Source: Candidatus Sulfotelmatobacter sp. (GTDB lineage Bacteria; Acidobacteriota; Terriglobia; Terriglobales; Acidobacteriaceae). From it: a stretch of DNA of 64,000 nt. Shown here piece by piece: positions 1 to 64,000 of the stretch (positions within the stretch are counted from its first letter, which is position 1; each line of letters opens with the position of its first letter). Made by a program: the position numbers and the translations under genes. The stretch spans positions 2,324 through 66,323 of the forward strand of contig JBAVQD010000048.1 in the NCBI GenBank assembly GCA_049693675.1, in the 5' to 3' direction. The notes under the pieces were generated by a model. That model was not told the origin of the DNA. It saw only the letters and a list, made by a program, of their open reading frames with translations, and made no database searches.

Positions 1-59
1 TCTGCTGCAGCGCTTGTTCCTGGACTTGAGCTTTATCCAACAGAGCTCGCATCGAAACG

Positions 60-290
60 TCATTGGTTTGCTTTACTAGCTCTCAGTTCCGCCTTGCCAT
101 TGATGATGAATTCCGCGATTTGCACATACGCTGCTCCGTTCGGGCCGTCGTAAAGTTCAATTGCGTTAACCGGAACTTCCTTCGCGCCAACAGTGGTTCG
201 GGGAAGGGAAGCCAACAGCACAACCGCAAGCGTATTGCACACGACGACGCGAAGCGCGCAGGGCCAAAAGCTACGAAACGAGGACGCCAT
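60..290 (-). CDS. hypothetical small secreted protein (76 aa from internal ATG)
   Basis: ORF 60..377(-). Internal ATG at 290 is preceded by an AGGAAA SD-like motif. MASSFRSFWPCALRVVVCNTLAVVLLASLP looks like a signal peptide. No family recognised. Confidence 0.35.
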   Translation of the reverse strand: MASSFRSFWPCALRVVVCNTLAVVLLASLPRTTVGAKEVPVNAIELYDGPNGAAYVQIAEFIINGKAELRASKANQ

Positions 291-569
291 AGTTTTCCTG
301 GAAATCTCGCGCCGGCCGTGACGCTCGGAGCACCGAGAGACTGGGCTGCCAGAGGTACGGCAATAATACTCACACATATCTTGAAGTCAAGCAGGGAAAC
401 GCCCCGCAAACTTATGAGTTGTTCGCGGCCGATCTGCAGGAAGCGCTGCAAAGGCAGCCTATCCCCGATGAGCAGGGGCTTCTCGTAGCCATCGAAGAAA
501 ATCCGCCGCGAACGAAATCATCCGACCAGCGCACCGGCGGTTTTTCCACGACGAAGTTGTCTGCATTCG

Positions 570-1118
570 ATGTACCGGAAAACGAACCCAGCTGGATGGC
601 TTCCCACCGCCTGCTCGTTTTCTCTCGGGGCGGCAGCAGTGCTGGTCTTGGCAACCGTGTATGCGATCCCCGCGCTGCACAAGCGCCCTGAGACAGTGAA
701 CGCGCCGGTAAATAACAATCTCCCGGTAAATGGCAAGATGGTAAATAACAATATCAACGACGCACCGCAGCCGGCGAAACCTGCGGTTCTGCAGAACGAT
801 GCTGTTTCCCCTGCGCCTCATCCGATGCAACCGGCGAAAGTCGCAACCGCCGCTGCCAGCCTCGGCCGCAAGCCGGAAGCGCCGAAAACAGTTCCACCGG
901 CGTCCGCGCCAGTTGAAGTGAAGCCGCTCGCCGAGTACGAAGGTTTCACTGCCAGAGATGTTCCTCTACTGCTCAGAAAAGCCGAAGCCGATGCCGGGGC
1001 TGGCGACTATGATTCCAGCCGCCACGAATACGACATCATCCTGCACCTCGAGCCCGGCAATCAGGCCGCCAAGGCCGGCCTGTCTCGCGTGAACCTGAGC
1101 GTCGACCGCAACCACTGA
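570..1118 (+). CDS. hypothetical membrane-anchored protein, Pro/Ala-rich linker, short TPR-like C-terminus
   Basis: 182-aa ORF with an N-terminal hydrophobic segment (LGAAAVLVLATVYAIPAL). C-terminus reads DYDSSRHEYDIILHLEPGNQAAKAGL. Confidence 0.5.
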   Translation: MYRKTNPAGWLPTACSFSLGAAAVLVLATVYAIPALHKRPETVNAPVNNNLPVNGKMVNNNINDAPQPAKPAVLQNDAVSPAPHPMQPAKVATAAASLGRKPEAPKTVPPASAPVEVKPLAEYEGFTARDVPLLLRKAEADAGAGDYDSSRHEYDIILHLEPGNQAAKAGLSRVNLSVDRNH

Positions 1119-1160
1119 TCTTTCCTCTTATGATCTTTCCTCTTATGATCTATCCTGAGA
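1116..1160. repeat. 15-bp tandem repeat (2 perfect copies plus 1 degenerate) starting at the stop codon of the upstream CDS
   Basis: tgatctttcctctta / tgatctttcctctta / tgatctatcctgaga, read directly. Confidence 0.7.
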
Positions 1161-1362
1161 TCGGCCCTCGGGATTTTTCTTGACTTGTTCCGCCTCCGAG
1201 GAGCAAGATTTGCGTCACTTCCCTGTGTGTGCGACGTAGCAAGCCCACGGGGCCCCCCAACCAGATGAGGTCGAGATTCACCCAGGCAAACTCGGGTGCG
1301 TAACGTTTTTGCCGATGAAGTCACTATAGGAATTAACGCTTTCTGACCCTCAGGAGGTTGCG

Positions 1363-2997
1363 ATGAAATCCGATAACACAACTATGAATAAGCTGCAGAG
1401 ATTTGTCCTCTTCTTTGTCATCATGGCGCTTCCGTCTCTTGCTTGGGGCCAGAAGAAAAGCGCGCCATCAGCGCCCAAGCCGGCGCCTCATGTTTCCGCT
1501 CCTGCTCACCCTGCCGCGCACACCTCCACTCCGAGCCATACATCCACCGCCGGACATTCCACTACGGGCGCGAGGCCCGGTACAGCCCGACCGGGAACTA
1601 CCACCAGGACCGGCACCACGGCTCGCACTTCAACCGCCGGACGCACCGGAACAGCCGGCAGATCGAATACCACAGCCGGCCGCGGCAATACTACCGGCAA
1701 GCCCGGAACGGTAGGAAAAAGCGGAGCACCCGGAAGGCCCGGCGGAGCCACTCGCGCCAGCGCCAGCCGCACGCCTCCCGGAAGAACGGTCGCACTCAAA
1801 GGCGGAGGTCACGCCAGCATCCGTCCCAATGGCCAAATCCGCTCCGTCGATCGAAACGGGATGCACATCGAGCATGGTATGCACGGCGGCCGAACCGTAG
1901 TGAGCGAACATAACGGCGCTCGCGTCGTCACCACCGGAAGACACGGCGGTTACGTGCAGCGTCCTTACGCTGTTCGCAATGGCCACACTTACGTCTCCCG
2001 CACCTACGTTGTGAACGGCCACGCATACTCTCACGTCTACCGCTCTTACTATTACGGCGGGCATCCCTACTACGGTTACTATCCTGCCTATTACTACAAT
2101 CCCGGATTCTACGGATGGGCTTACAACCCGTGGGCGGCTCCAGTGGCCTGGGGCTGGGGTTGGGGTGCAGCGCCGTGGTACGGCTTCTACGGCGGATATT
2201 TCGCTCCCTACGCGGTATATCCGAGTGCCGCATTCTGGTTGACGGATTACCTGATTTCCGCGAATCTGCAAGCCGCCTATGCGGCTCAAGCCGAAGCGAA
2301 CGCCGCGCAAGCCGGCGGTGGAGGTGGCGATGCGGGTGCCGCTCCCGCTCAAGATAACAGTGGCGGCGGAGGAGATCAGGACGCCTCAGCGTCCAACTCC
2401 GGCACCGTCGCCCTCACTCCTGAAGTGAAGCAGGCAATCGCCGAAGAAGTAAAAGCGCAACTCGCCGCCGAGCAGACCTCCTCCGCTCAACCCGCTGCCG
2501 CTGGCGCTGCAGCCACACCCGCCGCAACCACCGCCAGCACCGGCGAAGTACCGGCCGCGCTCGATCCGGCGCACACTACGTTCATCGTCGCCAGCGACCT
2601 CGCGGTGGTCGCCGACGGCCAGGAATGCGGACTCACCGGCGGCGATGTACTTACGCGCACCAGCACCACGCCCGATTCCGACCAGAAAGTGACGGCCATC
2701 GTCACCAGCAGCAAGAAATCCGATTGTGCCTCCGGCAAAACCGTCGCCGTTTCCGTCGACGACCTGCAGGAAATGCACAACCATTTCCAGGAGCAGATGG
2801 ATGATGGCCTGAAGACGCTTGCCTCCAAACAGGGCACCGGCGGCCTTCCCAAAGCTCCCGACACTTCCACCGTTGGCGGCGAAGTTCCCCAACCTCCGCC
2901 GGATAATTCCGCGGCAAACACGCTGCAGGATCAGCAGGCTGCCGCCGATCAAACCGAAGCGCAAGTTGTGAAGGAGGCCTTCAACCAGGGCTCGTGA
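1363..2997 (+). CDS. secreted low-complexity protein (basic Thr/Gly/Arg-rich region, Tyr/Trp/Gly-rich aromatic segment, acidic Ala/Gln-rich C-terminal half)
   Basis: GGAGG SD about 8 nt upstream of the ATG. Signal peptide reads FVLFFVIMALPSLAWGQ. 544-aa ORF with coding-like composition. No family recognised. Confidence 0.7.
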   Translation: MKSDNTTMNKLQRFVLFFVIMALPSLAWGQKKSAPSAPKPAPHVSAPAHPAAHTSTPSHTSTAGHSTTGARPGTARPGTTTRTGTTARTSTAGRTGTAGRSNTTAGRGNTTGKPGTVGKSGAPGRPGGATRASASRTPPGRTVALKGGGHASIRPNGQIRSVDRNGMHIEHGMHGGRTVVSEHNGARVVTTGRHGGYVQRPYAVRNGHTYVSRTYVVNGHAYSHVYRSYYYGGHPYYGYYPAYYYNPGFYGWAYNPWAAPVAWGWGWGAAPWYGFYGGYFAPYAVYPSAAFWLTDYLISANLQAAYAAQAEANAAQAGGGGGDAGAAPAQDNSGGGGDQDASASNSGTVALTPEVKQAIAEEVKAQLAAEQTSSAQPAAAGAAATPAATTASTGEVPAALDPAHTTFIVASDLAVVADGQECGLTGGDVLTRTSTTPDSDQKVTAIVTSSKKSDCASGKTVAVSVDDLQEMHNHFQEQMDDGLKTLASKQGTGGLPKAPDTSTVGGEVPQPPPDNSAANTLQDQQAAADQTEAQVVKEAFNQGS

Positions 2998-3091
2998 CGC
3001 TGTTGGTTCTCCGACGACGTGAGTGTGGCCGCGATTTGCGGATCGGGCGGGCATCTAAGGCTCTAGGCCGAAGATCTCTCACGGTGAAAGT

Positions 3092-3994
3092 ATGTCAAAC
3101 ACTATTCCCGCGATGCCCCCGGGCCAGTTCGAGGAGGGTATCCTCTCATTTCCCGGCGTGGAAGAGGCTAGGCGGGATCCACTTTACATAGACTCCGGTT
3201 ACATTCTTGATGAACTCAGTGACCACGCACCGTGGAAACTTTCGCTGCTTTACGGCGATGGAGCCGCGTTATCGATTCCTCTGGAAGTCATGTTCTTTGA
3301 ACCCCTGAAGGGGGCAAAGATAACAGTCTTTCGCAGACACAAGGCCAGTGGCCGCATCATTCCGTGTCAAATCTCTCTAGACAACCCAAGTCTTCGTGAC
3401 AGCTCACTGAATAAGTTGCCGGCGGATGAGGTGATGCGGCGTATCGTACCGCCGCGGTTCGACCCGACGCTGACTCCGTCCATCACGGCAACTTTAAATC
3501 TTGAGCAGAATATCTTTCTGACTCTTGGATTTCTAAAAGTTATCCAACTTCAGTTGTTGAACCCTGTATTGTTTGGCTGGGCTCCTGGGGCTGCGGCCGA
3601 CGGGGCAACCAGCGCTGCTCTTCGAGGCCTCGCGCGACGCAGTGCCGTGGTCACGGCGGACGCCGCTACACTGGCGACGCGTGTCGGGTCCGAGGTCTCC
3701 AGTCTTCCGGTAAATCGCTTTCAGCAGTTCCTGGAAGCCGCCCGGCGTATTTCCATGGCGGGAGCCTCCCCTGCGACGAAGGCCGACGCTATTGAGGCGG
3801 TGGCACAACGGCTGGGATTGGAAATCGGCGGTCGATCCGCCATGCAGGGCGGAAGGATTCTAATCGTCGCGAAGGACGCTAAGACCGCTCTCCAGATAGC
3901 TGCGGATGGTTCGGTGTCCTTCGGACGCGTCGTAATAAACGGAGGAGTACTAGACATCGTCCAGCCAGTTACCATCCGAGCCTTGAAGATATAG
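3092..3994 (+). CDS. hypothetical protein
   Basis: 300-aa ORF. The 5' half is visibly less GC-rich than its surroundings. No recognisable motifs. Confidence 0.5.
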   Translation: MSNTIPAMPPGQFEEGILSFPGVEEARRDPLYIDSGYILDELSDHAPWKLSLLYGDGAALSIPLEVMFFEPLKGAKITVFRRHKASGRIIPCQISLDNPSLRDSSLNKLPADEVMRRIVPPRFDPTLTPSITATLNLEQNIFLTLGFLKVIQLQLLNPVLFGWAPGAAADGATSAALRGLARRSAVVTADAATLATRVGSEVSSLPVNRFQQFLEAARRISMAGASPATKADAIEAVAQRLGLEIGGRSAMQGGRILIVAKDAKTALQIAADGSVSFGRVVINGGVLDIVQPVTIRALKI

Positions 3995-4022
3995 CTCGGT
4001 TAGCGCAGCAACCCCCGTCACT

Positions 4023-5717
4023 TCACTGCCGGTTCTTTAGTAGTTCTTCTTCCGTCTGTTGCGCTCGTTGCGCTTGATCCAGCAACTGCTTCGCCGCTTT
4101 GTTATTTGGATCGGCCGACGCTTGCCGGAAGCAGTCGATGGCAGAGGCATAATCCCCTGTATCCAAAAACGCAATCCCTTTATTGACCAGCGACTCGGAA
4201 GTTACAGTCGCCACAGCCGGCATCACGATCAGCCGGTTGTGCACGTGACTCACGCCCGGCACCGAACCGGCAAGCCATTCCGCCAGCGCGGAGTCCTCAA
4301 TGCCTTGCACCGCTCCATCGAGCGTTACATCGCGATCGTTTGACACCCACACTCTAAGATCCGCACCGCGCAGAGTCGGCGACGGAGCATCCTTCAACGT
4401 CTGCATCACATCGCTCTTTATTCTGGCCCGCCTGGCCGATTGAAATTTCAGATATCCCGCCCCTCCAACCAGCGCCGCCGCCAGCAAAACAATTATGACG
4501 CGCAGCAACAGCTTCGCGTTAAGACTACGCGGCGGCATAAACACATGCTGCGCAGTACTATTGATCACCGCCGGATCCGGCGAAGCAGGGCTCTGCACAA
4601 TCACACCGGAGGGTAGGGAACTGACGAGCATAGAAGCCGCGCTCGTCGTTGGTGGAACTCCTGGAGGAGTTACAACCGCAACGCCTGAGGCCGCCGAAGC
4701 TGGCGTAGCCTGCAAAGTCGGCCCTGGAGTCGCAGCGCCTGCTGTGACCGCGGCAACGCCGTGCGCCGTCACTTGATCCAGAGCCGCAACAAATTCTTCC
4801 GCCGTCTGAAACCGGTTCTCCCGCGATTTCTCCATCGCCTTTAGAATCACCTGCGACAGCGCGGAAGGAATATGCAGTTCCGGCTTCACCTCATGCGGAG
4901 GCCGCACACTCGTCTGCAGATGTTGCAGCATGAGCGCGTATGGAGTCTCGGCTTCGAACGGAAGTTGCGCCGTTATCATCTGGTACAGCACCACCCCCAG
5001 CGAATAAATATCCGTGCGCCCATCAACCTCTCCGCCAGCCTTTTTCCCCAGGAATTGTTCCGGCGACATATATAAAGGAGTGCCGACCACCATGCCGGTC
5101 ATCGTCATCTCCGGCCGGTCCTCGCCCGCAGCCTCGCGCAGCTTCGCAATTCCGAAATCGAGCACCTTGGCGGTCTCCTGCCCCTGCTCGTCGACCGTAA
5201 GAATAATGTTGCCCGGCTTCAAATCGCGATGCACGATGCCGAGCTTGTGCGCCACACCAATCGCCAGTCCTACCTGCCGCGCAATCCGAATGGCGCGCGG
5301 AACCGCCAGTGCGCCTTCTTTCTGAAGAACCTCACTCACGTTCTTCCCCTCCACCAGCTCCATCACGATGAAGGGTCTTCCATCTTCCGTGTAATCGAAA
5401 TCTTCCACCCGCACCGCATTCGGATGCCGCAGCTTGCGCGCAACAATGGCTTCCGTCTGAAAGCGCTGCAAAAAGCTGGCATTGCCCGCAATGTCATCGT
5501 TGACAATCTTGATGGCGCAAATCTCGTTGAACGTGAGATGACGTCCGCGATAAACCAGCCCCATGCCGCCGATCCCAATCCGTTCGATGATCTGATATTT
5601 ATTGCGGATGATCATCCCCGGCTGAAGTTCGTGCGCCACCTGCAGCCGCGTGTGATCCGTCGGACACACGTCATGCTCGGTGGAGTAAGTCTTCTGGCAT
5701 GCGGTGCAATATTTCAT
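4023..5717 (-). CDS. Ser/Thr protein kinase with N-terminal zinc-ribbon, TM segment, BON-like domain and TPR-like tail
   Basis: N-terminal zinc-ribbon CTACQ...CPTD. Hanks kinase motifs GIGGMGLVYRG, AIK, HRDLKPGNI, DFG, PLYMSPEQ. TM segment LLLRVIIVLLAAALVGGAGY. BON-like stretch DLRVWVSNDRDVTLDGAV...VSHVHNRL. Confidence 0.9.
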   Translation of the reverse strand: MKYCTACQKTYSTEHDVCPTDHTRLQVAHELQPGMIIRNKYQIIERIGIGGMGLVYRGRHLTFNEICAIKIVNDDIAGNASFLQRFQTEAIVARKLRHPNAVRVEDFDYTEDGRPFIVMELVEGKNVSEVLQKEGALAVPRAIRIARQVGLAIGVAHKLGIVHRDLKPGNIILTVDEQGQETAKVLDFGIAKLREAAGEDRPEMTMTGMVVGTPLYMSPEQFLGKKAGGEVDGRTDIYSLGVVLYQMITAQLPFEAETPYALMLQHLQTSVRPPHEVKPELHIPSALSQVILKAMEKSRENRFQTAEEFVAALDQVTAHGVAAVTAGAATPGPTLQATPASAASGVAVVTPPGVPPTTSAASMLVSSLPSGVIVQSPASPDPAVINSTAQHVFMPPRSLNAKLLLRVIIVLLAAALVGGAGYLKFQSARRARIKSDVMQTLKDAPSPTLRGADLRVWVSNDRDVTLDGAVQGIEDSALAEWLAGSVPGVSHVHNRLIVMPAVATVTSESLVNKGIAFLDTGDYASAIDCFRQASADPNNKAAKQLLDQAQRAQQTEEELLKNRQ

Positions 5718-5750
5718 GAGTTGCTCTGGGAATCAGCAATACTTATGTGG

Positions 5751-5796
5751 GGACAGCCGCCCCTTCGACAAGCTCAGGGCAGGCTCTCGGCTGTCC
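5751..5796. repeat. REP-like palindromic element (ggacagccg ... cggctgtcc)
   Basis: 9-bp perfect inverted repeat with a 28-nt spacer in the kinase/Sel1 intergenic region. Further small hairpins follow up to about 5850. Confidence 0.6.
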
Positions 5797-6021
5797 GCCG
5801 AGCGCAGCGAGGACTCAGCCGATTCCGCCCCAAGCGGCGACAAGCCGCCAATTCGCGTAAAAGAGTAGCACGGAATCCGTACCCAGCGTTACTTTCTAAC
5901 TGTGGCAGGAACGCGCGAGGGATGCTCGGCATTTCCGCACTCCGCATTGACTTCGTCTCTCAGCCGACTTAATATCGCCCCCATGTTCCCGCGGAATTTC
6001 AGGCCGAACGGGAATCCGCAC

Positions 6022-6816
6022 ATGAACGTTCGCCATTCACTCGCTAATCTTGTATTAATCTCTGCTGTCGCGGCAGCTCTTGCCTGCGGGCTCGTCTCCT
6101 CACAAACGCAGAATTTCCCCGCGCTTCACAAACAGGCCAAAGAAGGAAATGCCGAAGCCCAGTACGAATTAGCCAAAGACTATTACACCGGTACAGGCGT
6201 TCCCAAGGACTCCAAACAGGGGCTTGAGTGGTTGCGCAAATCCGCTGATCAGGGCCATCCCGGCGCGGAGTTCGCGCTGGCCGTCCTTTACAGAAAAGGG
6301 GAACTAAAAGATCCAAAGCAGGGATTAGTGTGGTTGCAGAAATCTGCAGCGCACAACAATGCCGCGGCCGAGTATGAATTGGGCTGCCTGTTTCGTGACG
6401 GTGAAGGCGGCGTTTCAAGAAATCCGCATGAAGCCGCATTATGGCTTCGCAAAGCCGCACGCCAAAAAAATGAGCTCGCTCAAAATGGCCTGGAGCGGAT
6501 GCTCAAGAAAGGCACTATCTCGCGGCAGGAAGCAAACTGGCGCGCTCCCGATCTGGTCGCAAAAAATACAGAACCGGTGATCCAAGCGAAAAGCGAGCCG
6601 CAGCCAGACCCAAAAACAGAAAACGCAAAGCCATTCTCTCTGCTCGAAGTAGAAAAAGGACTTCAGGGCGGAATCACCTGCAAGCGGCTCGCAACTCTCG
6701 TCGGCAAATTTAAAGTAGATTTTTCTCTAAGCGACGATATGCGTCAACGCCTCAGCAAAGCTGGAGCCGACGACAATTTGCTGGCCACGATTTCCGCTTC
6801 CCGGCGTCCGTTGTAA
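6022..6816 (+). CDS. Sel1-repeat (SLR) protein, secreted
   Basis: At least three Sel1 repeats (AEAQYELAKDYYTGTGVPKDSKQGLEWLRKSADQGH, AEFALAVLY..., AEYELGCLFRDGEGG...AALWLRKAA). Start placed at MNVRHSLANLVLISAVAAALA (signal peptide). The ORF track starts at a GTG at 5902. Confidence 0.85.
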   Translation: MNVRHSLANLVLISAVAAALACGLVSSQTQNFPALHKQAKEGNAEAQYELAKDYYTGTGVPKDSKQGLEWLRKSADQGHPGAEFALAVLYRKGELKDPKQGLVWLQKSAAHNNAAAEYELGCLFRDGEGGVSRNPHEAALWLRKAARQKNELAQNGLERMLKKGTISRQEANWRAPDLVAKNTEPVIQAKSEPQPDPKTENAKPFSLLEVEKGLQGGITCKRLATLVGKFKVDFSLSDDMRQRLSKAGADDNLLATISASRRPL

Positions 6817-6867
6817 TCTGCGCCTGCGGCCGCACGCGCGAAACTCCAAACTGGTCGTCCTCGGCAG

Positions 6868-7812
6868 TTAAGCGTTGGTTGCGCGATGCTTCGCAGCGGT
6901 AATCTTTGCAGTGCGCGCTGCAAGGTCTTCGAAAGAAGGTACGGACTCGGGAACGATCAGTTTCCGCTCGGGTGGCTGAACTCCAGTGCCAATCGCTTCC
7001 GTGAGCATCTCTAACGCCAGGTCAGTGATGGGACGTATATAAATTGTCGCCGCCAGCACTCCGCTTCGTACCCAGGCCTGTCCGGTCTTCGGCAAGCCAT
7101 CGCATCCGGTGAATGGAATCTTCAGCCAGCGCTCGCGGTCGCTTCCTGCGATCTCCTCAAAAGCTTTTCTCGCACCCGCTGCCATGCTGTCATCTTGCGC
7201 TCCCACCAGATCGATGTGCGTCTCTTGTGACGTGCGCAATCGCAACCACGAAGTGACTGCCCGGTGTGCACTCTGCTCCGTCCAGTTCGCTCGCATCGTC
7301 TTCACTTGAATATTCTCGGGCTTGGTCCGATTCATACCGGCAGTTCGCTCATGGGCCGCGGAACTGTTCGCTGGACCCTCGAGATATAAAATCGAACCGC
7401 CCTGCGGCAGTAACGCCGCAAACTGTTTGCCCTGAATCTCCCCCACCTCGCCGTGATCGGAACTGATGGAGAATACCGGCACCTGGCAAGTCTGCCGGAG
7501 TTGGTGAACATAATCCGCCTCGTGATTCAGAATCACCCAGCCAATATCCGCGGCCGTAGCCGCTCGCGCCACTTGCGGGAACCCGGTTCCACCCGCAGGC
7601 TCGAACACAATCGCATCGGGACGCGTCGCCGCCGCTCCCTGAATGTAGTGCAGCAACTGCTGGCTCTGCGTCACCGCATCATTGTTGGCGTGGATGATTT
7701 TCAGGTCCACGCCCAACCGCCGAGCAGCTTTCTCCGCCGCGGCCGCCTGCTCTTGCTGATAGTCGTTGTCGTCGTTGGTGAGAGAGACCAGGAAATTGAG
7801 TTTTTTCATCAC
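6868..7812 (-). CDS. periplasmic-binding-protein type I (sugar-binding/LacI-ligand-domain-like) protein without an obvious signal peptide
   Basis: MMKKLNFLVSLTNDDNDYQQEQ...GVDLKIIHANNDAVTQSQQL resembles ribose-binding-protein-like folds. 314-aa ORF. Confidence 0.7.
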   Translation of the reverse strand: MMKKLNFLVSLTNDDNDYQQEQAAAAEKAARRLGVDLKIIHANNDAVTQSQQLLHYIQGAAATRPDAIVFEPAGGTGFPQVARAATAADIGWVILNHEADYVHQLRQTCQVPVFSISSDHGEVGEIQGKQFAALLPQGGSILYLEGPANSSAAHERTAGMNRTKPENIQVKTMRANWTEQSAHRAVTSWLRLRTSQETHIDLVGAQDDSMAAGARKAFEEIAGSDRERWLKIPFTGCDGLPKTGQAWVRSGVLAATIYIRPITDLALEMLTEAIGTGVQPPERKLIVPESVPSFEDLAARTAKITAAKHRATNA

Positions 7813-8112
7813 CGCCCCAGGCCTCCATCATAGCCAACTTTCCGGCTCTTCGTTGGTAACCAGAGTAACGAAGGATTTCGCCTTCGATAATTTCAGGATT
7901 GCAATTTACAAACAATCGGACTACCAGAGAAGCGACGTCCTGGTTTTTATTTTCGTTGGAAAACCTCCTCGATGCCGTAACCCGTTGTCGCGGCTATATT
8001 TCTGAACCATCACGGGTGATAACCAACCGAATACCTCCACCCAACGGCGCGATTGCTTTATAGGCGCAGTTCTGCGGTAATCCAAAGCGGAAGATGTTTC
8101 TCTAAACTTTCT

Positions 8113-8472
8113 ATGAACACCGTATTGCCGCAAAAAATGGAATCTGTTGAAGACTCTGCCAGTCGGCCTGGGACGCAGCTTTTCGTGCGCTCGCAATCCG
8201 TAGTTTCACGCCGCGTCGCCGGAGAAACTTTGATCGTTCCCGTGCGCGGCAAAGTCGGAGATCTGGCGTCGATCTACAGCTTCAACTCAACCGGCTCTTT
8301 GATCTGGCAATCGCTCGAATTGCCCAAGTGCTTTGAGGAACTCGTCAGCGCTGTCGAAAGCGAATATGCGGTCGAGCGCGATCAGGCGGAGCAGGACGTG
8401 AAACAGTTCTTGCAAGACATGCTGGCGGCAGATTTGGTGCAAATTCGCGATTCACTGCAAATGGTGGGATAA
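8113..8472 (+). CDS. PqqD-family peptide chaperone (RRE domain protein)
   Basis: VSRRVAGETLIVPVRGKVGDLASIYSFNSTGSLIWQSL...ELVSAVESEYAVERDQAEQDVKQFLQDMLAADLV is a typical PqqD/RRE pattern. Start moved to the ATG at 8113. Confidence 0.85.
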   Translation: MNTVLPQKMESVEDSASRPGTQLFVRSQSVVSRRVAGETLIVPVRGKVGDLASIYSFNSTGSLIWQSLELPKCFEELVSAVESEYAVERDQAEQDVKQFLQDMLAADLVQIRDSLQMVG

Positions 8473-8484
8473 ATCAGGGGGACC

Positions 8485-9744
8485 ATGGAACAACTGAGTT
8501 ACGGAGCATTCAGCGCCGACCTGCACCAGCGTCAATCCGGTAAGCGCGCGCCCACGCAGGTTTCCATCGAAGTCACCCGCCGCTGTCCGCTGGAATGCCA
8601 GCACTGCTACAACAATCTTCCCATGGGCGATCAATCCGCCCGCAGCCGTGAAATGACCACCGAAGAACATTTCAAAATGCTCGACGAGTTAGTCGAGATG
8701 GGTTGCTTCTGGCTCCTCTACACCGGCGGCGAAATTTTCGCCCGCAAGGACTTTCTCGAGATCTACACCTACGCCAAGAAAAAAGGCTTCCTGATCACTC
8801 TCTTCACCAACGGCACGATGATCACGGAAAAGATCGCAGACTATCTGGTCGAATGGCCGCCCTTCGCCATCGAGATCACGCTCTACGGCCGCACCCGCGA
8901 AATCTACGAAGCCCTCACAATGATCCCCGGCTCCTACGACCGCTGCCTGCGCGGTATCAAACTCCTGCGCGAAAGAGGGTTGCCGCTCAAGCTGAAAACG
9001 GTCGCGACCAGCATCAACAAGCATGAAGTTGTCTCGATGAGGCAGTTCGCCGAAGAAGAACTGGGAGTCGAGTTCAAGATCGACGGACAGATTAATCCCC
9101 GTATCGACTGCTCCCAAAGTCCGCTCGCCGTGCGGCTCACACCCGAAGAGGTTGTCGCACTTGACCTGCATTCTCCGAAAGGAATAAGCGAATACCGGAG
9201 GTTAGCAAAACACGATTTGGAAAAGCCGCCGAACCTTACTCAAATCGACACTCAGTATTTTTGCGGGGGCGGTATGGAGTCATTTGCCGTCAACGCATAT
9301 GGGGAGATGGGGATTTGTATCCTCTCGCAACAAGAAACCTTCGATGTCCGGCAGGACGGTCTGAGAAAGTCATGGGACGATTCTCTGTATTCGTTGCGAA
9401 TGCGCAAACGCACGCGCCTGACAAAATGCATCGAGTGTCGAATCCAATCCTTGTGCGCAATGTGTCCTGCTAATGGCGAAATGGAAAATGGCGATCGCGA
9501 AACTCCGGTAGCGTTTCTTTGCAACGTTGCTCATCTGCGGGCCGTCGCGGTAGGAGTCGATATCCCTGCCCACGGAGAGTGCGAATTCTGCGCCGGAGGA
9601 AGTGAGCACGACTCGCTGCTCGAATCAGCACGCCGCATAGCGACTCGGGAAATCGATGTAGAAAGTTGGACGGCGCCGCATCAGCTTTTACCGATATTAA
9701 ACAACGCGTCTGCCGGCGGATGCGGAAATTGCGCCGGCCACTAG
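8485..9744 (+). CDS. radical SAM / SPASM-domain peptide-modifying enzyme
   Basis: CPLECQHCYN (CxxxCxxC) near the N-terminus and a GGE motif (YTGGEIF). C-terminal auxiliary-cluster pattern CGGG...GEMGIC...CIECRIQSLCAMC...FLC. Starts 12 nt after the PqqD stop. Confidence 0.9.
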   Translation: MEQLSYGAFSADLHQRQSGKRAPTQVSIEVTRRCPLECQHCYNNLPMGDQSARSREMTTEEHFKMLDELVEMGCFWLLYTGGEIFARKDFLEIYTYAKKKGFLITLFTNGTMITEKIADYLVEWPPFAIEITLYGRTREIYEALTMIPGSYDRCLRGIKLLRERGLPLKLKTVATSINKHEVVSMRQFAEEELGVEFKIDGQINPRIDCSQSPLAVRLTPEEVVALDLHSPKGISEYRRLAKHDLEKPPNLTQIDTQYFCGGGMESFAVNAYGEMGICILSQQETFDVRQDGLRKSWDDSLYSLRMRKRTRLTKCIECRIQSLCAMCPANGEMENGDRETPVAFLCNVAHLRAVAVGVDIPAHGECEFCAGGSEHDSLLESARRIATREIDVESWTAPHQLLPILNNASAGGCGNCAGH

Positions 9745-9807
9745 CTAAGGATTTGAACGTCGGGTGCGAACAGGCGCCGAAAGAAGATGCATAAGCGTGG
9801 GGGCTGA

Positions 9808-9978
9808 ATGAAGGATGAATTGAGGCACGCCGAGGGCAAAAAGTCCTACGAGCCACCGCTCCTTAAGACGATCAATTTGCGACCTGAGGAAGCGGTTCTG
9901 GGACACTGCAAAACTTCCACCGGCGGCGGGATCCAGATTGGATGTCAGTTTTTTACTTGCAGTTCCGTCGGATCCTAG
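9808..9978 (+). CDS. candidate RiPP precursor peptide, 56 aa (absent from the ORF track, which lists only ORFs >=60 aa)
   Basis: Hand translation: MKDELRHAEGKKSYEPPLLKTINLRPEEAVLGHCKTSTGGGIQIGCQFFTCSSVGS*. Charged leader followed by a small-residue, 3-Cys core with a C-terminal Ser. A purine-rich tggggg lies 5 nt upstream of the ATG. It fills the gap between the rSAM and kinase genes. Confidence 0.6.
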   Translation: MKDELRHAEGKKSYEPPLLKTINLRPEEAVLGHCKTSTGGGIQIGCQFFTCSSVGS

Positions 9979-10030
9979 AAGTCCGGCACGGAGCATACGG
10001 AAATAATCGCCGGTATCGGAAGGTTAGCAG

Positions 10031-11008
10031 ATGGAAGCCCTCAAGACATCCTGCGCAATTCATACGAGTGGTTTTTCCGTGGGTGGGGTCTCGGTGCAAT
10101 TATTCGGGAATTGCTTCGATGATGTTTCCTTGGTGGAGTCGCTTCTTCCTTTTCGCGGGGACGAGAACAATTCCGACATTCATCTTTCGGTTGAGTGGGC
10201 CGGCAGTTTTACTCCGCCCCGTAGCCGTCCGCTTTTCGACTCGGGAACGACTTGGAGGCTCTACGAAGACGGAGCCGGATTTCAGTTTGACTTCAATGCT
10301 CCCGCTTTTGGCGAGCGCCCGTACAAGCGGCTTTTGGCCGACAACCTCTTTCGATCGTGCACGCTGCAGATGAGCGAGGATTCTTTTCGCGGATCTCAGT
10401 ACACGCCAGCGCCGCTGGACTACCCCCTCGACGAACTCCTCATCATGCACCGCCTCACCCAGGAGCCGGCTATCGAGCTCCACGGAGTCGGCATCGTCGG
10501 CCCCGACGGCGCAAACAACTTATTCGTCGGTCACTCCGGAGCAGGGAAGAGCACCACCGCTCGCCTCTGGACCTCGCTCCACACGGTAGAGATTCTGAGC
10601 GACGATCGCATCATCGTTCGTGAACACCCTGTTCGCGAACACTCGGCTGCTGAAGATAAAATCCGCAACGAAAAATCTTACGAAGGTAACCTCTCTGCCG
10701 GCCCTGCTCAGATCTACATGTACGGCACGCCGTGGCATGGCGACGCGCATTTTGCCCTTCCCCAATGTGCCCCGCTGAAAAGAATTTTTGTTCTCGAACA
10801 CGGCCACGGTAACGTTCTTACACACCTCACGCGGAGCCAGATGGTCGCCGAACTTTTCGCACGCGCCTTCGTCCCGTTCCACCGCCACGAGTATGTGGAC
10901 CACGCCCTGAGCTTCCTGGAACGCGTTGCCGATTCCGTTCCTTGTTATCGGTATTCTTTCGAGCCCGACGAGCGCGCCGTAGAAAAAATCCTCCAATTCA
11001 ATGACTGA
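10031..11008 (+). CDS. HPr-kinase-like P-loop kinase (RiPP-associated HprK homologue)
   Basis: LHGVGIVGPDGANNLFVGHSGAGKSTTA Walker A in an HprK-C-like context, followed by LSDDRIIV. 8-nt overlap (ATGACTGA) with the next CDS. Confidence 0.8.
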   Translation: MEALKTSCAIHTSGFSVGGVSVQLFGNCFDDVSLVESLLPFRGDENNSDIHLSVEWAGSFTPPRSRPLFDSGTTWRLYEDGAGFQFDFNAPAFGERPYKRLLADNLFRSCTLQMSEDSFRGSQYTPAPLDYPLDELLIMHRLTQEPAIELHGVGIVGPDGANNLFVGHSGAGKSTTARLWTSLHTVEILSDDRIIVREHPVREHSAAEDKIRNEKSYEGNLSAGPAQIYMYGTPWHGDAHFALPQCAPLKRIFVLEHGHGNVLTHLTRSQMVAELFARAFVPFHRHEYVDHALSFLERVADSVPCYRYSFEPDERAVEKILQFND

Positions 11009-14000
11009 AAGTGAGTCCGATTCACAGAGGTTCGAGACGCTCAGCCGCGAGCTTCTGAACAAGGGATTGACCGTGCGCTTCCAGGCGCGCGGCGCCAGCA
11101 TGTCCCCCTGTATCCGCGACGGCGAGATTGTCCATGTTACCGCCGTAATCGTGAGCAAATTACGTAAGGGCGATATTGTACTTACGAAAGGTCATAGCGG
11201 ATTCCGGGTTCACCGCCTCGTGCTTATCGATCAGGATAAGAATCTTTTCATGACTCGAGGCGATTGCGGACGGCAAGACGATCCTCCGGTGCACGCCGAC
11301 CAAATCCTGGGCATTGTTCTCGCCAAAGAAGTGAGGCTTGGAACGAAAATCGTGACGGCGAACTTGAACGGTTTCACCGGCAAATTGTTGCAGGGTGCTG
11401 TGCGCGCGCAATATCTCGCGGGCAAGCTCCTTCGCATCGCAACTTCGCGCTCCTCAAATATCGCGCTGGCTTTGCTCTTGCTGTTGTCGCTCGTCTCCTA
11501 CTCGCGCGCCCAGGTCGTAATTGACGCCACTACGTCGACCTCAAGCTCTCTGAATGCTCGTGGTGCGCAGGCCGTCACGTTTACGCATACAACAGCCGCC
11601 TCCACAACTGGACTTTTGATCGTCGGCGTGGCCATGGACACGGTCAATGCGACTACAACGACGGTGAGTTCGGTCACCTACAACGCCACCGGGCTGACTT
11701 TTCTGGGCGCGCAGGACGACGCTGCCAAAAGCCGCCGGGTCGAGATGTGGTACCTGCTCAGCCCAGCCGCCGGAACTAACAATGTTGTCGTAACGGTTAA
11801 CATACCCGGAGCTGTAAATGAGCGTGTGGGAGTCGTCGCAGGTGCAGTTACTTTCACCGGAGTGAATCAAGCCGTTCCCGTCGGTCCATTCGTATCCGCG
11901 AGTGGCGCAGCCGGAACAGCTTCTTCTGACACCGTACCCAGCGTTCTCAACGGCATGGTCATGGATACTCTCGCAGTCGCAGAAAATGTGACCGTTACAG
12001 TCCCCGGCACTCAAACCTCTCTCTGGAACGTAAGATCAGGCGCTGTTCTGGCCGGCGACGTGAGGAGCACCGGAAGCACTGCCCCAGGTTCCCCCAGCGT
12101 TACCATGACTGAGACTTTCAGTGCCGCTTCCAATTGGGCGCAAGGCGCGGTATCCATCAACCCCGCGGCCCAGGTGATCGTTGACGCCGCTACGTCAATA
12201 GAGCAGGCAATCAACGCTTCCGGAATACAAACAGTAACCTTCGCTCATACCACGGCCACAACCACCACCGGGCTCTTGATCGTCGGCGTAGCCATGAACA
12301 TTGTGAACGCGCCCACCACAACTGTAAGCTCGGTCACGTACAACGGCACCGCACTCCATTTTCTGGGAGCGCACAATGATGCAGGCAACACTCGGCGCGT
12401 CGAAATGTGGTACCTGCTCAGTCCTGCGGCGGGAACTTTTAACATCGTGGTTTCCGTCGACATACCCGGAGGCACCGCCGAACAACTTGGCGTGGTGGCA
12501 GGCGCCGTAACCTTTACCGGAGTCGACCAAACCGTTCCACTAAGTCCCTTTGTCTCCGCAAACGGCGCAAACGGCGCAAACTCGCAGCTCGATGTTCCCA
12601 GCGTGATTAACGGAATGATTCTGGATACGCTGTCGGTCGCCGGAAATCAAGCCGTTACCGTTCCCGGTCCTCAGGTCTCAGAGTGGAATACAAATACCGG
12701 CGCCGGTGCGACGGATGTTCGCAGTTCCGGCAGTGCTCGCACTGGAGCGCCCAGCGTCCCTATATCCGAAACTTTCAGCGGCACCTCGAACTGGTCGCTG
12801 GGAGCCGTGTCCATCAATCCCTCCACCGCCGATATTGCCGTTACCACTAGTGTGGGCAGTGCAGTTTTTCTCGGACAAAATACAACCTACAACATCACCG
12901 TCTCCAACAACGGATATTCAGCCGCGAACTCAGTGACGCTCACGGACACTCTGGCTTCTGGAATGACACTGGTCTCTGTCACTCCCAGCGCGGGAACCAC
13001 CTGCACCGGATCCGGCCCCATTACTTGTACTCTTCCCACTCCGTTTGCCAGTGGGGCCACCGCTACCATCGCGGTGGTGGAAACTGCCAGCGCCACCGGC
13101 TCATTTGCCAATACCGCCACCATCACGGATTCCGGAAGCCCGCCCGATCCCAACACTGGAAACAATTCCTACACAGCCGTCGCCACTGTGCAGTCAATCT
13201 CATGCGCCAGTGTGTCGCAGGCGACAACTGGAACTAATCTCTCCGGAATCTTGAACACTTACTATCCCGGAACCACCAGCGTAGCCGCTGGAGCCACCTC
13301 CATCCCTGTAGGTGCGGCAACCGGCGCTGGGAGCGCCATTGCCGCCGGCAATCTTCTGCTGATTATCCAGATGCAGGATGCCAGCATTAACGATGCCAAT
13401 ACCATCGCTTACGGCAACGGCAGCAGCGGCCAGGGATTCACCAACCTGAACAGCGCAGGCGATTACGAGTTCGTCACCGCGCAAAATGCAGTTCCCGCAA
13501 CTGGAGGATCAGTAACCATCACGGGAGCCGGCACCGGCGGTGGAACGGTTTTCGCTTATCACTCCGCCGCTGTCTCGGCAAACGCGGGCCAAAGCAAGTA
13601 TCAGGTAATCGTGGTGCCGCAATATTCCACCGCATCATTCAACGCAACCACTCCGCCTACTGCACTCGCGTGGAATGGTTCAACCGGTGGCGTGCTCGCG
13701 CTCGATACTTCCGGCACTTTGACTCTGAGCGGAGCCACTATCGCCGTGGATGGTCTCGGCTTCCGCGGTGGGGCGGGAATGCAATTGACTGGCGGAGCCG
13801 GTGCCGCTACCGATTATGAAGCGCCTGCTCCCGCAACCTACACCGGGGCCGCTGGCGGCGAAGCCGGTTACGATGCCAACAAGGGCGAAGGTATTGCCGG
13901 CACACCTGCGTGGGTAGAATCGGGCACAACTTTTCTGCAAACGAATACCGGCTATCCCAGCGGCACTGCGGGCACTGACGGCAGCATGGCTCGCGGAGCG

Positions 14001-17000
14001 CCCGGCAATGCGGGCGCCGGAGGTACCGACTCCGATCCCGTCAACAATGATCAGAACGCCGGCGGCGGAGGCGGTGCCAACGGCGGTGCCGGAGGCTTTG
14101 GTGGTGACTCGTGGAACACAAATCTTAGTGTAGGCGGCGAGGGTGGTACAGTTTTTCCCGCAACTATCAATCGCGTCGCCATGGGCGGCGGCGGCGGCGC
14201 GGGAACGCGCAACAATTCCGATGGAGATAATCGGGCTAGTGGCGGCGCAACTGGGGGCGGCATCATCATCATTCGTACCTACGGCCTCAGTGGGACAGGA
14301 ACTCTAACCGCTAACGGAATCTCCGCCTACAACGGAACTCTCAATGATGCCGGCGGCGGCGGTGGCGCCGGCGGAAGTATTGTGGTTCTTTCCGCCAACG
14401 GAGGCGAGAGCGGACTCACGCTGCAAGCCAACGGTGGAAACGGCGGCAACGCCTGGGAGATTGAGCCCTATACCCTCGGCAATCGGCACGGCCCTGGCGG
14501 CGGCGGTGGCGGCGGTGTCGTTCTTATCTCTGGCACCCCTGCAAGTATTAGCCTGAGTGGCGGAGCCAGCGGCCTCACCGAAAATCCCGGCGTCCCCTAC
14601 GGGTCCACCGCCGGCGCGGCCGGCACAAGCGTGACCAACGCTTCCATCACCCAAACCTCCGGCACACAGTCCGGCGCGCAATGCACTCCCGATATGACGC
14701 TGGGCAAGAGCCATGTCGGCAACTTCACCCGCGGATCAACCGCCAGCTACACCATCCCGGTCGAAAACTTGAGCCCATACGGCCCGACCAACGGCACCGT
14801 AACCGTGAACGATACGATGCCGGTCGGCCTCACTCCTACCAGCGCCACCGGTACCGGATGGTCGTGCTCGATTGCCTCCCAGACCGTGAGCTGCGTTACC
14901 TCCGCAGTTCTGCCGGCAAACAGTTTTTACCCTTCGCTAACCATCAACGCGAATGTCTTGCAGACCGCTCCTTCCGTCGAAACCAACACTGCGTTAGTAA
15001 GTGGCGGTGGTGAAGTGAATCTGGCGAATGACAGCGCTACCGACGTAGCCAACGTAATCTCAACCGCCGATCTCAGCATCACCAATGCGGCATCGCCTGA
15101 TCCGGTCGTGGCAGGCGGCAACATTACTTATACGCAGGTAGTCACCAATAACGGTCCCAGCGCCGCCGACAACGCAACCATGGTGGAAGCCGTTCCCAAC
15201 AACACTACATTTGTTTCGATGGCAGCACCCGCTGGGTGGAGTTGCACCACGCCAGCCGTTGGCAGCACCGGCAACGTAGTTTGCACCAATTTGAATATGG
15301 CGGGCAGTACCGCAGCCACTTTCGCACTAGTCGTTAAAGTAAACACCGGCACTGCGAACGGCACTGTCATCACCGACACCGCGAAAGTAAGTTCGTCAGT
15401 CAGCGATCCAAATTCGGCGAACAACACCGCCTCGGCTTCCACCATCGTCGGTTCCTCTGCCGGAGCCGACTTAGTCGTCACCAATGCCGCTTCACCAAAT
15501 GGCGTCGCGCCCGGCGGCAACATTACTTATACGCAGGTAGTCACAAATGTCGGTTCCCTTACGGCCACAGCTGCAACTTTCACTGAGTCAACCTCGCCGG
15601 TGGCCGATGTAACCTTCGTTTCCGTCTCGGCCGCGGCTGCTCCAGGTTGGACTTGCACTGCTCCGCCCGTAAGCTGCACCAATCCCAGCGTAGCCGCAGG
15701 CGCAACGGGTACCATCACCGCCATATACAAGGTGAATGCCGCCACGCCAATCGGGACGCTCATCACCAACACCGCGACAGTCAACGCCGCCAACCAAACC
15801 TCCGGTCCCAACACCGCGATCGCAAGCGACACCGTAACCGCAACGACTTCGCAATCCGATCTTGGTCTCACCACCGCTGCAACCCCGCTCTCGGTTTTTG
15901 CCGGCAATGATATTACTTATCTCCAGACCATAACCAATAGCGGCCCCGCCGCGGCCACGAGCGTGAGCTTCCTGGAGGCGGTACCGACCAACACTACTTT
16001 CGCCTCCGTCTCGGCTCCTGCTGGTTGGACGTGCACAACGCCCGCCGTAGGCGCAACCGGAAATATAACCTGCACCGATCCCACTTTGGCGGCCACGACC
16101 TCGGCGTCAATCATCGTCGTTGTCAACGTTCCGTCGAGTGTTACCGCTGCCGCGATCGCAGCGACGTCCTCGGTTTCCGCGACCAACGCTCTCACCATCA
16201 CAACCAACACCAGCACCCCTGTTACAACCGCTTGCGATTTGGCGGTCAGCAACAGCGGCACACCAAGCCCGGTCGCCGCCGGCGGCACCATTACTTACAC
16301 TCAGGTTGTAACGAACACTGGTCCGAGCAACTGCGCCAATCTGACTTTCAATGAAGCGATCCCGACTAACACCACCTTTACATCGTATGGCGGAGCACCC
16401 GCGGGCTGGACTTGCACATCCTTCGCCACCGGTTGCACCAATCCCAGCTTCGCCCCCGGATCGATCAGTACCTTCACCGTGGTCGTGACCGTAAACGCGG
16501 GCACCGCCGCGGGAACCATCATTACCGACACAGACACGGTTACCACCACAACCCGCGATACCAACACGAGCAATAATTCCGCAACCGTTAACATACCGGT
16601 GGCGAGCGCTACTCAAGCCGACCTCAGTGTGTCGAATTCCGCCAGTCCGAACCCCGTCTCGGCCGGGAACAACATCACTTACGCGCAGACCGTAGTGAAT
16701 ACCGGACCTGCGAGCGCCAGCACAATTTCGCTCGCCGAAAGCCTTCCCGCGAATACCACCGCAGTGTCGCTGACCGGACCGGCCGGCTGGACTTGCTCGG
16801 TGGGAACGCTGACCTGCACCATCTCCACTCTGGCCGTCACAACCGCGAACTTCACATTCGTCGTAAAAGTGAACAGCAACGCAACCCCCGGGTCCACGAT
16901 CACGCAAACTGATACCGTCACTTCCGCCAATGATCCGAATCCCGGCAATAACAGCGCCTCTGCAAGCGTTCTCGTAGCCGGCTCGGCTGATCTGTCGGTT

Positions 17001-20000
17001 ACGAACACCGCGAGCCCCGTACCCGTAGTAGCAAACAACAACATTACTTATACGCAAGTTGTCACCAACGCCGGACCAAGCATAGCCACCGCTGCCAGCT
17101 TTACCGAGACTACCCCGGCGAATACGACATTCTTTTCCATCGGCACGCTGCCTGCCGGATGGTCCTGCAGCACCCCCGCAGTAGGAAGCGCGGGGACCAT
17201 CAACTGCACCAATCCCAGCTTTGCGCCAGGTTCAGCCAGCTTTACCGTTGCGCTTAAAGTTACTGCCGGCACCGCTGCCGGAACGGCGATCAACGATATC
17301 GCTGCTGTGAGCTCATCAACGTCCGATCCGAACTCGGCCAACAACACGGCAATTGCCACCGATGTCGTCGCTCTCGCAACTCAGGCCGACTTAATCGTAA
17401 CCAATAGTGCGACGCCAACCTCCGTCGCCGCGGGAAGTAACATCACTTATACGCAGAGCGTCACCAATAATGGTCCGGCTGCGGCAACAACCGTAAGCTT
17501 TACTCAAAGCACGCCGCCGAATACCACTTTCCAATCCATCACAACTCCGGCCGGCTGGACTTGCACCACCCCCGCCGTCGGAGCTACAGGCACGATTACT
17601 TGTACGATTGCCACGCTGGCGCTCAATGCAAGCGCTAGCTTCACGTTAGTGTTGCAGGTAAATGCTGCAACCGCGTCCGGCACAAACATTGCGGAGGCCG
17701 CAACCGCTACTGCGTCGAACATCGTGCCCGGCCTTACCAGCAACACCGCCGTGGCAACGGTTGTCGTGGCCAATCCGAATAGTGCCAGTCTTGCGATCGT
17801 GAAGACAGCTATGCCCAGCCCTACGGTTGCCGAGGGCGACACGCTCACTTACACGATTGGCATCACCAATAACGGTCCATCGTCCGCAACGAATGTGACC
17901 GTTACCGATCCACTGCCAGCGGATGTTACTTATCTTTCTTTGACCACCAGTGCTGGCACCTGCTCGGAAGCTGGTGGAACTGTAACCTGTTTGCTGGGAA
18001 CGATCGCCAACGGCGGCACAGCTACGATAACTATCCTCACCCTCGCTGGCGCACCGGGAATCGCTACAAACACAGCCAGCGTGGTTGCGGGCCAGATGAC
18101 CACTCCGAATACATCGACACAGGTCGAGACCATCACTGCCGCCACCAGCATCAAGCTGGAATCGTTCGTAGCCCAGACCGGCCAGGATAAAACCGGGGCA
18201 CACCGCGTCGTGCTCCTCTGGAAAACAGGCACAGAAGTGCACAACCTTGGCTTCAACATTTATCGCGAACAAGCAGGCGAACGCGTTCGCCTGAATTCTT
18301 CGCTGATCGCCGGCTCGGCGCTGCTCATGAACGGTGCCCTCCCCAAACACTCCGGCCGTACTTACAGCTGGATCGATTCCTCCGCGAATGCCGGCAGTGC
18401 TCCCTACTGGCTCGAAGACGTGGATGTGAACGGAACCCGTATCCTTCACGGCCCAGTTTCCGCGACCGCATCCAGCAACTCCCAGGTCGCGAGCAACGCC
18501 AACGCAACTCCTAGCGTAATGTTGAATCATCTAAACCAGAGCCAGCCCGCTGCGTCTGTTGATGGGTTCAGTCATCGCGTCGAAGATACTTCGCCGAATT
18601 CTTCTCCTACGGCCACGCAACAGCAGAAACAGTTCGCCCTTGCGGCACACTCCGCCATCAAGATTTACGTAAAGCACGAAGGCTGGTATTGCGTGACGCA
18701 ACCGCAACTTATCGCCGCCGGCCTCAGCCCTAATGTCGATCCAGCTTATCTCCATCTTTACGCCGAGGCCGTCGAGCAGCCCATCGCGATCACCGGAACC
18801 ACCGCCGGTGTCCGCGGCTTTGGTCCGCAAGCGGCAATTTATTTCTATGGCACAGGTATCGACACACAATATTCCGGCACCAGAGTTTATTTCCTCGTTA
18901 CACAGGATTCGAAAGGGGCGCGAGTTCACAACTTGCCCGTATCCACGGGCTCGAACCAGCCTCCCGCAAGTTTCCCCTTTACCGTGGAACTCGCTCCTCA
19001 TACAACCTATTACTCGGCCCTGACCACCGCGAACGGCTACAACTTCTTCGGACCTCTCGTCTCCTCCACTGCCGTCGATGAGACCATTCAGGTTCCCCAT
19101 CTTGATTCCACATCCACAGAATCCGCAAAGTTAGATGTGATTCTGCAAGGCGTTATTCTCGGCGTTCCTCATGACGTGACCGTTACGCTGAACGGCACCT
19201 CGCTCGGCGACGTCACCTTCACCGGGGAAGCAAAAGGTACGCTCGACGTAACTTTGCCGCTAGGTGTTTTACAGGAAGGCGCCAACACCGTCACTCTCAC
19301 GTCGCAGAACGGTGAATACGATTACAGCCTGCTGCAATCGATCCGCATCACCTACCCGCACACTTATGCCGCCGACTCCAACGAATTGACGTTTACTGCC
19401 CGCCCCGGCGAAGAACTCAGTCTCACTGGATTCACGCAATCATCGGTCGCCGTGGTCGACATTACCGACCCCAACCAACCCGTACAACTTACGCCCCAGG
19501 TTACGACCGATCCGAAGTCGGAAACTTACACAGCTGCGATACAGGTGCCGTGGTCCACCACCAATCCATCCACCCCGGCCCAGCACACGCTAATGGCTGT
19601 GGTTGGGACCACCGTCGCTTCTCCAGCCGGAATCCGTCAGAATCATCCTTCACGCTGGTATAGCGCTCAATCCGGCAGCGAGATTGTGATGGTCACGTCC
19701 GACGAGTTCTCCGGCGCTCTTGCCCCGCTGAAGCGCGCGCATGAAGCGTTAGGCAAGTCATCCGCACTCGTGTTGGTCGACGATCTCTACGACGAATTTA
19801 CTTTTGGCCAGCACAATCCGCTCGCCATCCGCAGCTTCCTGCAAACCGCCGTCACGGCTTGGCACACTACGCCCCATTACCTCTTACTCAATGGCCGCGC
19901 ATCATTTGATCCACGTAATTATCTCGGTTTTGGACATCTCGATTTCGTCCCCACGCAGATCATCGCCACCAGCGGCCTGATGACCGCCTCTGACGGATGG

Positions 20001-20729
20001 TTCTCGGATTTCAACGACACTGGGATTCCGACCATCGCCACCGGCCGCCTGCCCGTGAGCACCCCCGCCGAAGCCCAGTTGGTGGCGGGAAAGATCGCCA
20101 TCTACGAAGGGCAGTCCACCGACGGTCCCTGGACGTCGCAAGCTCTCGTGGTCGCGGATACGAACGACACCGAAAACTTCACCAAAGACAGCCAGCTTGC
20201 CCAGGCGCAGCTACCTTCTTCCGTGCAAGTGACGGATGTCTTCCTCACCACCACATCCGTGCCCGACGCTCAGCAAACGATTCTCAACTCCATCAACTCT
20301 GGCGAGTTGTTGGTGAATTATTCAGGCCATGGCTCGGAAGATGAATGGTCGGGAGAAAATCTTTTCAACAGCACCGAGGCGAGCACTTTGACCAACGGCT
20401 CCTCCTTGCCCGTCTTTCTCATCATGGATTGCTTGAATGGATTTTTTCAGGATGTTTACGAAGAACCGCTGGCAGTCTCTCTGATGCTTGCACCCGATGG
20501 CGGCGCCGTCGCGGTTCTCGCTTCCAGCGGGCTCAACCAGGCTCCGCCGCAAACCACTCTCGACAAGCTAGTCGTACAATCCGCCATGGGCCCATCGCGC
20601 TTGCCGTTAGGAGATGCGATCATCAAGGCGAAATCGGGCATCACCGACCTCGCCGTGCGCAAAACCTACAACCTGCTGGGAGATCCGGTGATGCAGATCA
20701 AGCCTCCGGTCGCGACTAAGAAGCACTAA
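11001..20729 (+). CDS. giant (3242 aa) multidomain membrane-anchored surface protein
   Basis: Domain order: S26B-like peptidase domain, TM segment, 2x 220-aa duplicated module, DUF11 repeats, Gly-rich beta-helix-like region, DUF11 array, C25 (gingipain-like) peptidase domain. Single uninterrupted frame. N-terminal motifs GASMSP, GDIVL...RVHRLV, TRGDCGRQDDPPV. TM segment IALALLLLLSLVSY. DUF11 signature ADLxxTNxASP...GxNITYTQxVTNxGP...NTTF...GWxCT...DPNxxNN. C-terminal motifs NYSGHGSEDEW and FLIMDCLNGFF (C25 His/Cys dyad). Confidence 0.85.
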   Translation: MTESESDSQRFETLSRELLNKGLTVRFQARGASMSPCIRDGEIVHVTAVIVSKLRKGDIVLTKGHSGFRVHRLVLIDQDKNLFMTRGDCGRQDDPPVHADQILGIVLAKEVRLGTKIVTANLNGFTGKLLQGAVRAQYLAGKLLRIATSRSSNIALALLLLLSLVSYSRAQVVIDATTSTSSSLNARGAQAVTFTHTTAASTTGLLIVGVAMDTVNATTTTVSSVTYNATGLTFLGAQDDAAKSRRVEMWYLLSPAAGTNNVVVTVNIPGAVNERVGVVAGAVTFTGVNQAVPVGPFVSASGAAGTASSDTVPSVLNGMVMDTLAVAENVTVTVPGTQTSLWNVRSGAVLAGDVRSTGSTAPGSPSVTMTETFSAASNWAQGAVSINPAAQVIVDAATSIEQAINASGIQTVTFAHTTATTTTGLLIVGVAMNIVNAPTTTVSSVTYNGTALHFLGAHNDAGNTRRVEMWYLLSPAAGTFNIVVSVDIPGGTAEQLGVVAGAVTFTGVDQTVPLSPFVSANGANGANSQLDVPSVINGMILDTLSVAGNQAVTVPGPQVSEWNTNTGAGATDVRSSGSARTGAPSVPISETFSGTSNWSLGAVSINPSTADIAVTTSVGSAVFLGQNTTYNITVSNNGYSAANSVTLTDTLASGMTLVSVTPSAGTTCTGSGPITCTLPTPFASGATATIAVVETASATGSFANTATITDSGSPPDPNTGNNSYTAVATVQSISCASVSQATTGTNLSGILNTYYPGTTSVAAGATSIPVGAATGAGSAIAAGNLLLIIQMQDASINDANTIAYGNGSSGQGFTNLNSAGDYEFVTAQNAVPATGGSVTITGAGTGGGTVFAYHSAAVSANAGQSKYQVIVVPQYSTASFNATTPPTALAWNGSTGGVLALDTSGTLTLSGATIAVDGLGFRGGAGMQLTGGAGAATDYEAPAPATYTGAAGGEAGYDANKGEGIAGTPAWVESGTTFLQTNTGYPSGTAGTDGSMARGAPGNAGAGGTDSDPVNNDQNAGGGGGANGGAGGFGGDSWNTNLSVGGEGGTVFPATINRVAMGGGGGAGTRNNSDGDNRASGGATGGGIIIIRTYGLSGTGTLTANGISAYNGTLNDAGGGGGAGGSIVVLSANGGESGLTLQANGGNGGNAWEIEPYTLGNRHGPGGGGGGGVVLISGTPASISLSGGASGLTENPGVPYGSTAGAAGTSVTNASITQTSGTQSGAQCTPDMTLGKSHVGNFTRGSTASYTIPVENLSPYGPTNGTVTVNDTMPVGLTPTSATGTGWSCSIASQTVSCVTSAVLPANSFYPSLTINANVLQTAPSVETNTALVSGGGEVNLANDSATDVANVISTADLSITNAASPDPVVAGGNITYTQVVTNNGPSAADNATMVEAVPNNTTFVSMAAPAGWSCTTPAVGSTGNVVCTNLNMAGSTAATFALVVKVNTGTANGTVITDTAKVSSSVSDPNSANNTASASTIVGSSAGADLVVTNAASPNGVAPGGNITYTQVVTNVGSLTATAATFTESTSPVADVTFVSVSAAAAPGWTCTAPPVSCTNPSVAAGATGTITAIYKVNAATPIGTLITNTATVNAANQTSGPNTAIASDTVTATTSQSDLGLTTAATPLSVFAGNDITYLQTITNSGPAAATSVSFLEAVPTNTTFASVSAPAGWTCTTPAVGATGNITCTDPTLAATTSASIIVVVNVPSSVTAAAIAATSSVSATNALTITTNTSTPVTTACDLAVSNSGTPSPVAAGGTITYTQVVTNTGPSNCANLTFNEAIPTNTTFTSYGGAPAGWTCTSFATGCTNPSFAPGSISTFTVVVTVNAGTAAGTIITDTDTVTTTTRDTNTSNNSATVNIPVASATQADLSVSNSASPNPVSAGNNITYAQTVVNTGPASASTISLAESLPANTTAVSLTGPAGWTCSVGTLTCTISTLAVTTANFTFVVKVNSNATPGSTITQTDTVTSANDPNPGNNSASASVLVAGSADLSVTNTASPVPVVANNNITYTQVVTNAGPSIATAASFTETTPANTTFFSIGTLPAGWSCSTPAVGSAGTINCTNPSFAPGSASFTVALKVTAGTAAGTAINDIAAVSSSTSDPNSANNTAIATDVVALATQADLIVTNSATPTSVAAGSNITYTQSVTNNGPAAATTVSFTQSTPPNTTFQSITTPAGWTCTTPAVGATGTITCTIATLALNASASFTLVLQVNAATASGTNIAEAATATASNIVPGLTSNTAVATVVVANPNSASLAIVKTAMPSPTVAEGDTLTYTIGITNNGPSSATNVTVTDPLPADVTYLSLTTSAGTCSEAGGTVTCLLGTIANGGTATITILTLAGAPGIATNTASVVAGQMTTPNTSTQVETITAATSIKLESFVAQTGQDKTGAHRVVLLWKTGTEVHNLGFNIYREQAGERVRLNSSLIAGSALLMNGALPKHSGRTYSWIDSSANAGSAPYWLEDVDVNGTRILHGPVSATASSNSQVASNANATPSVMLNHLNQSQPAASVDGFSHRVEDTSPNSSPTATQQQKQFALAAHSAIKIYVKHEGWYCVTQPQLIAAGLSPNVDPAYLHLYAEAVEQPIAITGTTAGVRGFGPQAAIYFYGTGIDTQYSGTRVYFLVTQDSKGARVHNLPVSTGSNQPPASFPFTVELAPHTTYYSALTTANGYNFFGPLVSSTAVDETIQVPHLDSTSTESAKLDVILQGVILGVPHDVTVTLNGTSLGDVTFTGEAKGTLDVTLPLGVLQEGANTVTLTSQNGEYDYSLLQSIRITYPHTYAADSNELTFTARPGEELSLTGFTQSSVAVVDITDPNQPVQLTPQVTTDPKSETYTAAIQVPWSTTNPSTPAQHTLMAVVGTTVASPAGIRQNHPSRWYSAQSGSEIVMVTSDEFSGALAPLKRAHEALGKSSALVLVDDLYDEFTFGQHNPLAIRSFLQTAVTAWHTTPHYLLLNGRASFDPRNYLGFGHLDFVPTQIIATSGLMTASDGWFSDFNDTGIPTIATGRLPVSTPAEAQLVAGKIAIYEGQSTDGPWTSQALVVADTNDTENFTKDSQLAQAQLPSSVQVTDVFLTTTSVPDAQQTILNSINSGELLVNYSGHGSEDEWSGENLFNSTEASTLTNGSSLPVFLIMDCLNGFFQDVYEEPLAVSLMLAPDGGAVAVLASSGLNQAPPQTTLDKLVVQSAMGPSRLPLGDAIIKAKSGITDLAVRKTYNLLGDPVMQIKPPVATKKH
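11511..12830 (+). repeat. intragenic tandem duplication, 2 x 660 bp (220-aa module)
   Basis: QVVIDATTS...GAVSINPAA is followed directly by QVIVDAATS...GAVSINPS. The two copies align along their whole length by eye. Confidence 0.85.
14690..18130 (+). repeat. intragenic array of about 9 DUF11-type repeats (about 385-400 bp period); one more copy lies at 12836..13200
   Basis: Recurrent ADL(S/V/I)xTN starts at about 15065, 15467, 15855, 16232, 16617, 16985, 17386 and 17785. aacattacttatacgca recurs near-identically. Confidence 0.8.
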
Positions 20730-20741
20730 GGAACCAAGTAT

Positions 20742-21770
20742 TTAAGCCCGCGCCATATCAGCAACCACAGCCGCTCGCCGCAGAGGTTCGGCGATGGCCT
20801 TCATCACTTTCTCAAATCCCGCGAAGTCGAGCGATTGCGCTCCATCGGAGAGCGCCCGCTCCGGGCAGGGATGCACTTCTATAATCAATCCATCGGCTCC
20901 CACCGCCACCGCTGCCCGCGAAACTGCGGCGATCAGACTCTGTTTTCCAGTTCCATGCGAAGGATCGGCGATCACCGGCAAATGCGAAAGATCGCGAGCC
21001 AGCGCCACCGCTGCCAAATCGAAGGTGTTCCGCATCTCGGTTTCGAACGTCTTAATGCCGCGTTCGCACAGCACGACTTCACCGTTTCCTCCCGAAAGCA
21101 AATATTCCGCCGCCAGCAGCCACTCCTTTACCGTGGCCGACGGACCGCGCTTCAACAGGATCGGCCTCTTAACTGTGGCCAGACGCCGCAACAGCGCGAA
21201 GTTCTGCATGTTCCTCGCTCCTACCTGCAACATATCCACGTACTCGCAGATCGTGTCCACATCCTCCGTGCTCATCACTTCCGTGACCACAGGAAGCCCA
21301 GACTCCTCACGCGCTTCGCGGAGAATCTTCAGCGCCTCTACCCCCAATCCCTGAAAGTCGTAGGGCGATGTTCTTGGCTTGTAAGCCCCGCCGCGCAGCA
21401 TCGTCGCTCCCGCCCGCTTCACCGCATGCGCCGTATCCAATAACTGCTCGCGAGACTCCACCGAGCATGGCCCCGCAATAATCACCACGCCCGGGCCGCC
21501 AATGCTCACCCCGCCCACATTCACCACAGTGCGCTCCGGTTTTACCTGCCGGCTCACCAGCTTGAAAGGCTGCGCAATGGCAACCACATTCTCTACTCCG
21601 CCCGCCACCGCCAGCGCCTCGATTTCGTGCCGGCGTCCATTCCCCACCGCGGCCACGATCGTTCGCTCCACGCCGCGCGTGACGTGCGGCTGGTAGCCTG
21701 CCTCGCGAATGCGCTCGATCACGTGAGCAATCTGCTGCTCGGTGGCTTTCTCTGACATGTTCACAATCAT
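20742..21770 (-). CDS. aroF: 3-deoxy-7-phosphoheptulonate (DAHP) synthase, type I-beta with N-terminal ferredoxin-like regulatory domain
   Basis: [59 protein letters not shown] upstream. Confidence 0.9.
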
Positions 21771-21802
21771 TGGTCTGCCCTCCTGAGGACGTTGCCAAAA
21801 GC

Positions 21803-21843
21803 AAAGGCCGCGATCCTGGGATCGCGGCCTTTGGCTGAACTCG
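21803..21843 (-). terminator. Rho-independent terminator after flp (perfect palindrome, could act bidirectionally)
   Basis: aaaggccgcgatcc-tgg-gatcgcggccttt is a 13-14-bp stem. On the minus strand it is followed by TTTGCTTTTGG. Confidence 0.6.
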
Positions 21844-22013
21844 CTTTGAATCTAGTCGATTATCGATGACCCGATCTTCTCGCAAGCCCTGCCGCAGCCG
21901 CTACCCCTGGTAAACCAGTAGTAGCGAAACTGCCCGGTAAACGAGATAAATCGTGTCATGAAGAAAACCCTGCTTGCGTTTAAGACGGAGCCCGCGACAC
22001 TAAACTCGCCACC

Positions 22014-22178
22014 CTATTGTATCGAGCTGGCCGTATTGGAGAATACGTTATTGGCATTGGATCCGATCAGACGAATCGTGCCCACCACCAGGACCAGAAT
22101 CACCGCCAGCATTACCGCATACTCGGCGATGTCCTGCCCCCCATCTTCTACCCATAATCTGCTGATCATTTTGGACAT
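22014..22178 (-). CDS. flp: Flp/Fap family type IVb pilin (54 aa), orphan copy
   Basis: Hand translation: MSKMISRLWVEDGGQDIAEYAVMLAVILVLVVGTIRLIGSNANNVFSNTASSIQ*. Contains the G-x4-EY Flp motif. GGAGGG SD upstream. Below the ORF-track size cut-off. Confidence 0.85.
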   Translation of the reverse strand: MSKMISRLWVEDGGQDIAEYAVMLAVILVLVVGTIRLIGSNANNVFSNTASSIQ

Positions 22179-22234
22179 GCTTGCCCTCCAACTCGAAACT
22201 TCATTTGCCGCCAGATGAGAAAAACAGTGGACCC

Positions 22235-22263
22235 ATAATGCCGCAGCCCGCTCCGCTTGTCAA
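22235..22263 (-). promoter_or_regulatory. sigma70-like promoter for the orphan flp
   Basis: Minus strand reads TTGACA - 17 nt - CATTAT, about 55 nt upstream of the flp ATG. Confidence 0.45.
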
Positions 22264-22303
22264 ACCAAAGTATTCAAGATTTCCACAATTAATGCACCTG
22301 CAG

Positions 22304-23839
22304 CTAAAGAGGTTCCCGCGCCATAGAAACGGGAATCGGCAAAGCCTGGACTGGCGCTGGCAAACTCTGCTGGACTAGCTGTTGCGCGGAATTCTGCGCA
22401 AACTTCAACACGTCGCTGGGAAATATTCCCAGGTAGAGAGTGGCCGCAACGCACGCTGCCAGGGCCATGCTCAACGGAATCGGAACCCGGCTTACTGGAA
22501 CCTCTTTACGCGCTTCGCGCATGTACATCACTACGATGATGCGAAGATAGTAATAAGCGCCGATTCCGCTGTTGAGCACGCCGATTACCGTTAGCCAGAT
22601 CAGGTTCGCTTTCACCGCGGCGCTGAACACATAGAATTTCGCAAAAAATCCGCCCGTCATCGGAATGCCGATCAGCGATAACAGAAAGATGGTAAGCGTG
22701 GCCGCCAGCAGCGGGGAACTCCGCCCCAGCCCTTCATAGTCCTCGAGCGTCACATAACGTTCACCCGCGTTGGCGAAGTGGCTCACTACGGCAAACGCGC
22801 CCACGTTCATCGCCGCATAACTCGCCGTATAGAACATCGCCGCTGAAATGCCCAGCGTCGGCGCAGCGGCGAAAGCAACCAGCAGATATCCCGCATGAGC
22901 GATCGAAGAATAGGCCAGCAGCCGCTTGACGTTGGTCTGCACCAATGCGCCCACATTCCCCAAAGTCATCGAGAGCGCCGCCGTCACCCAAATCACCCAG
23001 AAAATCGCATGGACGTTAATCACGAAAACGATCCGCAACAGGACCGCAAATGCCGCGGCCTTGGGTGCGGTTGACATCAACCCCACAATCGGCGCTGGCG
23101 CTCCTTCATACACGTCCGGCGTCCACACGTGGAACGGCGCGGCCGCCACTTTGAACCCCAAACCCACAAACATAAACGCCACAGCTACGAACGCCAGCAG
23201 GGGAATCGGCCGCGCCAGCAGCGCTCGGCTGATTTGGTCGATGTTGGTCGATCCCGTGGCTCCAAACATCAACGCCACGCCGTATAGAAAAAATGCCGTG
23301 GCAAACGATCCCAGCAGAAAATATTTCAGCGATCCTTCCGCGCTGGCCGCCTCGTGCAGCCGGAATCCGGTCAGCACATACGAGGAGATGGAAGAAATCT
23401 CGAGCGCGATAAAAATCAGAACCAGTTCCACAGCCGACGACATCAGCGCCATGCCAACTGCGCCGAAAAGAACCAGCGCGTAATATTCCCCCGCGCGAAT
23501 GCGCTGTACCGCCATGTACTCGTATGAGCTGAGAATCACTACGGCCACAATCGCCATCACCAGAACGTGAAAAAAAACGCTGAACCCATCTATCTGTACC
23601 GTGTTCCAGAACGCCAGTCCCGGAGCCTGGGCCATGATCCACGTCGCGCCAAGCCCCGCCAGCGATCCCACAAACGCAATGACCCCTAAAACTTTTTGCC
23701 CGGCCCGTTCATCCAGCAGCGGTTCCATCACCATCACAATCATGCCGAACACGGAGAGAACAATCTCCGGCAGCACGCGTACGTAATCGGCGCTCTGCGG
23801 CAAGGTTTGCGAATAGGCCGTGAAAAAGGTTGCGATCAC
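22304..23839 (-). CDS. nuoN: NADH-quinone oxidoreductase subunit N
   Basis: Polytopic antiporter-like subunit. GTG start overlaps the nuoM stop (GTGA). Last gene of the nuo operon. Confidence 0.9.
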   Translation of the reverse strand: MIATFFTAYSQTLPQSADYVRVLPEIVLSVFGMIVMVMEPLLDERAGQKVLGVIAFVGSLAGLGATWIMAQAPGLAFWNTVQIDGFSVFFHVLVMAIVAVVILSSYEYMAVQRIRAGEYYALVLFGAVGMALMSSAVELVLIFIALEISSISSYVLTGFRLHEAASAEGSLKYFLLGSFATAFFLYGVALMFGATGSTNIDQISRALLARPIPLLAFVAVAFMFVGLGFKVAAAPFHVWTPDVYEGAPAPIVGLMSTAPKAAAFAVLLRIVFVINVHAIFWVIWVTAALSMTLGNVGALVQTNVKRLLAYSSIAHAGYLLVAFAAAPTLGISAAMFYTASYAAMNVGAFAVVSHFANAGERYVTLEDYEGLGRSSPLLAATLTIFLLSLIGIPMTGGFFAKFYVFSAAVKANLIWLTVIGVLNSGIGAYYYLRIIVVMYMREARKEVPVSRVPIPLSMALAACVAATLYLGIFPSDVLKFAQNSAQQLVQQSLPAPVQALPIPVSMAREPL

Positions 23840-25353
23840 TGTCCCACCACCCGGCTCGCCACTCGTACGAACGGCGTAAGCGCCGCTTGCACCGCTGGAT
23901 CAATCGCGCCCAGCCACAAAATGGGAGCCACCCCCATTACCAGCGCCGCTACGGCGCACGGCCACACCGCCCATTTTTCGAATCCCGAGAGATCGCTCAA
24001 CGAATTATTCACCGCGTGCGTAACTTTGCCGTAAAACACTCGCTGGTACATCCAAAGCAAATAGACCGCGCTCCAGATCACTCCAGTGGCTGCGAGAATC
24101 CCGTAAATCGGCTTATCTTGAAACGCTCCACTCAACACCAGAAATTCACCGATGAAGCCGTTGAACAGCGGCAGTCCCACCGATGCCAGCACAATCGCCA
24201 GAAACAAGGCAGAGTAAATCGGCATGGGCGAAGCCAGGCCGCCAAATTCGCTGATTTCGTAGGTATGCCGCCGCTCGTGCAGAATCCCCGCCAGCATGAA
24301 CAAACCGCCCGTCGAGACTCCGTGCGCCAGCATCACGAACATCGCGCCATTCAGCCCCGCCTGCGTGAAGCTGAAAATCCCCAGTACCACGAATCCCAGA
24401 TGGCTCACCGAGGAATACGCGATCAGTTTCTTCATGTTCGGCTGCACCATCGCCACCAGCGCGCCGTAAATAATCCCGATCAGCGCCAGAATCATGACCC
24501 ACCAGGCGTTGTGCCGCGATTGCTCGGGAAACAATCCAAGATTGAAGCGCAATAGCCCATACGTTCCCATCTTCAGCAGCACGCCTGCCAGCAATACCGA
24601 TCCCGCCGTCGGCGCTTCCACGTGCGCATCCGGCAGCCACGTGTGAAAGGGAAACAGCGGAACCTTCACCGCAAATGCCAGGAAGAATCCCAGGAACAGC
24701 CACTGCGCCGCAGCCGGAAAACCCGGCACCGCGCCGCTCGCGATCTGGTCGCGAATCACCACGAAATCAAAACTCCCCGTATGCGCGTAAAGCCACAGAA
24801 TCGCCGCCAGCATGAACACGGATCCAATCATCGTGTACATGAAGAATTTCACCGCAGCATACACTTTGCGCTCGTGCCCGAAAATGCCAATCACCAGCGC
24901 CATAGGAATCAGCGTGGCTTCCCAGAAGAAATAAAAGAGGAACAGATCCAGCGAAGTGAATACGCCAATCAGCGCTGTCTCCAGAATCAGCAGCAGGATA
25001 AAAAATTCTTTCACCCGCTCGTGAATCGAATTCCAGGAAATCAGCACGCACAACGGTGTGAGAAACGTGGTCAGCACCACCAGCCACAACGAGATTCCGT
25101 CAATTCCCATGTGGTAGTGGATGTTGGGAGTCGAAACCCACTGCCGGTCGACCTGAAACTGAAAATCATTTTGCCCGCGATGGAAATAAACTGGCAGATG
25201 CAGAGACAGAACAAACGTCAGCAGAGAGATCACCAGCGCGAAAACCCGAATGTCGCGGTCGCGTCGAGGAAACATCACCAGTAGCACTCCCCCCGCCAGA
25301 GGAAGGAATGTCACCAGCGTAAGAATGATGGAGCTGAGATTATCCGTACTCAT
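23836..25353 (-). CDS. nuoM: NADH-quinone oxidoreductase subunit M
   Basis: FHTWLPDAHVEAPTAGSVLLAGVLLKMG signature. Start set at MSTDNLSS, which forms an ATGA overlap with the nuoL stop. Confidence 0.9.
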   Translation of the reverse strand: MSTDNLSSIILTLVTFLPLAGGVLLVMFPRRDRDIRVFALVISLLTFVLSLHLPVYFHRGQNDFQFQVDRQWVSTPNIHYHMGIDGISLWLVVLTTFLTPLCVLISWNSIHERVKEFFILLLILETALIGVFTSLDLFLFYFFWEATLIPMALVIGIFGHERKVYAAVKFFMYTMIGSVFMLAAILWLYAHTGSFDFVVIRDQIASGAVPGFPAAAQWLFLGFFLAFAVKVPLFPFHTWLPDAHVEAPTAGSVLLAGVLLKMGTYGLLRFNLGLFPEQSRHNAWWVMILALIGIIYGALVAMVQPNMKKLIAYSSVSHLGFVVLGIFSFTQAGLNGAMFVMLAHGVSTGGLFMLAGILHERRHTYEISEFGGLASPMPIYSALFLAIVLASVGLPLFNGFIGEFLVLSGAFQDKPIYGILAATGVIWSAVYLLWMYQRVFYGKVTHAVNNSLSDLSGFEKWAVWPCAVAALVMGVAPILWLGAIDPAVQAALTPFVRVASRVVGQ

Positions 25354-27389
25354 CGCGCTCCCGTCCACATCCAGATCATGAAGGCGATTACTACCGCCGA
25401 ACCCGCCGCGATCCATCCCGCGTAGGAGCGAATGTTGCCCGATTGCATGTGGCGAACTTCATCGGAAACATGCCTGGCGCCGTATCCCGCGTCGTTCACC
25501 GCCGCATCGATCATCTTCTGATCCACCCCGTGCCACAAAACTCGCGTAGAAAAATTGATCAGCGGCTTCACAAAAACTGCGCCATACAGTTCGTCCACAT
25601 AATATTTGTGCACCAATGTCTGGTAGGATCCTGCCATCGAAGCTGCAATCTTGTCCGGCAAATCCGCCCGCCGGTAATAAAGTTGCCACGCCAGTCCGAA
25701 CCCCAACAGCGCCGCTAACACCGAAATCCCCGTGAACATCAACTCGGTCGAAACTCCAGTCTTCGGCTCCCGCCCCTCAGTCTCCTTCTCGGCTGCCCCC
25801 TTCTCATCCACAGCCGATGGCTGCGCATTCGCCGGAGCGCTGCCATGAAATACCGGGCCGAGAAACTTGTCGAATCGATTACTGCCGCGCAGCGACCCTG
25901 GCACTCCCACATATCCGCCCACCACCGAAAGCACCGCCAGAATCACCAGCGGGATCACCATCACCCTGGGGCTCTCGTGGATCCCGCCGTGTCCATGCCC
26001 ACCGTGCGAATCACTCGCCGAGCGGCTTCCATGGCCGTGTTCCGCTTCCGCTTCGCCTCGATACTCTCCAAAGAACGTCATAAACCACAGACGGAACATA
26101 TAAAAAGATGTGAGTAACGCAGTCACCACCCCCACCAGCCAGTAAGCCCAACTTGCCTGATAGGATCGCCACAAAAGTTCGTCTTTGCTGAAGAATCCGG
26201 AAAACCCCGGAGTTCCAGAGATCGCTAACGTGGCTGCAGTCATGCACCAGAACGTCCACGGAATTTTCTTCCGCAGCCCGCCCATCTTACGCATGTCCTG
26301 CTCGCCCCCAACCGCATGGATCACGGAGCCCGCCGCCAGAAACAGCAGTCCTTTGAAAAAGGCGTGCGTCATCAGATGAAAAATGCCGGCGGAAAACGCT
26401 CCCACCCCGCACGCCATGAACATGTATCCCAGCTGCGAAACCGTCGAGTACGCCAGAACTTTTTTAATGTCAGTCTGCGCAATGCCAATCGTCGCGGCGA
26501 AAAATGCCGTCAGCGTTCCAATGATCGCAACCACCGTCAGCGCAATCGGCGCTCGTTCAAAAATCACATGCGAGCGCGAAACCATGTATACGCCCGCCGT
26601 CACCATGGTCGCCGCATGGATCAACGCCGAAACCGGCGTGGGACCTTCCATAGCATCCGGAAGCCAAATGTACAACGGGATCTGCGCCGACTTTCCGCAC
26701 GCTCCCACCATCAGCAGAATGCCAATCGCTGTCAGCAGCCCGGCGCCGTCCTTTTCCGCTCCCATCGGCAAAACGCTCTGAAACACCTGATCGAAATTCA
26801 GCGACCCAAAATGCTTGATGAGCAAAAAAAGCGCAATCAGAAATCCGAAGTCTCCAATGCGGTTTACGATAAACGCTTTCTTGCCCGCCGACGCCGCCGA
26901 ATCCTTAGTGAACCAGAACCCAATCAGCAGATACGACGCCAGTCCCACGCCCTCCCAGCCGATAAACATCATCAGATAGTTGGCCGACAGCACTAGCGTC
27001 AGCATGAAAAACATGAACAGATTTAGATAGCTGAAGAAGCGGTAGTAACTCGGATCCTCCCACATGTAGCCGACGGAATAGACATGGATCAGAAACCCAA
27101 CTCCGGTCACTACCAGCAGCATCACCAGCGAAAGTTGATCGAGATAAAACGCGAAGTCAACGCTGAAACTTCCAGACCGGATCCAGTGTGCAAAATACTC
27201 ATGGTAGGGAAGGGCCAGCGATGAAAACCGCATCGCAACCCACAAAGCCATCGCAAACGCCGCTCCGCTGAAAAACAAAGCAATCGTGGTAACGGCCTGG
27301 CGCGAAGACCTTTTCCCCAAGAGTCCGTTAATTGCAGCGCCCGCGAGCGGCAGCAACGGGATCAGCCAAAGATTGAGCATCGAATTCAT
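25350..27389 (-). CDS. nuoL: NADH-quinone oxidoreductase subunit L
   Basis: [27 protein letters not shown] signature. Start set at [15 protein letters not shown], which forms an ATGA overlap with the nuoK stop. Confidence 0.9.
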
Positions 27390-27700
27390 AGCTTGAGCAG
27401 GTTCACCTGATCCACGTTCAACGTCTCCCGCGTGCGATAAACCGCGATAATGATCGCCAGTCCAACCGCCGCTTCCGCCGCGGCCACCACCATCACAAAG
27501 AAAACAAATACCTGCCCCGCCAGCGCGTGCCAATGCGCCGCAAACGCCACAAACGAAAGATTCACGCCGTTCAGCATCAGCTCAATCGACATAAAGATGG
27601 TGATGATATTGCGCTTGATCAGAAATCCGACCACGCCGCAGCCAAATAAAAATCCGCTGAGCAGCAAATAATAAGATAGTGGCACATACGACGGAACCAT
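27386..27700 (-). CDS. nuoK: NADH-quinone oxidoreductase subunit K
   Basis: 104 aa with 3 TM segments. [17 protein letters not shown] motif. Confidence 0.9.
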
Positions 27701-28218
27701 CAGTCCACCTTCCTTGCTGTCGCTTCCGGCTTGCTCGCCAGCACCACGGCGCCCATGATGGCAATCAGGATCAATACAGATGTAACTTCAAAGGGCAGCA
27801 GAAAATCGTGAAACAGAAGCTGCGCAATCTCAGTAGGATGCCCCGGCAATGCACCGATCGGTACCGACTCCGTCACCGAGTGCCGCACCACCACCCACGC
27901 CATCAGGACGCTGCTGGTCAACACGCCAGGCACGCCAAACAATAGCGCGATACGGCTCCCCTTGGTTTCTTCCTCCACGCCGGCATTGAGCAGCATGATG
28001 ACGAAAACGAACAACACCATAATCGCCCCGGCGTAAACAATCACTTGCACAGCGGCAACGAATTCCGCACCCAGCAGCAAATATTCCCCGGCCAGCGCCG
28101 CCATCACCGCAATCAGCGAGAGCGCGCTGTTGATCGGATGCCGCTGCGCCAGCAGGTTCACCGCCCCGCCCACGCAAACCGCGCCAAACGCGAGAAATAG
28201 AATGAGATGGAAACTCAT
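27700..28218 (-). CDS. nuoJ: NADH-quinone oxidoreductase subunit J
   Basis: 172-aa polytopic protein in the position between nuoH and nuoK. 1-nt overlap with nuoK. Confidence 0.85.
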
Positions 28219-28233
28219 GAATCAGTACTGTCT

Positions 28234-29265
28234 TTACCAGGCCACGGCAATCGCCGTCGCCACCAGATTCGCAATCGCCAGCGGCAACAGAAACTTCCAG
28301 CCAAAAGACATCAGTTGGTCGTAGCGGAAGCGCGGCAAAGTCCCACGCACCCAGATATAGAGAAAAAGAAAACAGAAAACCTTGGCAAGAAACCAGAATA
28401 CTGGCAGCACCGCCTGCAACAACGCAGGCCCAAACAGGGGACCCCGCCATCCGCCAAAAAACAACAGCGTGGCCACGCAAGCCACCGTGATCATGTTGGC
28501 GTATTCCGCCATGAAAAACATGGCGAACTTCATCGAACTGTATTCCGTGTGATATCCCGCAACCAGTTCAGTTTCTGCCTCGGGCAGGTCAAACGGAATG
28601 CGGTTCGTCTCCGCATAGGCAGCCATCAGATAAATGAAGAATCCGATAAACTGCCCGTGAAAAATATTCCAGCGCGGAATGAATCCCAGAAATCGCCCGG
28701 CCTGCATGTCCACAATCGTCCGCAAACTAAAGCTTCCCGATTGAATCAGCACTCCCACCAGCGAAAGCCCCAGCGCAATTTCATAACTCACCATCTGCGC
28801 GCTGGCCCGTAGCCCACCCAGCAGCGAATATTTGTTGTTCGAAGACCATCCCGCCAGCGCCACCCCGTACACGCCCATCGAGGTCACACCCAGAATCAGC
28901 AACAGGCCGATGTTCACATCCGTAATCTGCAGCGGAATGTTGTAGCCGAAAATTCGAACCGGATTGCCGAACGGAATCACCGCAATCGAAGTCAGCGCAA
29001 AAATCACCGCCATCATCGGCGCCGCCAGAAACAACGGCTTGTAAACGTGCGGCGGCGTCAGATCTTCCTTGAATAAGAATTTCAGCCCGTCGGCCGCGGG
29101 TTGAAGCAATCCGAACGGTCCCACCCGCGTCGGTCCCCATCGGTTCTGCATGTGGCCCACGACTTTGCGCTCCAACCAAACCGTGTAAGCGACCGCGGTG
29201 AGCAGAGCGACCAGCACGATCAGCGACTTGATGATCGACACGAGTATGAACACGCCCACCGACAA
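28234..29265 (-). CDS. nuoH: NADH-quinone oxidoreductase subunit H
   Basis: WLERKVVGHMQNRWGPTRVGPFGLLQP, GWSSNNKYSLLGGLRA, PFDLPEAETELVAGYHTEYS. Confidence 0.9.
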   Translation of the reverse strand: MSVGVFILVSIIKSLIVLVALLTAVAYTVWLERKVVGHMQNRWGPTRVGPFGLLQPAADGLKFLFKEDLTPPHVYKPLFLAAPMMAVIFALTSIAVIPFGNPVRIFGYNIPLQITDVNIGLLLILGVTSMGVYGVALAGWSSNNKYSLLGGLRASAQMVSYEIALGLSLVGVLIQSGSFSLRTIVDMQAGRFLGFIPRWNIFHGQFIGFFIYLMAAYAETNRIPFDLPEAETELVAGYHTEYSSMKFAMFFMAEYANMITVACVATLLFFGGWRGPLFGPALLQAVLPVFWFLAKVFCFLFLYIWVRGTLPRFRYDQLMSFGWKFLLPLAIANLVATAIAVAW

Positions 29266-29302
29266 GATCTTTCCGTCCTCTCAACCGCCGATATAAGGTG
29301 AA

Positions 29303-31669
29303 TCAGTCTGCCGCGACTTCGGCAGGCTTCACTTCGTGGCTTTCAACGACCGATTTCAACGCGCGCGAATATCGTCCCAAAGTTCCGGAAGTGAAAAGAT
29401 CATCATTTGCGGGTTGAATCGATTCCGTCCGGTGCGCAACTCCAGGTCCAGTCTCGGCCAGCGAAGTATGCTCGCTATTGCCCGCCATCAGGTTCATGCG
29501 CGAAACGTCATAGCCCGGAACCAGCCGCTGAATTTCATCCAGAATCGCCGTCGGATCGAACGGGCTCATCTTCGGCTCCAGACCGTGAGCCTCCAGCCAA
29601 ACGGCGTGACGGTCAGCCTCGCCGGATTGCGCTCCGCGCGATTGCCCCATATCCGCATGCGTACCCGCGCGCACTCCTTCGCCGAACGGCACCAGTCTGC
29701 GCACATCAAAGCCCATCGCGTCAGCAATGCGAACGATCATTTCAAAATCCGATTTCGTCCCCGTAACCTCGCCCGCTTTTTTCAGCAACTGCAAATCACC
29801 GCAAGTGTTCGTAAACGTTCCCGACTTCTCATAAGCATTCGCCGCTGGCAAAACCACATCCGCCATCACCGCCGTCTCCGTCAGGAACATATCCTGAACG
29901 ACAACGAAACTTTTCGAAAACGCGAATGGATCAATCTTCAGCCGTCCCACCGGATTCGATCCCACGACGTAAAGCGCCCGCAGCGTGCCCGCTTTCCCCG
30001 CTTCCACCATGCCCGTCAAATCAAGTCCCGCAGCCTCCGGAATCCCTCCCCATTCGCGATGAAACTCACTGTTGCCTGCGATCGGGTGATAGCCGGGCAG
30101 CAAATCCGGATACAACCCCATATCAGCGGCACCGCGCGAATTAGCGTAATCCGCCAGACAAACAAACTTCGTTCCCGGAATGCCCGCTCCAAATTTCACC
30201 AGATTGGCCAGGTCACCGCCGCGGATCTCCGACCCAAACACAACCACCAGATTCTGCTCGCCGCGCAGTTGATCGCGAAGTCCAGTCCACTGCTCGCGCG
30301 ATGAATGTCCTGCAATCGCCTCCAATGCCGAATCGTCGCTTGCCAGAAAAGCTGCAACCTTATTCTCTGTTCCCTCTGGAATTTGCGTGAAATTCGCCGC
30401 CTGCCGCCGTAGCTTGATCGGCCGCGAATTGATCACGTACAGCCGCGCCCGATGCAGCCGCACATTATTGCGAATCTGCCACGCCAGCAGCGGGTGCTGT
30501 TCCGTGGGATCGTTCCCAATCAACAGCGTAGCCGGCGCAGTAAATACTTCCGTCATGCTCGCCGTCGCATTCGCTTTTCCGCGCAGCGCCGCCGCCAGGG
30601 CAGGGAAGTCCGCAGTGCGATGATGATCGATATTGTTTGTCTTCAGCACCACTCGCGCAAACTTTGAGAGCAGATAATCTTCCTCGTTCGAGGTCCGCGT
30701 CGAACCGATCACGCCTATCGCCTTACCGCCCTCGACATCACGAATGGACGCGAATCTCCGCCCAATCAGTTCAAACGCTTCTTCCCACGTCGAAGGCGTT
30801 AACTTTCCATCCTTGCGAATCAGCGGACGCGTCAACCGCTCCTCGTGATTCGCAAAATCAAACGCATACCGCCCCTTGATGCAGAGGAAGTCCCCATTCG
30901 CCCCGCTCTTGTCGCGGTTATCCCCGCGCACAATCTCCGTTCCCTTATCGGCGCGTCTCACACCCAAAGTCGTCTTGCATCCATCTCCACAATGCGTGCA
31001 GATCGTGCTCACATGCTTCATCTCCCAGGGCCGCGTCTTGTAGCGATACGCTCCGGAAGTCAACGCTCCCACCGGGCAAATGTCGATGCACATCCCGCAC
31101 TCTTCGCACTCCAGATGATCTTCTTTGTTCGGCGCGATAATCGAACTCACCCCGCGGTTCTGCACCCCCAACGCCCAAACATCCATCCCCTCGCCGCATA
31201 CCCGCACGCAGCGATAACAAAGAATGCATCGTGGACGATCGAAAAACACCACCGGCGACCACTGCTGCTCATCCTTATGATTCTTGGCCTCCATGAACTT
31301 CGATTCGGCCGCGCCATAAGAGAACGTCATGTCCTGCAATTCGCATTCGCCGCCCGCATCGCAAACCGGACAATCCAGCGGATGATTCCCCAACAGCAAT
31401 TCCACCATCGACTTGCGCGCCTGTTTGATCTCTTCACTATCGGAAGTGACGATCATGCCCTCACTGATCACCGTGGTACACGCGGTTTGCAGCTTAGGCA
31501 TCTTCTCAATCTTCACCAGGCACATGCGGCAAGCGCCCTGGAGAGACAGATTCGGGTAATAGCAAAACGAAGGCACCTCAATACCCACACGTTTGCAAGC
31601 CTCGATCAGCAGCGTCCCCGCTGGAGCCGTTACTTTCTTGCCGTCAACTGTAAGTGTTATGTCCGCCAT
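29303..31669 (-). CDS. nuoG: NADH-quinone oxidoreductase subunit G (75-kDa type)
   Basis: N-terminal 2Fe-2S/4Fe-4S motifs CYYPNLSLQGACRMCLV, HPLDCPVCDAGGEC, CILCYRCVRVC, CEECGMCIDICPVGAL, followed by a molybdopterin-oxidoreductase-like domain. Confidence 0.9.
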   Translation of the reverse strand: MADITLTVDGKKVTAPAGTLLIEACKRVGIEVPSFCYYPNLSLQGACRMCLVKIEKMPKLQTACTTVISEGMIVTSDSEEIKQARKSMVELLLGNHPLDCPVCDAGGECELQDMTFSYGAAESKFMEAKNHKDEQQWSPVVFFDRPRCILCYRCVRVCGEGMDVWALGVQNRGVSSIIAPNKEDHLECEECGMCIDICPVGALTSGAYRYKTRPWEMKHVSTICTHCGDGCKTTLGVRRADKGTEIVRGDNRDKSGANGDFLCIKGRYAFDFANHEERLTRPLIRKDGKLTPSTWEEAFELIGRRFASIRDVEGGKAIGVIGSTRTSNEEDYLLSKFARVVLKTNNIDHHRTADFPALAAALRGKANATASMTEVFTAPATLLIGNDPTEQHPLLAWQIRNNVRLHRARLYVINSRPIKLRRQAANFTQIPEGTENKVAAFLASDDSALEAIAGHSSREQWTGLRDQLRGEQNLVVVFGSEIRGGDLANLVKFGAGIPGTKFVCLADYANSRGAADMGLYPDLLPGYHPIAGNSEFHREWGGIPEAAGLDLTGMVEAGKAGTLRALYVVGSNPVGRLKIDPFAFSKSFVVVQDMFLTETAVMADVVLPAANAYEKSGTFTNTCGDLQLLKKAGEVTGTKSDFEMIVRIADAMGFDVRRLVPFGEGVRAGTHADMGQSRGAQSGEADRHAVWLEAHGLEPKMSPFDPTAILDEIQRLVPGYDVSRMNLMAGNSEHTSLAETGPGVAHRTESIQPANDDLFTSGTLGRYSRALKSVVESHEVKPAEVAAD

Positions 31670-31676
31670 GAGAAAT

Positions 31677-32999
31677 TTAGTGAGTTAAAACCGGCAACTC
31701 TTCCACCGCGCCTTCTTTTTCAAACGGACACGGTCTGCCTTCCAAATGATCTTCGAATTCTTTGCGCCACTTCTTGACGAACGCAATCGTCGGCATCGCC
31801 GCCGCATCGCCCAGCGGACAAAACGTCCGCCCCAGCATGTTTTCCGACAAGTACTGCATATTGTCGATATCTTTTCTCACTCCGCCGCCGCTATGGAGAC
31901 GAGTCAAGGTTTTTTCGAGCCAGTCCGTGCCCTCGCGGCAGGGGATGCACCATCCGCAGCTTTCGTGCTTATAAAATTTCATCGTGCGGAGTGCGAACTT
32001 CACAATGCACTGCGCGTCGTCGACAACCACAACGCCGCCCGAACCCAGCATCGAACCAGCCTTCGCCACCGAGTCGAAATCCATCGCGACATCGACTTCA
32101 TCGGCGGTAAGAGCCGGGCAAGACGATCCGCCCGGAACCACCGCCTTCAACTTGCGCCCGTTCGGAATTCCGCCGCCCACGTCGTAGATCATCTTCTTCA
32201 GGTTGTAGCCCATCGGCAGTTCGTAGACGCCGGGCTTCGCAATATTTCCGCTCAGGCAAAACAGCCGCGTCCCGCCATTCTTTGGCGTGCCCAGCTTGGC
32301 ATACCACTCCGCACCGCCAAGAATAATGTGCGGCACGTTGGCCAGCGTTTCCGCATTATTAATGACGGTAGGCCCACCCCACAGCCCCACCACAGCAGGG
32401 AACGGCGGCCGAATCCGCGGAATCCCGCGCTTGCCCTCAAGCGACTCCATCAGCGCCGACTCCTCGCCCACTTCATACGCGCCCGCGCCGCCATGCCAGT
32501 AAATATCGAAATCGCGACCGCTGCCAAAAATGTTCTTGCCTAAAAATCCCTTCGCGTAAGCGTCGCGAATCGCTTTCTGCATGATGATCGACAGATATCG
32601 ATATTCCCCACGGATGTAGATGTACCCGCTCTTCGCGCCCACCGCCAGGCCGCCAATCATTACGCCCTCAATCACCGCGTGCGGATCATGCTCAAAAATC
32701 AGCCTGTCCTTACATGTTCCTGGCTCGCTCTCATCGCCATTGCACAAAACATATTTCGGCTTCGCCGATTGCTTGGGCACGAACGACCACTTCATCCCCG
32801 TCGAAAATCCTGCCCCGCCGCGCCCGCGCAACCCGGAATTCTTCACCTCATTAATAATGGCGTCAGCTTCCATGGCCAGCGCCTTCTGCACCGCCTTATA
32901 GCCGTCGAGCGCAATGTACCGGTCGATATCAGTCGCGCCCTGGCCAAATCGCCGGGAGACGACCTTTACTTCGTCGGGATGTGAGACTAAAGAAGCCAT
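31677..32999 (-). CDS. nuoF: NADH-quinone oxidoreductase subunit F
   Basis: GLRGRGGAGFSTGMKWSF, NGDESEPGT, ESCGWCIPCREG. Start set at MASLVSHPDE. The upstream in-frame Met at 33056 would translate the intergenic hairpin. Confidence 0.9.
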   Translation of the reverse strand: MASLVSHPDEVKVVSRRFGQGATDIDRYIALDGYKAVQKALAMEADAIINEVKNSGLRGRGGAGFSTGMKWSFVPKQSAKPKYVLCNGDESEPGTCKDRLIFEHDPHAVIEGVMIGGLAVGAKSGYIYIRGEYRYLSIIMQKAIRDAYAKGFLGKNIFGSGRDFDIYWHGGAGAYEVGEESALMESLEGKRGIPRIRPPFPAVVGLWGGPTVINNAETLANVPHIILGGAEWYAKLGTPKNGGTRLFCLSGNIAKPGVYELPMGYNLKKMIYDVGGGIPNGRKLKAVVPGGSSCPALTADEVDVAMDFDSVAKAGSMLGSGGVVVVDDAQCIVKFALRTMKFYKHESCGWCIPCREGTDWLEKTLTRLHSGGGVRKDIDNMQYLSENMLGRTFCPLGDAAAMPTIAFVKKWRKEFEDHLEGRPCPFEKEGAVEELPVLTH

Positions 33000-33000
33000 T

Positions 33001-33085
33001 GTTGATTGTTGATTTCTGATTGTCGATTGAACTGTCCAACCCCGGGTGCTTTTCAATCAACAATCAGCAATCAAAAATCAGAAAT
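33001..33085. repeat. long imperfect inverted repeat (about 29-bp stem with 3 mismatches, 20-nt loop) in the nuoE-nuoF spacer
   Basis: The arm gttgattgttgatttctgattgtcgattgaa pairs with ttcaatcaacaatcagcaatcaaaaatcagaaat. 26 of 31 positions pair when aligned by hand. The loop contains ccccggg. Confidence 0.7.
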
Positions 33086-33087
33086 TT

Positions 33088-33564
33088 TTACGCCTTCACT
33101 TTGTACTCGTCCAGCACTCGATCAATCTTCTCCGCCGTCAGGTTCTCATGAAAGTCATAGTTCACCTGCGCTGCCGGAGCCCAACTGCACGCTCCAATGC
33201 ATTCCACTTCTTCCAGCGTAAACAATCCATCGGCTGTCGTGCCGTGGTTGCCAACACCCAACTTCTTCGCGCAGTGCCGCAAAATTTCTTCTCCGCCCCG
33301 CACCAGGCAACTGATGTTCGTACAAACCTGCACGTTAAACTTGCCCCGCGGCTTGGTTGTCAGCATCGAGTAGTAGCTGATCACGTTGCGCACTTCGAGT
33401 TCCGTCAAATCCAGCCGTCCGGCCAGCTCCGCAATCACTTCATCCGACAGAAATCCAACCTCATCCTGCGCATAAAGCAGCGTAGGCACGAGCGCCGATC
33501 GTTTTGTTGGATAGTGAGGCAACATCTCGCTAAACCGCGCCTCGAATTCATCCGAAAACTTCAT
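33088..33564 (-). CDS. nuoE: NADH-quinone oxidoreductase subunit E
   Basis: YPTKRSALVPTLLYAQ, VCTNISCLVRG, ECIGACSWAP. Start set at MKFSDEFEARF, which has an AAAGGA SD. Confidence 0.85.
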   Translation of the reverse strand: MKFSDEFEARFSEMLPHYPTKRSALVPTLLYAQDEVGFLSDEVIAELAGRLDLTELEVRNVISYYSMLTTKPRGKFNVQVCTNISCLVRGGEEILRHCAKKLGVGNHGTTADGLFTLEEVECIGACSWAPAAQVNYDFHENLTAEKIDRVLDEYKVKA

Positions 33565-33640
33565 AACCAAATCCTTTGTGAAGCCTCTGCGTCCTCTGTG
33601 GTAAAGGGTTAGCCTGGAATCGCCGAAAAACTGCAAGGCC

Positions 33641-34845
<1,205 letters not shown>

Positions 34846-34846
<1 letters not shown>

Positions 34847-35343
34847 CAGCGGTAACCCTCCACCGGATAATCTTTTCGCAGCGGATAACCTTCCCAATCC
34901 TCCGGCATCAAAAGCCTTCGCAGATAAGGATGCCCCGTAAATCGAATCCCGAACAAATCAAAAACCTCACGCTCAAAATAATTCGCCCCCGGCCACACCG
35001 AACACATCGACTCCACTGCAGGACTGGCGCTGTCCAACCGAACCTTGAGTCGCACACGTTCTTTCTTCGAAATCGACAGCAAGTGGTAAATCACTTCAAA
35101 CCGGGGCTCTGCCGGATACCAATCCACGCAAGTCACATCGGAAAGAAAGTTGAAGGCGCAATCAGCATCGTCTCGCAACAGCACGCAAGTTTCGCGAATG
35201 CACGATCGGTCGATGTAAATCGTCATCTCATCGCGGTCGAACTTACCTCCTGTAACCGCCGCCGGATTCCACGCCAGCAGCCGCGCCACTGCGGGATGAC
35301 TTTTCAGTTGTTCAAGATCGGTGATCGCAGGTGCCAGTGCCAT
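34846..35343 (-). CDS. nuoC: NADH-quinone oxidoreductase subunit C
   Basis: ANYFEREVFDLFGIRFTGHP, PLRKDYP. Start MALAPAITD forms a TAATG junction with the nuoA stop, leaving no room for nuoB. Confidence 0.9.
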
Positions 35344-35738
35344 TACCGTGTTCCTCGCCGCATGGCCTCTGGACCCCAATCCAGCACGCCTTTTTTCCAC
35401 ACGTAGAAAAATCCCACCAGAACGATGCCGATGTAAACGAACATTTCCCACAAACCAAAATGTTTGAGATCGTGCAGAATCACGGCCCAGGGGTAAAGAA
35501 ACACGGCCTCAACATCGAACAAAATAAACAGCATCGCCACCAGGTAAAACTGCACGGAAAATCGCCCGCGCGAGTCGCCCACCGGATGCATGCCGCATTC
35601 GTAGGCTTCCATTTTGGCCCGCGTCGGCTTACGCTGCCCAATCAGCCACGAAAGCGTAATAATGGCAGTCGCAATCGCCCCAGCCAGCAGAATATGGATG
35701 AGAAAAGGCAGGTAGCTTGCGAAGTAATTGTCTAGCAT
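35343..35738 (-). CDS. nuoA: NADH-quinone oxidoreductase subunit A
   Basis: 131 aa with 3 TM segments. EAYECGMHPVGDSRGRFSVQFYLVAMLFILFDVE motif. Confidence 0.9.
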   Translation of the reverse strand: MLDNYFASYLPFLIHILLAGAIATAIITLSWLIGQRKPTRAKMEAYECGMHPVGDSRGRFSVQFYLVAMLFILFDVEAVFLYPWAVILHDLKHFGLWEMFVYIGIVLVGFFYVWKKGVLDWGPEAMRRGTR

Positions 35739-35960
35739 AGGAGAGCGTATATATAATTCGCGCCAAGCGTTAACTAAACATTCTAGATTAGGTGCTGGTG
35801 CGCGCGAGTGTCAAGGGAACCGGGAAGAATTCGCCGTTTTGTAATCGTGTAATCGGGAAATTGAAATTCAAACCCTGATAACGTCGCGAACGTTGTAAGC
35901 TCAGGGGTGCTTTAGCTGTTCAATTGCAAAATTACCAAATTATAGAATTACTCAATTCTT

Positions 35961-36545
35961 ATGATTTTCGGCTTCAATACCGACGTAAAACACGGCGACA
36001 CCATCTATCACGTGCAAAGCGAAGCCCGTGAGAGCGAGAAATTGCTGCAGACGCAAGTCTTCATGCGCGGAAGGTGTATCGGCAAGAAAGCCATTTCGTA
36101 TGCGGCTTCCGCACAGCAACAGGATTTCGGCGACGCTCAAAAGGAGCAACAGTTGCGCGACCAGCATCGACTCGTCCTCGAGGCTATCCGCGAAGGGAAG
36201 TTGGACGACGTTCTTGATCACGCCGAAACCGAATCTCTGGCCGGCATCAAACAGCTCGACGTGCAATGGGAAAACGCCGCCTCGGTTCACGCCGATCGCA
36301 AGCTCACCATGCAACTCCGCGTCACCGAAGCTGGATCAGCCGTTCCCGCCGCCCGCCTCACCTTTCGCTTCGCCCGTCCCGACGCCGCGCCTTTCTATAC
36401 CCAGGCCGTCACCGATTCCACCGGCAACGCCGCCATCTCCATTGAGGTCGATGAATCGTCCTTGTCCGACTCCTCTGTTATGGTCCAGGCCAACCATGAA
36501 GGGCGCACCGTAACCCGCAAATTCGCCCTCCGCAAGAGCGAGTAG
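35961..36545 (+). CDS. hypothetical protein
   Basis: 194-aa ORF divergent from nuoA. Coding-like composition, no SD, no family recognised. Confidence 0.5.
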   Translation: MIFGFNTDVKHGDTIYHVQSEARESEKLLQTQVFMRGRCIGKKAISYAASAQQQDFGDAQKEQQLRDQHRLVLEAIREGKLDDVLDHAETESLAGIKQLDVQWENAASVHADRKLTMQLRVTEAGSAVPAARLTFRFARPDAAPFYTQAVTDSTGNAAISIEVDESSLSDSSVMVQANHEGRTVTRKFALRKSE

Positions 36546-36579
36546 GGAACTCGGTTCCCGGCGTGAGAAAATTGACAAA

Positions 36580-36804
36580 ATGAAACTTCACATCAACGGA
36601 GAAGAGCGCACCTTCCCGGACCCCGCACCACCCTTTCAATTCACCCTTTCGTCCCTGATCGAATCCCTCAACATGAAGTCCGACCGCGTCGCCGTCGAAC
36701 TCAACCGCGAAATCGCCCCGCGCGACCGCTGGTCTGAAATCTCACTCAAAGACGGCGACCGCCTCGAAATCGTCCACTTCGTCGGCGGCGGTCTGAACGT
36801 ATGA
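36580..36804 (+). CDS. thiS: ThiS-family sulfur-carrier (ubiquitin-like) protein with 3 residues after the GG motif
   Basis: VAVELNREIAPRDRWSEISLKDGDRLEIVHFVGGG-LNV* matches the ThiS C-terminal pattern, but the protein does not end at GG. Confidence 0.75.
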   Translation: MKLHINGEERTFPDPAPPFQFTLSSLIESLNMKSDRVAVELNREIAPRDRWSEISLKDGDRLEIVHFVGGGLNV

Positions 36805-36818
36805 CGGGGCTTTGAAAG

Positions 36819-36978
36819 GGCGCGGCTTCAGCCGCGCCGTCAGTGCACCAAAATCCCCCGCGACTTTAGTCGCAGCAGTCGGAATCCTATCCACGGACCA
36901 CTCCCGGAGATTTCGGGTGGCGTAGCGCTTCAGCGCTGCGATTTCTGCTCAGCTTTTCAATTGCGGCTTTATAGCCGC
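36819..36978. repeat. cluster of four short GC-rich hairpin (REP-like) elements with CTT(C/T)A loops
   Basis: ggcgcggc-ttca-gccgcgcc (36819-38). gcgac-ttta-gtcgc (36860-73). cgtagcgc-ttca-gcgctgcg (36921-40). gcggc-tttata-gccgc (36963-78). Confidence 0.7.
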
Positions 36979-37025
36979 TGAGGGCCGAAGCATCGTTCTA
37001 GTTAACCCCTTCCTCCGATTCTCCA

Positions 37026-37089
37026 TTGACTCCCATCCGCTTCTCTCTAAAATGTTTGAAACATTCAGCATTCAAATTGTTTCAAACAT
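37026..37089 (+). promoter_or_regulatory. candidate promoter plus two TGTTT-N-AAACA palindromes upstream of the MerR gene
   Basis: TTGACT - 16 nt - TAAAAT. aatgtttGaaacatt at 37051-65 and tgtttCaaaca at 37079-89. Confidence 0.35.
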
Positions 37090-37101
37090 AATCGGGGACC
37101 A

Positions 37102-37575
37102 ATGCATCACCGCTTTCCATCTCACGACGTGATCGCCCTCACCGGCATCACCGCCCGCCAGCTCCAGTACTGGGACGAACGCGGAGTCGTTAAACCCGAG
37201 CGAGAAGGTCATCGCCGCCTCTACTCCATGCAAAACCTAACCGAAGTGGCCGTCATCTGCGAGCTTCGCCGCAAAGGCTTCTCCCTGCAGGGAGTACGAA
37301 AGGTCATGCGCTTTCTGGACCGCGAGGTCGGTAAGCCCCTCGCGGAAATCGTCAGCCGCACCTCCGACGTTCACCTGCTCACCGATGGCACCCACCTCTA
37401 TCTCGAAACATCGGCGCGGCAAATCGTCGATATCCTGAAAAATTCCAATCAGCCGATTCTCGGCGTTTGCCTCAGCGACGCCGTCCGTCAGGTCCGCGCC
37501 GACGTGATCGCCAGAAAAGCGAGTACTTCCGTAATAGCGCCGCCCGAGCGGCGGCGTGCTAGAAAGGTCTCTTAG
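37102..37575 (+). CDS. MerR-family transcriptional regulator
   Basis: HDVIALTGITARQLQYWDERGVVKPEREGHRRLYSMQNLTEVAVICELRRKGFSLQGVRKVM is a MerR helix-turn-helix. Confidence 0.85.
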   Translation: MHHRFPSHDVIALTGITARQLQYWDERGVVKPEREGHRRLYSMQNLTEVAVICELRRKGFSLQGVRKVMRFLDREVGKPLAEIVSRTSDVHLLTDGTHLYLETSARQIVDILKNSNQPILGVCLSDAVRQVRADVIARKASTSVIAPPERRRARKVS

Positions 37576-37623
37576 ATAAAAGGGTTTAGTGGCTAAGAAA
37601 GTCTGGGTTCACAAGGGGGAAAC

Positions 37624-37887
37624 ATGGTCGGCGAACTGGACATGATCAACGAATGGATCCCGGAACATATGCAGCCCGGAACCGTCTTTGTGCTGGAAAA
37701 CGCCGGCGAAGTCGGCGAAAAAGAAGATCCCTACTGGGCCGTGCTGGCCTGCCCGTCCTGCGGCATGCTCGGATTGATCACGCGCCGCCAGATCAGCGGC
37801 CTCGTCCCCGTTATCTGCGGATCGGAAAAATGCTCTGCCCAATTCTTCATCCGTGACAGCGAAGTTGTTGTCCGCAAACCCTTCTAG
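37624..37887 (+). CDS. small hypothetical protein with zinc-ribbon-like CxxC...CxxxxC
   Basis: Strong SD (AAGGGGGA). 87 aa. CPSCGML...CGSEKC. Confidence 0.55.
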   Translation: MVGELDMINEWIPEHMQPGTVFVLENAGEVGEKEDPYWAVLACPSCGMLGLITRRQISGLVPVICGSEKCSAQFFIRDSEVVVRKPF

Positions 37888-37914
37888 ATCTCTTGGTTGA
37901 AATGGTCGCCCCTT

Positions 37915-37981
37915 GGGTGGCGCAGCGCTTCAGCGCTGCGATAAAGATATATTTGTTTTCGAGGGCTTTAGCCCCGAGGGG
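37915..37981. repeat. REP-like hairpins; the first is near-identical to the 36915-36942 copy
   Basis: gggtggcgcagcgcttcagcgctgcgat versus gggtggcgtagcgcttcagcgctgcgat, exactly 1000 bp upstream. Followed by gggctttagcccc. Confidence 0.7.
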
Positions 37982-38084
37982 ATGACGATGTCATTCCGAC
38001 CGGAGTCGGAGCGCCAGCGACGGCGGAGTGGAGGAACCTGCTATCCGCAGCCGGAATACGTCCCGACCGAACCCCAGACTTACA

Positions 38085-39254
38085 TCAGTTCGTCCTTGTC
38101 TTCGCCGCGCTCAACTCCACCGGAACCTGATCCACGATCTCAATCCCAAACCCCTCCAACGCCGCAACTTTCTTCGGACGATTCGTCAGCAATCGAATCC
38201 TGCTCAGCTTCAAATCCGAAAGAATCTGCGCTCCAATTCCAATCTCGCGTTGTGTCTGCCGTTCGTTATCCAGCAGCGCCGGTAATTTCCGTCCCTTATG
38301 AAAAGTCAGCGCCGTTCGCTCTCCAACTTTCTCCTTCGAAAATCCCTGCGACGTTTGATGGAGATAAATCAAAGCCCCGCGCCCCTCCTGGGCAATCCGC
38401 CGCAACGATCCTTCGAGCGTGGCATTGCACTCGCATCCCGTAGACCCAAACACGTCGCCCATCAGACAGTGCGCGTGCATGCGCACCAGCACCGGTGCAT
38501 CGCTCCCCTCCACATCGCCTTTAATCAGCGCCACGTGCGACTCTCCACCATCCACTTCGCTTTCGTAGGCAATCAGCCGGAACTCGCCAAACCGCGTCTC
38601 CACCAGTGCTTCGCCCACCCGATGCACATAGCGCTCATGCGCCATCCGGTAGCGAATCAATTCCGCCACCGTCAGCATCTTCAGCCCATGCTCGTGGCAA
38701 AACTCAATCAAATCCGGAACCCGCGCCATGGTTCCGTCATCTTTCATGATCTCGCAAATAATTCCTGCAGGAATTAATCCCGCCAGCCGGGCCAGATCGA
38801 CCGAAGCCTCGGTCTGTCCCGCCCGCACCAGCACTCCGCCCTTTCGCGCGCGCAGCGGAAACACATGTCCCGGCCGCGCCAAATCTGACGCTTTCGTCGC
38901 TGGATCAATCGCCACCTGAATCGTCCGCGCCCGGTCGTATGCGGATATTCCTGTCGTCACACCCACTTGTGCATCAATGGCCTCACAAAACGCAGTCCCG
39001 TATTGCGAAGTATTTTCCGCCGACATCGGCCCCAGCCGCAGGTGATCCAGCCGCTCCTCCGTCATCGCCAGGCACACCAGCCCGCGCCCATACTTGGCCA
39101 TAAAGTTGATCGCTTCCGGCGTAACTTTCTCCGCCGCCAGCGTAAGATCGCCTTCGTTCTCGCGATCCTCATCGTCCACCACCACAATCATGCGTCCCGC
39201 GCGGATCTCCTCGATCGCCGCAGGCACATCGATAAAGGATGTTTGTGGGCTCAT
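38085..39254 (-). CDS. ribBA: bifunctional 3,4-dihydroxy-2-butanone-4-phosphate synthase / GTP cyclohydrolase II
   Basis: [47 protein letters not shown]. Start set at [11 protein letters not shown]. Confidence 0.9.
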
Positions 39255-45927: not shown

Positions 45928-46707
45928 TTAGGCTTCGAGAGCTTCTGATGGCAAGCCAAGAGGTGGAAGGGATTCAACAATCTTTGCGGTCTCAAGGCTC
46001 ACTGTAATTACCTGCCCGATCAGGCGAAGGATATATTCCTTGTCGTCGGCACGGTTGGGGTCGTTAGTGATGCCACTGCGCTTGTCGGTCGACACTTGGT
46101 ATTGATCGATGACCCATTCCAGCCCGGAGCGGTTGCCGAGGCGGTATTCGTAGGTTTCCTTTGGGATGCCGCTGAGAGTGAGGAACTGGTTGTAGGTTAG
46201 CGTCGACCTGTCTTTGCTCAACTTCATTTTCGTGACGGCGTAGTCGAGTTTCTCTCCCGCCTTTTCTACCTTCGTGAGCTTGTATTCGGGTTGTTGTTCG
46301 TAGTGAACGTGGATTTCGGCGAGGCGCTGGCCAGCCTTCACGAACGCCTCAAACACACCGATGTCATCCTGAGGACCGCGTTCTTTGCGGGCCGAAGGAT
46401 CTATGTACTCGCTGGCAGCAGCGGTGCTGTCGGCGAGTTGCATGGGTCCTTCGTTGGGAGTCCTCGGCGAAGCCGAGGACTCCGCTGCCTCAGGATGACA
46501 GTCGGTGGTGTAGGAGGCGAAGGGAATGCGCGGAAGTTCGCGGCGGAGGTTGGCGGCGTAGCGCTCGCGGTACTCGGGGTGGTGCAGGACGGCGTAGACG
46601 TAGTGGAAGATGTCCCACTTCGTGATGGAGGGGTCGTGGTACTGGGCGCGGAACTGTTCGAGGGCCCAGTCGGTGATGTTCTCGCGCTGATGGCGAGCTG
46701 CCTTCCG
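45928..46707 (-). pseudogene. C-terminal remnant of a type ISP restriction-modification / COG4889-type helicase-methylase
   Basis: The frame is open from just after a TAA at 46708-10, with no start codon. RENITDWALEQFRAQYHDPSITKWDIFHYVYAVLHHPEYRERYAANLRRELPRIPF ... YRLGNRSGLEWVIDQYQVSTDKRSGITNDPN. The helicase and methylase portions are absent. Confidence 0.7.
46362..46500. mobile_element. pair of inverted REP/MITE-like units (TGTCATCCTGAG...GAAGGA(T)C family) inserted in the restriction-enzyme remnant
   Basis: 13-bp perfect termini tgtcatcctgagg / cctcaggatgaca. The reading frame stays open across the element. Confidence 0.65.
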
Positions 46708-47004
46708 TTATCCACTCTAACCATGTGACATCTACCCTTGCCTCCGCAATTTCAATCGACGATCATGATCAGGGCGCGACGCTCAGCGACTCGAAAAACC
46801 GTCACACCCTAACTCCTTTGTCTCACATGTTTTGATGGCTAAGTGCTTTAGACCTTCGGATTTGCGGCGATTTTGTTGCTAACCCGATGATTCTAAGAAA
46901 TGAGGGGGGAGGGGGTATCCAGTTTTGGCCGCAAGAGCGCAAAGCGGGTGGCCACGGCAACGTCGACGCCGGCACTATTTCCGGGTCATCTGCGGCACCC
47001 CACG

Positions 47005-47772
47005 CTAGTTCTGCGCAAGGGCGTGCGCGAGGGGCGGAGCCGCCGTCGATTTGGCCTGAGGGTGGGCAGGGACGGCTTTGTGAGTCGAGGTCTTAGTGAC
47101 AGGTGGCGCAGCGGCGGATTTGGCGGCGAGTTTCTTTTTGTTGAAGTCGCGGACGATGCGGGCGACGTAGGCTTTGGTTTCGTAGTAGGGAGGGACTCCG
47201 TTGTATTGCTCGACGCGCTGCGGTCCAGCGTTGTAGGCGGCGAGGGCTTTGATGAGGTCGAAGTTGTAGCGCTCGAGCAGGGTGCGGAGATAGCGGGTTC
47301 CGGCTTCGACGTTGGCTTGCGGGTCGAAGGCGTTGTGCACGCCGAGTTGGCTGGCGGTTTGCGGCATGAGCTGCATTAATCCTTGTGCGCCTTTGGGCGA
47401 GATGGCGTGGATGTTGAAATCGCTTTCGGCGCGGATGACGCTGGTGACGAGATCGGGATCGAGTTGATAGGTGCCACTCGCGTCTTTCACGGTTTGAGTG
47501 AGGTCGAAGGGATGAGGAGCGATGGCGGTGGGCTGCGGGGGCGGAGCGGGAGTTGGCGGGTCGGGGACGGATTCGAAGTGGTCGATATCGGCGGTGGGAA
47601 TGTCGACGAAGTTGGATTGACCGCGGTCAATGTAGAGACGAGTGATGGTGCCAATGGTTTGGCGATGGTTGTGAGCGATGGAGAATCCGTTGCGGAGGAT
47701 CGCGGAGTCGGAGGCGAAGGCGAGAGTTGAGAGCGACGCGATGCAGAAAGCGAGTTGGAGCGATTTTTTCAT
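47005..47772 (-). CDS. lytic transglycosylase (SLT domain), secreted
   Basis: Signal peptide MKKSLQLAFCIASLSTLAFA. SLT motifs VIRAESDFNIHAISPKGAQGLMQLMPQTA and AAYNAGPQRV. Confidence 0.9.
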   Translation of the reverse strand: MKKSLQLAFCIASLSTLAFASDSAILRNGFSIAHNHRQTIGTITRLYIDRGQSNFVDIPTADIDHFESVPDPPTPAPPPQPTAIAPHPFDLTQTVKDASGTYQLDPDLVTSVIRAESDFNIHAISPKGAQGLMQLMPQTASQLGVHNAFDPQANVEAGTRYLRTLLERYNFDLIKALAAYNAGPQRVEQYNGVPPYYETKAYVARIVRDFNKKKLAAKSAAAPPVTKTSTHKAVPAHPQAKSTAAPPLAHALAQN

Positions 47773-47798
47773 CTCGCGTTCTTCAAATACATCCCTCA

Positions 47799-47866
47799 GG
47801 GACTAAAGCCCGAATCGACTTGATGCTCTACGCGGCGCTGAAGCGCCGCTCTTCCACGGTACTCTA
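47799..47866. repeat. about 68-bp two-hairpin REP element, copy A
   Basis: gggactaaagccc ... cgcggcgctgaagcgccgctcttccacggtactc. Paralogue at 53161..53227. Confidence 0.75.
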
Positions 47867-47905
47867 TGCGCTGCACTCGACGAACCGAGTCCAACCGGTC
47901 AGCGC

Positions 47906-48790
47906 TCAGTTTCCAATTACATCGGCGATGGCGGCGGCTACGCCGCAATTGTCGTTGCCTAGTGTGATGCTCCAGCCGCGGGAACGGAGTTCCTCGCAGG
48001 CATTTCCCATGATAACCGGATGGCCGGCGAACTCAAGCATTTCGACATCGTTGTGGTTGTCACCGATGGCCATGACCTGGTCGCGATGGAAGCCTCGGTG
48101 GGCGGCCCAGCGGGCGAGGGCGTGGCCTTTGGAGCATCCGGCGTTGAGGACGTCGAGCATGGAAAGATCGCGCTCGGGATATTCGGTGCGCAGGACTGTG
48201 ATGCGGTTCTCGAGGCCGGCGGCCTCGAGGGCGCGTAGGGCTTGGGCCATGCGGGGCATGGATCCGCAGAACATGGTCTGGATGGGATCGGTGACGAGGG
48301 CGTTTTCGAGGGGGATGACGAACTCGATGTAGGCCATGTTTTTTTCGAGCCAGCGGCGGATGCTGGCATTGAGCGCGTCGAGATGCTCGAGGACGATGGC
48401 GCCTTTGGTTTCTTTATCAAAGGTAAGAACGGTGTGGCCGCGGAATTCTTGCATGGCGGTGCAGAGGTCGAGGCAGGTTTGGCGGGGCATGAGGTCGCGG
48501 TGGAAAGTCTCGCCGGAGAGCGAGCGAGTGACGGCGCCGTTGGAGCTGATGAGCCAGAGATCGAAGCCGAGTTGCTGGGCGATGGGGAGAGCGAAGGTGT
48601 GGCGGCGTCCGGTGACGAGGACGATTTCAATGCCGGCGGCGTGGGCGCGGCGCAGCGCGGTGAGATCGTCTGGGGAGATTTGGAATTGAGGGTTGAGGAG
48701 GGTGCCGTCGATATCGGAGGCAAGCAGGCGGATGGAGCCGAGAGCGGAGTTCTGGGCGCGCCTTGGCGAAAGGCTGACGGTTTCAGTCAC
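47906..48790 (-). CDS. HAD-superfamily hydrolase, Cof-like (subfamily IIB)
   Basis: LLASDIDGTLLN, VLVTGRRH, AIGDNHNDVEMLEFAG. Confidence 0.85.
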   Translation of the reverse strand: MTETVSLSPRRAQNSALGSIRLLASDIDGTLLNPQFQISPDDLTALRRAHAAGIEIVLVTGRRHTFALPIAQQLGFDLWLISSNGAVTRSLSGETFHRDLMPRQTCLDLCTAMQEFRGHTVLTFDKETKGAIVLEHLDALNASIRRWLEKNMAYIEFVIPLENALVTDPIQTMFCGSMPRMAQALRALEAAGLENRITVLRTEYPERDLSMLDVLNAGCSKGHALARWAAHRGFHRDQVMAIGDNHNDVEMLEFAGHPVIMGNACEELRSRGWSITLGNDNCGVAAAIADVIGN

Positions 48791-48829
48791 ATTGTTATTG
48801 TGACATATGCTGGATGAGGCTTCGCCGAG

Positions 48830-49021
48830 TCAAGCTTTTTTGCGTTTGTCCATGGCGACGGGAAAATTGATCAGGTTGTAGGTGGCAACGTTGTGAGCAT
48901 TCTCGATGAGCGCGGTGATGGCGCATCGAAGTTCGAGGATTGCTTTTTCCAATTCTTCTCCGTGCGCAGTGTCGATCAACGAACAGAGCTGGCGCACGCG
49001 CTCTTCGGGGGAGGTTGCCAT
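48830..49021 (-). CDS. small hypothetical protein (63 aa)
   Basis: ORF with helical-looking sequence and a weak SD. No family recognised. Confidence 0.4.
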   Translation of the reverse strand: MATSPEERVRQLCSLIDTAHGEELEKAILELRCAITALIENAHNVATYNLINFPVAMDKRKKA

Positions 49022-49141
49022 CCTGTAAGAATTGCAGAAAGTACGAAGAAATGCTGTACGGAGTTTAAGGTAGAGAACCTTAAGGCTTACTCTGTAGTGA
49101 GAGAATGCTCATCCGCTTTGGCGTGTTATATTTCGCATTCC

Positions 49142-49879
49142 ATGGGATTTCTCTTCTTCCTCTTCCACTGGTGGTCATTCTTGCTGATGGCGGTGGCGAT
49201 TGTGCATTTCATTCGCCGACGTCCGGATTTTTATTGGATTTTTATTATTCTTTTTCTGGGATGGATTGGGGCGGCGATTTATATCGTGGTCGAAGTGATT
49301 CCGGATGCAGGGCTGCTGCGTAGTTCCTTTCAGGTATTTCCGCGGCGGCGAAGGATTCATGAATTGGAGCGGGCGATTCTGGATAATCCTTCGGCGGGAA
49401 ATTATGAGGAGTTGGGGCTGTTGTATCTAGATGATGGAGATTTTGCCAAGGCGCGGGGATGTTATGACCGGTCGATTTCGCAGCGGGCGGATTCAGTAGA
49501 TCCGTTCTACCGGCGCGGAGTTGCGGAGATTGAGTTGGGAGATTTTGCCGCGGCGGTTCCGGACCTGGAGAGAGCCGTGGAAGAGGATCCGACGTATGAC
49601 TTTCATCGTGGGATCGGGCTGCTGGCGCATGCTTATGCGCAGACCGGGAAGCCGGAAAAAGCCGAAAAGCTCTTTCGGGGAGCGACGAAAATTTCTACCA
49701 GTTCGGAAACTTATTACAACTACGCTTTGTTTTTGCAATCGCAGGGGCGAGTGGAGGAAGCGCGGCAGTGGGTGCAGAAAATTTTGGATAAGCGGGCGAC
49801 GATGCCGGGGTATCAGAAGCGGCGGGAGCGGCCGTGGTTTCGGAAGGCTTACGGGATGATGGCGCGGTTGCGGTTGTAG
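49142..49879 (+). CDS. membrane protein with PLD-nuclease-N-terminal-like TM pair and TPR repeats
   Basis: Start moved to MGFLFFLFHWW. FLLMAVAIVHFIRRRPDFYWIFIILFLGWIGAAIYIVVEVIPD, then TPR-like GNYEELGLLYLDDGDFAKARGCYDRSI ... YNYALFLQSQGRVEEARQWV. Confidence 0.7.
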   Translation: MGFLFFLFHWWSFLLMAVAIVHFIRRRPDFYWIFIILFLGWIGAAIYIVVEVIPDAGLLRSSFQVFPRRRRIHELERAILDNPSAGNYEELGLLYLDDGDFAKARGCYDRSISQRADSVDPFYRRGVAEIELGDFAAAVPDLERAVEEDPTYDFHRGIGLLAHAYAQTGKPEKAEKLFRGATKISTSSETYYNYALFLQSQGRVEEARQWVQKILDKRATMPGYQKRRERPWFRKAYGMMARLRL

Positions 49880-50089
49880 GCGGTTGTAGAGATTATGATA
49901 GGAAAACAACAATTTAAACAGGTCTAAGACTTGCCACCATTCGCGCCTTTATGGACGTAATCCGGCCCTTGGCCCTGAAGAGGTACATAGACTGGGACGG
50001 TGCTCTGCGAATCTCGATTCGGCGGCGCGTCGTCCGCACCCCGTTGGGGAGTCGATTGAGCGCCGGAGGTCTGGTTTGGACTCGTCATT

Positions 50090-50635
50090 TTAGCCTCTGC
50101 GAACGAAACACATAAATACTTGAGCTACCACAATTGTATAACATAAGAGGCCGGCCAAGACCAGCAAACTAGCGATCTTGGCATATGTGACCTTCTCATC
50201 GAGGATCTTTTTGTTGGCGCGAACCGATGCCACCAAGTCGCCGGGAAAAACTGTCTTCAATTCGCTCACATCGAGATCCGCCCCTCCTACGAGTTTCTCG
50301 TAATCAAAGCCGATTGCGAATTCGCGGACCCGTAGCGCGAGCAGGCCAAAAACTGTCGATAGGAAGCTACAAAGAAGACCAATTCCGAAGAAAAGTACGA
50401 CCCGCAAAGAAAATATCGGGGTACCGCTGAGTTGTATTGGAGTGGTTGCCTCCGCCGCAGCGAGCAGCAAGAATCCCAAGATTTCAACGATCGACACCAC
50501 CACGAAGCCTACAATCACGCCTGTTTTGGAATCCAAGGCATCGAACATGTCGATCTGATCTCTTATCTTGCTAATTCCCATCTCCCAAACAAAGTCAATC
50601 GAGCGGGGAGTGTCCGTCGGCCTCAGGAAAGGCAT
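50090..50635 (-). CDS. hypothetical 3-TM membrane protein in a locally AT-richer segment
   Basis: 181-aa ORF with TM segments VIVGFVVVSIVEILGFLLLAA, VVLFFGIGLLCSFLSTVFGLLAL and IASLLVLAGLLCYTIVVAQVF. A faint DxLDSKTG motif is reminiscent of DUF5706/Pycsar-effector-type N-termini; this is not established. Confidence 0.55.
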   Translation of the reverse strand: MPFLRPTDTPRSIDFVWEMGISKIRDQIDMFDALDSKTGVIVGFVVVSIVEILGFLLLAAAEATTPIQLSGTPIFSLRVVLFFGIGLLCSFLSTVFGLLALRVREFAIGFDYEKLVGGADLDVSELKTVFPGDLVASVRANKKILDEKVTYAKIASLLVLAGLLCYTIVVAQVFMCFVRRG

Positions 50636-50684
50636 GATTTAGGCATGTTAAGCTGCGGATCGCTTATCTGCAATTATTCTTAGC

Positions 50685-53150
50685 TTAATAGCGGTCGTTG
50701 GTGTCGATGTTGAAGCCGAGGATGGCGTTGACTTCGACGGGCTGGGAGCCGCGCGTGGCTGGGCGGAATTTCCAACTGGGTAACGCGGCTACGATTTTTG
50801 CGGTCATGGTGGCGGGGCCGGGTTCGAGGACTTGAAGATTTTTTAGATTGCCGGAGGCGTCGAGTTTGCATTTGATGACGACGCGGGCGTGGGGAAGATT
50901 TGCGGGGAGGCTGGTGCGGAGGCCTTCGGGTCCGGTGAGCGGGCCGGCGTTCGGGTGGGAGCTGGAGTCGGCTTCGGCGAATTGCATGACGACGGTGCCA
51001 GCGGGAGTGTCGACATAAACGGTGTAGTTATCGCCGGGAAGTTTGCCGTAGAAATCGAATGCGCCGCCGGAGCGGGAAGTGGCGACGATGGTGATGGCGG
51101 GACCCTGGTCGGCTTTGACGGAAGAGCGGCCGGGGACGGTGGGCGCGCTGCTGTTGCTGGCGTCGAAGCTGGGGAGATTGACGATGGCGCTGCCGCCGCG
51201 AATATCGACGCCGGGGGCAGCGGATGATCCGGTAGGCGCGGTGCCGGCTCCGCCGGGGCCGGGGGTGGGAGAGATTCCGCCGCGAGCATTGGGATCGGAG
51301 CCGTGGCCGGTTCCGGATTTTCCTGCGCCGGAGTTTTCTGCCGTGGTTTTATTGGATAAGCCGCTGCCGGGGCCGGAACCGCTGCCAATTCCGGAGCCGC
51401 CTCCGGAGCCGCCGATGCCGGGTTTATCTCCACCTGAGGGAGACATCGCGAGTGACCCTTTGCCTCCGGTGCCGGGCAGAGCGCGTTCGGAGCCGGGAGT
51501 GGTGGATACGACTACTCCGGAGTTGTCTGTGTTTCTGGCCGAGGATTTGGGTGGGGCGAGGGGTGAGCCGATATCTCCGGGAGCGCCGCGTCCGATGCCT
51601 GATCTGCCAGAACCTGAGGGACCCAAGTCGGCTGAGGGAGGCGGAGGGATAATGTTGCTGGCGAATGAGCCGTCATTTCCGGAGCCAATGGAATTTCGGG
51701 CGCTGTTCGGAGAGCCTGCGGCTGCGCTCGGTGGCCGCGGGACGATGGTGGAAACATTCGGCGAATATCCGGAATATTTTCTGAACGATCCTGAGGAGCT
51801 TGAACCTGAGTTGGCGGCCGAAGGTGGCGGCGGGATCACCGAGGGTGAGGATTGGGATCGTCCGGATGAGGCGCCTAGAGATGAGGAGCCGAGATTTGAG
51901 CGCGAGATTCCGGCGCTGGGCGGAGGCGGGATGATGTTTGTGGCGAGAGAGGCGCTTCCCGTATTGCGTTGTGGGACAGCTTCTGCGGAAGTGACCGCTG
52001 GCGGGGGTGGGACGACATCCTGGGTGCCGAAAAGTTTTCCGATGATGCTGCTGACAAATGATCCGTTAGCCGGTTGCGAGGGTGGTGGTGGGACCACAGT
52101 AGGCGCGGGCAGATTGAGTTTCGCGGTGCGCTGAGTTTCGCGCGCGGGCGCGGAGACGGGCGGCGGAACGATGGTGCTGTTCATCTGCACGCGAGAGGGA
52201 GAAATTTCGCGGGCGATTGACGAAGGTGCGGGAGCGATGATTGATCCGTTGAGAGCGGGAGCGGAACGGGCCTGATCACGGCTGACGCGAGCTGACGCGG
52301 GAGCGATCACGACGGAGTTGAGGGATGGGGCGGCTGCGTGGGTACGGTCGCGGGAAATGTTTGGGGCGGGAGCGATGATGGTGGAATCCAGTTTGGGCGC
52401 GTAGAGAGTGTGCTCGGAATGGACGGTGGGCGCGGGTGCAACTACACCTGCATTTAGAGCTGGGATGGAGCGTGAGTTTGGAGAAGAAATATCCGGAGCT
52501 GGTTGGATTATGGAATTGTTGAGCGTGAGAGCGGCGCGGGATTGATCTCGCGCGATCTGCGAAGGCGCCGGGGCGATCACATTCGACGTGAGACTAGGAG
52601 AAGTTAGCGAAGAGTGCAAGCCTTCCAGGGGCGGTGGTCCGGGGATGGATTTTACGGCGAGGAGATTGGCCACCGGGTTTGGGGAAGAGGGAAGCTTGAC
52701 GCTGGGAGCGTCGACGACTTTCGGGACGAGTGAGGCTCCGCGAGCTACGTGGATGGTTTGAGTACGGTGATGCGCTTCCTGGCCGCCAGCGTGGCCGGAG
52801 GCGCCGGATTGAGATCCACCTAAATCCTGGGTGCGGGGGAGTTCGTTGGCGGAGTAGTAGATGACCTCCTCGCGCTGGATGCGCGGGGCGGCGTAGGGAC
52901 GGAGATTGGCGACTTCGCGGGGGAGCACGATGACGACGAAAATCAGAAATGCTTCCAGGAGCAGAGACGAAATCAGGCCGCGGTAGGGAAGGATTCCGAA
53001 GGGAGCTTCTCCAGCGAGGCGCGGTGCGGAACGTGAAAAAGCAGGACGGATGGAGGTGGTGAACTCCTGCCAGCGCGGAGACCACTCGACCAGAAGCTTG
53101 GGAGCGTCGTGGAGGGTGGTGAGTTCTTCGGGTTGGAGAGTTTCAATCAC
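50685..53150 (-). CDS. TonB-family protein with very long repetitive Pro/Ala/Ser/Gly-rich linker
   Basis: GTG start. TM segment LISSLLLEAFLIFVVIVLP. About 8 repeats of the (I/V)(I/V)APAP motif with a 22-23-aa period. C-terminal TonB-like domain VVIKCKLDASGNLKNLQVLEPGPATMTAKIVAALPSWKFRPATRGSQPVEV. Confidence 0.8.
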   Translation of the reverse strand: MIETLQPEELTTLHDAPKLLVEWSPRWQEFTTSIRPAFSRSAPRLAGEAPFGILPYRGLISSLLLEAFLIFVVIVLPREVANLRPYAAPRIQREEVIYYSANELPRTQDLGGSQSGASGHAGGQEAHHRTQTIHVARGASLVPKVVDAPSVKLPSSPNPVANLLAVKSIPGPPPLEGLHSSLTSPSLTSNVIAPAPSQIARDQSRAALTLNNSIIQPAPDISSPNSRSIPALNAGVVAPAPTVHSEHTLYAPKLDSTIIAPAPNISRDRTHAAAPSLNSVVIAPASARVSRDQARSAPALNGSIIAPAPSSIAREISPSRVQMNSTIVPPPVSAPARETQRTAKLNLPAPTVVPPPPSQPANGSFVSSIIGKLFGTQDVVPPPPAVTSAEAVPQRNTGSASLATNIIPPPPSAGISRSNLGSSSLGASSGRSQSSPSVIPPPPSAANSGSSSSGSFRKYSGYSPNVSTIVPRPPSAAAGSPNSARNSIGSGNDGSFASNIIPPPPSADLGPSGSGRSGIGRGAPGDIGSPLAPPKSSARNTDNSGVVVSTTPGSERALPGTGGKGSLAMSPSGGDKPGIGGSGGGSGIGSGSGPGSGLSNKTTAENSGAGKSGTGHGSDPNARGGISPTPGPGGAGTAPTGSSAAPGVDIRGGSAIVNLPSFDASNSSAPTVPGRSSVKADQGPAITIVATSRSGGAFDFYGKLPGDNYTVYVDTPAGTVVMQFAEADSSSHPNAGPLTGPEGLRTSLPANLPHARVVIKCKLDASGNLKNLQVLEPGPATMTAKIVAALPSWKFRPATRGSQPVEVNAILGFNIDTNDRY

Positions 53151-53160
53151 GGTTTGAACC

Positions 53161-53227
53161 GGGGGCTAAAGCCCGCGTCATTCTGCGCTTTACGCGGCGC
53201 TGAAGCGCCGCTCTTCCACGGTATTTT
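53161..53227. repeat. about 68-bp two-hairpin REP element, copy B (partial third copy at 53254-53282)
   Basis: gggggctaaagcccgcg ... tacgcggcgctgaagcgccgctcttccacggtatttt. Confidence 0.75.
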
Positions 53228-53346
53228 ATAAGTCCATGATGGTTCGCAAGGCCTTCGAGCGCCGCTCTTTACATGGTACTCAAATGGGCTCGGGATAGTT
53301 CGGAAGCTTTGAAGCGACGCTCGCCTAATTCTTCGAGCGATTGGAT

Positions 53347-53727
53347 TCAGACGCCCTCCTGGAGTTGGATTTCTATTTTATCGCCAAGTGCGGTTTCTGT
53401 TTGGGCGATGGTGTGGGTCGGGAGTTCGAGCACTGACGCGGCTTGCAGGCGAACGGGGGCGAAGCGCCAGGGTTGGAGATTGGCGATGACGTGTACGACA
53501 GTGTTAGCGCGATCGAGGTAAAGCACGTCGATGGGATAGCGCATGGCTAGAGTATGCACGCCATGGCAGGGGCGAATCCAGAGGCCGCAGTCGTTACGGA
53601 AGTCATCCGCGGATGCTCCCAGCAGGCCGCGCAGACGGGACCAATGGGTCTGGGCGACGGCGAGGTGGGTGGCGAGAAAGCGTTGGCGGGTTTGGTTGAA
53701 GGCGTGGCCGCGTGGAGTGAATCCCAT
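53347..53727 (-). CDS. DUF192 (COG1430) domain protein
   Basis: GLWIRPCHGVHTLAMRYPIDVLYLDRANTVVHV...VLELP. Confidence 0.8.
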   Translation of the reverse strand: MGFTPRGHAFNQTRQRFLATHLAVAQTHWSRLRGLLGASADDFRNDCGLWIRPCHGVHTLAMRYPIDVLYLDRANTVVHVIANLQPWRFAPVRLQAASVLELPTHTIAQTETALGDKIEIQLQEGV

Positions 53728-53754
53728 AAGCTGGAAAATGTGCGAGAGTTTCAG

Positions 53755-53835
53755 GCGTCCCTACGGGACGCGTTCTGATCGACTGTCTACCCGGCGCTGA
53801 ACGTGCCGGGCTATTGTCAGACGCCCCTCCGGGGC
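53755..53835. repeat. composite three-hairpin REP element (inverted relative to 41470..41556)
   Basis: gcgtccc-tac-gggacgc, cccggc-gctgaacgt-gccggg, ctattgtcag, gcccc-tcc-ggggc. Confidence 0.7.
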
Positions 53836-53895
53836 ATCTTTACGTCTGCGATGTTAAAGGTTGAGAGTCTTCCCAATTCTTCTATTCGATCATTG

Positions 53896-54021
53896 CCAGT
53901 CATTCCTGGCTTGTCATTCCCAGTCTGTTATTCCGAGCCAGTCATTCCGAGCCAGTCATTCCTAGCCAGTCATTCCGAGCCAGTCATTCCGAGCCAGTCA
54001 TTCCGAGCCAGTCATCCCTTA
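53896..54021. repeat. 14-bp tandem repeat, 9 copies (ccagtcattccgag consensus), ending 1 nt from the tadC stop codon
   Basis: Units counted by hand: 53896, 53910, 53924, 53938, 53952, 53966, 53980, 53994, 54008. The four central units are identical or differ by 1 nt. Confidence 0.9.
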
Positions 54022-54022
54022 A

Positions 54023-54922
54023 TTATTTGCTGACGAGGGAGTGGTAGGCCTGGATCAGTGCGGGGCCGATGGTGACGAAGAGGAACGGAACCAGAATGAA
54101 AATGACGAGTGGGGGGACCATTTTGATGGTGGTCTTGGCAGCTTGCTCTTCGGCGCGCTGGCGGCGGGCGGTGCGCAGGGAATCGGAATGAACGCGGAGA
54201 GCTTGCGCGATGCTGGTGCCGAAGCGGTCGGTCTGGATGAGAGTTCCGACTAAGGAGCGGATGTCATCGACGCCGGTGCGATCGACGAGATTGCGAAGAG
54301 CTTCGGCGCGAGGCTTGCCGGCGCGCATTTCGAGGTTGACCAGATGGAATTCGTCGCTGAGATCGGGATGGGCGTGGTGAAGATCCTTGCCGACACGCAT
54401 GAGAGCTTGATCGAGGGCGAGTCCGGCTTCTACGCAGATGACGGTGAGATCGAGAGCGTCGGGCAAAGCGATGCGGATGCGATGCTGACGGTCTTTGATC
54501 ATGCGTTTCAGCATGAAGCGTGGGACGAAGAAACCGAAGGCTGGGACGCAGACCAGCAGTGGGACGCTATTGACGCCGGAGAAAAGAATGACGCCGGCAA
54601 GGCCGACGAATGCCAGCATCATACGGGCGCCAAAATAAAAGCTGACGTGGCGGGATTCGCGAAGTCCGGCTTGGATGAGCCAGGCGCGAGTGCGGGAGAC
54701 GTCGGAGGGGGAAAGCGGAATCGCTTTGCTGAGGGGATCGAGAGCCTGCTCGATGCGCTCCCGAACTTTGACGGCGGGCTTTTCCTGGGCCACGGCGGAG
54801 TGGCCGCCGAGAGCGCGGAGGCGGGCTCCCAGCACGGAGCTGGGGGTAGCCGCAGCCGCGCCGAAGGCGAAGACCACCAGAACCACAGTGACGAACACGA
54901 TGATGGTGAGAATCAATGGCAT
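54023..54922 (-). CDS. tadC: Tad pilus inner-membrane platform protein TadC (T2SS F-like)
   Basis: 299-aa T2SSF-type pattern (LPDALDLTVICVEAGLALDQAL ... IQTDRFGTSIAQALRVHSDSLR). Last gene of the tad operon. Confidence 0.85.
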   Translation of the reverse strand: MPLILTIIVFVTVVLVVFAFGAAAATPSSVLGARLRALGGHSAVAQEKPAVKVRERIEQALDPLSKAIPLSPSDVSRTRAWLIQAGLRESRHVSFYFGARMMLAFVGLAGVILFSGVNSVPLLVCVPAFGFFVPRFMLKRMIKDRQHRIRIALPDALDLTVICVEAGLALDQALMRVGKDLHHAHPDLSDEFHLVNLEMRAGKPRAEALRNLVDRTGVDDIRSLVGTLIQTDRFGTSIAQALRVHSDSLRTARRQRAEEQAAKTTIKMVPPLVIFILVPFLFVTIGPALIQAYHSLVSK

Positions 54923-54946
54923 GTTAGATCTGAATCTGTTTTACCG

Positions 54947-55005
54947 CAGCGGCTTAAAGCCGCTCTAAAGCTGGGCGCTTTTGTCGCAGCGCTTAAAGCG
55001 CTGCG
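54947..55005. repeat. two REP-like hairpins with TTAAA loops in the tadB-tadC spacer
   Basis: agcggc-ttaaa-gccgct and cgcagcgc-ttaaa-gcgctgcg. Confidence 0.7.
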
Positions 55006-55061
55006 CCAACCAAGAAGCTGCTCTGCAGTCTCTCCCAAATGATTTATGCGACTTATGAACT

Positions 55062-56030
55062 TCATACCTGAATCTTAATGATCCTGCGGATCACGAAATA
55101 ACCAACTGTTTGCAGTGCAATGCTACCGACCAGCAGGATGTGGCCGATGGGATCGTAAAAGAGCGGGTGTACGAATTCCGGGCTGAAGATATAGAGAATG
55201 GTCAGCACGGTGGGGGGCATACCCATGAGGAGAGCCATGGTGAGGCGTCCCTGGGCGGTGTGAACGCGAACCTGGCGCTGAATCTTGAAACGCTCGCGAA
55301 TGACGTAGGACAAGTTGTCGAGAATTTCGGCGAGGTTGCCTCCGGTTTCGCGCTGCAGCATGACGGCGGTGACGAAGAATTTTACGTCAACCAGGGGGAT
55401 GCGCTCGGTGAGATTCATCAGAGCATCGCGGACGGGCATGCCGAACTTTTGTTCTTCGTAAAGTTTGCGGAATTCTGAGGCCAGGGGTTCGGTGGTTTCG
55501 TTGGAGATCATTTCCAGAGCGGTGGTGAAGGCGTGTCCAGCGCGGACGGCGCGGGCGAGGGTGTCGATGGCATCGGGGAAAAGTTCTTCGAATTTTTCGA
55601 AGCGTTTCTGGCGACGATAGGAGACAACCGAATAGGGAAGAAATGCGCCGATGACAAGCGCGGCCCACGCGATGGCGGCGTTGCGCGTGTAGAGGACGGT
55701 GGCGAGTCCGGTGCCGATGCCGCAGAGTACGCAGAGCAGAAGAAAATTTCCGGCGCGGAACTTCATACCCGCTTGCAAGAGGGCATCCTGCATAGCGGAG
55801 ACGCGTGCGGAGCGGCGCAGCAAAGTGTCGAAGGCAGGGATCTTGCTGAGTTGTTCATCGCGGAGCAGTGCGAGTTCTTCGTCGGGTTCGCGCTCCGGGG
55901 CTTTCTGGACGGTGGCCAAGCGGTCTTTGATGAGGCGAGCGCGGGCGTTGCGTTCGTCGAGCAGGGAGAAGGCGGCGAAGGCCGCGAGGGCGACGACGAT
56001 AAAGACGAGAATTGCGATCAGGAGCGGCAT
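55062..56030 (-). CDS. tadB: Tad pilus inner-membrane platform protein TadB (T2SS F-like)
   Basis: Start set at MPLLIAILVFIVVALAAF. FPDAIDTLARAVRAGHAFTTAL ... MLQRETGGNLAEILDNLSYVIRERF. Confidence 0.85.
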   Translation of the reverse strand: MPLLIAILVFIVVALAAFAAFSLLDERNARARLIKDRLATVQKAPEREPDEELALLRDEQLSKIPAFDTLLRRSARVSAMQDALLQAGMKFRAGNFLLLCVLCGIGTGLATVLYTRNAAIAWAALVIGAFLPYSVVSYRRQKRFEKFEELFPDAIDTLARAVRAGHAFTTALEMISNETTEPLASEFRKLYEEQKFGMPVRDALMNLTERIPLVDVKFFVTAVMLQRETGGNLAEILDNLSYVIRERFKIQRQVRVHTAQGRLTMALLMGMPPTVLTILYIFSPEFVHPLFYDPIGHILLVGSIALQTVGYFVIRRIIKIQV

Positions 56031-56141
56031 GGTGGTTGGCTCGACGGGTCGGTGGATCCGCAGGGTGAAAGCGATAAGGATGCGAGCCAAACGCGCGAGT
56101 ATTGTGTCGCAAAGAGCGCGACACATCGCGCGGCTCGCTCG

Positions 56142-56180
56142 GATCCTTCGCTGCGCAAAGAACGCTTGCTCAGGATGACA
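56142..56180. repeat. REP/MITE-like unit of the TGTCATCCTGAG...GAAGGATC family (reverse orientation) in the cpaF-tadB spacer
   Basis: gatccttcgctgcgcaaagaacgcttgctcaggatgaca. Same family as 46362..46401. Confidence 0.7.
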
Positions 56181-56216
56181 ACTTTATTTTTTCCCGCGAT
56201 CTTCAGATTTGGCTCC

Positions 56217-57515
56217 TTAGACTTCGGTTTTTGATTCGAAGAGTGCGGGACGCAGGCGGCCGCCGCCGGTGGCCAGGCGATCGGCAAACTGGGGGCGCAC
56301 TCCGGTGGCTTTGAAGCATCCGCGAATTTTTCCGTTTTCATCCACCGAACGACGTTCGAAGGTGAAAAGTTCCTGCATGGCGATCAGATCGTTCTCCATG
56401 CCGGTGACCTCGGAGATGGAGATCACTTTACGCGTTCCGTCGGATAAGCGCGCGACCTGTACGACGGCGTGAATGGCGGAGGCGATCTGGTGGCGCACGG
56501 CGCGCTCGGGAATGTTCAGATTCGCCATGGAGACCATGTTCTCGACGCGGGCGAGCGCGTCGCGGACGGAGTTGGCGTGAATCGTAGTAAGCGAACCTTC
56601 GTGGCCGGTGTTCATGGCCTGCAACATGTCGAAGGCTTCTTCGCCGCGGACCTCGCCGACGACGATGCGGTCGGGGCGCATACGCAAACTGTTGATGACG
56701 AGCTGGCGCATGCGGACGGCGCCTTTGCCTTCGATGTTGGGCGCACGAGTTTCGAGGCGGACGATGTGTTCTTGTTTGAGCTGCAGTTCGGCGGCGTCTT
56801 CGATGGTGACGATGCGCTCGACGTTGGGAATGTAGCCGGAGAGAACATTGAGCAGAGTGGTTTTGCCGGCGCCAGTACCTCCGGAGATGAGGAGATTCAG
56901 CTTTCCTTTGACCATCACGGAGAGCAATTCGAGCATGGCTTCGGTGAGGGTGTGATTCTCCAGCATATTGCGGGCGGTTACGGGATCGCGGCCGAAACGC
57001 CGGATGGAGAGGCAGGCGCCGTCAAGGGCGAGCGGAGGAATGATGGCGTTGACGCGGGAGCCATCGGCGAGGCGGGCGTCGACCATGGGAGAAGATTCAT
57101 CGACCCGGCGGCCCACGCGGGAGACGATGCGTTCGATGATCTGCATAAGGTGAGGATTATCTTTGAAGGACAGGCCTGTAAGTTCAAGCTTGCCGGCGCG
57201 CTCGATGTAAACCCGGTCGAAACGGTTGACCAGAATATCGGAGATGGTGTGATCTTTGAGCAAAGGTTCGAGCGGACCGAGGCCGAATATCTCGTCGAGA
57301 ATTTCGCGGGAGAGGCGCTCCCGTTCGGCGAAGCTGAGAGGAACGGCCTCGTTGTTGACTGCGTTCCGGATGAGAACGAGAACTTCTTCACGGGCGGCGT
57401 CGCCGTTGGAGCGGCCGAGTTTTTCGAGATCGAGGCGATCGAGGATTTTGCGGTGCAGGTCGGATTTTACCTGCTGGTATTGGCTATGCTCGAAGGTTTG
57501 TTGCAGGTTACCCAT
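56217..57515 (-). CDS. cpaF: Tad pilus secretion ATPase CpaF/TadA
   Basis: Walker [61 protein letters not shown]. Confidence 0.9.
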
Positions 57516-57608
57516 ATCGTCTGGAGGACCTAGCCTCAGCGGCTAAAGCCGGTTACTTTTTCTCCTGCAGCTTGCCGTTCAATCTCGGACTTACATCTGA
57601 GGTCAAAA

Positions 57609-57652
57609 CCCCCGCCCTGTCTCTCCAAAGAACGGCGAGACAAGGACGGGGC
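57609..57652. repeat. REP-like palindrome in the cpaE-cpaF spacer
   Basis: ccccgccctgtctc ... gagacaaggacgggg. Confidence 0.6.
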
Positions 57653-57672
57653 ACCCTTTGCGACTTTTAAGT

Positions 57673-58845
57673 TCATACGCTCTTGAATAAGGACCAGGCG
57701 GCGCGTTTTACATCCACGTCGTTGCTGGTCAGTTCTTGTGCCAGCCCGGAAAAGCAACGGGCTATATCGGTATGACTTTGTTCCATGACCGGCGAGCCGC
57801 GATCGATGGCCGAAGAGATGGCGAAATATTGATTGGGGACGCGCCATAGCAATTTTACTCCCGCGGCGTTTTCGGCGTCGGATTCGGTGAAGCCGGGGAC
57901 TTTTCGAAAACGGTTGAGGACGAGGCGCAGGCGCTCGCGGTTGCCGGTTTCTCCGAGATATTGTTGGACGCGGGCGGCGCTCCACAGGGATGCCACGTCG
58001 GTACAGGCGACGAGCAGTACACACTCCGATAGATTCGAGACCAGTCGGCTAGCGGCGTCGAGGCGGGAAGAATTGTCGACGACGACGTATTTGTAATGCC
58101 CGACCAGCATGTCGAAGAGGCGGACAAATTCGGCGGTGGAGGGTTCGATAGCGGCGGGGGCGTTAGTTCCGGCGAGCAGTTGCAGGCCGCCGCTGTGGCG
58201 GGTCATGAAACTCTCGAGCAGGGAACTATCCATGCGGTGAAGATTGCGGGTGGCGTCGGAAATATTGAACAGAGGCTTGAGATTGAGATGCAGGGCGGTA
58301 TGGCCGAGCGGGGCGAGATCGACGAGAGCGGTGGATCCATGGGCTGATTGCAGGGCAAGTGCGAGATTGACGGCCACGGTGGTGGCTCCGCTGCCGCCTT
58401 TGGCGTTGACAATAGTAAAGACCTTGCCGCGCGGGCCTTCTTTGTGCACCCGGCGCTGGGCCGCGGTGAGACGAACAAAAGCCTCGAGCAGATCAGTGGT
58501 AGTGGTGGGACGCTCGATGAATTCGCGAGCGCCGGCGCGCATCGCGCTGACGATTACCTGAGGCTGGCTCAGGCTTCCGATGGCGAAGACGGCGGAATCG
58601 GGAAGTTCCTGGCGAAGAAGTTCGATGGCGCGCATGGCCGGGGCAGAGTTGTCCATGGGAATATCGACCAGAAGGACATCCGGATTGGCGGCCTGGACGC
58701 GGCGCATGATGGGATCGGAGCCGGCGACGGGGAAGTTGGCGCAAGTATGCACGGTGCTGGCCACGCTGGTACCGTCGACCAACACCTGGAGCACGGTGCG
58801 CTGCTCGTTATCGGTGGCGACGATGACTACGGTGAGTTCTGGCAT
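57673..58845 (-). CDS. cpaE: Tad pilus assembly protein CpaE/TadZ (receiver-like N-domain plus MinD/ParA-type ATPase)
   Basis: Start set at MPELTVVIVATDN. Deviant Walker A IVNAKGGSGATTVAVNLA. Confidence 0.85.
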   Translation of the reverse strand: MPELTVVIVATDNEQRTVLQVLVDGTSVASTVHTCANFPVAGSDPIMRRVQAANPDVLLVDIPMDNSAPAMRAIELLRQELPDSAVFAIGSLSQPQVIVSAMRAGAREFIERPTTTTDLLEAFVRLTAAQRRVHKEGPRGKVFTIVNAKGGSGATTVAVNLALALQSAHGSTALVDLAPLGHTALHLNLKPLFNISDATRNLHRMDSSLLESFMTRHSGGLQLLAGTNAPAAIEPSTAEFVRLFDMLVGHYKYVVVDNSSRLDAASRLVSNLSECVLLVACTDVASLWSAARVQQYLGETGNRERLRLVLNRFRKVPGFTESDAENAAGVKLLWRVPNQYFAISSAIDRGSPVMEQSHTDIARCFSGLAQELTSNDVDVKRAAWSLFKSV

Positions 58846-58850
58846 GTGCG

Positions 58851-58890
58851 GACTTCCAATTTCCAATTTCCGACTTCCAATTTCCAATTG
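58851..58890. repeat. two 19-bp direct repeats (21-bp period) immediately upstream of the cpaE start
   Basis: gacttccaatttccaattt cc gacttccaatttccaattg. Confidence 0.8.
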
Positions 58891-58905
58891 TTAAATTGTT
58901 GCTCC

Positions 58906-60330
58906 TTACTTTCCTGACGGTTTGGGTTTAGTTCCATCGAATTTGTCGTTGTTGATAAAGGGTTGCGGATTCGCGGGCCCCGGCGCGGGCTGATTGTCGG
59001 GTGAGATCTTGTGCACGGTGCAAAGGACCATCAGCTCCGAGTTGCTTTTGGAGATGTTCTTACTTTTGAAAAAAGCGCCCAGGATTGGAATATCACCCAG
59101 GCCAGGAATTTTGTTCCAGGTGTCGGTGACGCGATTATCGATTAATCCGGCGATGACGAAGCTCTGTCCATCGCGCAATTCGAATTCGGTTTCCGCTTTG
59201 CGGGTGCTCAGGGCGGGGACCGTGAAACCGGAGATGGTGAGCGCGTCGGCGAAATCGAGAGTGCTGACTTCAGGCGCGACCACGAGATGAATGTTGCCGT
59301 TGGGCATGATCACGGGAGTGAATTCAAGTTTGACGCCAAATTCCTTGAAGGAAATGGTGACAGCAGTGAATCCCTGGCCGGGTTGTACGATGGGGAAGGG
59401 GAACTGGCCTCCGGCGAGGAAGCTGGCCTTTTTGCCATTCACGGCGATGAGATTGGGTTCGGACAAAATCTGAAGAAGATTCTTGGTTTGCAGAGCCTGG
59501 ATCACTGCGCCCAGGTGAATATTGGGTTGAAAGAGAAACAAGTTGAGCACGCTGCTGAGAGTTTCCGTGGCGGGAAACGGAGTGCTTTGTCCTTGCGTTT
59601 GGGTGATGGATGGAGGACTAAAGCCGCCGTACTGGCCGGTAGTGGAAGTTCCGATGACATTGGCAGCGCCGGTAGAGAAAACATTGGCGCCGAGTTGAGT
59701 GAGGGCGGAGCGGTCGACTTCTGCGAACTTTACTTCGAGAAGAACTTCCTGTGCGCCGACGGGACCGAAGGTAAGGACGTTAATTACATTTTTGGAGTAG
59801 GCGGAGGCGAGTTCTCCAGCGCGCTTGGCAACGTCTTCGGTGGTGACGTGGCCGGAGAGAACGATGGCGGCGCGGGAGGGTGAGACGGAAATCTGTTCGT
59901 CGGGAAAGACGCGACGCTCTTCTTCGGCGCAGGCGCTGACATCGACATCGACGCGGAGATCGAAGCTGCGGGAGCGTTCGTTTTCATCCCAGATCAGCAG
60001 GGAGACTTCGCCGGGGGCAAGGCCGTGGACGAGAATCTGGGTGGGAGTGATGACGCGCACCGTGGCGATGGTGGGATCGGTGACCGAGATTCGTTTGAGG
60101 CGCTCGGTGGTATTGATGAGAAGTGATTTATCGACCATGACGCGAAGTGGGGCCGAGCCTTGCGGCTGCGACGACTGAGGGGGAAGGGTGGTCTGGCTGG
60201 AGTGATTGACTTCTTCCTGCGGCGGGGGAGGGGCAGGGGCGTTGGGCTCCTGCAAGGAAGCAAGAGCAAAGGACGTGGTGAGAAATAGGAACAGGGCGAT
60301 GGCTGTCAAAAGTGTCGCGCGAAACTTCAT
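58906..60330 (-). CDS. cpaC: Tad pilus secretin CpaC/RcpA
   Basis: Start set at MKFRATLLTAIALFLFL (signal peptide). Secretin motifs LLEVKFAEV, GGQFPFP, IPGLGDIPILGAFFKS. Confidence 0.9.
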   Translation of the reverse strand: MKFRATLLTAIALFLFLTTSFALASLQEPNAPAPPPPQEEVNHSSQTTLPPQSSQPQGSAPLRVMVDKSLLINTTERLKRISVTDPTIATVRVITPTQILVHGLAPGEVSLLIWDENERSRSFDLRVDVDVSACAEEERRVFPDEQISVSPSRAAIVLSGHVTTEDVAKRAGELASAYSKNVINVLTFGPVGAQEVLLEVKFAEVDRSALTQLGANVFSTGAANVIGTSTTGQYGGFSPPSITQTQGQSTPFPATETLSSVLNLFLFQPNIHLGAVIQALQTKNLLQILSEPNLIAVNGKKASFLAGGQFPFPIVQPGQGFTAVTISFKEFGVKLEFTPVIMPNGNIHLVVAPEVSTLDFADALTISGFTVPALSTRKAETEFELRDGQSFVIAGLIDNRVTDTWNKIPGLGDIPILGAFFKSKNISKSNSELMVLCTVHKISPDNQPAPGPANPQPFINNDKFDGTKPKPSGK

Positions 60331-60402
60331 CGTATGATTCGTCTCCACGGGAGAGAGCCGGCAATGCAGCACTGAGACACGCATGCAAGATTCGTCTTTC
60401 AA

Positions 60403-61263
60403 CTATTTGGGCTCCTCACTACCTTCGGGGAAGTTGACGACCTCTTTTTTCTTGTCTCCCTGATAAACCTCAATACCCAGGATGGAAGCGGGCTGGGGTT
60501 GAACTTTCGGCGGCCTTGCGGAATGCACGCGCGGGGTGGGCGCAGCGGCGACGGGAGTTCCACCTCGGTAGAGTCCTTTGGCATTGACTGCGCCGACATC
60601 GTCCTGGCGAGTATCGAGGGGATTGCGCAGGGCGAGTTGGATCCGGCCTTCGGCGCTGGCAAGAGTGAGGCGTTCGGCATCGTCGGGAGAAACCAGAACC
60701 GTGATGACGGGGGTGTTTTGGGCATCGCCGGCAGCGTTGCGCTCGAGGCGCTGGCCGGAGGCGATGACGGCGACGTTCTGCAACACGGTGGTGGTTTGAT
60801 CTTCGGTGCTGCCGTTGGGAGTTCCGGTGAGGAGTATATCGACGCGAGTGCCGGGACCGACGAAGCCGGCGACGGAGACGACCTCATTGACGCGGACGGA
60901 AACGGCGCGCATTCCGGGAGGAATAAGGGAGGGCAAACCGGAGCCGGCATTTTCCGGCGCGAGCTTGCTGGGGAGGATGAACTCGCCTTTGGAGATGGGG
61001 AGGATTACGCCGCGGCCCATGACCTTGGAGCGTGCGCTGTAGGTTCCGGAGGGTAGGGATGAGGCCGGATACTTGACGGCGCGAACATCGTGCTCTTCGA
61101 TTCGGGCGCCGACCTGAATGTCATCGGCTGCGACCAGAACATCTACTCCTGGCTCGCCACTGGAAGCGCCTTTTCCCTGCAGATTTTTATAGACGAACAG
61201 GCTGACGAAGGCGCCCAGGGCCAGGGCGACGACTCCGATCATCAGCAAACGCGTACGATTCAT
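60403..61263 (-). CDS. cpaB: Flp pilus assembly protein CpaB/RcpC
   Basis: N-terminal TM segment MNRTRLLMIGVVALALGAFVSLFVY. SAF-like VLVAADDIQVGARIEEHDV. Position between flp and cpaC. Confidence 0.85.
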   Translation of the reverse strand: MNRTRLLMIGVVALALGAFVSLFVYKNLQGKGASSGEPGVDVLVAADDIQVGARIEEHDVRAVKYPASSLPSGTYSARSKVMGRGVILPISKGEFILPSKLAPENAGSGLPSLIPPGMRAVSVRVNEVVSVAGFVGPGTRVDILLTGTPNGSTEDQTTTVLQNVAVIASGQRLERNAAGDAQNTPVITVLVSPDDAERLTLASAEGRIQLALRNPLDTRQDDVGAVNAKGLYRGGTPVAAAPTPRVHSARPPKVQPQPASILGIEVYQGDKKKEVVNFPEGSEEPK

Positions 61264-61363
61264 AGCACTCCGTTACGAACAGCAGGGACGACAATGCGCA
61301 CCGGAAATTCGGTGGTCAATCCCGCTGCGTTACGCCGGAAGAAATTTGTTACTGAGCAAAATC

Positions 61364-61525
61364 TTACTGAATGGAACTGGCGACGTTTGAAAACACGTTG
61401 TTCGCATTCGAGCCAATCAGCCGGACGGTGCCGACGACGATGACCAGGATGACGGCTAGCATCACAGCATATTCGGCAATGTCCTGGCCTTGGTCGTCGC
61501 GCCAGAGCCTGTAAAGATGTTGCAT
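61364..61525 (-). CDS. flp: Flp/Fap family type IVb pilin (53 aa), operon copy
   Basis: MQHLYRLWRDDQGQDIAEYAVMLAVILVIVVGTVRLIGSNANNVFSNVASSIQ*. AGGAGA SD upstream. Start moved inward from the 73-aa ORF. Confidence 0.85.
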   Translation of the reverse strand: MQHLYRLWRDDQGQDIAEYAVMLAVILVIVVGTVRLIGSNANNVFSNVASSIQ

Positions 61526-61550
61526 AGTGTTGTCTCCTAAAAAGAAAACA

Positions 61551-63218
61551 TCAGAGTTTGTACTGGAAATTGAAAGCGCGCACAAGCGTCGGCCTCCGGA
61601 GAACCATTACCGGTTGCTTGCTTTGTTCTGCGGAGGATTGTTCAGAATATAAACCATAATAGGGAGGGAATTGGCCAAAAGTGTAATTAATTGCATACCG
61701 AGAGTAACCGGTATGGCACGGCGGGAATCGAGCTTCGCTCGATCGGACGGCCGAGGGCGGCTGTCCCGGCATAGCGATGGCGATGGTAGGGAGTCTTGTC
61801 AGGATAATGGCTTGGGAATCCTGGTAGGAGGTGGTCCAACCGGGGGCGCTTTGCAGGCCGACGGCCAGAGCGGAGGTTGGGGGGACGATGACGGTCTGGA
61901 TATTCCAGCTCTGGAGGATTTGCTGCCAGTGGTTTTTGAATTGGTAGGCGTCGGCGAAATCGTGGAAGAGATCGGGGCCGTAGAGGTCGGCGCGGCCGTC
62001 GATGAAAACCGGGGTGGTGGGATAGAGCTTCCAGATGAGATAGCCGCCCCAATCGTAGAGGTTGAAGATGGGGCCGGCGGGAGGATGTTGCTGGAGAAAG
62101 GCGACGGCGCGGGCGGGAAATTCTGAAGTCTCGGCTTCGCTCTGGTGACGGATTACCTGGGAGATTCGGACGATCGCGAAGGTGGTCATTGCGAAGATGA
62201 TGGTTGCGTTGAGCGATGCGCGAAAATTACCGCGAGGGTGGGGACGTGAGCGAGGCCAGTTTCCGAGACGTTTCGCGATTAGCGGCGTGGCGATCAAGAC
62301 GAAAAGCGGGATCATGCGGATGGAAATGAGGCTGGCATAAAGGGCGACGAGAAGAAGGATCAGATCGCGCGGGCGCAGCGGAGTTTGCGACCAGCAGAGA
62401 GTGGCGAACGTGGCCAGCAGGATCAGGAGGAAGGGCCAGTACTCCGGGCGGTGGAAATTGGGAGAAGCCCATTCCACGATGTAGTTCTGCATGGTAGTGG
62501 AGCGCAAGGTTTCGAGGGGATAGGAGAACATGCGCAGGACGTTGGGATTCAGCGGTACGAGGGCGAGATCGAGAAGAAGGATGAGCGCTGCCTGTGGGAG
62601 ATGCGAATTAGTCCTGGGAAAAGAGCTGTGACGTTGTGCGAGACGATGCTCGATGAAATCGCCGGCGAGAAAAAGTGCGGAGAGGACTAGACCTAAGGCG
62701 AACCCGGCGTGCAGGTTGACCCAAAGAAGGGTGAGCGGAAGAGTCCACCAGAGAACTTCGGGATTATTCTCGGAGCGCTCGAGAATCAGGAGCCAGAGGC
62801 TGGTCAAGAGCAGGGAAATAATTTGCGGACGGACTCCCCAGAGCGGCGCAGCTGCCCAGGCGGCGCAGAGCGTGGCGATGCCGGCGAGGTAGGGAGCGGG
62901 TCCGCAGCGCAGGTAGAGAAGGAAAAATGCGATGGTTGTGATTGCGGCGAAGAGGACGATGAGAGAACTGAATCCGTCATGGAGTTGAAGTTCGTACATT
63001 CCGAGTTCGGTGAGCCATTCGTGAGCGACCCAGGGGTGACCGGCTCGAGTGTAGGAAAAAGGATCGGTGTGAGGAACCGATTTGTGTTGGGCGATGTACT
63101 CACCGGTTTTGAGGTGCCACCAGACATCGGGATCGACGACATTGCGCGCCGTCATGGCGAAGAGCCCAAGGAAGAGGACGGCGAGGAACGTGTGTTTTGT
63201 GGTGAGGGTGGAGGTCAT
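61551..63218 (-). CDS. polytopic membrane protein, GT-C-fold glycosyltransferase-like (function uncertain)
   Basis: 555 aa with more than 10 TM segments. First-loop motif VVDPDVWWHLKTGEYI...DPFSYT...HEWL. Stop lies 25 nt upstream of the flp start. Confidence 0.7.
   Translation of the reverse strand: MTSTLTTKHTFLAVLFLGLFAMTARNVVDPDVWWHLKTGEYIAQHKSVPHTDPFSYTRAGHPWVAHEWLTELGMYELQLHDGFSSLIVLFAAITTIAFFLLYLRCGPAPYLAGIATLCAAWAAAPLWGVRPQIISLLLTSLWLLILERSENNPEVLWWTLPLTLLWVNLHAGFALGLVLSALFLAGDFIEHRLAQRHSSFPRTNSHLPQAALILLLDLALVPLNPNVLRMFSYPLETLRSTTMQNYIVEWASPNFHRPEYWPFLLILLATFATLCWSQTPLRPRDLILLLVALYASLISIRMIPLFVLIATPLIAKRLGNWPRSRPHPRGNFRASLNATIIFAMTTFAIVRISQVIRHQSEAETSEFPARAVAFLQQHPPAGPIFNLYDWGGYLIWKLYPTTPVFIDGRADLYGPDLFHDFADAYQFKNHWQQILQSWNIQTVIVPPTSALAVGLQSAPGWTTSYQDSQAIILTRLPTIAIAMPGQPPSAVRSSEARFPPCHTGYSRYAINYTFGQFPPYYGLYSEQSSAEQSKQPVMVLRRPTLVRAFNFQYKL

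Positions 63219-64000: not shown

What the first reader, a model, noticed from the sequence alone, without database searches (positions are those of the whole stretch)
8113..11450. Uncharacterised RiPP-like cassette: PqqD/RRE, radical SAM-SPASM, hidden precursor, HPr-kinase-like kinase, S26B-type peptidase domain
Five co-oriented, tightly packed or overlapping reading frames combine the hallmarks of peptide maturation. These are an RRE (PqqD) protein, a CxxxCxxC radical SAM enzyme with a C-terminal SPASM-type Cys cluster, a 56-aa Cys-rich ORF, a P-loop kinase of the HprK family, and a signal-peptidase-like domain. HprK homologues are known to phosphorylate RiPP precursors (C-terminal Ser of paeninodin-type lasso peptides). 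SPASM enzymes with a PqqD partner install thioether or C-C crosslinks. The combination of crosslinking and phosphorylation plus an S26B-type protease, with the precursor placed in the middle of the operon, does not match any RiPP class I can name. TIGRFAM GeoRSP / HprK-related-kinase-B families may be related, and this should be tested.
Basis: partly seen in the sequence, partly recalled or inferred. Interest (0 to 1): 0.85.

Follow-up and report, generated by a model that had tools for sequence, protein, structure and literature searches.

The report
Uncharacterised acidobacterial radical-SAM RiPP operon
A soil acidobacterium carries a conserved operon that appears to make a small cross-linked, probably phosphorylated peptide, using enzymes not yet described working together; the product and its role are unknown.

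Summary
The five elements are real. They form one operon (8113-20729, + strand) in a Candidatus Sulfotelmatobacter (Acidobacteriota) genome. The parts are:
- a PqqD-type RRE;
- a radical SAM/SPASM enzyme with 3+7 invariant Cys;
- a 56-aa precursor;
- a P-loop protein of the ScmC/HprK/PEPCK fold;
- an S26B-type peptidase domain, which is the N-terminus of a 3,242-aa surface protein ending in a C25 peptidase domain.

All 80 species-level genomes examined have the same gene order (about 600 matched), and the five core parts recur in distant loci. About 200 precursors share a conserved leader (YxxPxL...LRPEEAVLG) and an invariant xCK. They also share two further Cys, a hypervariable middle and a C-terminal Gly-Ser.

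The peptidase domain is homologous to LppS (E 2e-12; Ser/His/Asp aligned). LppS is the signal-peptidase-like leader peptidase described in 2026 for Bacillota 'linear polyphosphorylated peptides'. That paper's supplement lists acidobacterial relatives without analysing them. No curated family cutoff is met (GeoRSP, SynChlorMet, PapB, MftC, HprK).

Best reading: an uncharacterised RiPP family that joins LPP-type logic to radical-SAM crosslinking. The chemistry and the giant protein's role are inferred, not shown.

The parts
8113..8472 (+). PqqD-type RiPP recognition element (RRE), 119 aa; alternative starts at 8053 (TTG) or 8137 (ATG)
   Evidence: Pfam PqqD E 1.1e-14. The best NCBIfam hit is lasso_PqqD_Bac, E 8e-11, below cutoff. 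It is 28% identical to LppB (E 5e-9) and 44% identical to the acidobacterial RRE OLE53998.1 (E 2e-24). It is present upstream of the rSAM in every one of the 80 loci whose fetched DNA reaches that far; three contigs end inside the rSAM gene.
8485..9744 (+). Radical SAM enzyme with a 7-Cys SPASM domain and a C-terminal extension carrying two extra CxxC pairs (419 aa)
   Evidence: Pfam Radical_SAM E 1.2e-20. Cys motifs are; all 3+7 Cys are invariant across 42-82% identity homologues. The family profile's best solved relatives are SkfB (2e-16) and PqqE (1.7e-13). Every NCBIfam hit is far below its cutoff. Identity is 74-84% across 80 species.
9808..9978 (+). Precursor peptide gene, 56 aa: MKDELRHAEGKKSYEPPLLKTINLRPEEAVLG|HCKTSTGGGIQIGCQFFTCSSVGS
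   Evidence: It lies between the rSAM and the P-loop gene in 80/80 loci. In the locus set, 83/83 carry [LVI]RP[ED]EAVL[GT]-xCK and 83/83 end in Ser. 85/86 have YxxPx[LVI]. Of 120 independently called database peptides, 119 end in GS, and all are annotated 'hypothetical'.
9808..9903 (+). Predicted leader (aa 1-32) with the RRE-binding motif Y14-E-P-P-L-L and the conserved LRPEEAVLG
   Evidence: Mean pairwise identity from Y to G (19 aa, fixed length) is 83%. The motif matches the [Y/W]xxPx[L/V/I] motif of lasso and LPP leaders (PMC13381572). The cleavage point after Gly32 is inferred from the -3/-1 small-residue rule; cleavage after Ala29 is the alternative.
9904..9975 (+). Predicted core (aa 33-56): H-C-K, a variable G/S/T/P-rich loop, C46, C51 and the C-terminal G-S
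   Evidence: Core identity is 40% against 83% for the leader. 79/83 have 3 Cys. The spacing is C-x11-16-C-x3-6-C, with 5 (rarely 6) residues after the last Cys.
10031..11008 (+). P-loop phosphotransferase-like protein of the ScmC family (PEPCK/HprK fold), 325 aa
   Evidence: On its own it has no family hit above threshold. Among 46 diverse homologues, 43 hit TIGR04355 HprK_rel_B, 41 ScmC, 28 HprK_rel_A and 25 hpr-ser; 27 hit Pfam Hpr_kinase_C. The precomputed Pfam family of homologues is PF27840 ScmC. The AlphaFold model has pLDDT 91.3. Foldseek gives PEPCK at E 1e-7 and HprK/P 1kkl at E 3.9e-4. H151, K173, D191 and D192 are conserved.
11001..11420 (+). LppS-like (archaeal/ER-type, S26B) serine peptidase domain with no N-terminal membrane anchor; N-terminus of the giant ORF
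   Evidence: TIGR02228 sigpep_I_arch E 1.2e-10, 41.5 bits against a cutoff of 51.85. The best PDB sequence hits are SEC11A/C. BLASTP to LppS gives 27% identity and E 2e-12; hhalign gives 97.8% probability. S33, H71 and D94 align to the proven catalytic S29, H68 and D93; S33 and H71 are invariant and D94 is kept in at least 90% of sequences. It is 42% identical to OLE53994.1 (E 4e-26). It is also present in distant loci that lack the C25 protein.
11466..11525 (+). Only hydrophobic segment of the N-terminal half (aa ~156-175, NIALALLLLLSLVSYSRA|QVV): signal-anchor or internal cleavable signal peptide
   Evidence: Hydropathy scan. In the L001 orthologue the equivalent segment begins with Met and reads like a canonical signal peptide. 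In L087 the C25 protein is a separate gene with its own N-terminal signal peptide.
11001..20729 (+). 3,242-aa ORF: peptidase domain, TM segment, two unassigned tandem N-domains, AgmC_N-like region, at least 10 DUF11 repeats, PorU-like region with the C25 domain
   Evidence: Pfam DUF11 E 6e-135 (10 stretches) and Peptidase_C25 E 2.6e-69. NCBIfam T9SS_sortase PorU scores 218 bits against a cutoff of 420. The peptidase frame runs on for more than 1000 aa, or to the locus end, in 71/79 loci.
19686..20696 (+). C25 (gingipain/PorU-type) cysteine peptidase domain, aa 2896-3232, with a putative His3110/Cys3144 dyad
   Evidence: Pfam Peptidase_C25 covers positions 2-373 of 374. The motifs SGH3110GS and MDC3144LNG were read directly. 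The same motifs occur in the separate 1,130-aa C25 protein of the distant locus L087. The dyad assignment rests on motif only.

Best explanation
This is the biosynthetic operon of an uncharacterised family of ribosomally synthesised, post-translationally modified peptides (RiPPs). The family is widespread in Terriglobia (Acidobacteriota).

Proposed pathway:
1. The 56-aa precursor is bound through its YxxPxL leader motif by the discrete PqqD-type RRE.
2. The RRE presents it to the radical SAM/SPASM enzyme. This enzyme installs one or more crosslinks that involve the three conserved Cys, most likely thioethers.
3. The ScmC-family P-loop enzyme has the HprK/PEPCK fold and the His-Lys-Asp-Asp catalytic motif of lasso-peptide kinases. 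It transfers phosphate from ATP to the peptide. The invariant C-terminal Ser is the best candidate site.
4. The LppS-like S26B serine peptidase domain faces the cytoplasm and is tethered to the membrane. It removes the leader within EEAVLG, most likely after Gly32, with help from the RRE.

The peptidase is fused to, or in some lineages encoded next to, a giant surface protein with a C25 peptidase domain. The role of that protein in the pathway is unknown.

Shown here: the gene content, its conservation, the homologies, the conserved catalytic residues and the precursor signature. Inferred: the order of steps, the crosslink chemistry, the phosphorylation site and the cleavage site.
For: - Conservation. 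The gene order is identical in 80/80 species-level genomes, and about 600 stretches matched in GTDB representatives. The five core parts recur where the P-loop protein is only 34-38% identical (L085, L087, L088).
- Precursor signature. The leader is 83% identical and the core 40%. The xCK motif is invariant, three Cys occur in 79/83, and a C-terminal Ser occurs in 83/83 and 119/120.
- RRE. It is lasso-B1/LppB-like, and the leader has the YxxPx[LVI] motif in 85/86 peptides.
- rSAM. All 3+7 Cys are invariant, and the nearest solved relatives are SkfB and PqqE.
- P-loop protein. The model has pLDDT 91 and a PEPCK/HprK fold. The family hits HprK_rel_B, ScmC, HprK_rel_A and Hpr_kinase_C. H151, K173, D191 and D192 are conserved. 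They correspond to the His-Lys-Asp-Asp motif reported as essential in lasso-peptide kinases, which phosphorylate a conserved C-terminal Ser of the precursor (PMC9266682).
- Peptidase. It is homologous to LppS with the triad aligned. LppS was shown experimentally to be an RRE-dependent leader peptidase working with an HprK-like kinase (PMC13381572).
- The peptidase also occurs in loci that lack the C25 protein. It is standalone in L085 and fused to a GNAT domain in L088. It therefore belongs to the peptide pathway.
- NTP_transf_5, the partner of lasso and LPP kinases, appears in the distant loci L085 and L087.
Against: - There is no experimental data for any member.
- The window's P-loop protein does not itself reach any kinase-family threshold. 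It belongs to ScmC (PF27840), not to the Hpr_kinase_C family of PadeK/LppK, so kinase activity on the peptide is an extrapolation.
- LppK phosphorylates Ser3 of the core, not a C-terminal Ser, so the site is uncertain.
- Pfam's SPASM model is not hit, and the rSAM scores far below every curated family cutoff. Its chemistry cannot be read from sequence.
- The operon has no exporter, and neither the window nor the 84 close loci has an NTP transferase.
- The peptidase domain scores below the curated S26B cutoff (41.5 against 51.85 bits). Its fusion to a secreted protein leaves open a role in that protein's own processing.
- A single-sequence structure model of the domain failed (pLDDT 47.8).
Confidence: 0.72

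Rival explanations
1. The S26B-like domain is not the peptide's leader peptidase. It is a dedicated SipW-type signal peptidase for the giant DUF11/C25 surface protein it is fused to, and the RiPP genes merely sit next to it.
For: - The domain is fused in frame to the giant protein in 71/79 loci.
- The giant protein has an internal signal-peptide-like segment with an SRA|Q site.
- SipW-type peptidases are known to process specific secreted proteins (general knowledge; SSN cluster 2 in PMC13381572).
Against: - The domain lacks the N-terminal membrane anchor of true S26B enzymes. It would sit on the cytoplasmic side, away from a signal-peptide cleavage site.
- It matches the soluble leader peptidase LppS (E 2e-12) better than SEC11 (E about 0.1).
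- It is present next to the RRE, rSAM, precursor and ScmC genes in loci with no C25 protein (L085 standalone, L088 fused to GNAT).
- It is a separate gene beside the precursor in L087.
Confidence: 0.08
2. The peptide is the precursor of a peptide-derived redox cofactor, like mycofactocin or PQQ. It is not a secreted natural product or signal.
For: - The best full-length NCBIfam alignment of the rSAM is to the mycofactocin maturase MftC (95 bits, residues 16-325).
- The rSAM is unusually conserved (74-84%), and the flanking synteny suggests vertical inheritance (PBP neighbour in 28/80 loci).
- The C-terminal dipeptide is invariant, as in MftA.
- The operon has no exporter.
Against: - The core between the conserved Cys is hypervariable: 40% identity and about 70-94 distinct cores. 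This is atypical for a cofactor precursor.
- The MftC score is far below its cutoff of 265.
- No MftD/E/F-like or PqqB/C-like genes are present.
- The operon is linked to a surface protein, and in L088 to an ABC transporter.
Confidence: 0.08
3. The ScmC-family P-loop protein is not a peptide Ser kinase. It could be an ATP-dependent partner of the rSAM/RRE complex, acting as a scaffold or activating a residue for elimination or crosslinking. It could also phosphorylate a different acceptor. The rest of the RiPP model stands.
For: - ScmC, HprK_rel_B and this family are always paired with rSAM/SPASM + PqqD systems, whose chemistry is unknown (NCBIfam descriptions).
- The whole-protein fold match is better to PEPCK than to HprK/P.
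- The window protein misses Hpr_kinase_C.
- rSAM and ScmC genes overlap in L089.
Against: - The H-K-D-D motif of lasso-peptide kinases is conserved (PMC9266682).
- The C-terminal Ser is invariant, as in kinase-associated lasso precursors.
- The LPP precedent pairs the same peptidase and RRE types with a kinase.
- NTP_transf_5 co-occurs in distant loci.
Confidence: 0.2
4. It is an ordinary ranthipeptide or sactipeptide cluster, the label automated tools would probably give. The P-loop, peptidase and giant genes would then be unrelated neighbours.
For: - The operon has an rSAM-SPASM enzyme, an RRE and a Cys-containing peptide.
- The family profile's best solved relative is the sactisynthase SkfB.
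Against: - The P-loop and peptidase genes are kept with the rSAM, RRE and peptide in 80/80 close loci and in distant loci with otherwise different neighbours.
- The genes overlap or are tightly spaced.
- The PapB-family score is 46.6 bits against a cutoff of 340, and the sactipeptide-maturase models StsB (82 against 625) and AlbA (50 against 850) are also far below cutoff.
Confidence: 0.07

Closest known systems
LPP (linear polyphosphorylated peptide) RiPP family of Bacillota: LppA/B/K/S/N/D (Popov et al., Nat Commun 2026, PMC13381572)
   Same: - It has a discrete lasso-type RRE. The window RRE matches LppB at E 5e-9.
- The leader carries a YxxPx[L/V] motif.
- The leader peptidase is a soluble archaeal-type signal-peptidase-I-like enzyme with a Ser/His/Asp triad. 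The window domain matches LppS at E 2e-12 with the triad aligned.
- An HprK-superfamily P-loop enzyme is present.
- NTP_transf_5 is present in distant relatives (L085, L087).
- The window's peptidase and RRE are 42-44% identical to acidobacterial entries in that paper's SSN cluster 3.
   Different: - LPP has no radical SAM enzyme, and its product is described as linear.
- LPP is described as restricted to Bacillota.
- The LPP leader motif is YxxPxVLxHQxIxFET, with cleavage after Thr.
- Its kinase is of the Hpr_kinase_C type and modifies Ser3 of the core.
- It has an MsbA-like exporter.
- Here there is an rSAM-SPASM enzyme and a ScmC-family P-loop protein. The leader reads LRPEEAVLG-xCK, and the precursors have an invariant C-terminal Ser and conserved Cys. 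There is no exporter, and the peptidase is fused to a giant C25 surface protein.
Paeninodin-type phosphorylated lasso peptides (PadeK, ThcoK, SyanK, PsmK/PsmN)
   Same: - A B1-type RRE and a YxxP-type leader.
- A kinase of the HprK superfamily with a catalytic His-Lys-Asp-Asp motif.
- Precursors with a strictly conserved C-terminal Ser, which is the phosphorylation site (PMC9266682).
   Different: There is no lasso cyclase (asparagine-synthetase homologue) and no B2 cysteine protease here. A radical SAM enzyme replaces them, the leader peptidase is a serine peptidase, and the P-loop protein belongs to a different family (ScmC).
NCBIfam/TIGRFAM 'GeoRSP system' (TIGR04302 PqqD, TIGR04303 rSAM/SPASM, TIGR04355 HprK-related kinase B) and 'SynChlorMet cassette' (TIGR04248 ScmD, TIGR04249 ScmC, TIGR04250/04251 ScmE/F)
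   Same: The trio is the same: a PqqD-family chaperone, a radical SAM/SPASM enzyme and an HprK-like P-loop protein. The window proteins and their homologues give weak hits to these models. Homologues carry Pfam PF27840 'ScmC'.
   Different: - All scores are far below the curated cutoffs: GeoRSP_rSAM 65 against 400, geo_PqqD 18 against 100, ScmE 90 against 400, ScmD 20 against 100.
- The SCM cassette has two rSAM enzymes.
- As far as I could find, both systems are defined only bioinformatically, with no described product (no papers found).
- Whether they also have an S26-like peptidase or this type of precursor was not tested.
Sactipeptides and ranthipeptides (SkfB, AlbA, CteB, PapB)
   Same: An RRE-dependent rSAM-SPASM maturase acts on a Cys-containing core. 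SkfB is the best solved relative of the family profile.
   Different: The RRE is a separate protein. The PapB score is 46.6 against 340, and AlbA 50 against 850. Thioether formation is unproven. The phosphotransferase-like enzyme and the S26B-type peptidase are additional.
SipW/Sec11-type (S26B) signal peptidases
   Same: The Ser-His(-Asp) catalytic arrangement and motifs (GxSMxP, HR, GD...D) are shared. SEC11A/C are the best PDB sequence hits, and TIGR02228 scores E 1e-10.
   Different: The domain has no N-terminal membrane anchor, so its predicted location is cytoplasmic. It scores below the curated cutoff. Its context is RRE-associated, like LppS.

Membership tests
LPP RiPP family (PMC13381572) | SpI-like (archaeal-type signal peptidase I) leader peptidase with a Ser/His/Asp triad | tested here: met
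   BLASTP to LppS gives E 2e-12 and hhalign 97.8% probability. S33/H71/D94 align with S29/H68/D93. S33 and H71 are invariant and D94 is kept in at least 90% of sequences.
LPP RiPP family (PMC13381572) | Discrete lasso-type RRE and a [Y/W]xxP leader motif | tested here: met
   PqqD Pfam E 1e-14. Match to LppB E 5e-9. YxxPx[LVI] is present in 85/86 precursors.
LPP RiPP family (PMC13381572) | HprK-like kinase (Hpr_kinase_C type) as the primary modifying enzyme; product otherwise linear | tested here: not met
   The P-loop protein is of the ScmC family and the window protein misses Hpr_kinase_C. A radical SAM/SPASM enzyme is an invariant extra core component.
LPP RiPP family (PMC13381572) | NTP transferase (LppN) and MsbA-like exporter (LppD) in the core set; leader consensus YxxPxVLxHQxIxFET | tested here: not met
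   No NTP_transf_5 homologue is found in the window or in the 84 close loci. No transporter is in the operon. The leader consensus here is YxxPxLxTISLRPEEAVLG.
GeoRSP system (TIGR04302/04303/04355) | Scores above the curated cutoffs for the three equivalog models | tested here: not met
   geo_PqqD_fam 18.1 against 100; GeoRSP_rSAM 65.4 against 400. HprK_rel_B is hit only weakly, by 43/46 homologues (best E 4e-9), and not by the window protein.
SynChlorMet cassette (TIGR04248-04251) | ScmC + ScmD + two rSAM/SPASM proteins (ScmE, ScmF) above cutoffs | tested here: not met
   ScmD 19.9 against 100, ScmE 90 against 400, ScmF 46.6 against 400. There is only one rSAM gene. Homologues of the P-loop protein do fall in Pfam PF27840 'ScmC'.
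HprK superfamily peptide kinases (PadeK/ThcoK/LppK type) | [quoted passage not shown] | tested here: met
   The model has pLDDT 91.3. Foldseek gives PEPCK at 1e-7 and HprK/P 1kkl at 3.9e-4. H151 is conserved in 45/46, K173 in 46/46, D191 in 46/46 and D/E192 in 46/46. The motif is described in PMC9266682.
HprK superfamily peptide kinases (PadeK/ThcoK/LppK type) | ATP-dependent phosphorylation of a precursor Ser | not testable with these tools
   Only circumstantial: the C-terminal Ser is invariant (83/83 and 119/120).
Bona fide HPr kinase/phosphorylase | TIGR00679 / Hpr_kinase_N+C architecture above cutoff | tested here: not met
   The window protein has no hit. Only 25/46 homologues give weak hpr-ser hits (best E 4e-6). 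The N-terminal domain is PEPCK-like.
Sactipeptide / ranthipeptide | rSAM-SPASM maturase with an RRE and a Cys-containing core | tested here: met
Sactipeptide / ranthipeptide | Membership of a characterised maturase family (PapB, AlbA, StsB) | tested here: not met
   PapB 46.6 against 340; AlbA 49.9 against 850; StsB 82 against 625.
Sactipeptide / ranthipeptide | Cys sulfur linked to an alpha (sacti) or beta/gamma (ranthi) carbon by a thioether | not testable with these tools
   This needs MS/NMR of the product.
Lasso peptide | Asparagine-synthetase-like cyclase (C) and transglutaminase-like protease (B2) | tested here: not met
   The operon is bounded by opposite-strand housekeeping genes: a periplasmic binding protein upstream and DAHP synthase downstream. 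It contains neither enzyme.
Mycofactocin system | MftC above cutoff; precursor ending in GVY; MftD/E/F present | tested here: not met
   MftC model 95 against 265. The precursors end in GS. No such neighbours are present.
S26B signal peptidase (SipW/Sec11) | Curated model cutoff and an N-terminal membrane anchor that places the active site outside the cytoplasm | tested here: not met
   TIGR02228 41.5 against 51.85. There is no hydrophobic segment before aa 156.
T9SS sortase PorU | NF033707 above cutoff | tested here: not met
   218.3 against 420 bits. Only the C25-containing C-terminal ~690 aa align.

The most novel reading that the evidence does not exclude
This is a new RiPP class, defined by three modifications on one peptide: a radical-SAM crosslink, C-terminal (poly)phosphorylation, and leader removal by a signal-peptidase-like enzyme. 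Its pathway is physically coupled to a giant cell-surface protein. The membrane-tethered leader peptidase releases the peptide at the membrane. The co-encoded C25 (gingipain/PorU-like) domain then further processes the peptide, or covalently attaches it, at the cell surface. In that case the peptide would be a surface or matrix component or a signal, not a free antibiotic.
Probability: 0.2. Interest if true: 0.85.

Novelty: new variant of a known kind. Interest (0 to 1): 0.66.

Why it matters
Acidobacteriota are among the most abundant soil bacteria, and almost nothing they make from RiPP clusters has been characterised. This operon occurs in hundreds of species-level genomes with an unusually conserved radical SAM enzyme. 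Its precursor family is sharply defined and is annotated only as 'hypothetical'.

It extends the signal-peptidase-like leader-peptidase logic, reported only in 2026 and described as confined to Bacillota, to Gram-negative soil phyla. It also joins that logic to radical-SAM chemistry.

It gives the orphan bioinformatic families ScmC, HprK-related kinase B, GeoRSP and SynChlorMet a concrete, testable substrate model. In that model a conserved precursor carries an invariant C-terminal Ser and three conserved Cys.

The recurrent linkage of a RiPP leader peptidase to a 3,000-aa C25 surface protein has no described precedent that I could find. It may point to a cell-surface function.

Tried and rejected
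- Direct family assignment of the P-loop protein failed. The single sequence gave only generic AAA/ABC hits in Pfam, NCBIfam and PDB phmmer. It was resolved only with 46 diverse homologues and a structure model.
- Literature searches for 'GeoRSP', 'SynChlorMet' and HPr kinase + radical SAM + RiPP + PqqD found nothing relevant. A peatland BGC paper mentions only generic ranthipeptide counts.
- Structure prediction of the peptidase domain failed twice. No fold search was therefore run for it.
- The promoter/terminator scan, RNA folding of the peptide-kinase spacer and an Rfam scan of the operon's 5' part found nothing.
- No second precursor copy was found in the window, and no NTP_transf_5 in the window or the close loci.
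- Rejected: lasso peptide (no cyclase or B2), mycofactocin/PQQ, bona fide HPr kinase, true signal peptidase, and a chance ORF.
- The genome scan returned only the 80 closest loci. Distant diversity rests on five loci fetched by exact-protein look-up (L085, L087-L090), whose taxonomy I could not determine.

Full report
**What is in the sequence**

Between two opposite-strand genes lies a single co-directional gene string on the + strand. The flanking genes are a periplasmic-binding-protein gene (6868-7812) and a DAHP synthase gene (20742-21770). The string contains:
- a PqqD-domain protein (8113-8472; Pfam PqqD E 1.1e-14);
- a radical SAM protein (8485-9744; Pfam Radical_SAM E 1.2e-20);
- a 56-codon ORF (9808-9978);
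- a 325-aa P-loop protein (10031-11008);
- a 3,242-aa ORF (11001-20729) that overlaps the P-loop gene's stop by 8 nt.

The giant ORF has several regions. Its first ~140 residues resemble archaeal/ER-type signal peptidase I (TIGR02228 E 1.2e-10; 41.5 bits, cutoff 51.85). A single hydrophobic segment follows (aa ~156-175...SYSRA|QVV). Next come two unassigned tandem domains and an AgmC_N-like region. At least 10 DUF11 repeats and a PorU-like C-terminal region with a complete Peptidase_C25 domain (E 2.6e-69) complete the protein.

The rSAM has CxxxCxxC (C34/38/41) and a complete 7-Cys SPASM pattern.

The one correction is that the 'peptidase frame' is the N-terminal domain of a 9.7-kb gene, so the operon extends to 20729.

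**Source and conservation**

Exact and near-exact copies of the rSAM come from Candidatus Sulfotelmatobacter (Acidobacteriota, Terriglobia) MAGs. The 80 closest loci are almost all labelled Acidobacteriota.

In all 80, tblastn finds the same order: PqqD, rSAM, peptide, P-loop, S26-like domain, giant-protein N-region. Three loci lack the PqqD gene only because the contig ends. rSAM identity is 74-84%, P-loop 51-76% and RRE about 51-87%.

The peptidase-domain frame runs on for more than 1000 aa, or to the locus end, in 71 of 79 loci. In the rest it ends as a 150-260-aa protein. The upstream binding-protein gene is shared by 28 of the 80 loci, which indicates vertical inheritance within a sub-lineage.

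**The small ORF is a genuine precursor family**

I extracted 83 peptides from the loci. All 83 contain [LVI]RP[ED]EAVL[GT] followed by xCK. All 83 end in Ser, 82 of them in Gly-Ser. 79 have exactly three Cys, spaced C-x11-16-C-x3-6-C with five (rarely six) residues after the last Cys. One locus (L063) has a frameshift that fuses the peptide to the P-loop gene.

The 19 residues from the leader Tyr to the Gly before xCK have a fixed length and are 83% identical on average. The region after xCK is 40% identical and rich in G, S, T and P. The motif YxxPx[LVI] is present in 85 of 86 peptides. This is the motif bound by lasso-type RREs.

An independent database search returned 122 peptides. All that carry a source name are annotated 'hypothetical protein'. 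Of the 120 listed, 119 end in GS, and they include 94 distinct cores.

Distant loci, where the P-loop protein is only 34-38% identical, have the same kind of peptide:
- ...LRPEEAVLGACKMVGISGPAADDCTTGSCMSLGS (L085);
- ...LRPEEAVLGNCKIAGASGPLQGSCVSPAVCYTTTS (L087);
- ...LRPEEAVLGFCKSASIGGPVASDCTTLSCSSAGS (L090);
- two copies with ...KAEEAVL(S/Q)NCK...GS in L088.

**The enzymes**

RRE. The best NCBIfam hits are lasso-type PqqD chaperones, all below cutoff.

rSAM. All three cluster-binding Cys and all seven SPASM Cys are invariant from 82% down to 42% identity. A family profile finds SkfB (2e-16) and PqqE (1.7e-13) as the nearest solved structures; the sulfatase maturase scores only 1.6e-4. NCBIfam hits (AhbD, NirJ, MftC, ScmE, GeoRSP_rSAM, PapB and others) are all far below their cutoffs. 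It is a peptide-type SPASM enzyme of no curated family.

P-loop protein. Alone it gives only generic hits. It has 3,991 50%-identity clusters of relatives at E ≤ 1e-3.
- Of 46 diverse relatives, 43 hit HprK-related kinase B, 41 ScmC, 28 HprK-related kinase A, 25 HPr kinase and 31 PEPCK models.
- 27 hit Pfam Hpr_kinase_C.
- Precomputed annotation puts relatives in Pfam PF27840 'ScmC'.
- An AlphaFold model (pLDDT 91.3) matches PEPCK (E 1e-7) and HprK/P (1kkl, E 3.9e-4).
- H151, K173, D191 and D/E192 are conserved. This reproduces the His-Lys-Asp-Asp motif shown to be essential in lasso-peptide kinases (PMC9266682).

Peptidase domain. S33 (GASMSP), H71 (HR) and G87-D88 are invariant, and D94 is nearly invariant. 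SEC11A/C are the top PDB sequence hits, with these residues aligned.

**Link to the literature**

Popov et al. (Nat Commun 2026, PMC13381572) describe 'linear polyphosphorylated peptides' (LPP) in Bacillota. Their core genes are:
- LppB, a discrete RRE;
- LppK, an HprK-like kinase that polyphosphorylates Ser3 of the core;
- LppN, an NTP transferase;
- LppD, an exporter.

They state that such peptidases had not been seen before in RiPP pathways and that LPPs are restricted to Bacillota. Radical SAM enzymes and Acidobacteria are not mentioned in the text.

I took the LppS sequence from their supplement. The window domain aligns to it over residues 9-104 (27% identity, E 2e-12; hhalign probability 97.8%). 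S33/H71/D94 fall on S29/H68/D93. The RRE aligns to LppB (E 5e-9).

Their Supplementary Data 1 lists an unstudied SSN cluster 3. It contains SpI-like peptidases with co-localised RREs from Acidobacteriota, Myxococcota, Chloroflexota and candidate phyla, with precursors marked 'ND'. The window's domain and RRE are 42% and 44% identical to one such pair (E 4e-26 and 2e-24). The peptidase/RRE pair was therefore catalogued, but the system was not described.

**Does the peptidase belong to the peptide pathway or to the giant protein?**

In distant loci the S26-like peptidase takes three forms:
- a standalone 178-aa protein next to the precursor, with the C25 protein encoded separately and carrying its own signal peptide (L087);
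- a standalone gene upstream of the RRE, in a locus with no C25 protein (L085/L086);
- the N-terminal domain of a GNAT acetyltransferase, in a locus with an ABC transporter and no C25 protein (L088).

It therefore travels with the RRE, rSAM, precursor and ScmC core. The C25 protein, NTP_transf_5, a methyltransferase, the GNAT domain and the ABC transporter are lineage-specific accessories.

The domain has no N-terminal anchor and precedes the only hydrophobic segment. It is therefore predicted to face the cytoplasm, where the precursor is. This is the wrong side of the membrane for signal-peptide cleavage.

**Most likely mechanism**

The steps below are inferred unless marked otherwise.
1. The RRE binds the YxxPxL leader.
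2. The rSAM-SPASM enzyme crosslinks the core using the conserved Cys. Thioethers are most probable. A Cys46-Cys51 disulfide plus one Cys34 link is an alternative.
3. The ScmC-type enzyme phosphorylates the peptide. The invariant C-terminal Ser matches the paeninodin-type precedent. A Ser near the N-terminus of the core, as in LPP, is the alternative, but it is not conserved.
4. The LppS-like domain removes the leader. Cleavage after Gly32 gives Val at -3 and Gly at -1, which suits S26 enzymes. Cleavage after Ala29 would match the Tyr-to-site spacing of LppA.
5. The fusion may simply tether the peptidase to the membrane. Housekeeping signal peptidase could separate the two halves at SRA|Q.

The role of the C25 domain is unknown. 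Its putative dyad, H3110/C3144, was read from motifs.

**Rivals**

- A SipW-like role for the domain in processing the giant protein is disfavoured by topology, by the LppS similarity and by the C25-less loci.
- A cofactor pathway of the mycofactocin type has some support: the best full-length rSAM alignment is to MftC, the rSAM is highly conserved, and there is no exporter. The hypervariable core and the missing downstream enzymes argue against it.
- The P-loop protein may be something other than a Ser kinase. This is the weakest link in the model.
- A plain sacti- or ranthipeptide cluster does not explain the invariant co-inheritance of the P-loop and peptidase genes.

**Novelty and limits**

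Every component is of a known kind. The RRE + SpI-like peptidase + HprK-superfamily trio now has an experimental precedent. The rSAM + PqqD + ScmC/HprK-B trio exists as orphan bioinformatic families (GeoRSP, SynChlorMet), but no curated threshold is met.

Three things are new here:
- the union of the two logics in one strictly conserved operon;
- the defined precursor family;
- the occurrence in Acidobacteriota, with recurrent fusion of the peptidase to a giant C25 surface protein.

I rate it a new variant of a known kind.

Nothing here is experimental. Distant diversity rests on five loci of unknown taxonomy. The genome scan kept only the closest 80 loci. The peptidase-domain structure could not be modelled.

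Noticed in passing
window 11511-12830 (giant ORF aa ~171-610): Two tandem copies of a ~215-aa domain (QVVIDATT...RRVEMWYLL...GAVSINP) with no Pfam or NCBIfam match. A single copy of the same domain precedes the C25 region in the much shorter (1,130-aa) C25 protein of the distant locus L087. It looks like a conserved partner module of the C25 domain.
   Followed up: partly
window 9580-9741 (rSAM aa 366-419): The rSAM has a C-terminal extension beyond the SPASM domain with two extra CxxC pairs (C366/C369 and C413/C416). They could form a fourth metal site. The extension is conserved in Terriglobia orthologues but absent or different in the distant homologues L085, L088 and L089.
   Followed up: partly
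window 10628-10708 (P-loop protein aa ~200-226): A lineage-specific insertion (REHPVREHSAAEDKIRNEKSYEGNLSAGPAQ) is modelled with very low confidence. It is absent from L001 and from most relatives, where the match splits into two stretches around it.
   Followed up: no
L088 3522-4532, 4657-4830, 5307-5516, 5723-7563: A distant variant of the system. The LppS-like peptidase domain is fused to a GNAT acetyltransferase domain. There are two PqqD genes and two precursor genes downstream (both ...AEEAVLxNCK...GS, with only two Cys), followed by an ABC transporter.
   Followed up: partly
L085 4668-5666 and 9051-10517; L087 7238-8464: Distant loci carry an NTP_transf_5 nucleotidyltransferase, the family that partners lasso and LPP kinases. 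In L085 there is also a CMAS-type methyltransferase with an N-terminal membrane region. Neither is present in the window or in the 84 close loci.
   Followed up: partly
L063 ~7770-8900: The precursor ORF is fused in frame to the P-loop gene in this MAG. This is probably an assembly or frameshift artefact, not a natural fusion.
   Followed up: no
window 4023-5717 (-) and 5902-6816 (+): Upstream neighbours are a Ser/Thr protein kinase with a C-terminal BON domain and a Sel1-repeat protein. They are syntenic only in the closest relatives (L005, L006, L038, L077). No link to the operon is evident.
   Followed up: partly
window 22304-33056 (-): A NADH:quinone oxidoreductase (nuo-type) gene block lies downstream on the opposite strand, with three Proton_antipo_M subunits and an NuoG-like Fe-S/molybdopterin subunit. 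This is ordinary housekeeping context.
   Followed up: no
window 1363-2997 and 3092-3994 (+): Two sizeable ORFs (544 and 300 aa) have no Pfam match at E ≤ 1e-4.
   Followed up: no

Follow-up and report, generated by a model that had tools for sequence, protein, structure and literature searches.

Does the giant open reading frame that closes a peptide-modification cassette in the window analysed here (64,000 nucleotides of a 'Candidatus Sulfotelmatobacter' contig) encode a single protein with a peptidase at each end, and what would such a protein do next to a peptide cassette? The preliminary description, made from the sequence alone, read the frame as a fusion of a leader-peptidase-like domain to a giant surface adhesin/protease, considered this architecture undescribed and left a sequencing or assembly error as the alternative. 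The comparative data presented below support the fusion reading and refute such an error. Our literature search for the two-protease fusion architecture found no description of it, consistent with the claim of novelty; such proteins are nevertheless plentiful in public databases under generic names ('C25 family cysteine peptidase', 'TIGR01451 repeat protein').

The peptide cassette and its last gene

The giant gene and the genes upstream of it are the following.

8053..8472, + strand: PqqD-like peptide-binding (RRE) protein (Pfam PqqD, 55 bits, aa 61-129)
8485..9744, + strand: radical SAM enzyme, its C-terminal half Cys-rich and SPASM-like (Pfam Radical_SAM, 74.7 bits)
9808..9978, + strand: 56-aa candidate precursor peptide (alignment of 79 orthologues)
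10031..11008, + strand: ScmC-family P-loop protein, Walker A GHSGAGKST (orthologues with a precomputed PF27840 ScmC match)
11001..20729, + strand: giant ORF of 3242 aa, ATG start, read as bitopic (cytoplasmic peptidase, internal signal peptide, exported giant protein)

The gene order is PqqD, radical SAM, ~57-aa peptide and ScmC-like, with the giant gene always last, and a PqqD-like gene lies upstream in every surveyed locus. For the PqqD-like protein of the window, translation may in fact begin further downstream than the TTG at 8053. The radical SAM gene shows the highest conservation of the cassette (median identity 80%), and its best NCBIfam matches are rSAM/SPASM peptide maturases, each under its equivalog cutoff. 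The candidate precursor carries an invariant leader, ...LRPEEAVLG(H)CK, then a core that is hypervariable and holds two further Cys, and an invariant C-terminal Gly-Ser, defining a family of ~57 aa with three Cys and the pattern ...PEEAVLGxCK...GS that is also present in distant loci (L088, L089, L170-L173). The protein encoded immediately upstream of the giant gene was initially called a kinase; it gives weak P-loop matches only (Pfam, PDB), and the evidence goes no further than a ScmC-family P-loop protein, with homologues in 5963 clusters. We found no exporter gene in the cassette. Altogether, this radical SAM peptide-modification cassette is very common and undescribed, and the giant gene is a fixed part of it in soil Acidobacteria.

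As first described, the giant frame begins 8 nt ahead of the upstream stop: ATGACTGA at 11001-11008 overlaps the ATG of the giant gene (11001) with the stop (11008) of the 325-aa ORF 10031..11008. This 8-nt overlap is kept in 86 of 152 loci, and the ScmC gene and the giant gene are translationally coupled.

A soluble peptidase followed by an internal signal peptide

11001..11366, + strand: peptidase domain of the S24/S26 fold, aa 1-122, catalytic set of S26B type (profile, phmmer and structure matches)
11097-11099, 11211-11213, 11262-11264 and 11280-11282, + strand: catalytic residues Ser33, His71, Asp88 and Asp94
11373..11450, + strand: long conserved helix, aa 125-150, part of the peptidase domain (AF2 helix, pLDDT ~90)
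11421..11510, + strand: internal Sec-type signal peptide with a basic n-region, an h-region (aa 153-167) and a Ser-Arg-Ala c-region
between 11510 and 11511, + strand: predicted cleavage site Ala170/Gln171, AxA/Q pattern

A soluble peptidase of the S24/S26 fold, bearing the S26B-type Ser/His/Asp/Asp set, makes up the first ~150 residues. Residues 9-112 match Peptidase_S24 weakly (17.5 bits, GA 23.3) and the TIGR02228 archaeal-type signal peptidase I with 34.8 bits (cutoff 51.85), and the domain thus stays under the curated thresholds of both the S24 and the S26 models. The phmmer alignment to human SEC11A/C matches Ser33, His71, Asp88 and Asp94 to the catalytic residues, and all four are invariant in 90 homologues. 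The AlphaFold model of the domain (pLDDT 84.7) retrieved the LexA C-domain, SpsB, E. coli SPase I, SEC11C and SipA (4n31) by Foldseek, and the helix of aa 125-150 is also present in stand-alone S24 genes. Median identities reach 63% for this domain, compared with 59% for ScmC and 61% for the module of the exported part. From its catalytic residues, its fold model and its conservation, the N-terminal peptidase looks active. No hydrophobic segment or export signal precedes it, and the S26B-like domain proposed at the outset, with no preceding signal or TM segment, is therefore confirmed by profiles, phmmer, Foldseek and hydrophobicity.

The whole protein contains one TM-like segment, at aa ~153-168. 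The single hydrophobic segment of the preliminary description is correct, but its reading as a plain TM helix is not, since it has every hallmark of a Sec-type signal peptide, AxA/Q site included. Over 79 loci, a net charge of median +5 precedes an uncharged run of median 20 residues, position -1 is Ala in 67, Gly in 9 and Ser in 3, and position +1 is Gln in 79 of 79. The basic linker, hydrophobic segment and conserved AxA/Q site thus constitute an internal Sec signal peptide, ~150-190 aa from the start of the protein, with the cleavage site ~20-60 residues downstream of the peptidase domain.

A putatively exported adhesin-like protein ending in a C25 peptidase

11517..12167, + strand: Module A, aa 173-389, beta-rich, of no known family; one part of the conserved core of the exported partner
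12177..12824, + strand: Module B, aa 393-608, duplicate of Module A (66% identical)
12843..13157, + strand: DUF11/CLIPPER repeat 1, aa 615-719 (Pfam DUF11)
13230..14543, + strand: Gly-rich AgmC_N-like region, aa 744-1181 (NF047640)
14703..18113, + strand: nine tandem DUF11/CLIPPER repeats, aa 1235-2371, a fibrillar-adhesin-type stalk
18138..18470, + strand: ~110-aa conserved domain after the repeats, aa 2380-2490 (...WKTGxExxNLGFNxYR...YWLEDVDxNG...)
18639..19685, + strand: PorU-like region ahead of the catalytic domain, aa 2547-2895 (NF033707 T9SS_sortase)
19686..20696, + strand: Peptidase C25 catalytic domain, aa 2896-3232 (Pfam, 234.7 bits, E 2.6e-69)
20328-20330 and 20430-20432, + strand: C25 dyad, His3110 (NYSGHG) and Cys3144 (MDCLNG)

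The ~3070 residues that follow the signal peptide are a putatively exported adhesin-like protein with a PorU-like C25 peptidase at its end, and domain searches found again every domain listed for the 3242-aa protein at first inspection, including the two duplicated modules, the one plus nine DUF11 repeats and the Gly-rich region between them. Module A gave no significant fold match with its poor AF2 model (pLDDT 55.6); it is also present in L172 and L171. Its duplication occurs only in L012 and P0001, which are close relatives of the window, and in a few others, P0166 among them. Pfam DUF11 scores 442.6 bits over 10 stretches, and such CLIPPER/DUF11 units are isopeptide-type stalk domains of the fibrillar-adhesin type (bioRxiv 10.1101/2025.04.25.650565). 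The Gly-rich region (24% Gly in aa 744-1181, 33% in aa 1000-1181) matches AgmC_N with 108 bits (cutoff 275). The ~110-aa domain after the repeats had no match in a Pfam search and is kept in all C25 partners, including those of L172, L173 and L171.

At the C-terminus, NF033707 aligns aa 2547-3236 to model positions 2-735 with 218 bits, under its cutoff of 420. The assignment as a gingipain-like C25 domain holds, as His3110 and Cys3144 align on the catalytic motifs of RgpB (1cvr) and PorU (6za2), with which the giant protein has the C25 His/Cys motifs in common. The protein terminates 10 residues past the C25 domain, and no recognisable outer-membrane anchor or secretion signal was found at its C-terminus.

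The fusion is a conserved gene

Of 80 species-representative genomes, 77 carry the fused frame. An independent survey, which took ScmC and not S24 as its seed, found it in ~51 of the 56 metagenome loci that could be resolved; a separate S26 gene is thus not the consistent state among orthologues. We recovered 48 single ORFs running from S24 to C25, 23 of them full-length in short-read assemblies, and the exact protein of the window, as well as near-identical copies of 3242 and 3246 aa, lies on independent contigs. The end-to-end architecture is retained at S24-domain identities of 34-42% (P0159, P0166, P0213), fused frames at this level of identity also occur in unrelated genomic surroundings, and the junction itself (helix, basic linker, h-region and AxA/Q) is conserved as protein down to 34% S24 identity (L088).

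That the S26-like and giant genes are really separate, and that the window records an artefact or a recent stop-codon loss, is hardly conceivable in view of these counts. This reading could draw on the separate genes of related loci (L003/L004, L005/L006, L148 and L101) and on two close relatives with long-read assemblies (L001, L002) in which the region falls into several ORFs. However, both long-read loci are full of frameshifts, which break even the GASMSP motif and the rSAM gene, and stitching them restores the fusion, while in L005 the giant gene opens with a second copy of the C-terminal helix of S24, showing that an insertion split a fused gene there. Altogether, the ORF represents a single, real gene that 'Ca. 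Sulfotelmatobacter'-type Acidobacteriaceae have conserved. Some 5-10% of loci are split and one (L169) kept the giant gene while losing the S24 domain, showing that physical fusion is not essential.

Separate partners in distant lineages

In more distant lineages of the Acidobacteriota, an equivalent cassette is flanked by an S24-like gene and, separately, by the gene of a secreted C25 protein, and the window protein thus joins two parts of a six-component system in a Rosetta-stone fusion. The secreted C25 gene lies downstream of the cassette in L172 and L171 and upstream in L173, where its product bears an ordinary signal peptide of its own and S24 comes after ScmC as elsewhere. The C25 partners of L172 and L173 have a wholly different stalk, without DUF11 or AgmC_N parts. 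An S24-like domain follows ScmC in 73 of 74 loci; L110, L134 and L151 have lost the giant gene but retain this domain intact, and the L170 copy is joined to a cytoplasmic NTP_transf_5 domain instead, beside a member of the same peptide family. The coupling of the giant protein to the peptide cassette, as originally proposed, is supported by these separate genes and by the giant gene moving as a unit with the cassette, a unit that in L088 and L089 occupies unrelated neighbourhoods.

Proposed function and competing readings

We propose, as the reasonably probable overall explanation, a conserved bitopic fusion of a cytoplasmic leader peptidase and an outside C25 enzyme that is part of the peptide cassette. 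Following the positive-inside rule, the peptidase domain would be cytoplasmic and membrane-tethered, and the signal-like segment would drive Sec export of the remaining ~3070 residues. The host's own signal peptidase I is likely to cleave behind Ala170, and this would yield an ~18-kDa tail-anchored peptidase and a freed giant protein starting at Gln171.

A different role for the N-terminal peptidase, as a dedicated processing or assembly factor of the giant protein or as an S24-type self-cleaver releasing it from the signal peptide, seems unlikely. Analogues would be SipW for TasA and the signal-peptidase homologue SipA for streptococcal pili; fold and catalytic set are of the signal-peptidase type, with SipA among the fold matches, the conserved AxA/Q site lies close behind the domain, the isopeptide-type stalk and sortase-like C25 of the partner recall pilus loci, and no other arrangement is as common as the fusion with the giant protein. 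Nevertheless, a single N-in/C-out segment puts the active site and AxA/Q on opposite sides of the membrane, and the S24-like domain stays with the cassette when the giant gene is deleted, when its partner is NTP_transf_5 or when the C25 protein is encoded upstream with its own signal peptide. Moreover, only 32 residues precede the catalytic Ser33, so that no autocleavage site of the Ala-Gly type can be seen ahead of it.

It is quite improbable that the ORF gives two products, the giant protein arising mainly from an internal start near the signal peptide (e.g., the GTG of codon 134, nt 11400) that would render this signal peptide a normal N-terminal one, with the full-length fusion minor or not made. 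The window does hold in-frame GTG/TTG at codons 118, 122, 129, 130 and 134, a start-like codon with a loose SD-like motif occurs in the linker of 55 of 79 loci (by a permissive test run without a shuffled control), and both parts are workable as separate polypeptides in the split lineages. Yet no codon position is conserved, an in-frame ATG occurs in the linker of 39 of 79 loci and comes with an SD-like motif in only 13 of 79, and the junction frame is open in ~90% of loci over deep divergence, which would be needless if the downstream part were translated separately. We likewise give little credit to an adhesin/C25 protein functionally unrelated to the cassette, whose adjacency and fusion would be accidents kept by synteny in one clade. 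All loci stem from metagenomes or MAGs of one phylum (Acidobacteriota), so that part of the co-occurrence is shared ancestry; DAHP synthase and other flanks are also syntenic in many close relatives, and the cassette offers no exporter to link a cytoplasmic peptide with an extracellular enzyme. Against this, the unit stands between entirely different flanks in L088, L089, L172 and L173, the C25 association survives a changed gene order (L173) and a changed stalk (L172, L173), and fusion and translational coupling are kept over deep divergence.

Returning to the leader peptidase/C25 fusion that we favor, the cytoplasmic peptidase most likely takes the leader off the rSAM-modified peptide: enzymes of the signal-peptidase fold prefer a small residue at -1 and an aliphatic one at -3, and a leader site ...AVLG/xCK would fit this preference. 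The C25 domain would work outside, its target being either the peptide once exported or substrates at the surface. Such a fusion may, therefore, couple the maturation or export of a modified peptide to a surface structure in these Acidobacteria.

Gene layout and domains of the giant protein

The giant gene is one unbroken ORF with an ATG start, and it overlaps by 8 nt the 325-aa ORF upstream, ATGACTGA at 11001-11008 holding both the start of the former and the stop of the latter. Upstream of it lie all four genes of the cassette, which encode a PqqD-like protein, a radical SAM (rSAM) enzyme, a candidate precursor peptide, and a P-loop protein of the ScmC family. The giant protein matches exactly the NCBI entry MGB8580085.1 ("C25 family cysteine peptidase," Ca. 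Sulfotelmatobacter sp.), and other contigs carry 3242- and 3246-aa copies at an identity of at least 90%.

Table. The cassette, the giant gene, and their neighbors in the window. Neighbor assignments rest on synteny with the related locus L001.
4023-5717 (-), Ser/Thr protein kinase
5902-6816 (+), Sel1-repeat protein
6868-7812 (-), periplasmic-binding-protein-like gene
8053-8472, PqqD-like protein
8485-9744, radical SAM enzyme; best matches are rSAM/SPASM peptide maturases, all under equivalog cutoffs
9808-9978 (+), 56-aa ORF, candidate precursor peptide
10031-11008 (+), P-loop protein; precomputed Pfam ScmC (PF27840) match in orthologues
11001-20729 (+), giant gene, 3242 aa
20742-21770 (-), DAHP-synthase-like gene, downstream

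Domain searches recovered the parts that the preliminary description had read from the sequence alone, i.e., an N-terminal S26-like domain, DUF11 repeats, a Gly-rich region, and a C-terminal gingipain-type C25 peptidase domain.

Table. Domains and repeats of the giant protein.
N terminus, Peptidase_S24 match (Pfam), 17.5 bits, under the PF00717 gathering threshold of 23.3
N terminus, archaeal-type signal peptidase I match (TIGR02228), 34.8 bits, under 51.85
aa 173-389 and 393-608, two modules, 66% identical (repeat analysis)
aa 615-719, one DUF11 repeat, and aa 1235-2371, nine more (boundaries from repeat analysis)
DUF11 repeats, ten stretches (Pfam), 442.6 bits
aa 744-1181, AgmC_N-like Gly-rich region (NF047640), 108.3 bits, cutoff 275
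aa 2547-3236, PorU-like alignment (NCBIfam NF033707), 218.3 bits, cutoff 420
aa 2896-3232, Peptidase_C25 (Pfam PF01364), E 2.6e-69, 234.7 bits versus a threshold of 23

A soluble peptidase domain with signal peptidase-like catalytic residues

The N-terminal domain (aa 1-122, here the S24 domain) is left unnamed by current annotation pipelines. Peptidase_S24 was the sole Pfam peptidase model to detect it, and some homologues pass the threshold of that model, such as the related protein P0250 at 25.4 bits. A phmmer search against the PDB aligned aa 31-98 with human SEC11A/C, placing Ser33 (GASMSP), His71 (VHRL), and Asp88/Asp94 (RGDCGRQDD) on the S26B catalytic motifs of these proteins, and two alignments, one of 14 and one of 90 homologues, showed no variation at these four positions. 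The AlphaFold model of aa 1-183 was confident (pLDDT 84.7), with an N-terminal helix, a beta core at aa 25-121, a long helix at aa 125-150, and a hydrophobic helix at aa 152-166; its top Foldseek matches (probability 0.87 to 1.00) were LexA C-domains, SpsB, Escherichia coli signal peptidase I, SEC11C, and SipA. The modeled fold is that of clan SF (LexA/signal peptidase I-like). Since the catalytic residues align and the predicted fold is that of clan SF, the earlier label "S26B-like" is right for the catalytic chemistry, but the domain has no N-terminal membrane anchor, the defining feature of signal peptidases, and falls short of both curated thresholds. As also claimed earlier, no hydrophobic segment precedes the domain, and stand-alone homologues of it are devoid of any transmembrane (TM) segment.

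With the S26B signal peptidases (Sec11, archaeal signal peptidase I, and Bacillus SipW), the S24 domain has in common the clan SF fold, the catalytic Ser in GxSMxP, the His in VHR, and the RGD...DD acidic pair. It differs from them in falling below the TIGR02228 and Pfam thresholds, in having an additional helix at the N terminus and a long one at the C terminus, in being embedded in a peptide-modification cassette, and in its predicted cytoplasmic location, whereas the anchor of S26B enzymes sets their catalytic domain on the periplasmic or luminal side. sipW is encoded together with a specific secreted partner, tasA/tapA, and the peptidase of the window is likewise encoded with a specific secreted partner. 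The self-cleaving S24 proteins (LexA, UmuD, and lambda cI) are soluble and cytoplasmic, as predicted for the S24 domain, and provide its best structural matches, the LexA C-domain first. However, the general base of the S24 domain is His71 and not Lys (VHRL versus VKRL), the test for a Ser/Lys dyad being negative, and there is no DNA-binding domain and, before the catalytic Ser, no Ala-Gly cleavage loop. Autocleavage of the LexA type on the N-terminal side of this Ser was rejected because only 32 residues precede Ser33.

An internal signal peptide follows the peptidase

The preliminary description had placed a single TM helix behind the peptidase domain. The giant protein does hold one TM-like segment, the remaining hydrophobic windows being beta-strands within DUF11 and C25, but over 79 orthologous junctions this segment takes the pattern of a Sec signal peptide. 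It lies 167 to 190 residues into the protein, with a median net charge of +5 in the 20 residues ahead of the hydrophobic run and an uncharged run of a median 20 residues. Ala, Gly, or Ser occupies position -1 and Gln position +1 in 79/79 loci; V-x-V-D comes next, and position -3 is mostly Ser, Leu, or Ala. These features are those of a Sec signal peptide lying within the protein. The positive-inside rule predicts a cytoplasmic location for the peptidase domain and export of the remainder. A periplasmic peptidase domain acting as a signal peptidase in cis was rejected on topology, because it would need export of a signal-less 150-aa domain or else a cytoplasmic disulfide- and isopeptide-type adhesin part.

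The fusion is genuine in related genomes

The preliminary description had left open whether the peptidase was a separate gene joined to the giant gene by a sequencing or assembly error. The first syntenic loci found, L001 and L002, at first looked like separate S24 genes. Frame-by-frame translation showed the GASMSP motif itself to be split over frames in L001 and the rSAM gene to be split in L002; once stitched, both read as fusions. They were discarded as evidence against the fusion because these splits mark them as indel-ridden long-read assemblies. Many frameshifts occur at this locus in the "contig_NNNNN" long-read loci (L001, L002, L007, and others), in which gene callers fragment the giant gene and thus give fragments (P0018 and P0005) that mimic stand-alone S24 genes.

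A first survey, in which one genome per species was scanned with an S24-domain alignment, gave 80 loci from Acidobacteriaceae and "Ca. Sulfotelmatobacter" MAGs and a few with improbable bin labels. The S24 frame stays open through the helix, linker, signal-like segment, and module in 77 of the 80. A single S24-to-C25 ORF was found in 48 of these (23 short-read and 25 long-read assemblies), 9 are fused as far as the contig end, and 20 show later frameshifts or stops, 17 of them in long-read assemblies. Two further contigs run out ahead of the module, and only L030 (identical with L002) stops before it. Some contigs that carry an Acidobacteria-type cassette (L056, L062, L065, L077, L083, and that of P0279) go under Binatia, Verrucomicrobiia, Dormibacterota, or Patescibacteria in their MAG records, which probably reflects mis-binning.

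As the first survey was seeded on S24, a second one of metagenome contigs was seeded on the ScmC-like gene. S24 followed ScmC in 73/74 loci with enough sequence, and ~51 of 56 junctions were fused and 5 unfused. Moreover, a profile search covering 1.84 billion representative proteins returned many long proteins with an S24-like domain at residues 1 to 200, among which P0159, P0166, and P0213 (2112 to 2335 aa) have the S24...DUF11...C25 layout of the window protein, with an S24-domain identity to it of 42% for P0166 (locus L089) and 34% for P0213 (locus L088). This orthologue search, which the preliminary description had asked for, establishes the fusion as genuine; an assembly artifact is refuted by the fused majorities of both surveys, including the 23 full-length ORFs from short reads.

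Separate or decayed arrangements do occur. In L003/L004 and L148, a stand-alone S24 gene of 145 to 178 aa and a short gap precede a giant gene with its own start. In L005/L006, a 316-aa gene on the opposite strand, 10496-11446 (-), lies between the two, and the C-terminal helix of S24 (VQARFxxxxGWxLRxAARxQ) is repeated at the N terminus of the giant gene, i.e., on both sides of the insertion, which is the footprint of a split fused gene. The inserted gene encodes a secreted repeat protein, beta-propeller-like by eye. The giant gene is lost in L110 and L134, so that the usual downstream DAHP synthase adjoins S24, and C25 is reduced to its last ~25 codons in L151; the cassette and S24 are intact in all three. 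Conversely, L169 keeps a degenerate in-frame S24 remnant before an intact signal peptide and giant gene. Given the fused majority and these variants, the fusion is common in this clade, probably ancestral, and not obligatory.

The peptide cassette

The 56-aa ORF is conserved in 79 loci. Its leader, Y-x-P-P-x-L-x-x-I-S-L-R-P-E-E-A-V-L-G-(H)-C-K (...ISLRPEEAVLGHCK), is invariant and is followed by a hypervariable core with two more Cys, making three in all, and by a C-terminal Gly-Ser in 78/79. The same leader, three-Cys, and Gly-Ser pattern occurs in distant cassettes. The peptide has no Pfam or NCBIfam family, and a literature search for its motif gave nothing. The 8-nt overlap of the ScmC stop with the start of the giant gene recurs in 86/152 loci. 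In the distant members L088 and L089, the five-gene unit sits in entirely different neighborhoods (Tricorn/AI-2E in one and Rieske/isc in the other) with the same peptide pattern and the same overlap.

Examined as a candidate HPr-kinase-like (HprK/P) peptide kinase, the 10031-11008 protein resembles ABC ATPases and AAA_33 at the Walker-A level only (Pfam and PDB). The earlier label "kinase" was not adopted because these searches gave P-loop similarity only. That the ScmC-like protein phosphorylates the C-terminal Ser of the peptide is a guess for which the invariance of this Ser is suggestive. ScmC was detected through the precomputed PF27840 match in orthologues, often weak or faint. Soil metagenomes contain a very large number of ScmC-like proteins (5963 clusters at E<=1e-3), and the matches listed in the homologue search comprised only close relatives and no distant contexts.

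The co-encoded PqqD-like RRE, rSAM maturase, and short precursor with a conserved leader make this an rSAM/SPASM RiPP cassette, although every cassette protein is under its NCBIfam equivalog threshold, e.g., ScmE at 90 versus 400 and ScmD at 19.9 versus 100. What it has in common with the SynChlorMet (SCM) and ranthipeptide/sactipeptide-type cassettes is a PqqD-like protein, an rSAM enzyme whose C-terminal half is rich in Cys, a member of the ScmC family, and a short precursor that contains Cys and has a leader that is conserved and a core that varies. Unlike these, it has a precursor ending in an invariant Gly-Ser (78/79), an S24/S26-like peptidase and a secreted C25 protein as obligate companions, one rSAM gene where SCM has two, and no exporter; no peptide exporter was apparent among the window neighbors at 4023-7812 and 20742-21770.

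Both proteases travel with the cassette

Outside the fused loci, P0250 (L170, 2219-3883 (+)) joins an S24-like domain to a cytoplasmic NTP_transf_5 domain (194 bits) and has no TM segment. Its gene comes directly after ScmC and a 57-aa member of the same peptide family (...LRPEEAVLGNCK...GT), which ends in Gly-Thr and not Gly-Ser. In other Acidobacteriota, a stand-alone subfamily of 140 to 190 aa goes under the source name "signal peptidase I." The gene order in L172 (Pyrinomonadaceae) is PqqD, rSAM, 59-aa peptide, ScmC, and S24 (148 aa, no TM), downstream of which is a separate secreted protein with its own signal peptide, module, post-repeat domain, PorU-like region, and C-terminal C25. An apparent 1.35-kb gap in this locus (9447-10800) encodes an N-terminal stretch of the C25 protein that was left uncalled, with a signal peptide and a lamin-tail-like (FIELYN) segment, and a separate NTP_transf_5 gene, 4504-5688 (-), lies beside the cassette. 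In L173, the cassette is preceded by the gene of a secreted 1010-aa C25 protein, and S24 (189 aa) keeps its place behind ScmC; L171 similarly has a separate S24-like gene and a secreted C25 protein with its cassette. Whatever it is fused to, the S24-like domain stays with the peptide/ScmC module, and a secreted C25 protein accompanies the cassette irrespective of gene order. The system therefore has six recurrent components, the last two of which are fused in the window ORF.

The predicted exported part

The C25 domain, which passes the Pfam threshold, has the two dyad motifs named in the preliminary description. Its catalytic residues His3110 (NYSGHGSE) and Cys3144 (MDCLNG) are present and align with the NYTGHGSE and VACVNG motifs of RgpB and likewise with PorU. 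The C-terminal ~690 residues match the first two-thirds of PorU, the type IX secretion (T9SS) sortase, including the catalytic domain with the His/Cys dyad conserved in PorU and gingipains, but score well under equivalog cutoffs (NF033707, 218.3 versus 420; PorU2 model, 161.3 versus 450). Moreover, unlike PorU and gingipains, the giant protein has no T9SS C-terminal sorting domain, because it terminates 10 residues past C25; Pfam and NCBIfam searches of it gave no match to sorting-domain models. Its host is an acidobacterium, whereas T9SS is known from Bacteroidota (PMC5445135).

DUF11 has been renamed CLIPPER and structurally characterized (bioRxiv 10.1101/2025.04.25.650565). With ten tandem Ig-like repeats as a stalk behind a signal-peptide-like segment and a terminal non-repeat domain, the giant protein resembles the CLIPPER/DUF11 fibrillar adhesins. 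It departs from these adhesins in that its signal peptide is internal, after a 150-aa enzyme predicted to be cytoplasmic, and its distal domain is a protease. No recognized anchoring domain is among its Pfam/NCBIfam matches. The Gly-rich region resembles that of Myxococcus AgmC, an adventurous gliding motility protein, with a score under the cutoff (108.3 versus 275).

Most orthologues have a single copy of the module, and its tandem duplication (217 aa, 66% identity; 11517-12824 (+)) was seen in the window, its closest relatives (e.g., L012), and a few others such as P0166. The AF2 model of the module, from a 5-sequence alignment, had a pLDDT of 55.6, and its Foldseek matches were generic (beta-sandwich/CBM-like, all E > 0.01). 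A post-repeat domain of ~110 aa, 18138-18470 (+), with the motif WKTGxExxNLGFNxYR...YWLEDVDxNGxxxxHGP and no Pfam match, is conserved among all C25 partners, those encoded as short separate proteins in L172, L173, and L171 included. The conserved core of the exported partner consists of the module, this post-repeat domain, C25, and the PorU-like region before it, while the DUF11 and AgmC_N-like parts are a variable stalk.

A model for the system and its alternatives

The observation is solid and its comparative support strong; the function proposed here is a prediction. At the sequence level, we can build on the architecture and its conservation, the intact catalytic sets of both proteases, and their membership in the cassette. 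We propose that the giant ORF is translated by coupling to ScmC and that its N-terminal peptidase folds in the cytoplasm. The internal signal peptide would target the nascent chain to Sec, resulting in export of the remainder, and signal peptidase I would cut, probably after Ala170, giving a tail-anchored peptidase and a free giant protein starting from Gln171. The peptidase would then be the best candidate for leader removal from the rSAM-modified peptide, because ...A-V-L-G↓x-C-K offers a small residue at -1 and an aliphatic one at -3, and the C25 domain would work outside the cytoplasm. Extended to all six components, the model becomes speculative and, taken whole, unlikely to be right in full: a previously unrecognized peptide system of a dominant soil phylum, in which a cytoplasmic signal-peptidase-like enzyme at the membrane frees an rSAM-crosslinked, hypervariable three-Cys peptide from its leader, while outside a PorU-like C25 transpeptidase on a giant, putatively isopeptide-stabilized stalk processes, cyclizes, or covalently attaches the peptide, which could be sortase-style, at the C-terminal Gly-Ser or after the invariant Lys. 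The fusion in Terriglobia would couple both proteolytic steps across the inner membrane.

Separate translation of the giant protein from an internal start would give it an ordinary N-terminal signal peptide, but no start codon is conserved in position over the 79 junctions, which makes this option improbable; a loose test for SD-like motifs, which had no control, was not relied on. By analogy with SipW/TasA or SipA/pilus systems, it is attractive to think that the peptidase processes the giant protein itself. The predicted topology is against such a role, as is the persistence of S24 in variants without a giant gene or with another partner, and we disfavor it. A mere synteny of the cassette and the giant gene is likewise disfavored by their association in different neighborhoods and gene orders. 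For a peptidase that removes the leader of the peptide, the closest functional analogy would be the PCAT exporters (PCATs/AMS), in which an N-terminal C39 leader peptidase is fused to the membrane component of a peptidase-containing ABC exporter. Both have a leader-peptidase-type domain, cytoplasmic in PCATs and predicted to be so here, at the N terminus of a membrane-spanning protein of a peptide-maturation operon. However, the peptidase of the window is a Ser/His enzyme of clan SF, whereas that of PCATs is a Cys peptidase (C39). Moreover, a protein that crosses the membrane once cannot form a channel, an ATPase is lacking, and the fused partner is an exported adhesin/protease.

By their sequences, the parts belong to known superfamilies, namely, clan SF peptidases, C25, CLIPPER adhesins (bioRxiv 10.1101/2025.04.25.650565), and rSAM/PqqD cassettes, none at a named-family equivalog threshold. 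The preliminary description had considered the architecture undescribed, and our search of the full-text literature agreed: it returned nothing on the cassette or the architecture, no soluble S26B-like peptidase ahead of an internal signal peptide, no fusion of such a peptidase to a giant C25-tipped adhesin, and no obligate link of the two to an rSAM peptide cassette.

Acidobacteriota rank among the most abundant bacteria of soil, and to our knowledge almost nothing is known of their peptide natural products and surface structures, nor do we know of either cassette-linked protease family in RiPP biosynthesis. Metagenomes of soil and peat contain the cassette extremely often, its ScmC-like gene by itself giving thousands of 90%-identity clusters, and a hypervariable core such as that of its peptide marks molecules that interact with other organisms or the environment. 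The fusion provides direct Rosetta-stone evidence that a signal-peptidase-like enzyme of the cytoplasm works in one pathway with a giant C25 protein that is secreted. Confirmation would give a new, soluble S26B-like type of leader peptidase, an example of a folded cytoplasmic enzyme ahead of an internal Sec signal peptide, and a function for the many giant proteins of Acidobacteria annotated as "C25 family cysteine peptidase / TIGR01451 repeat."
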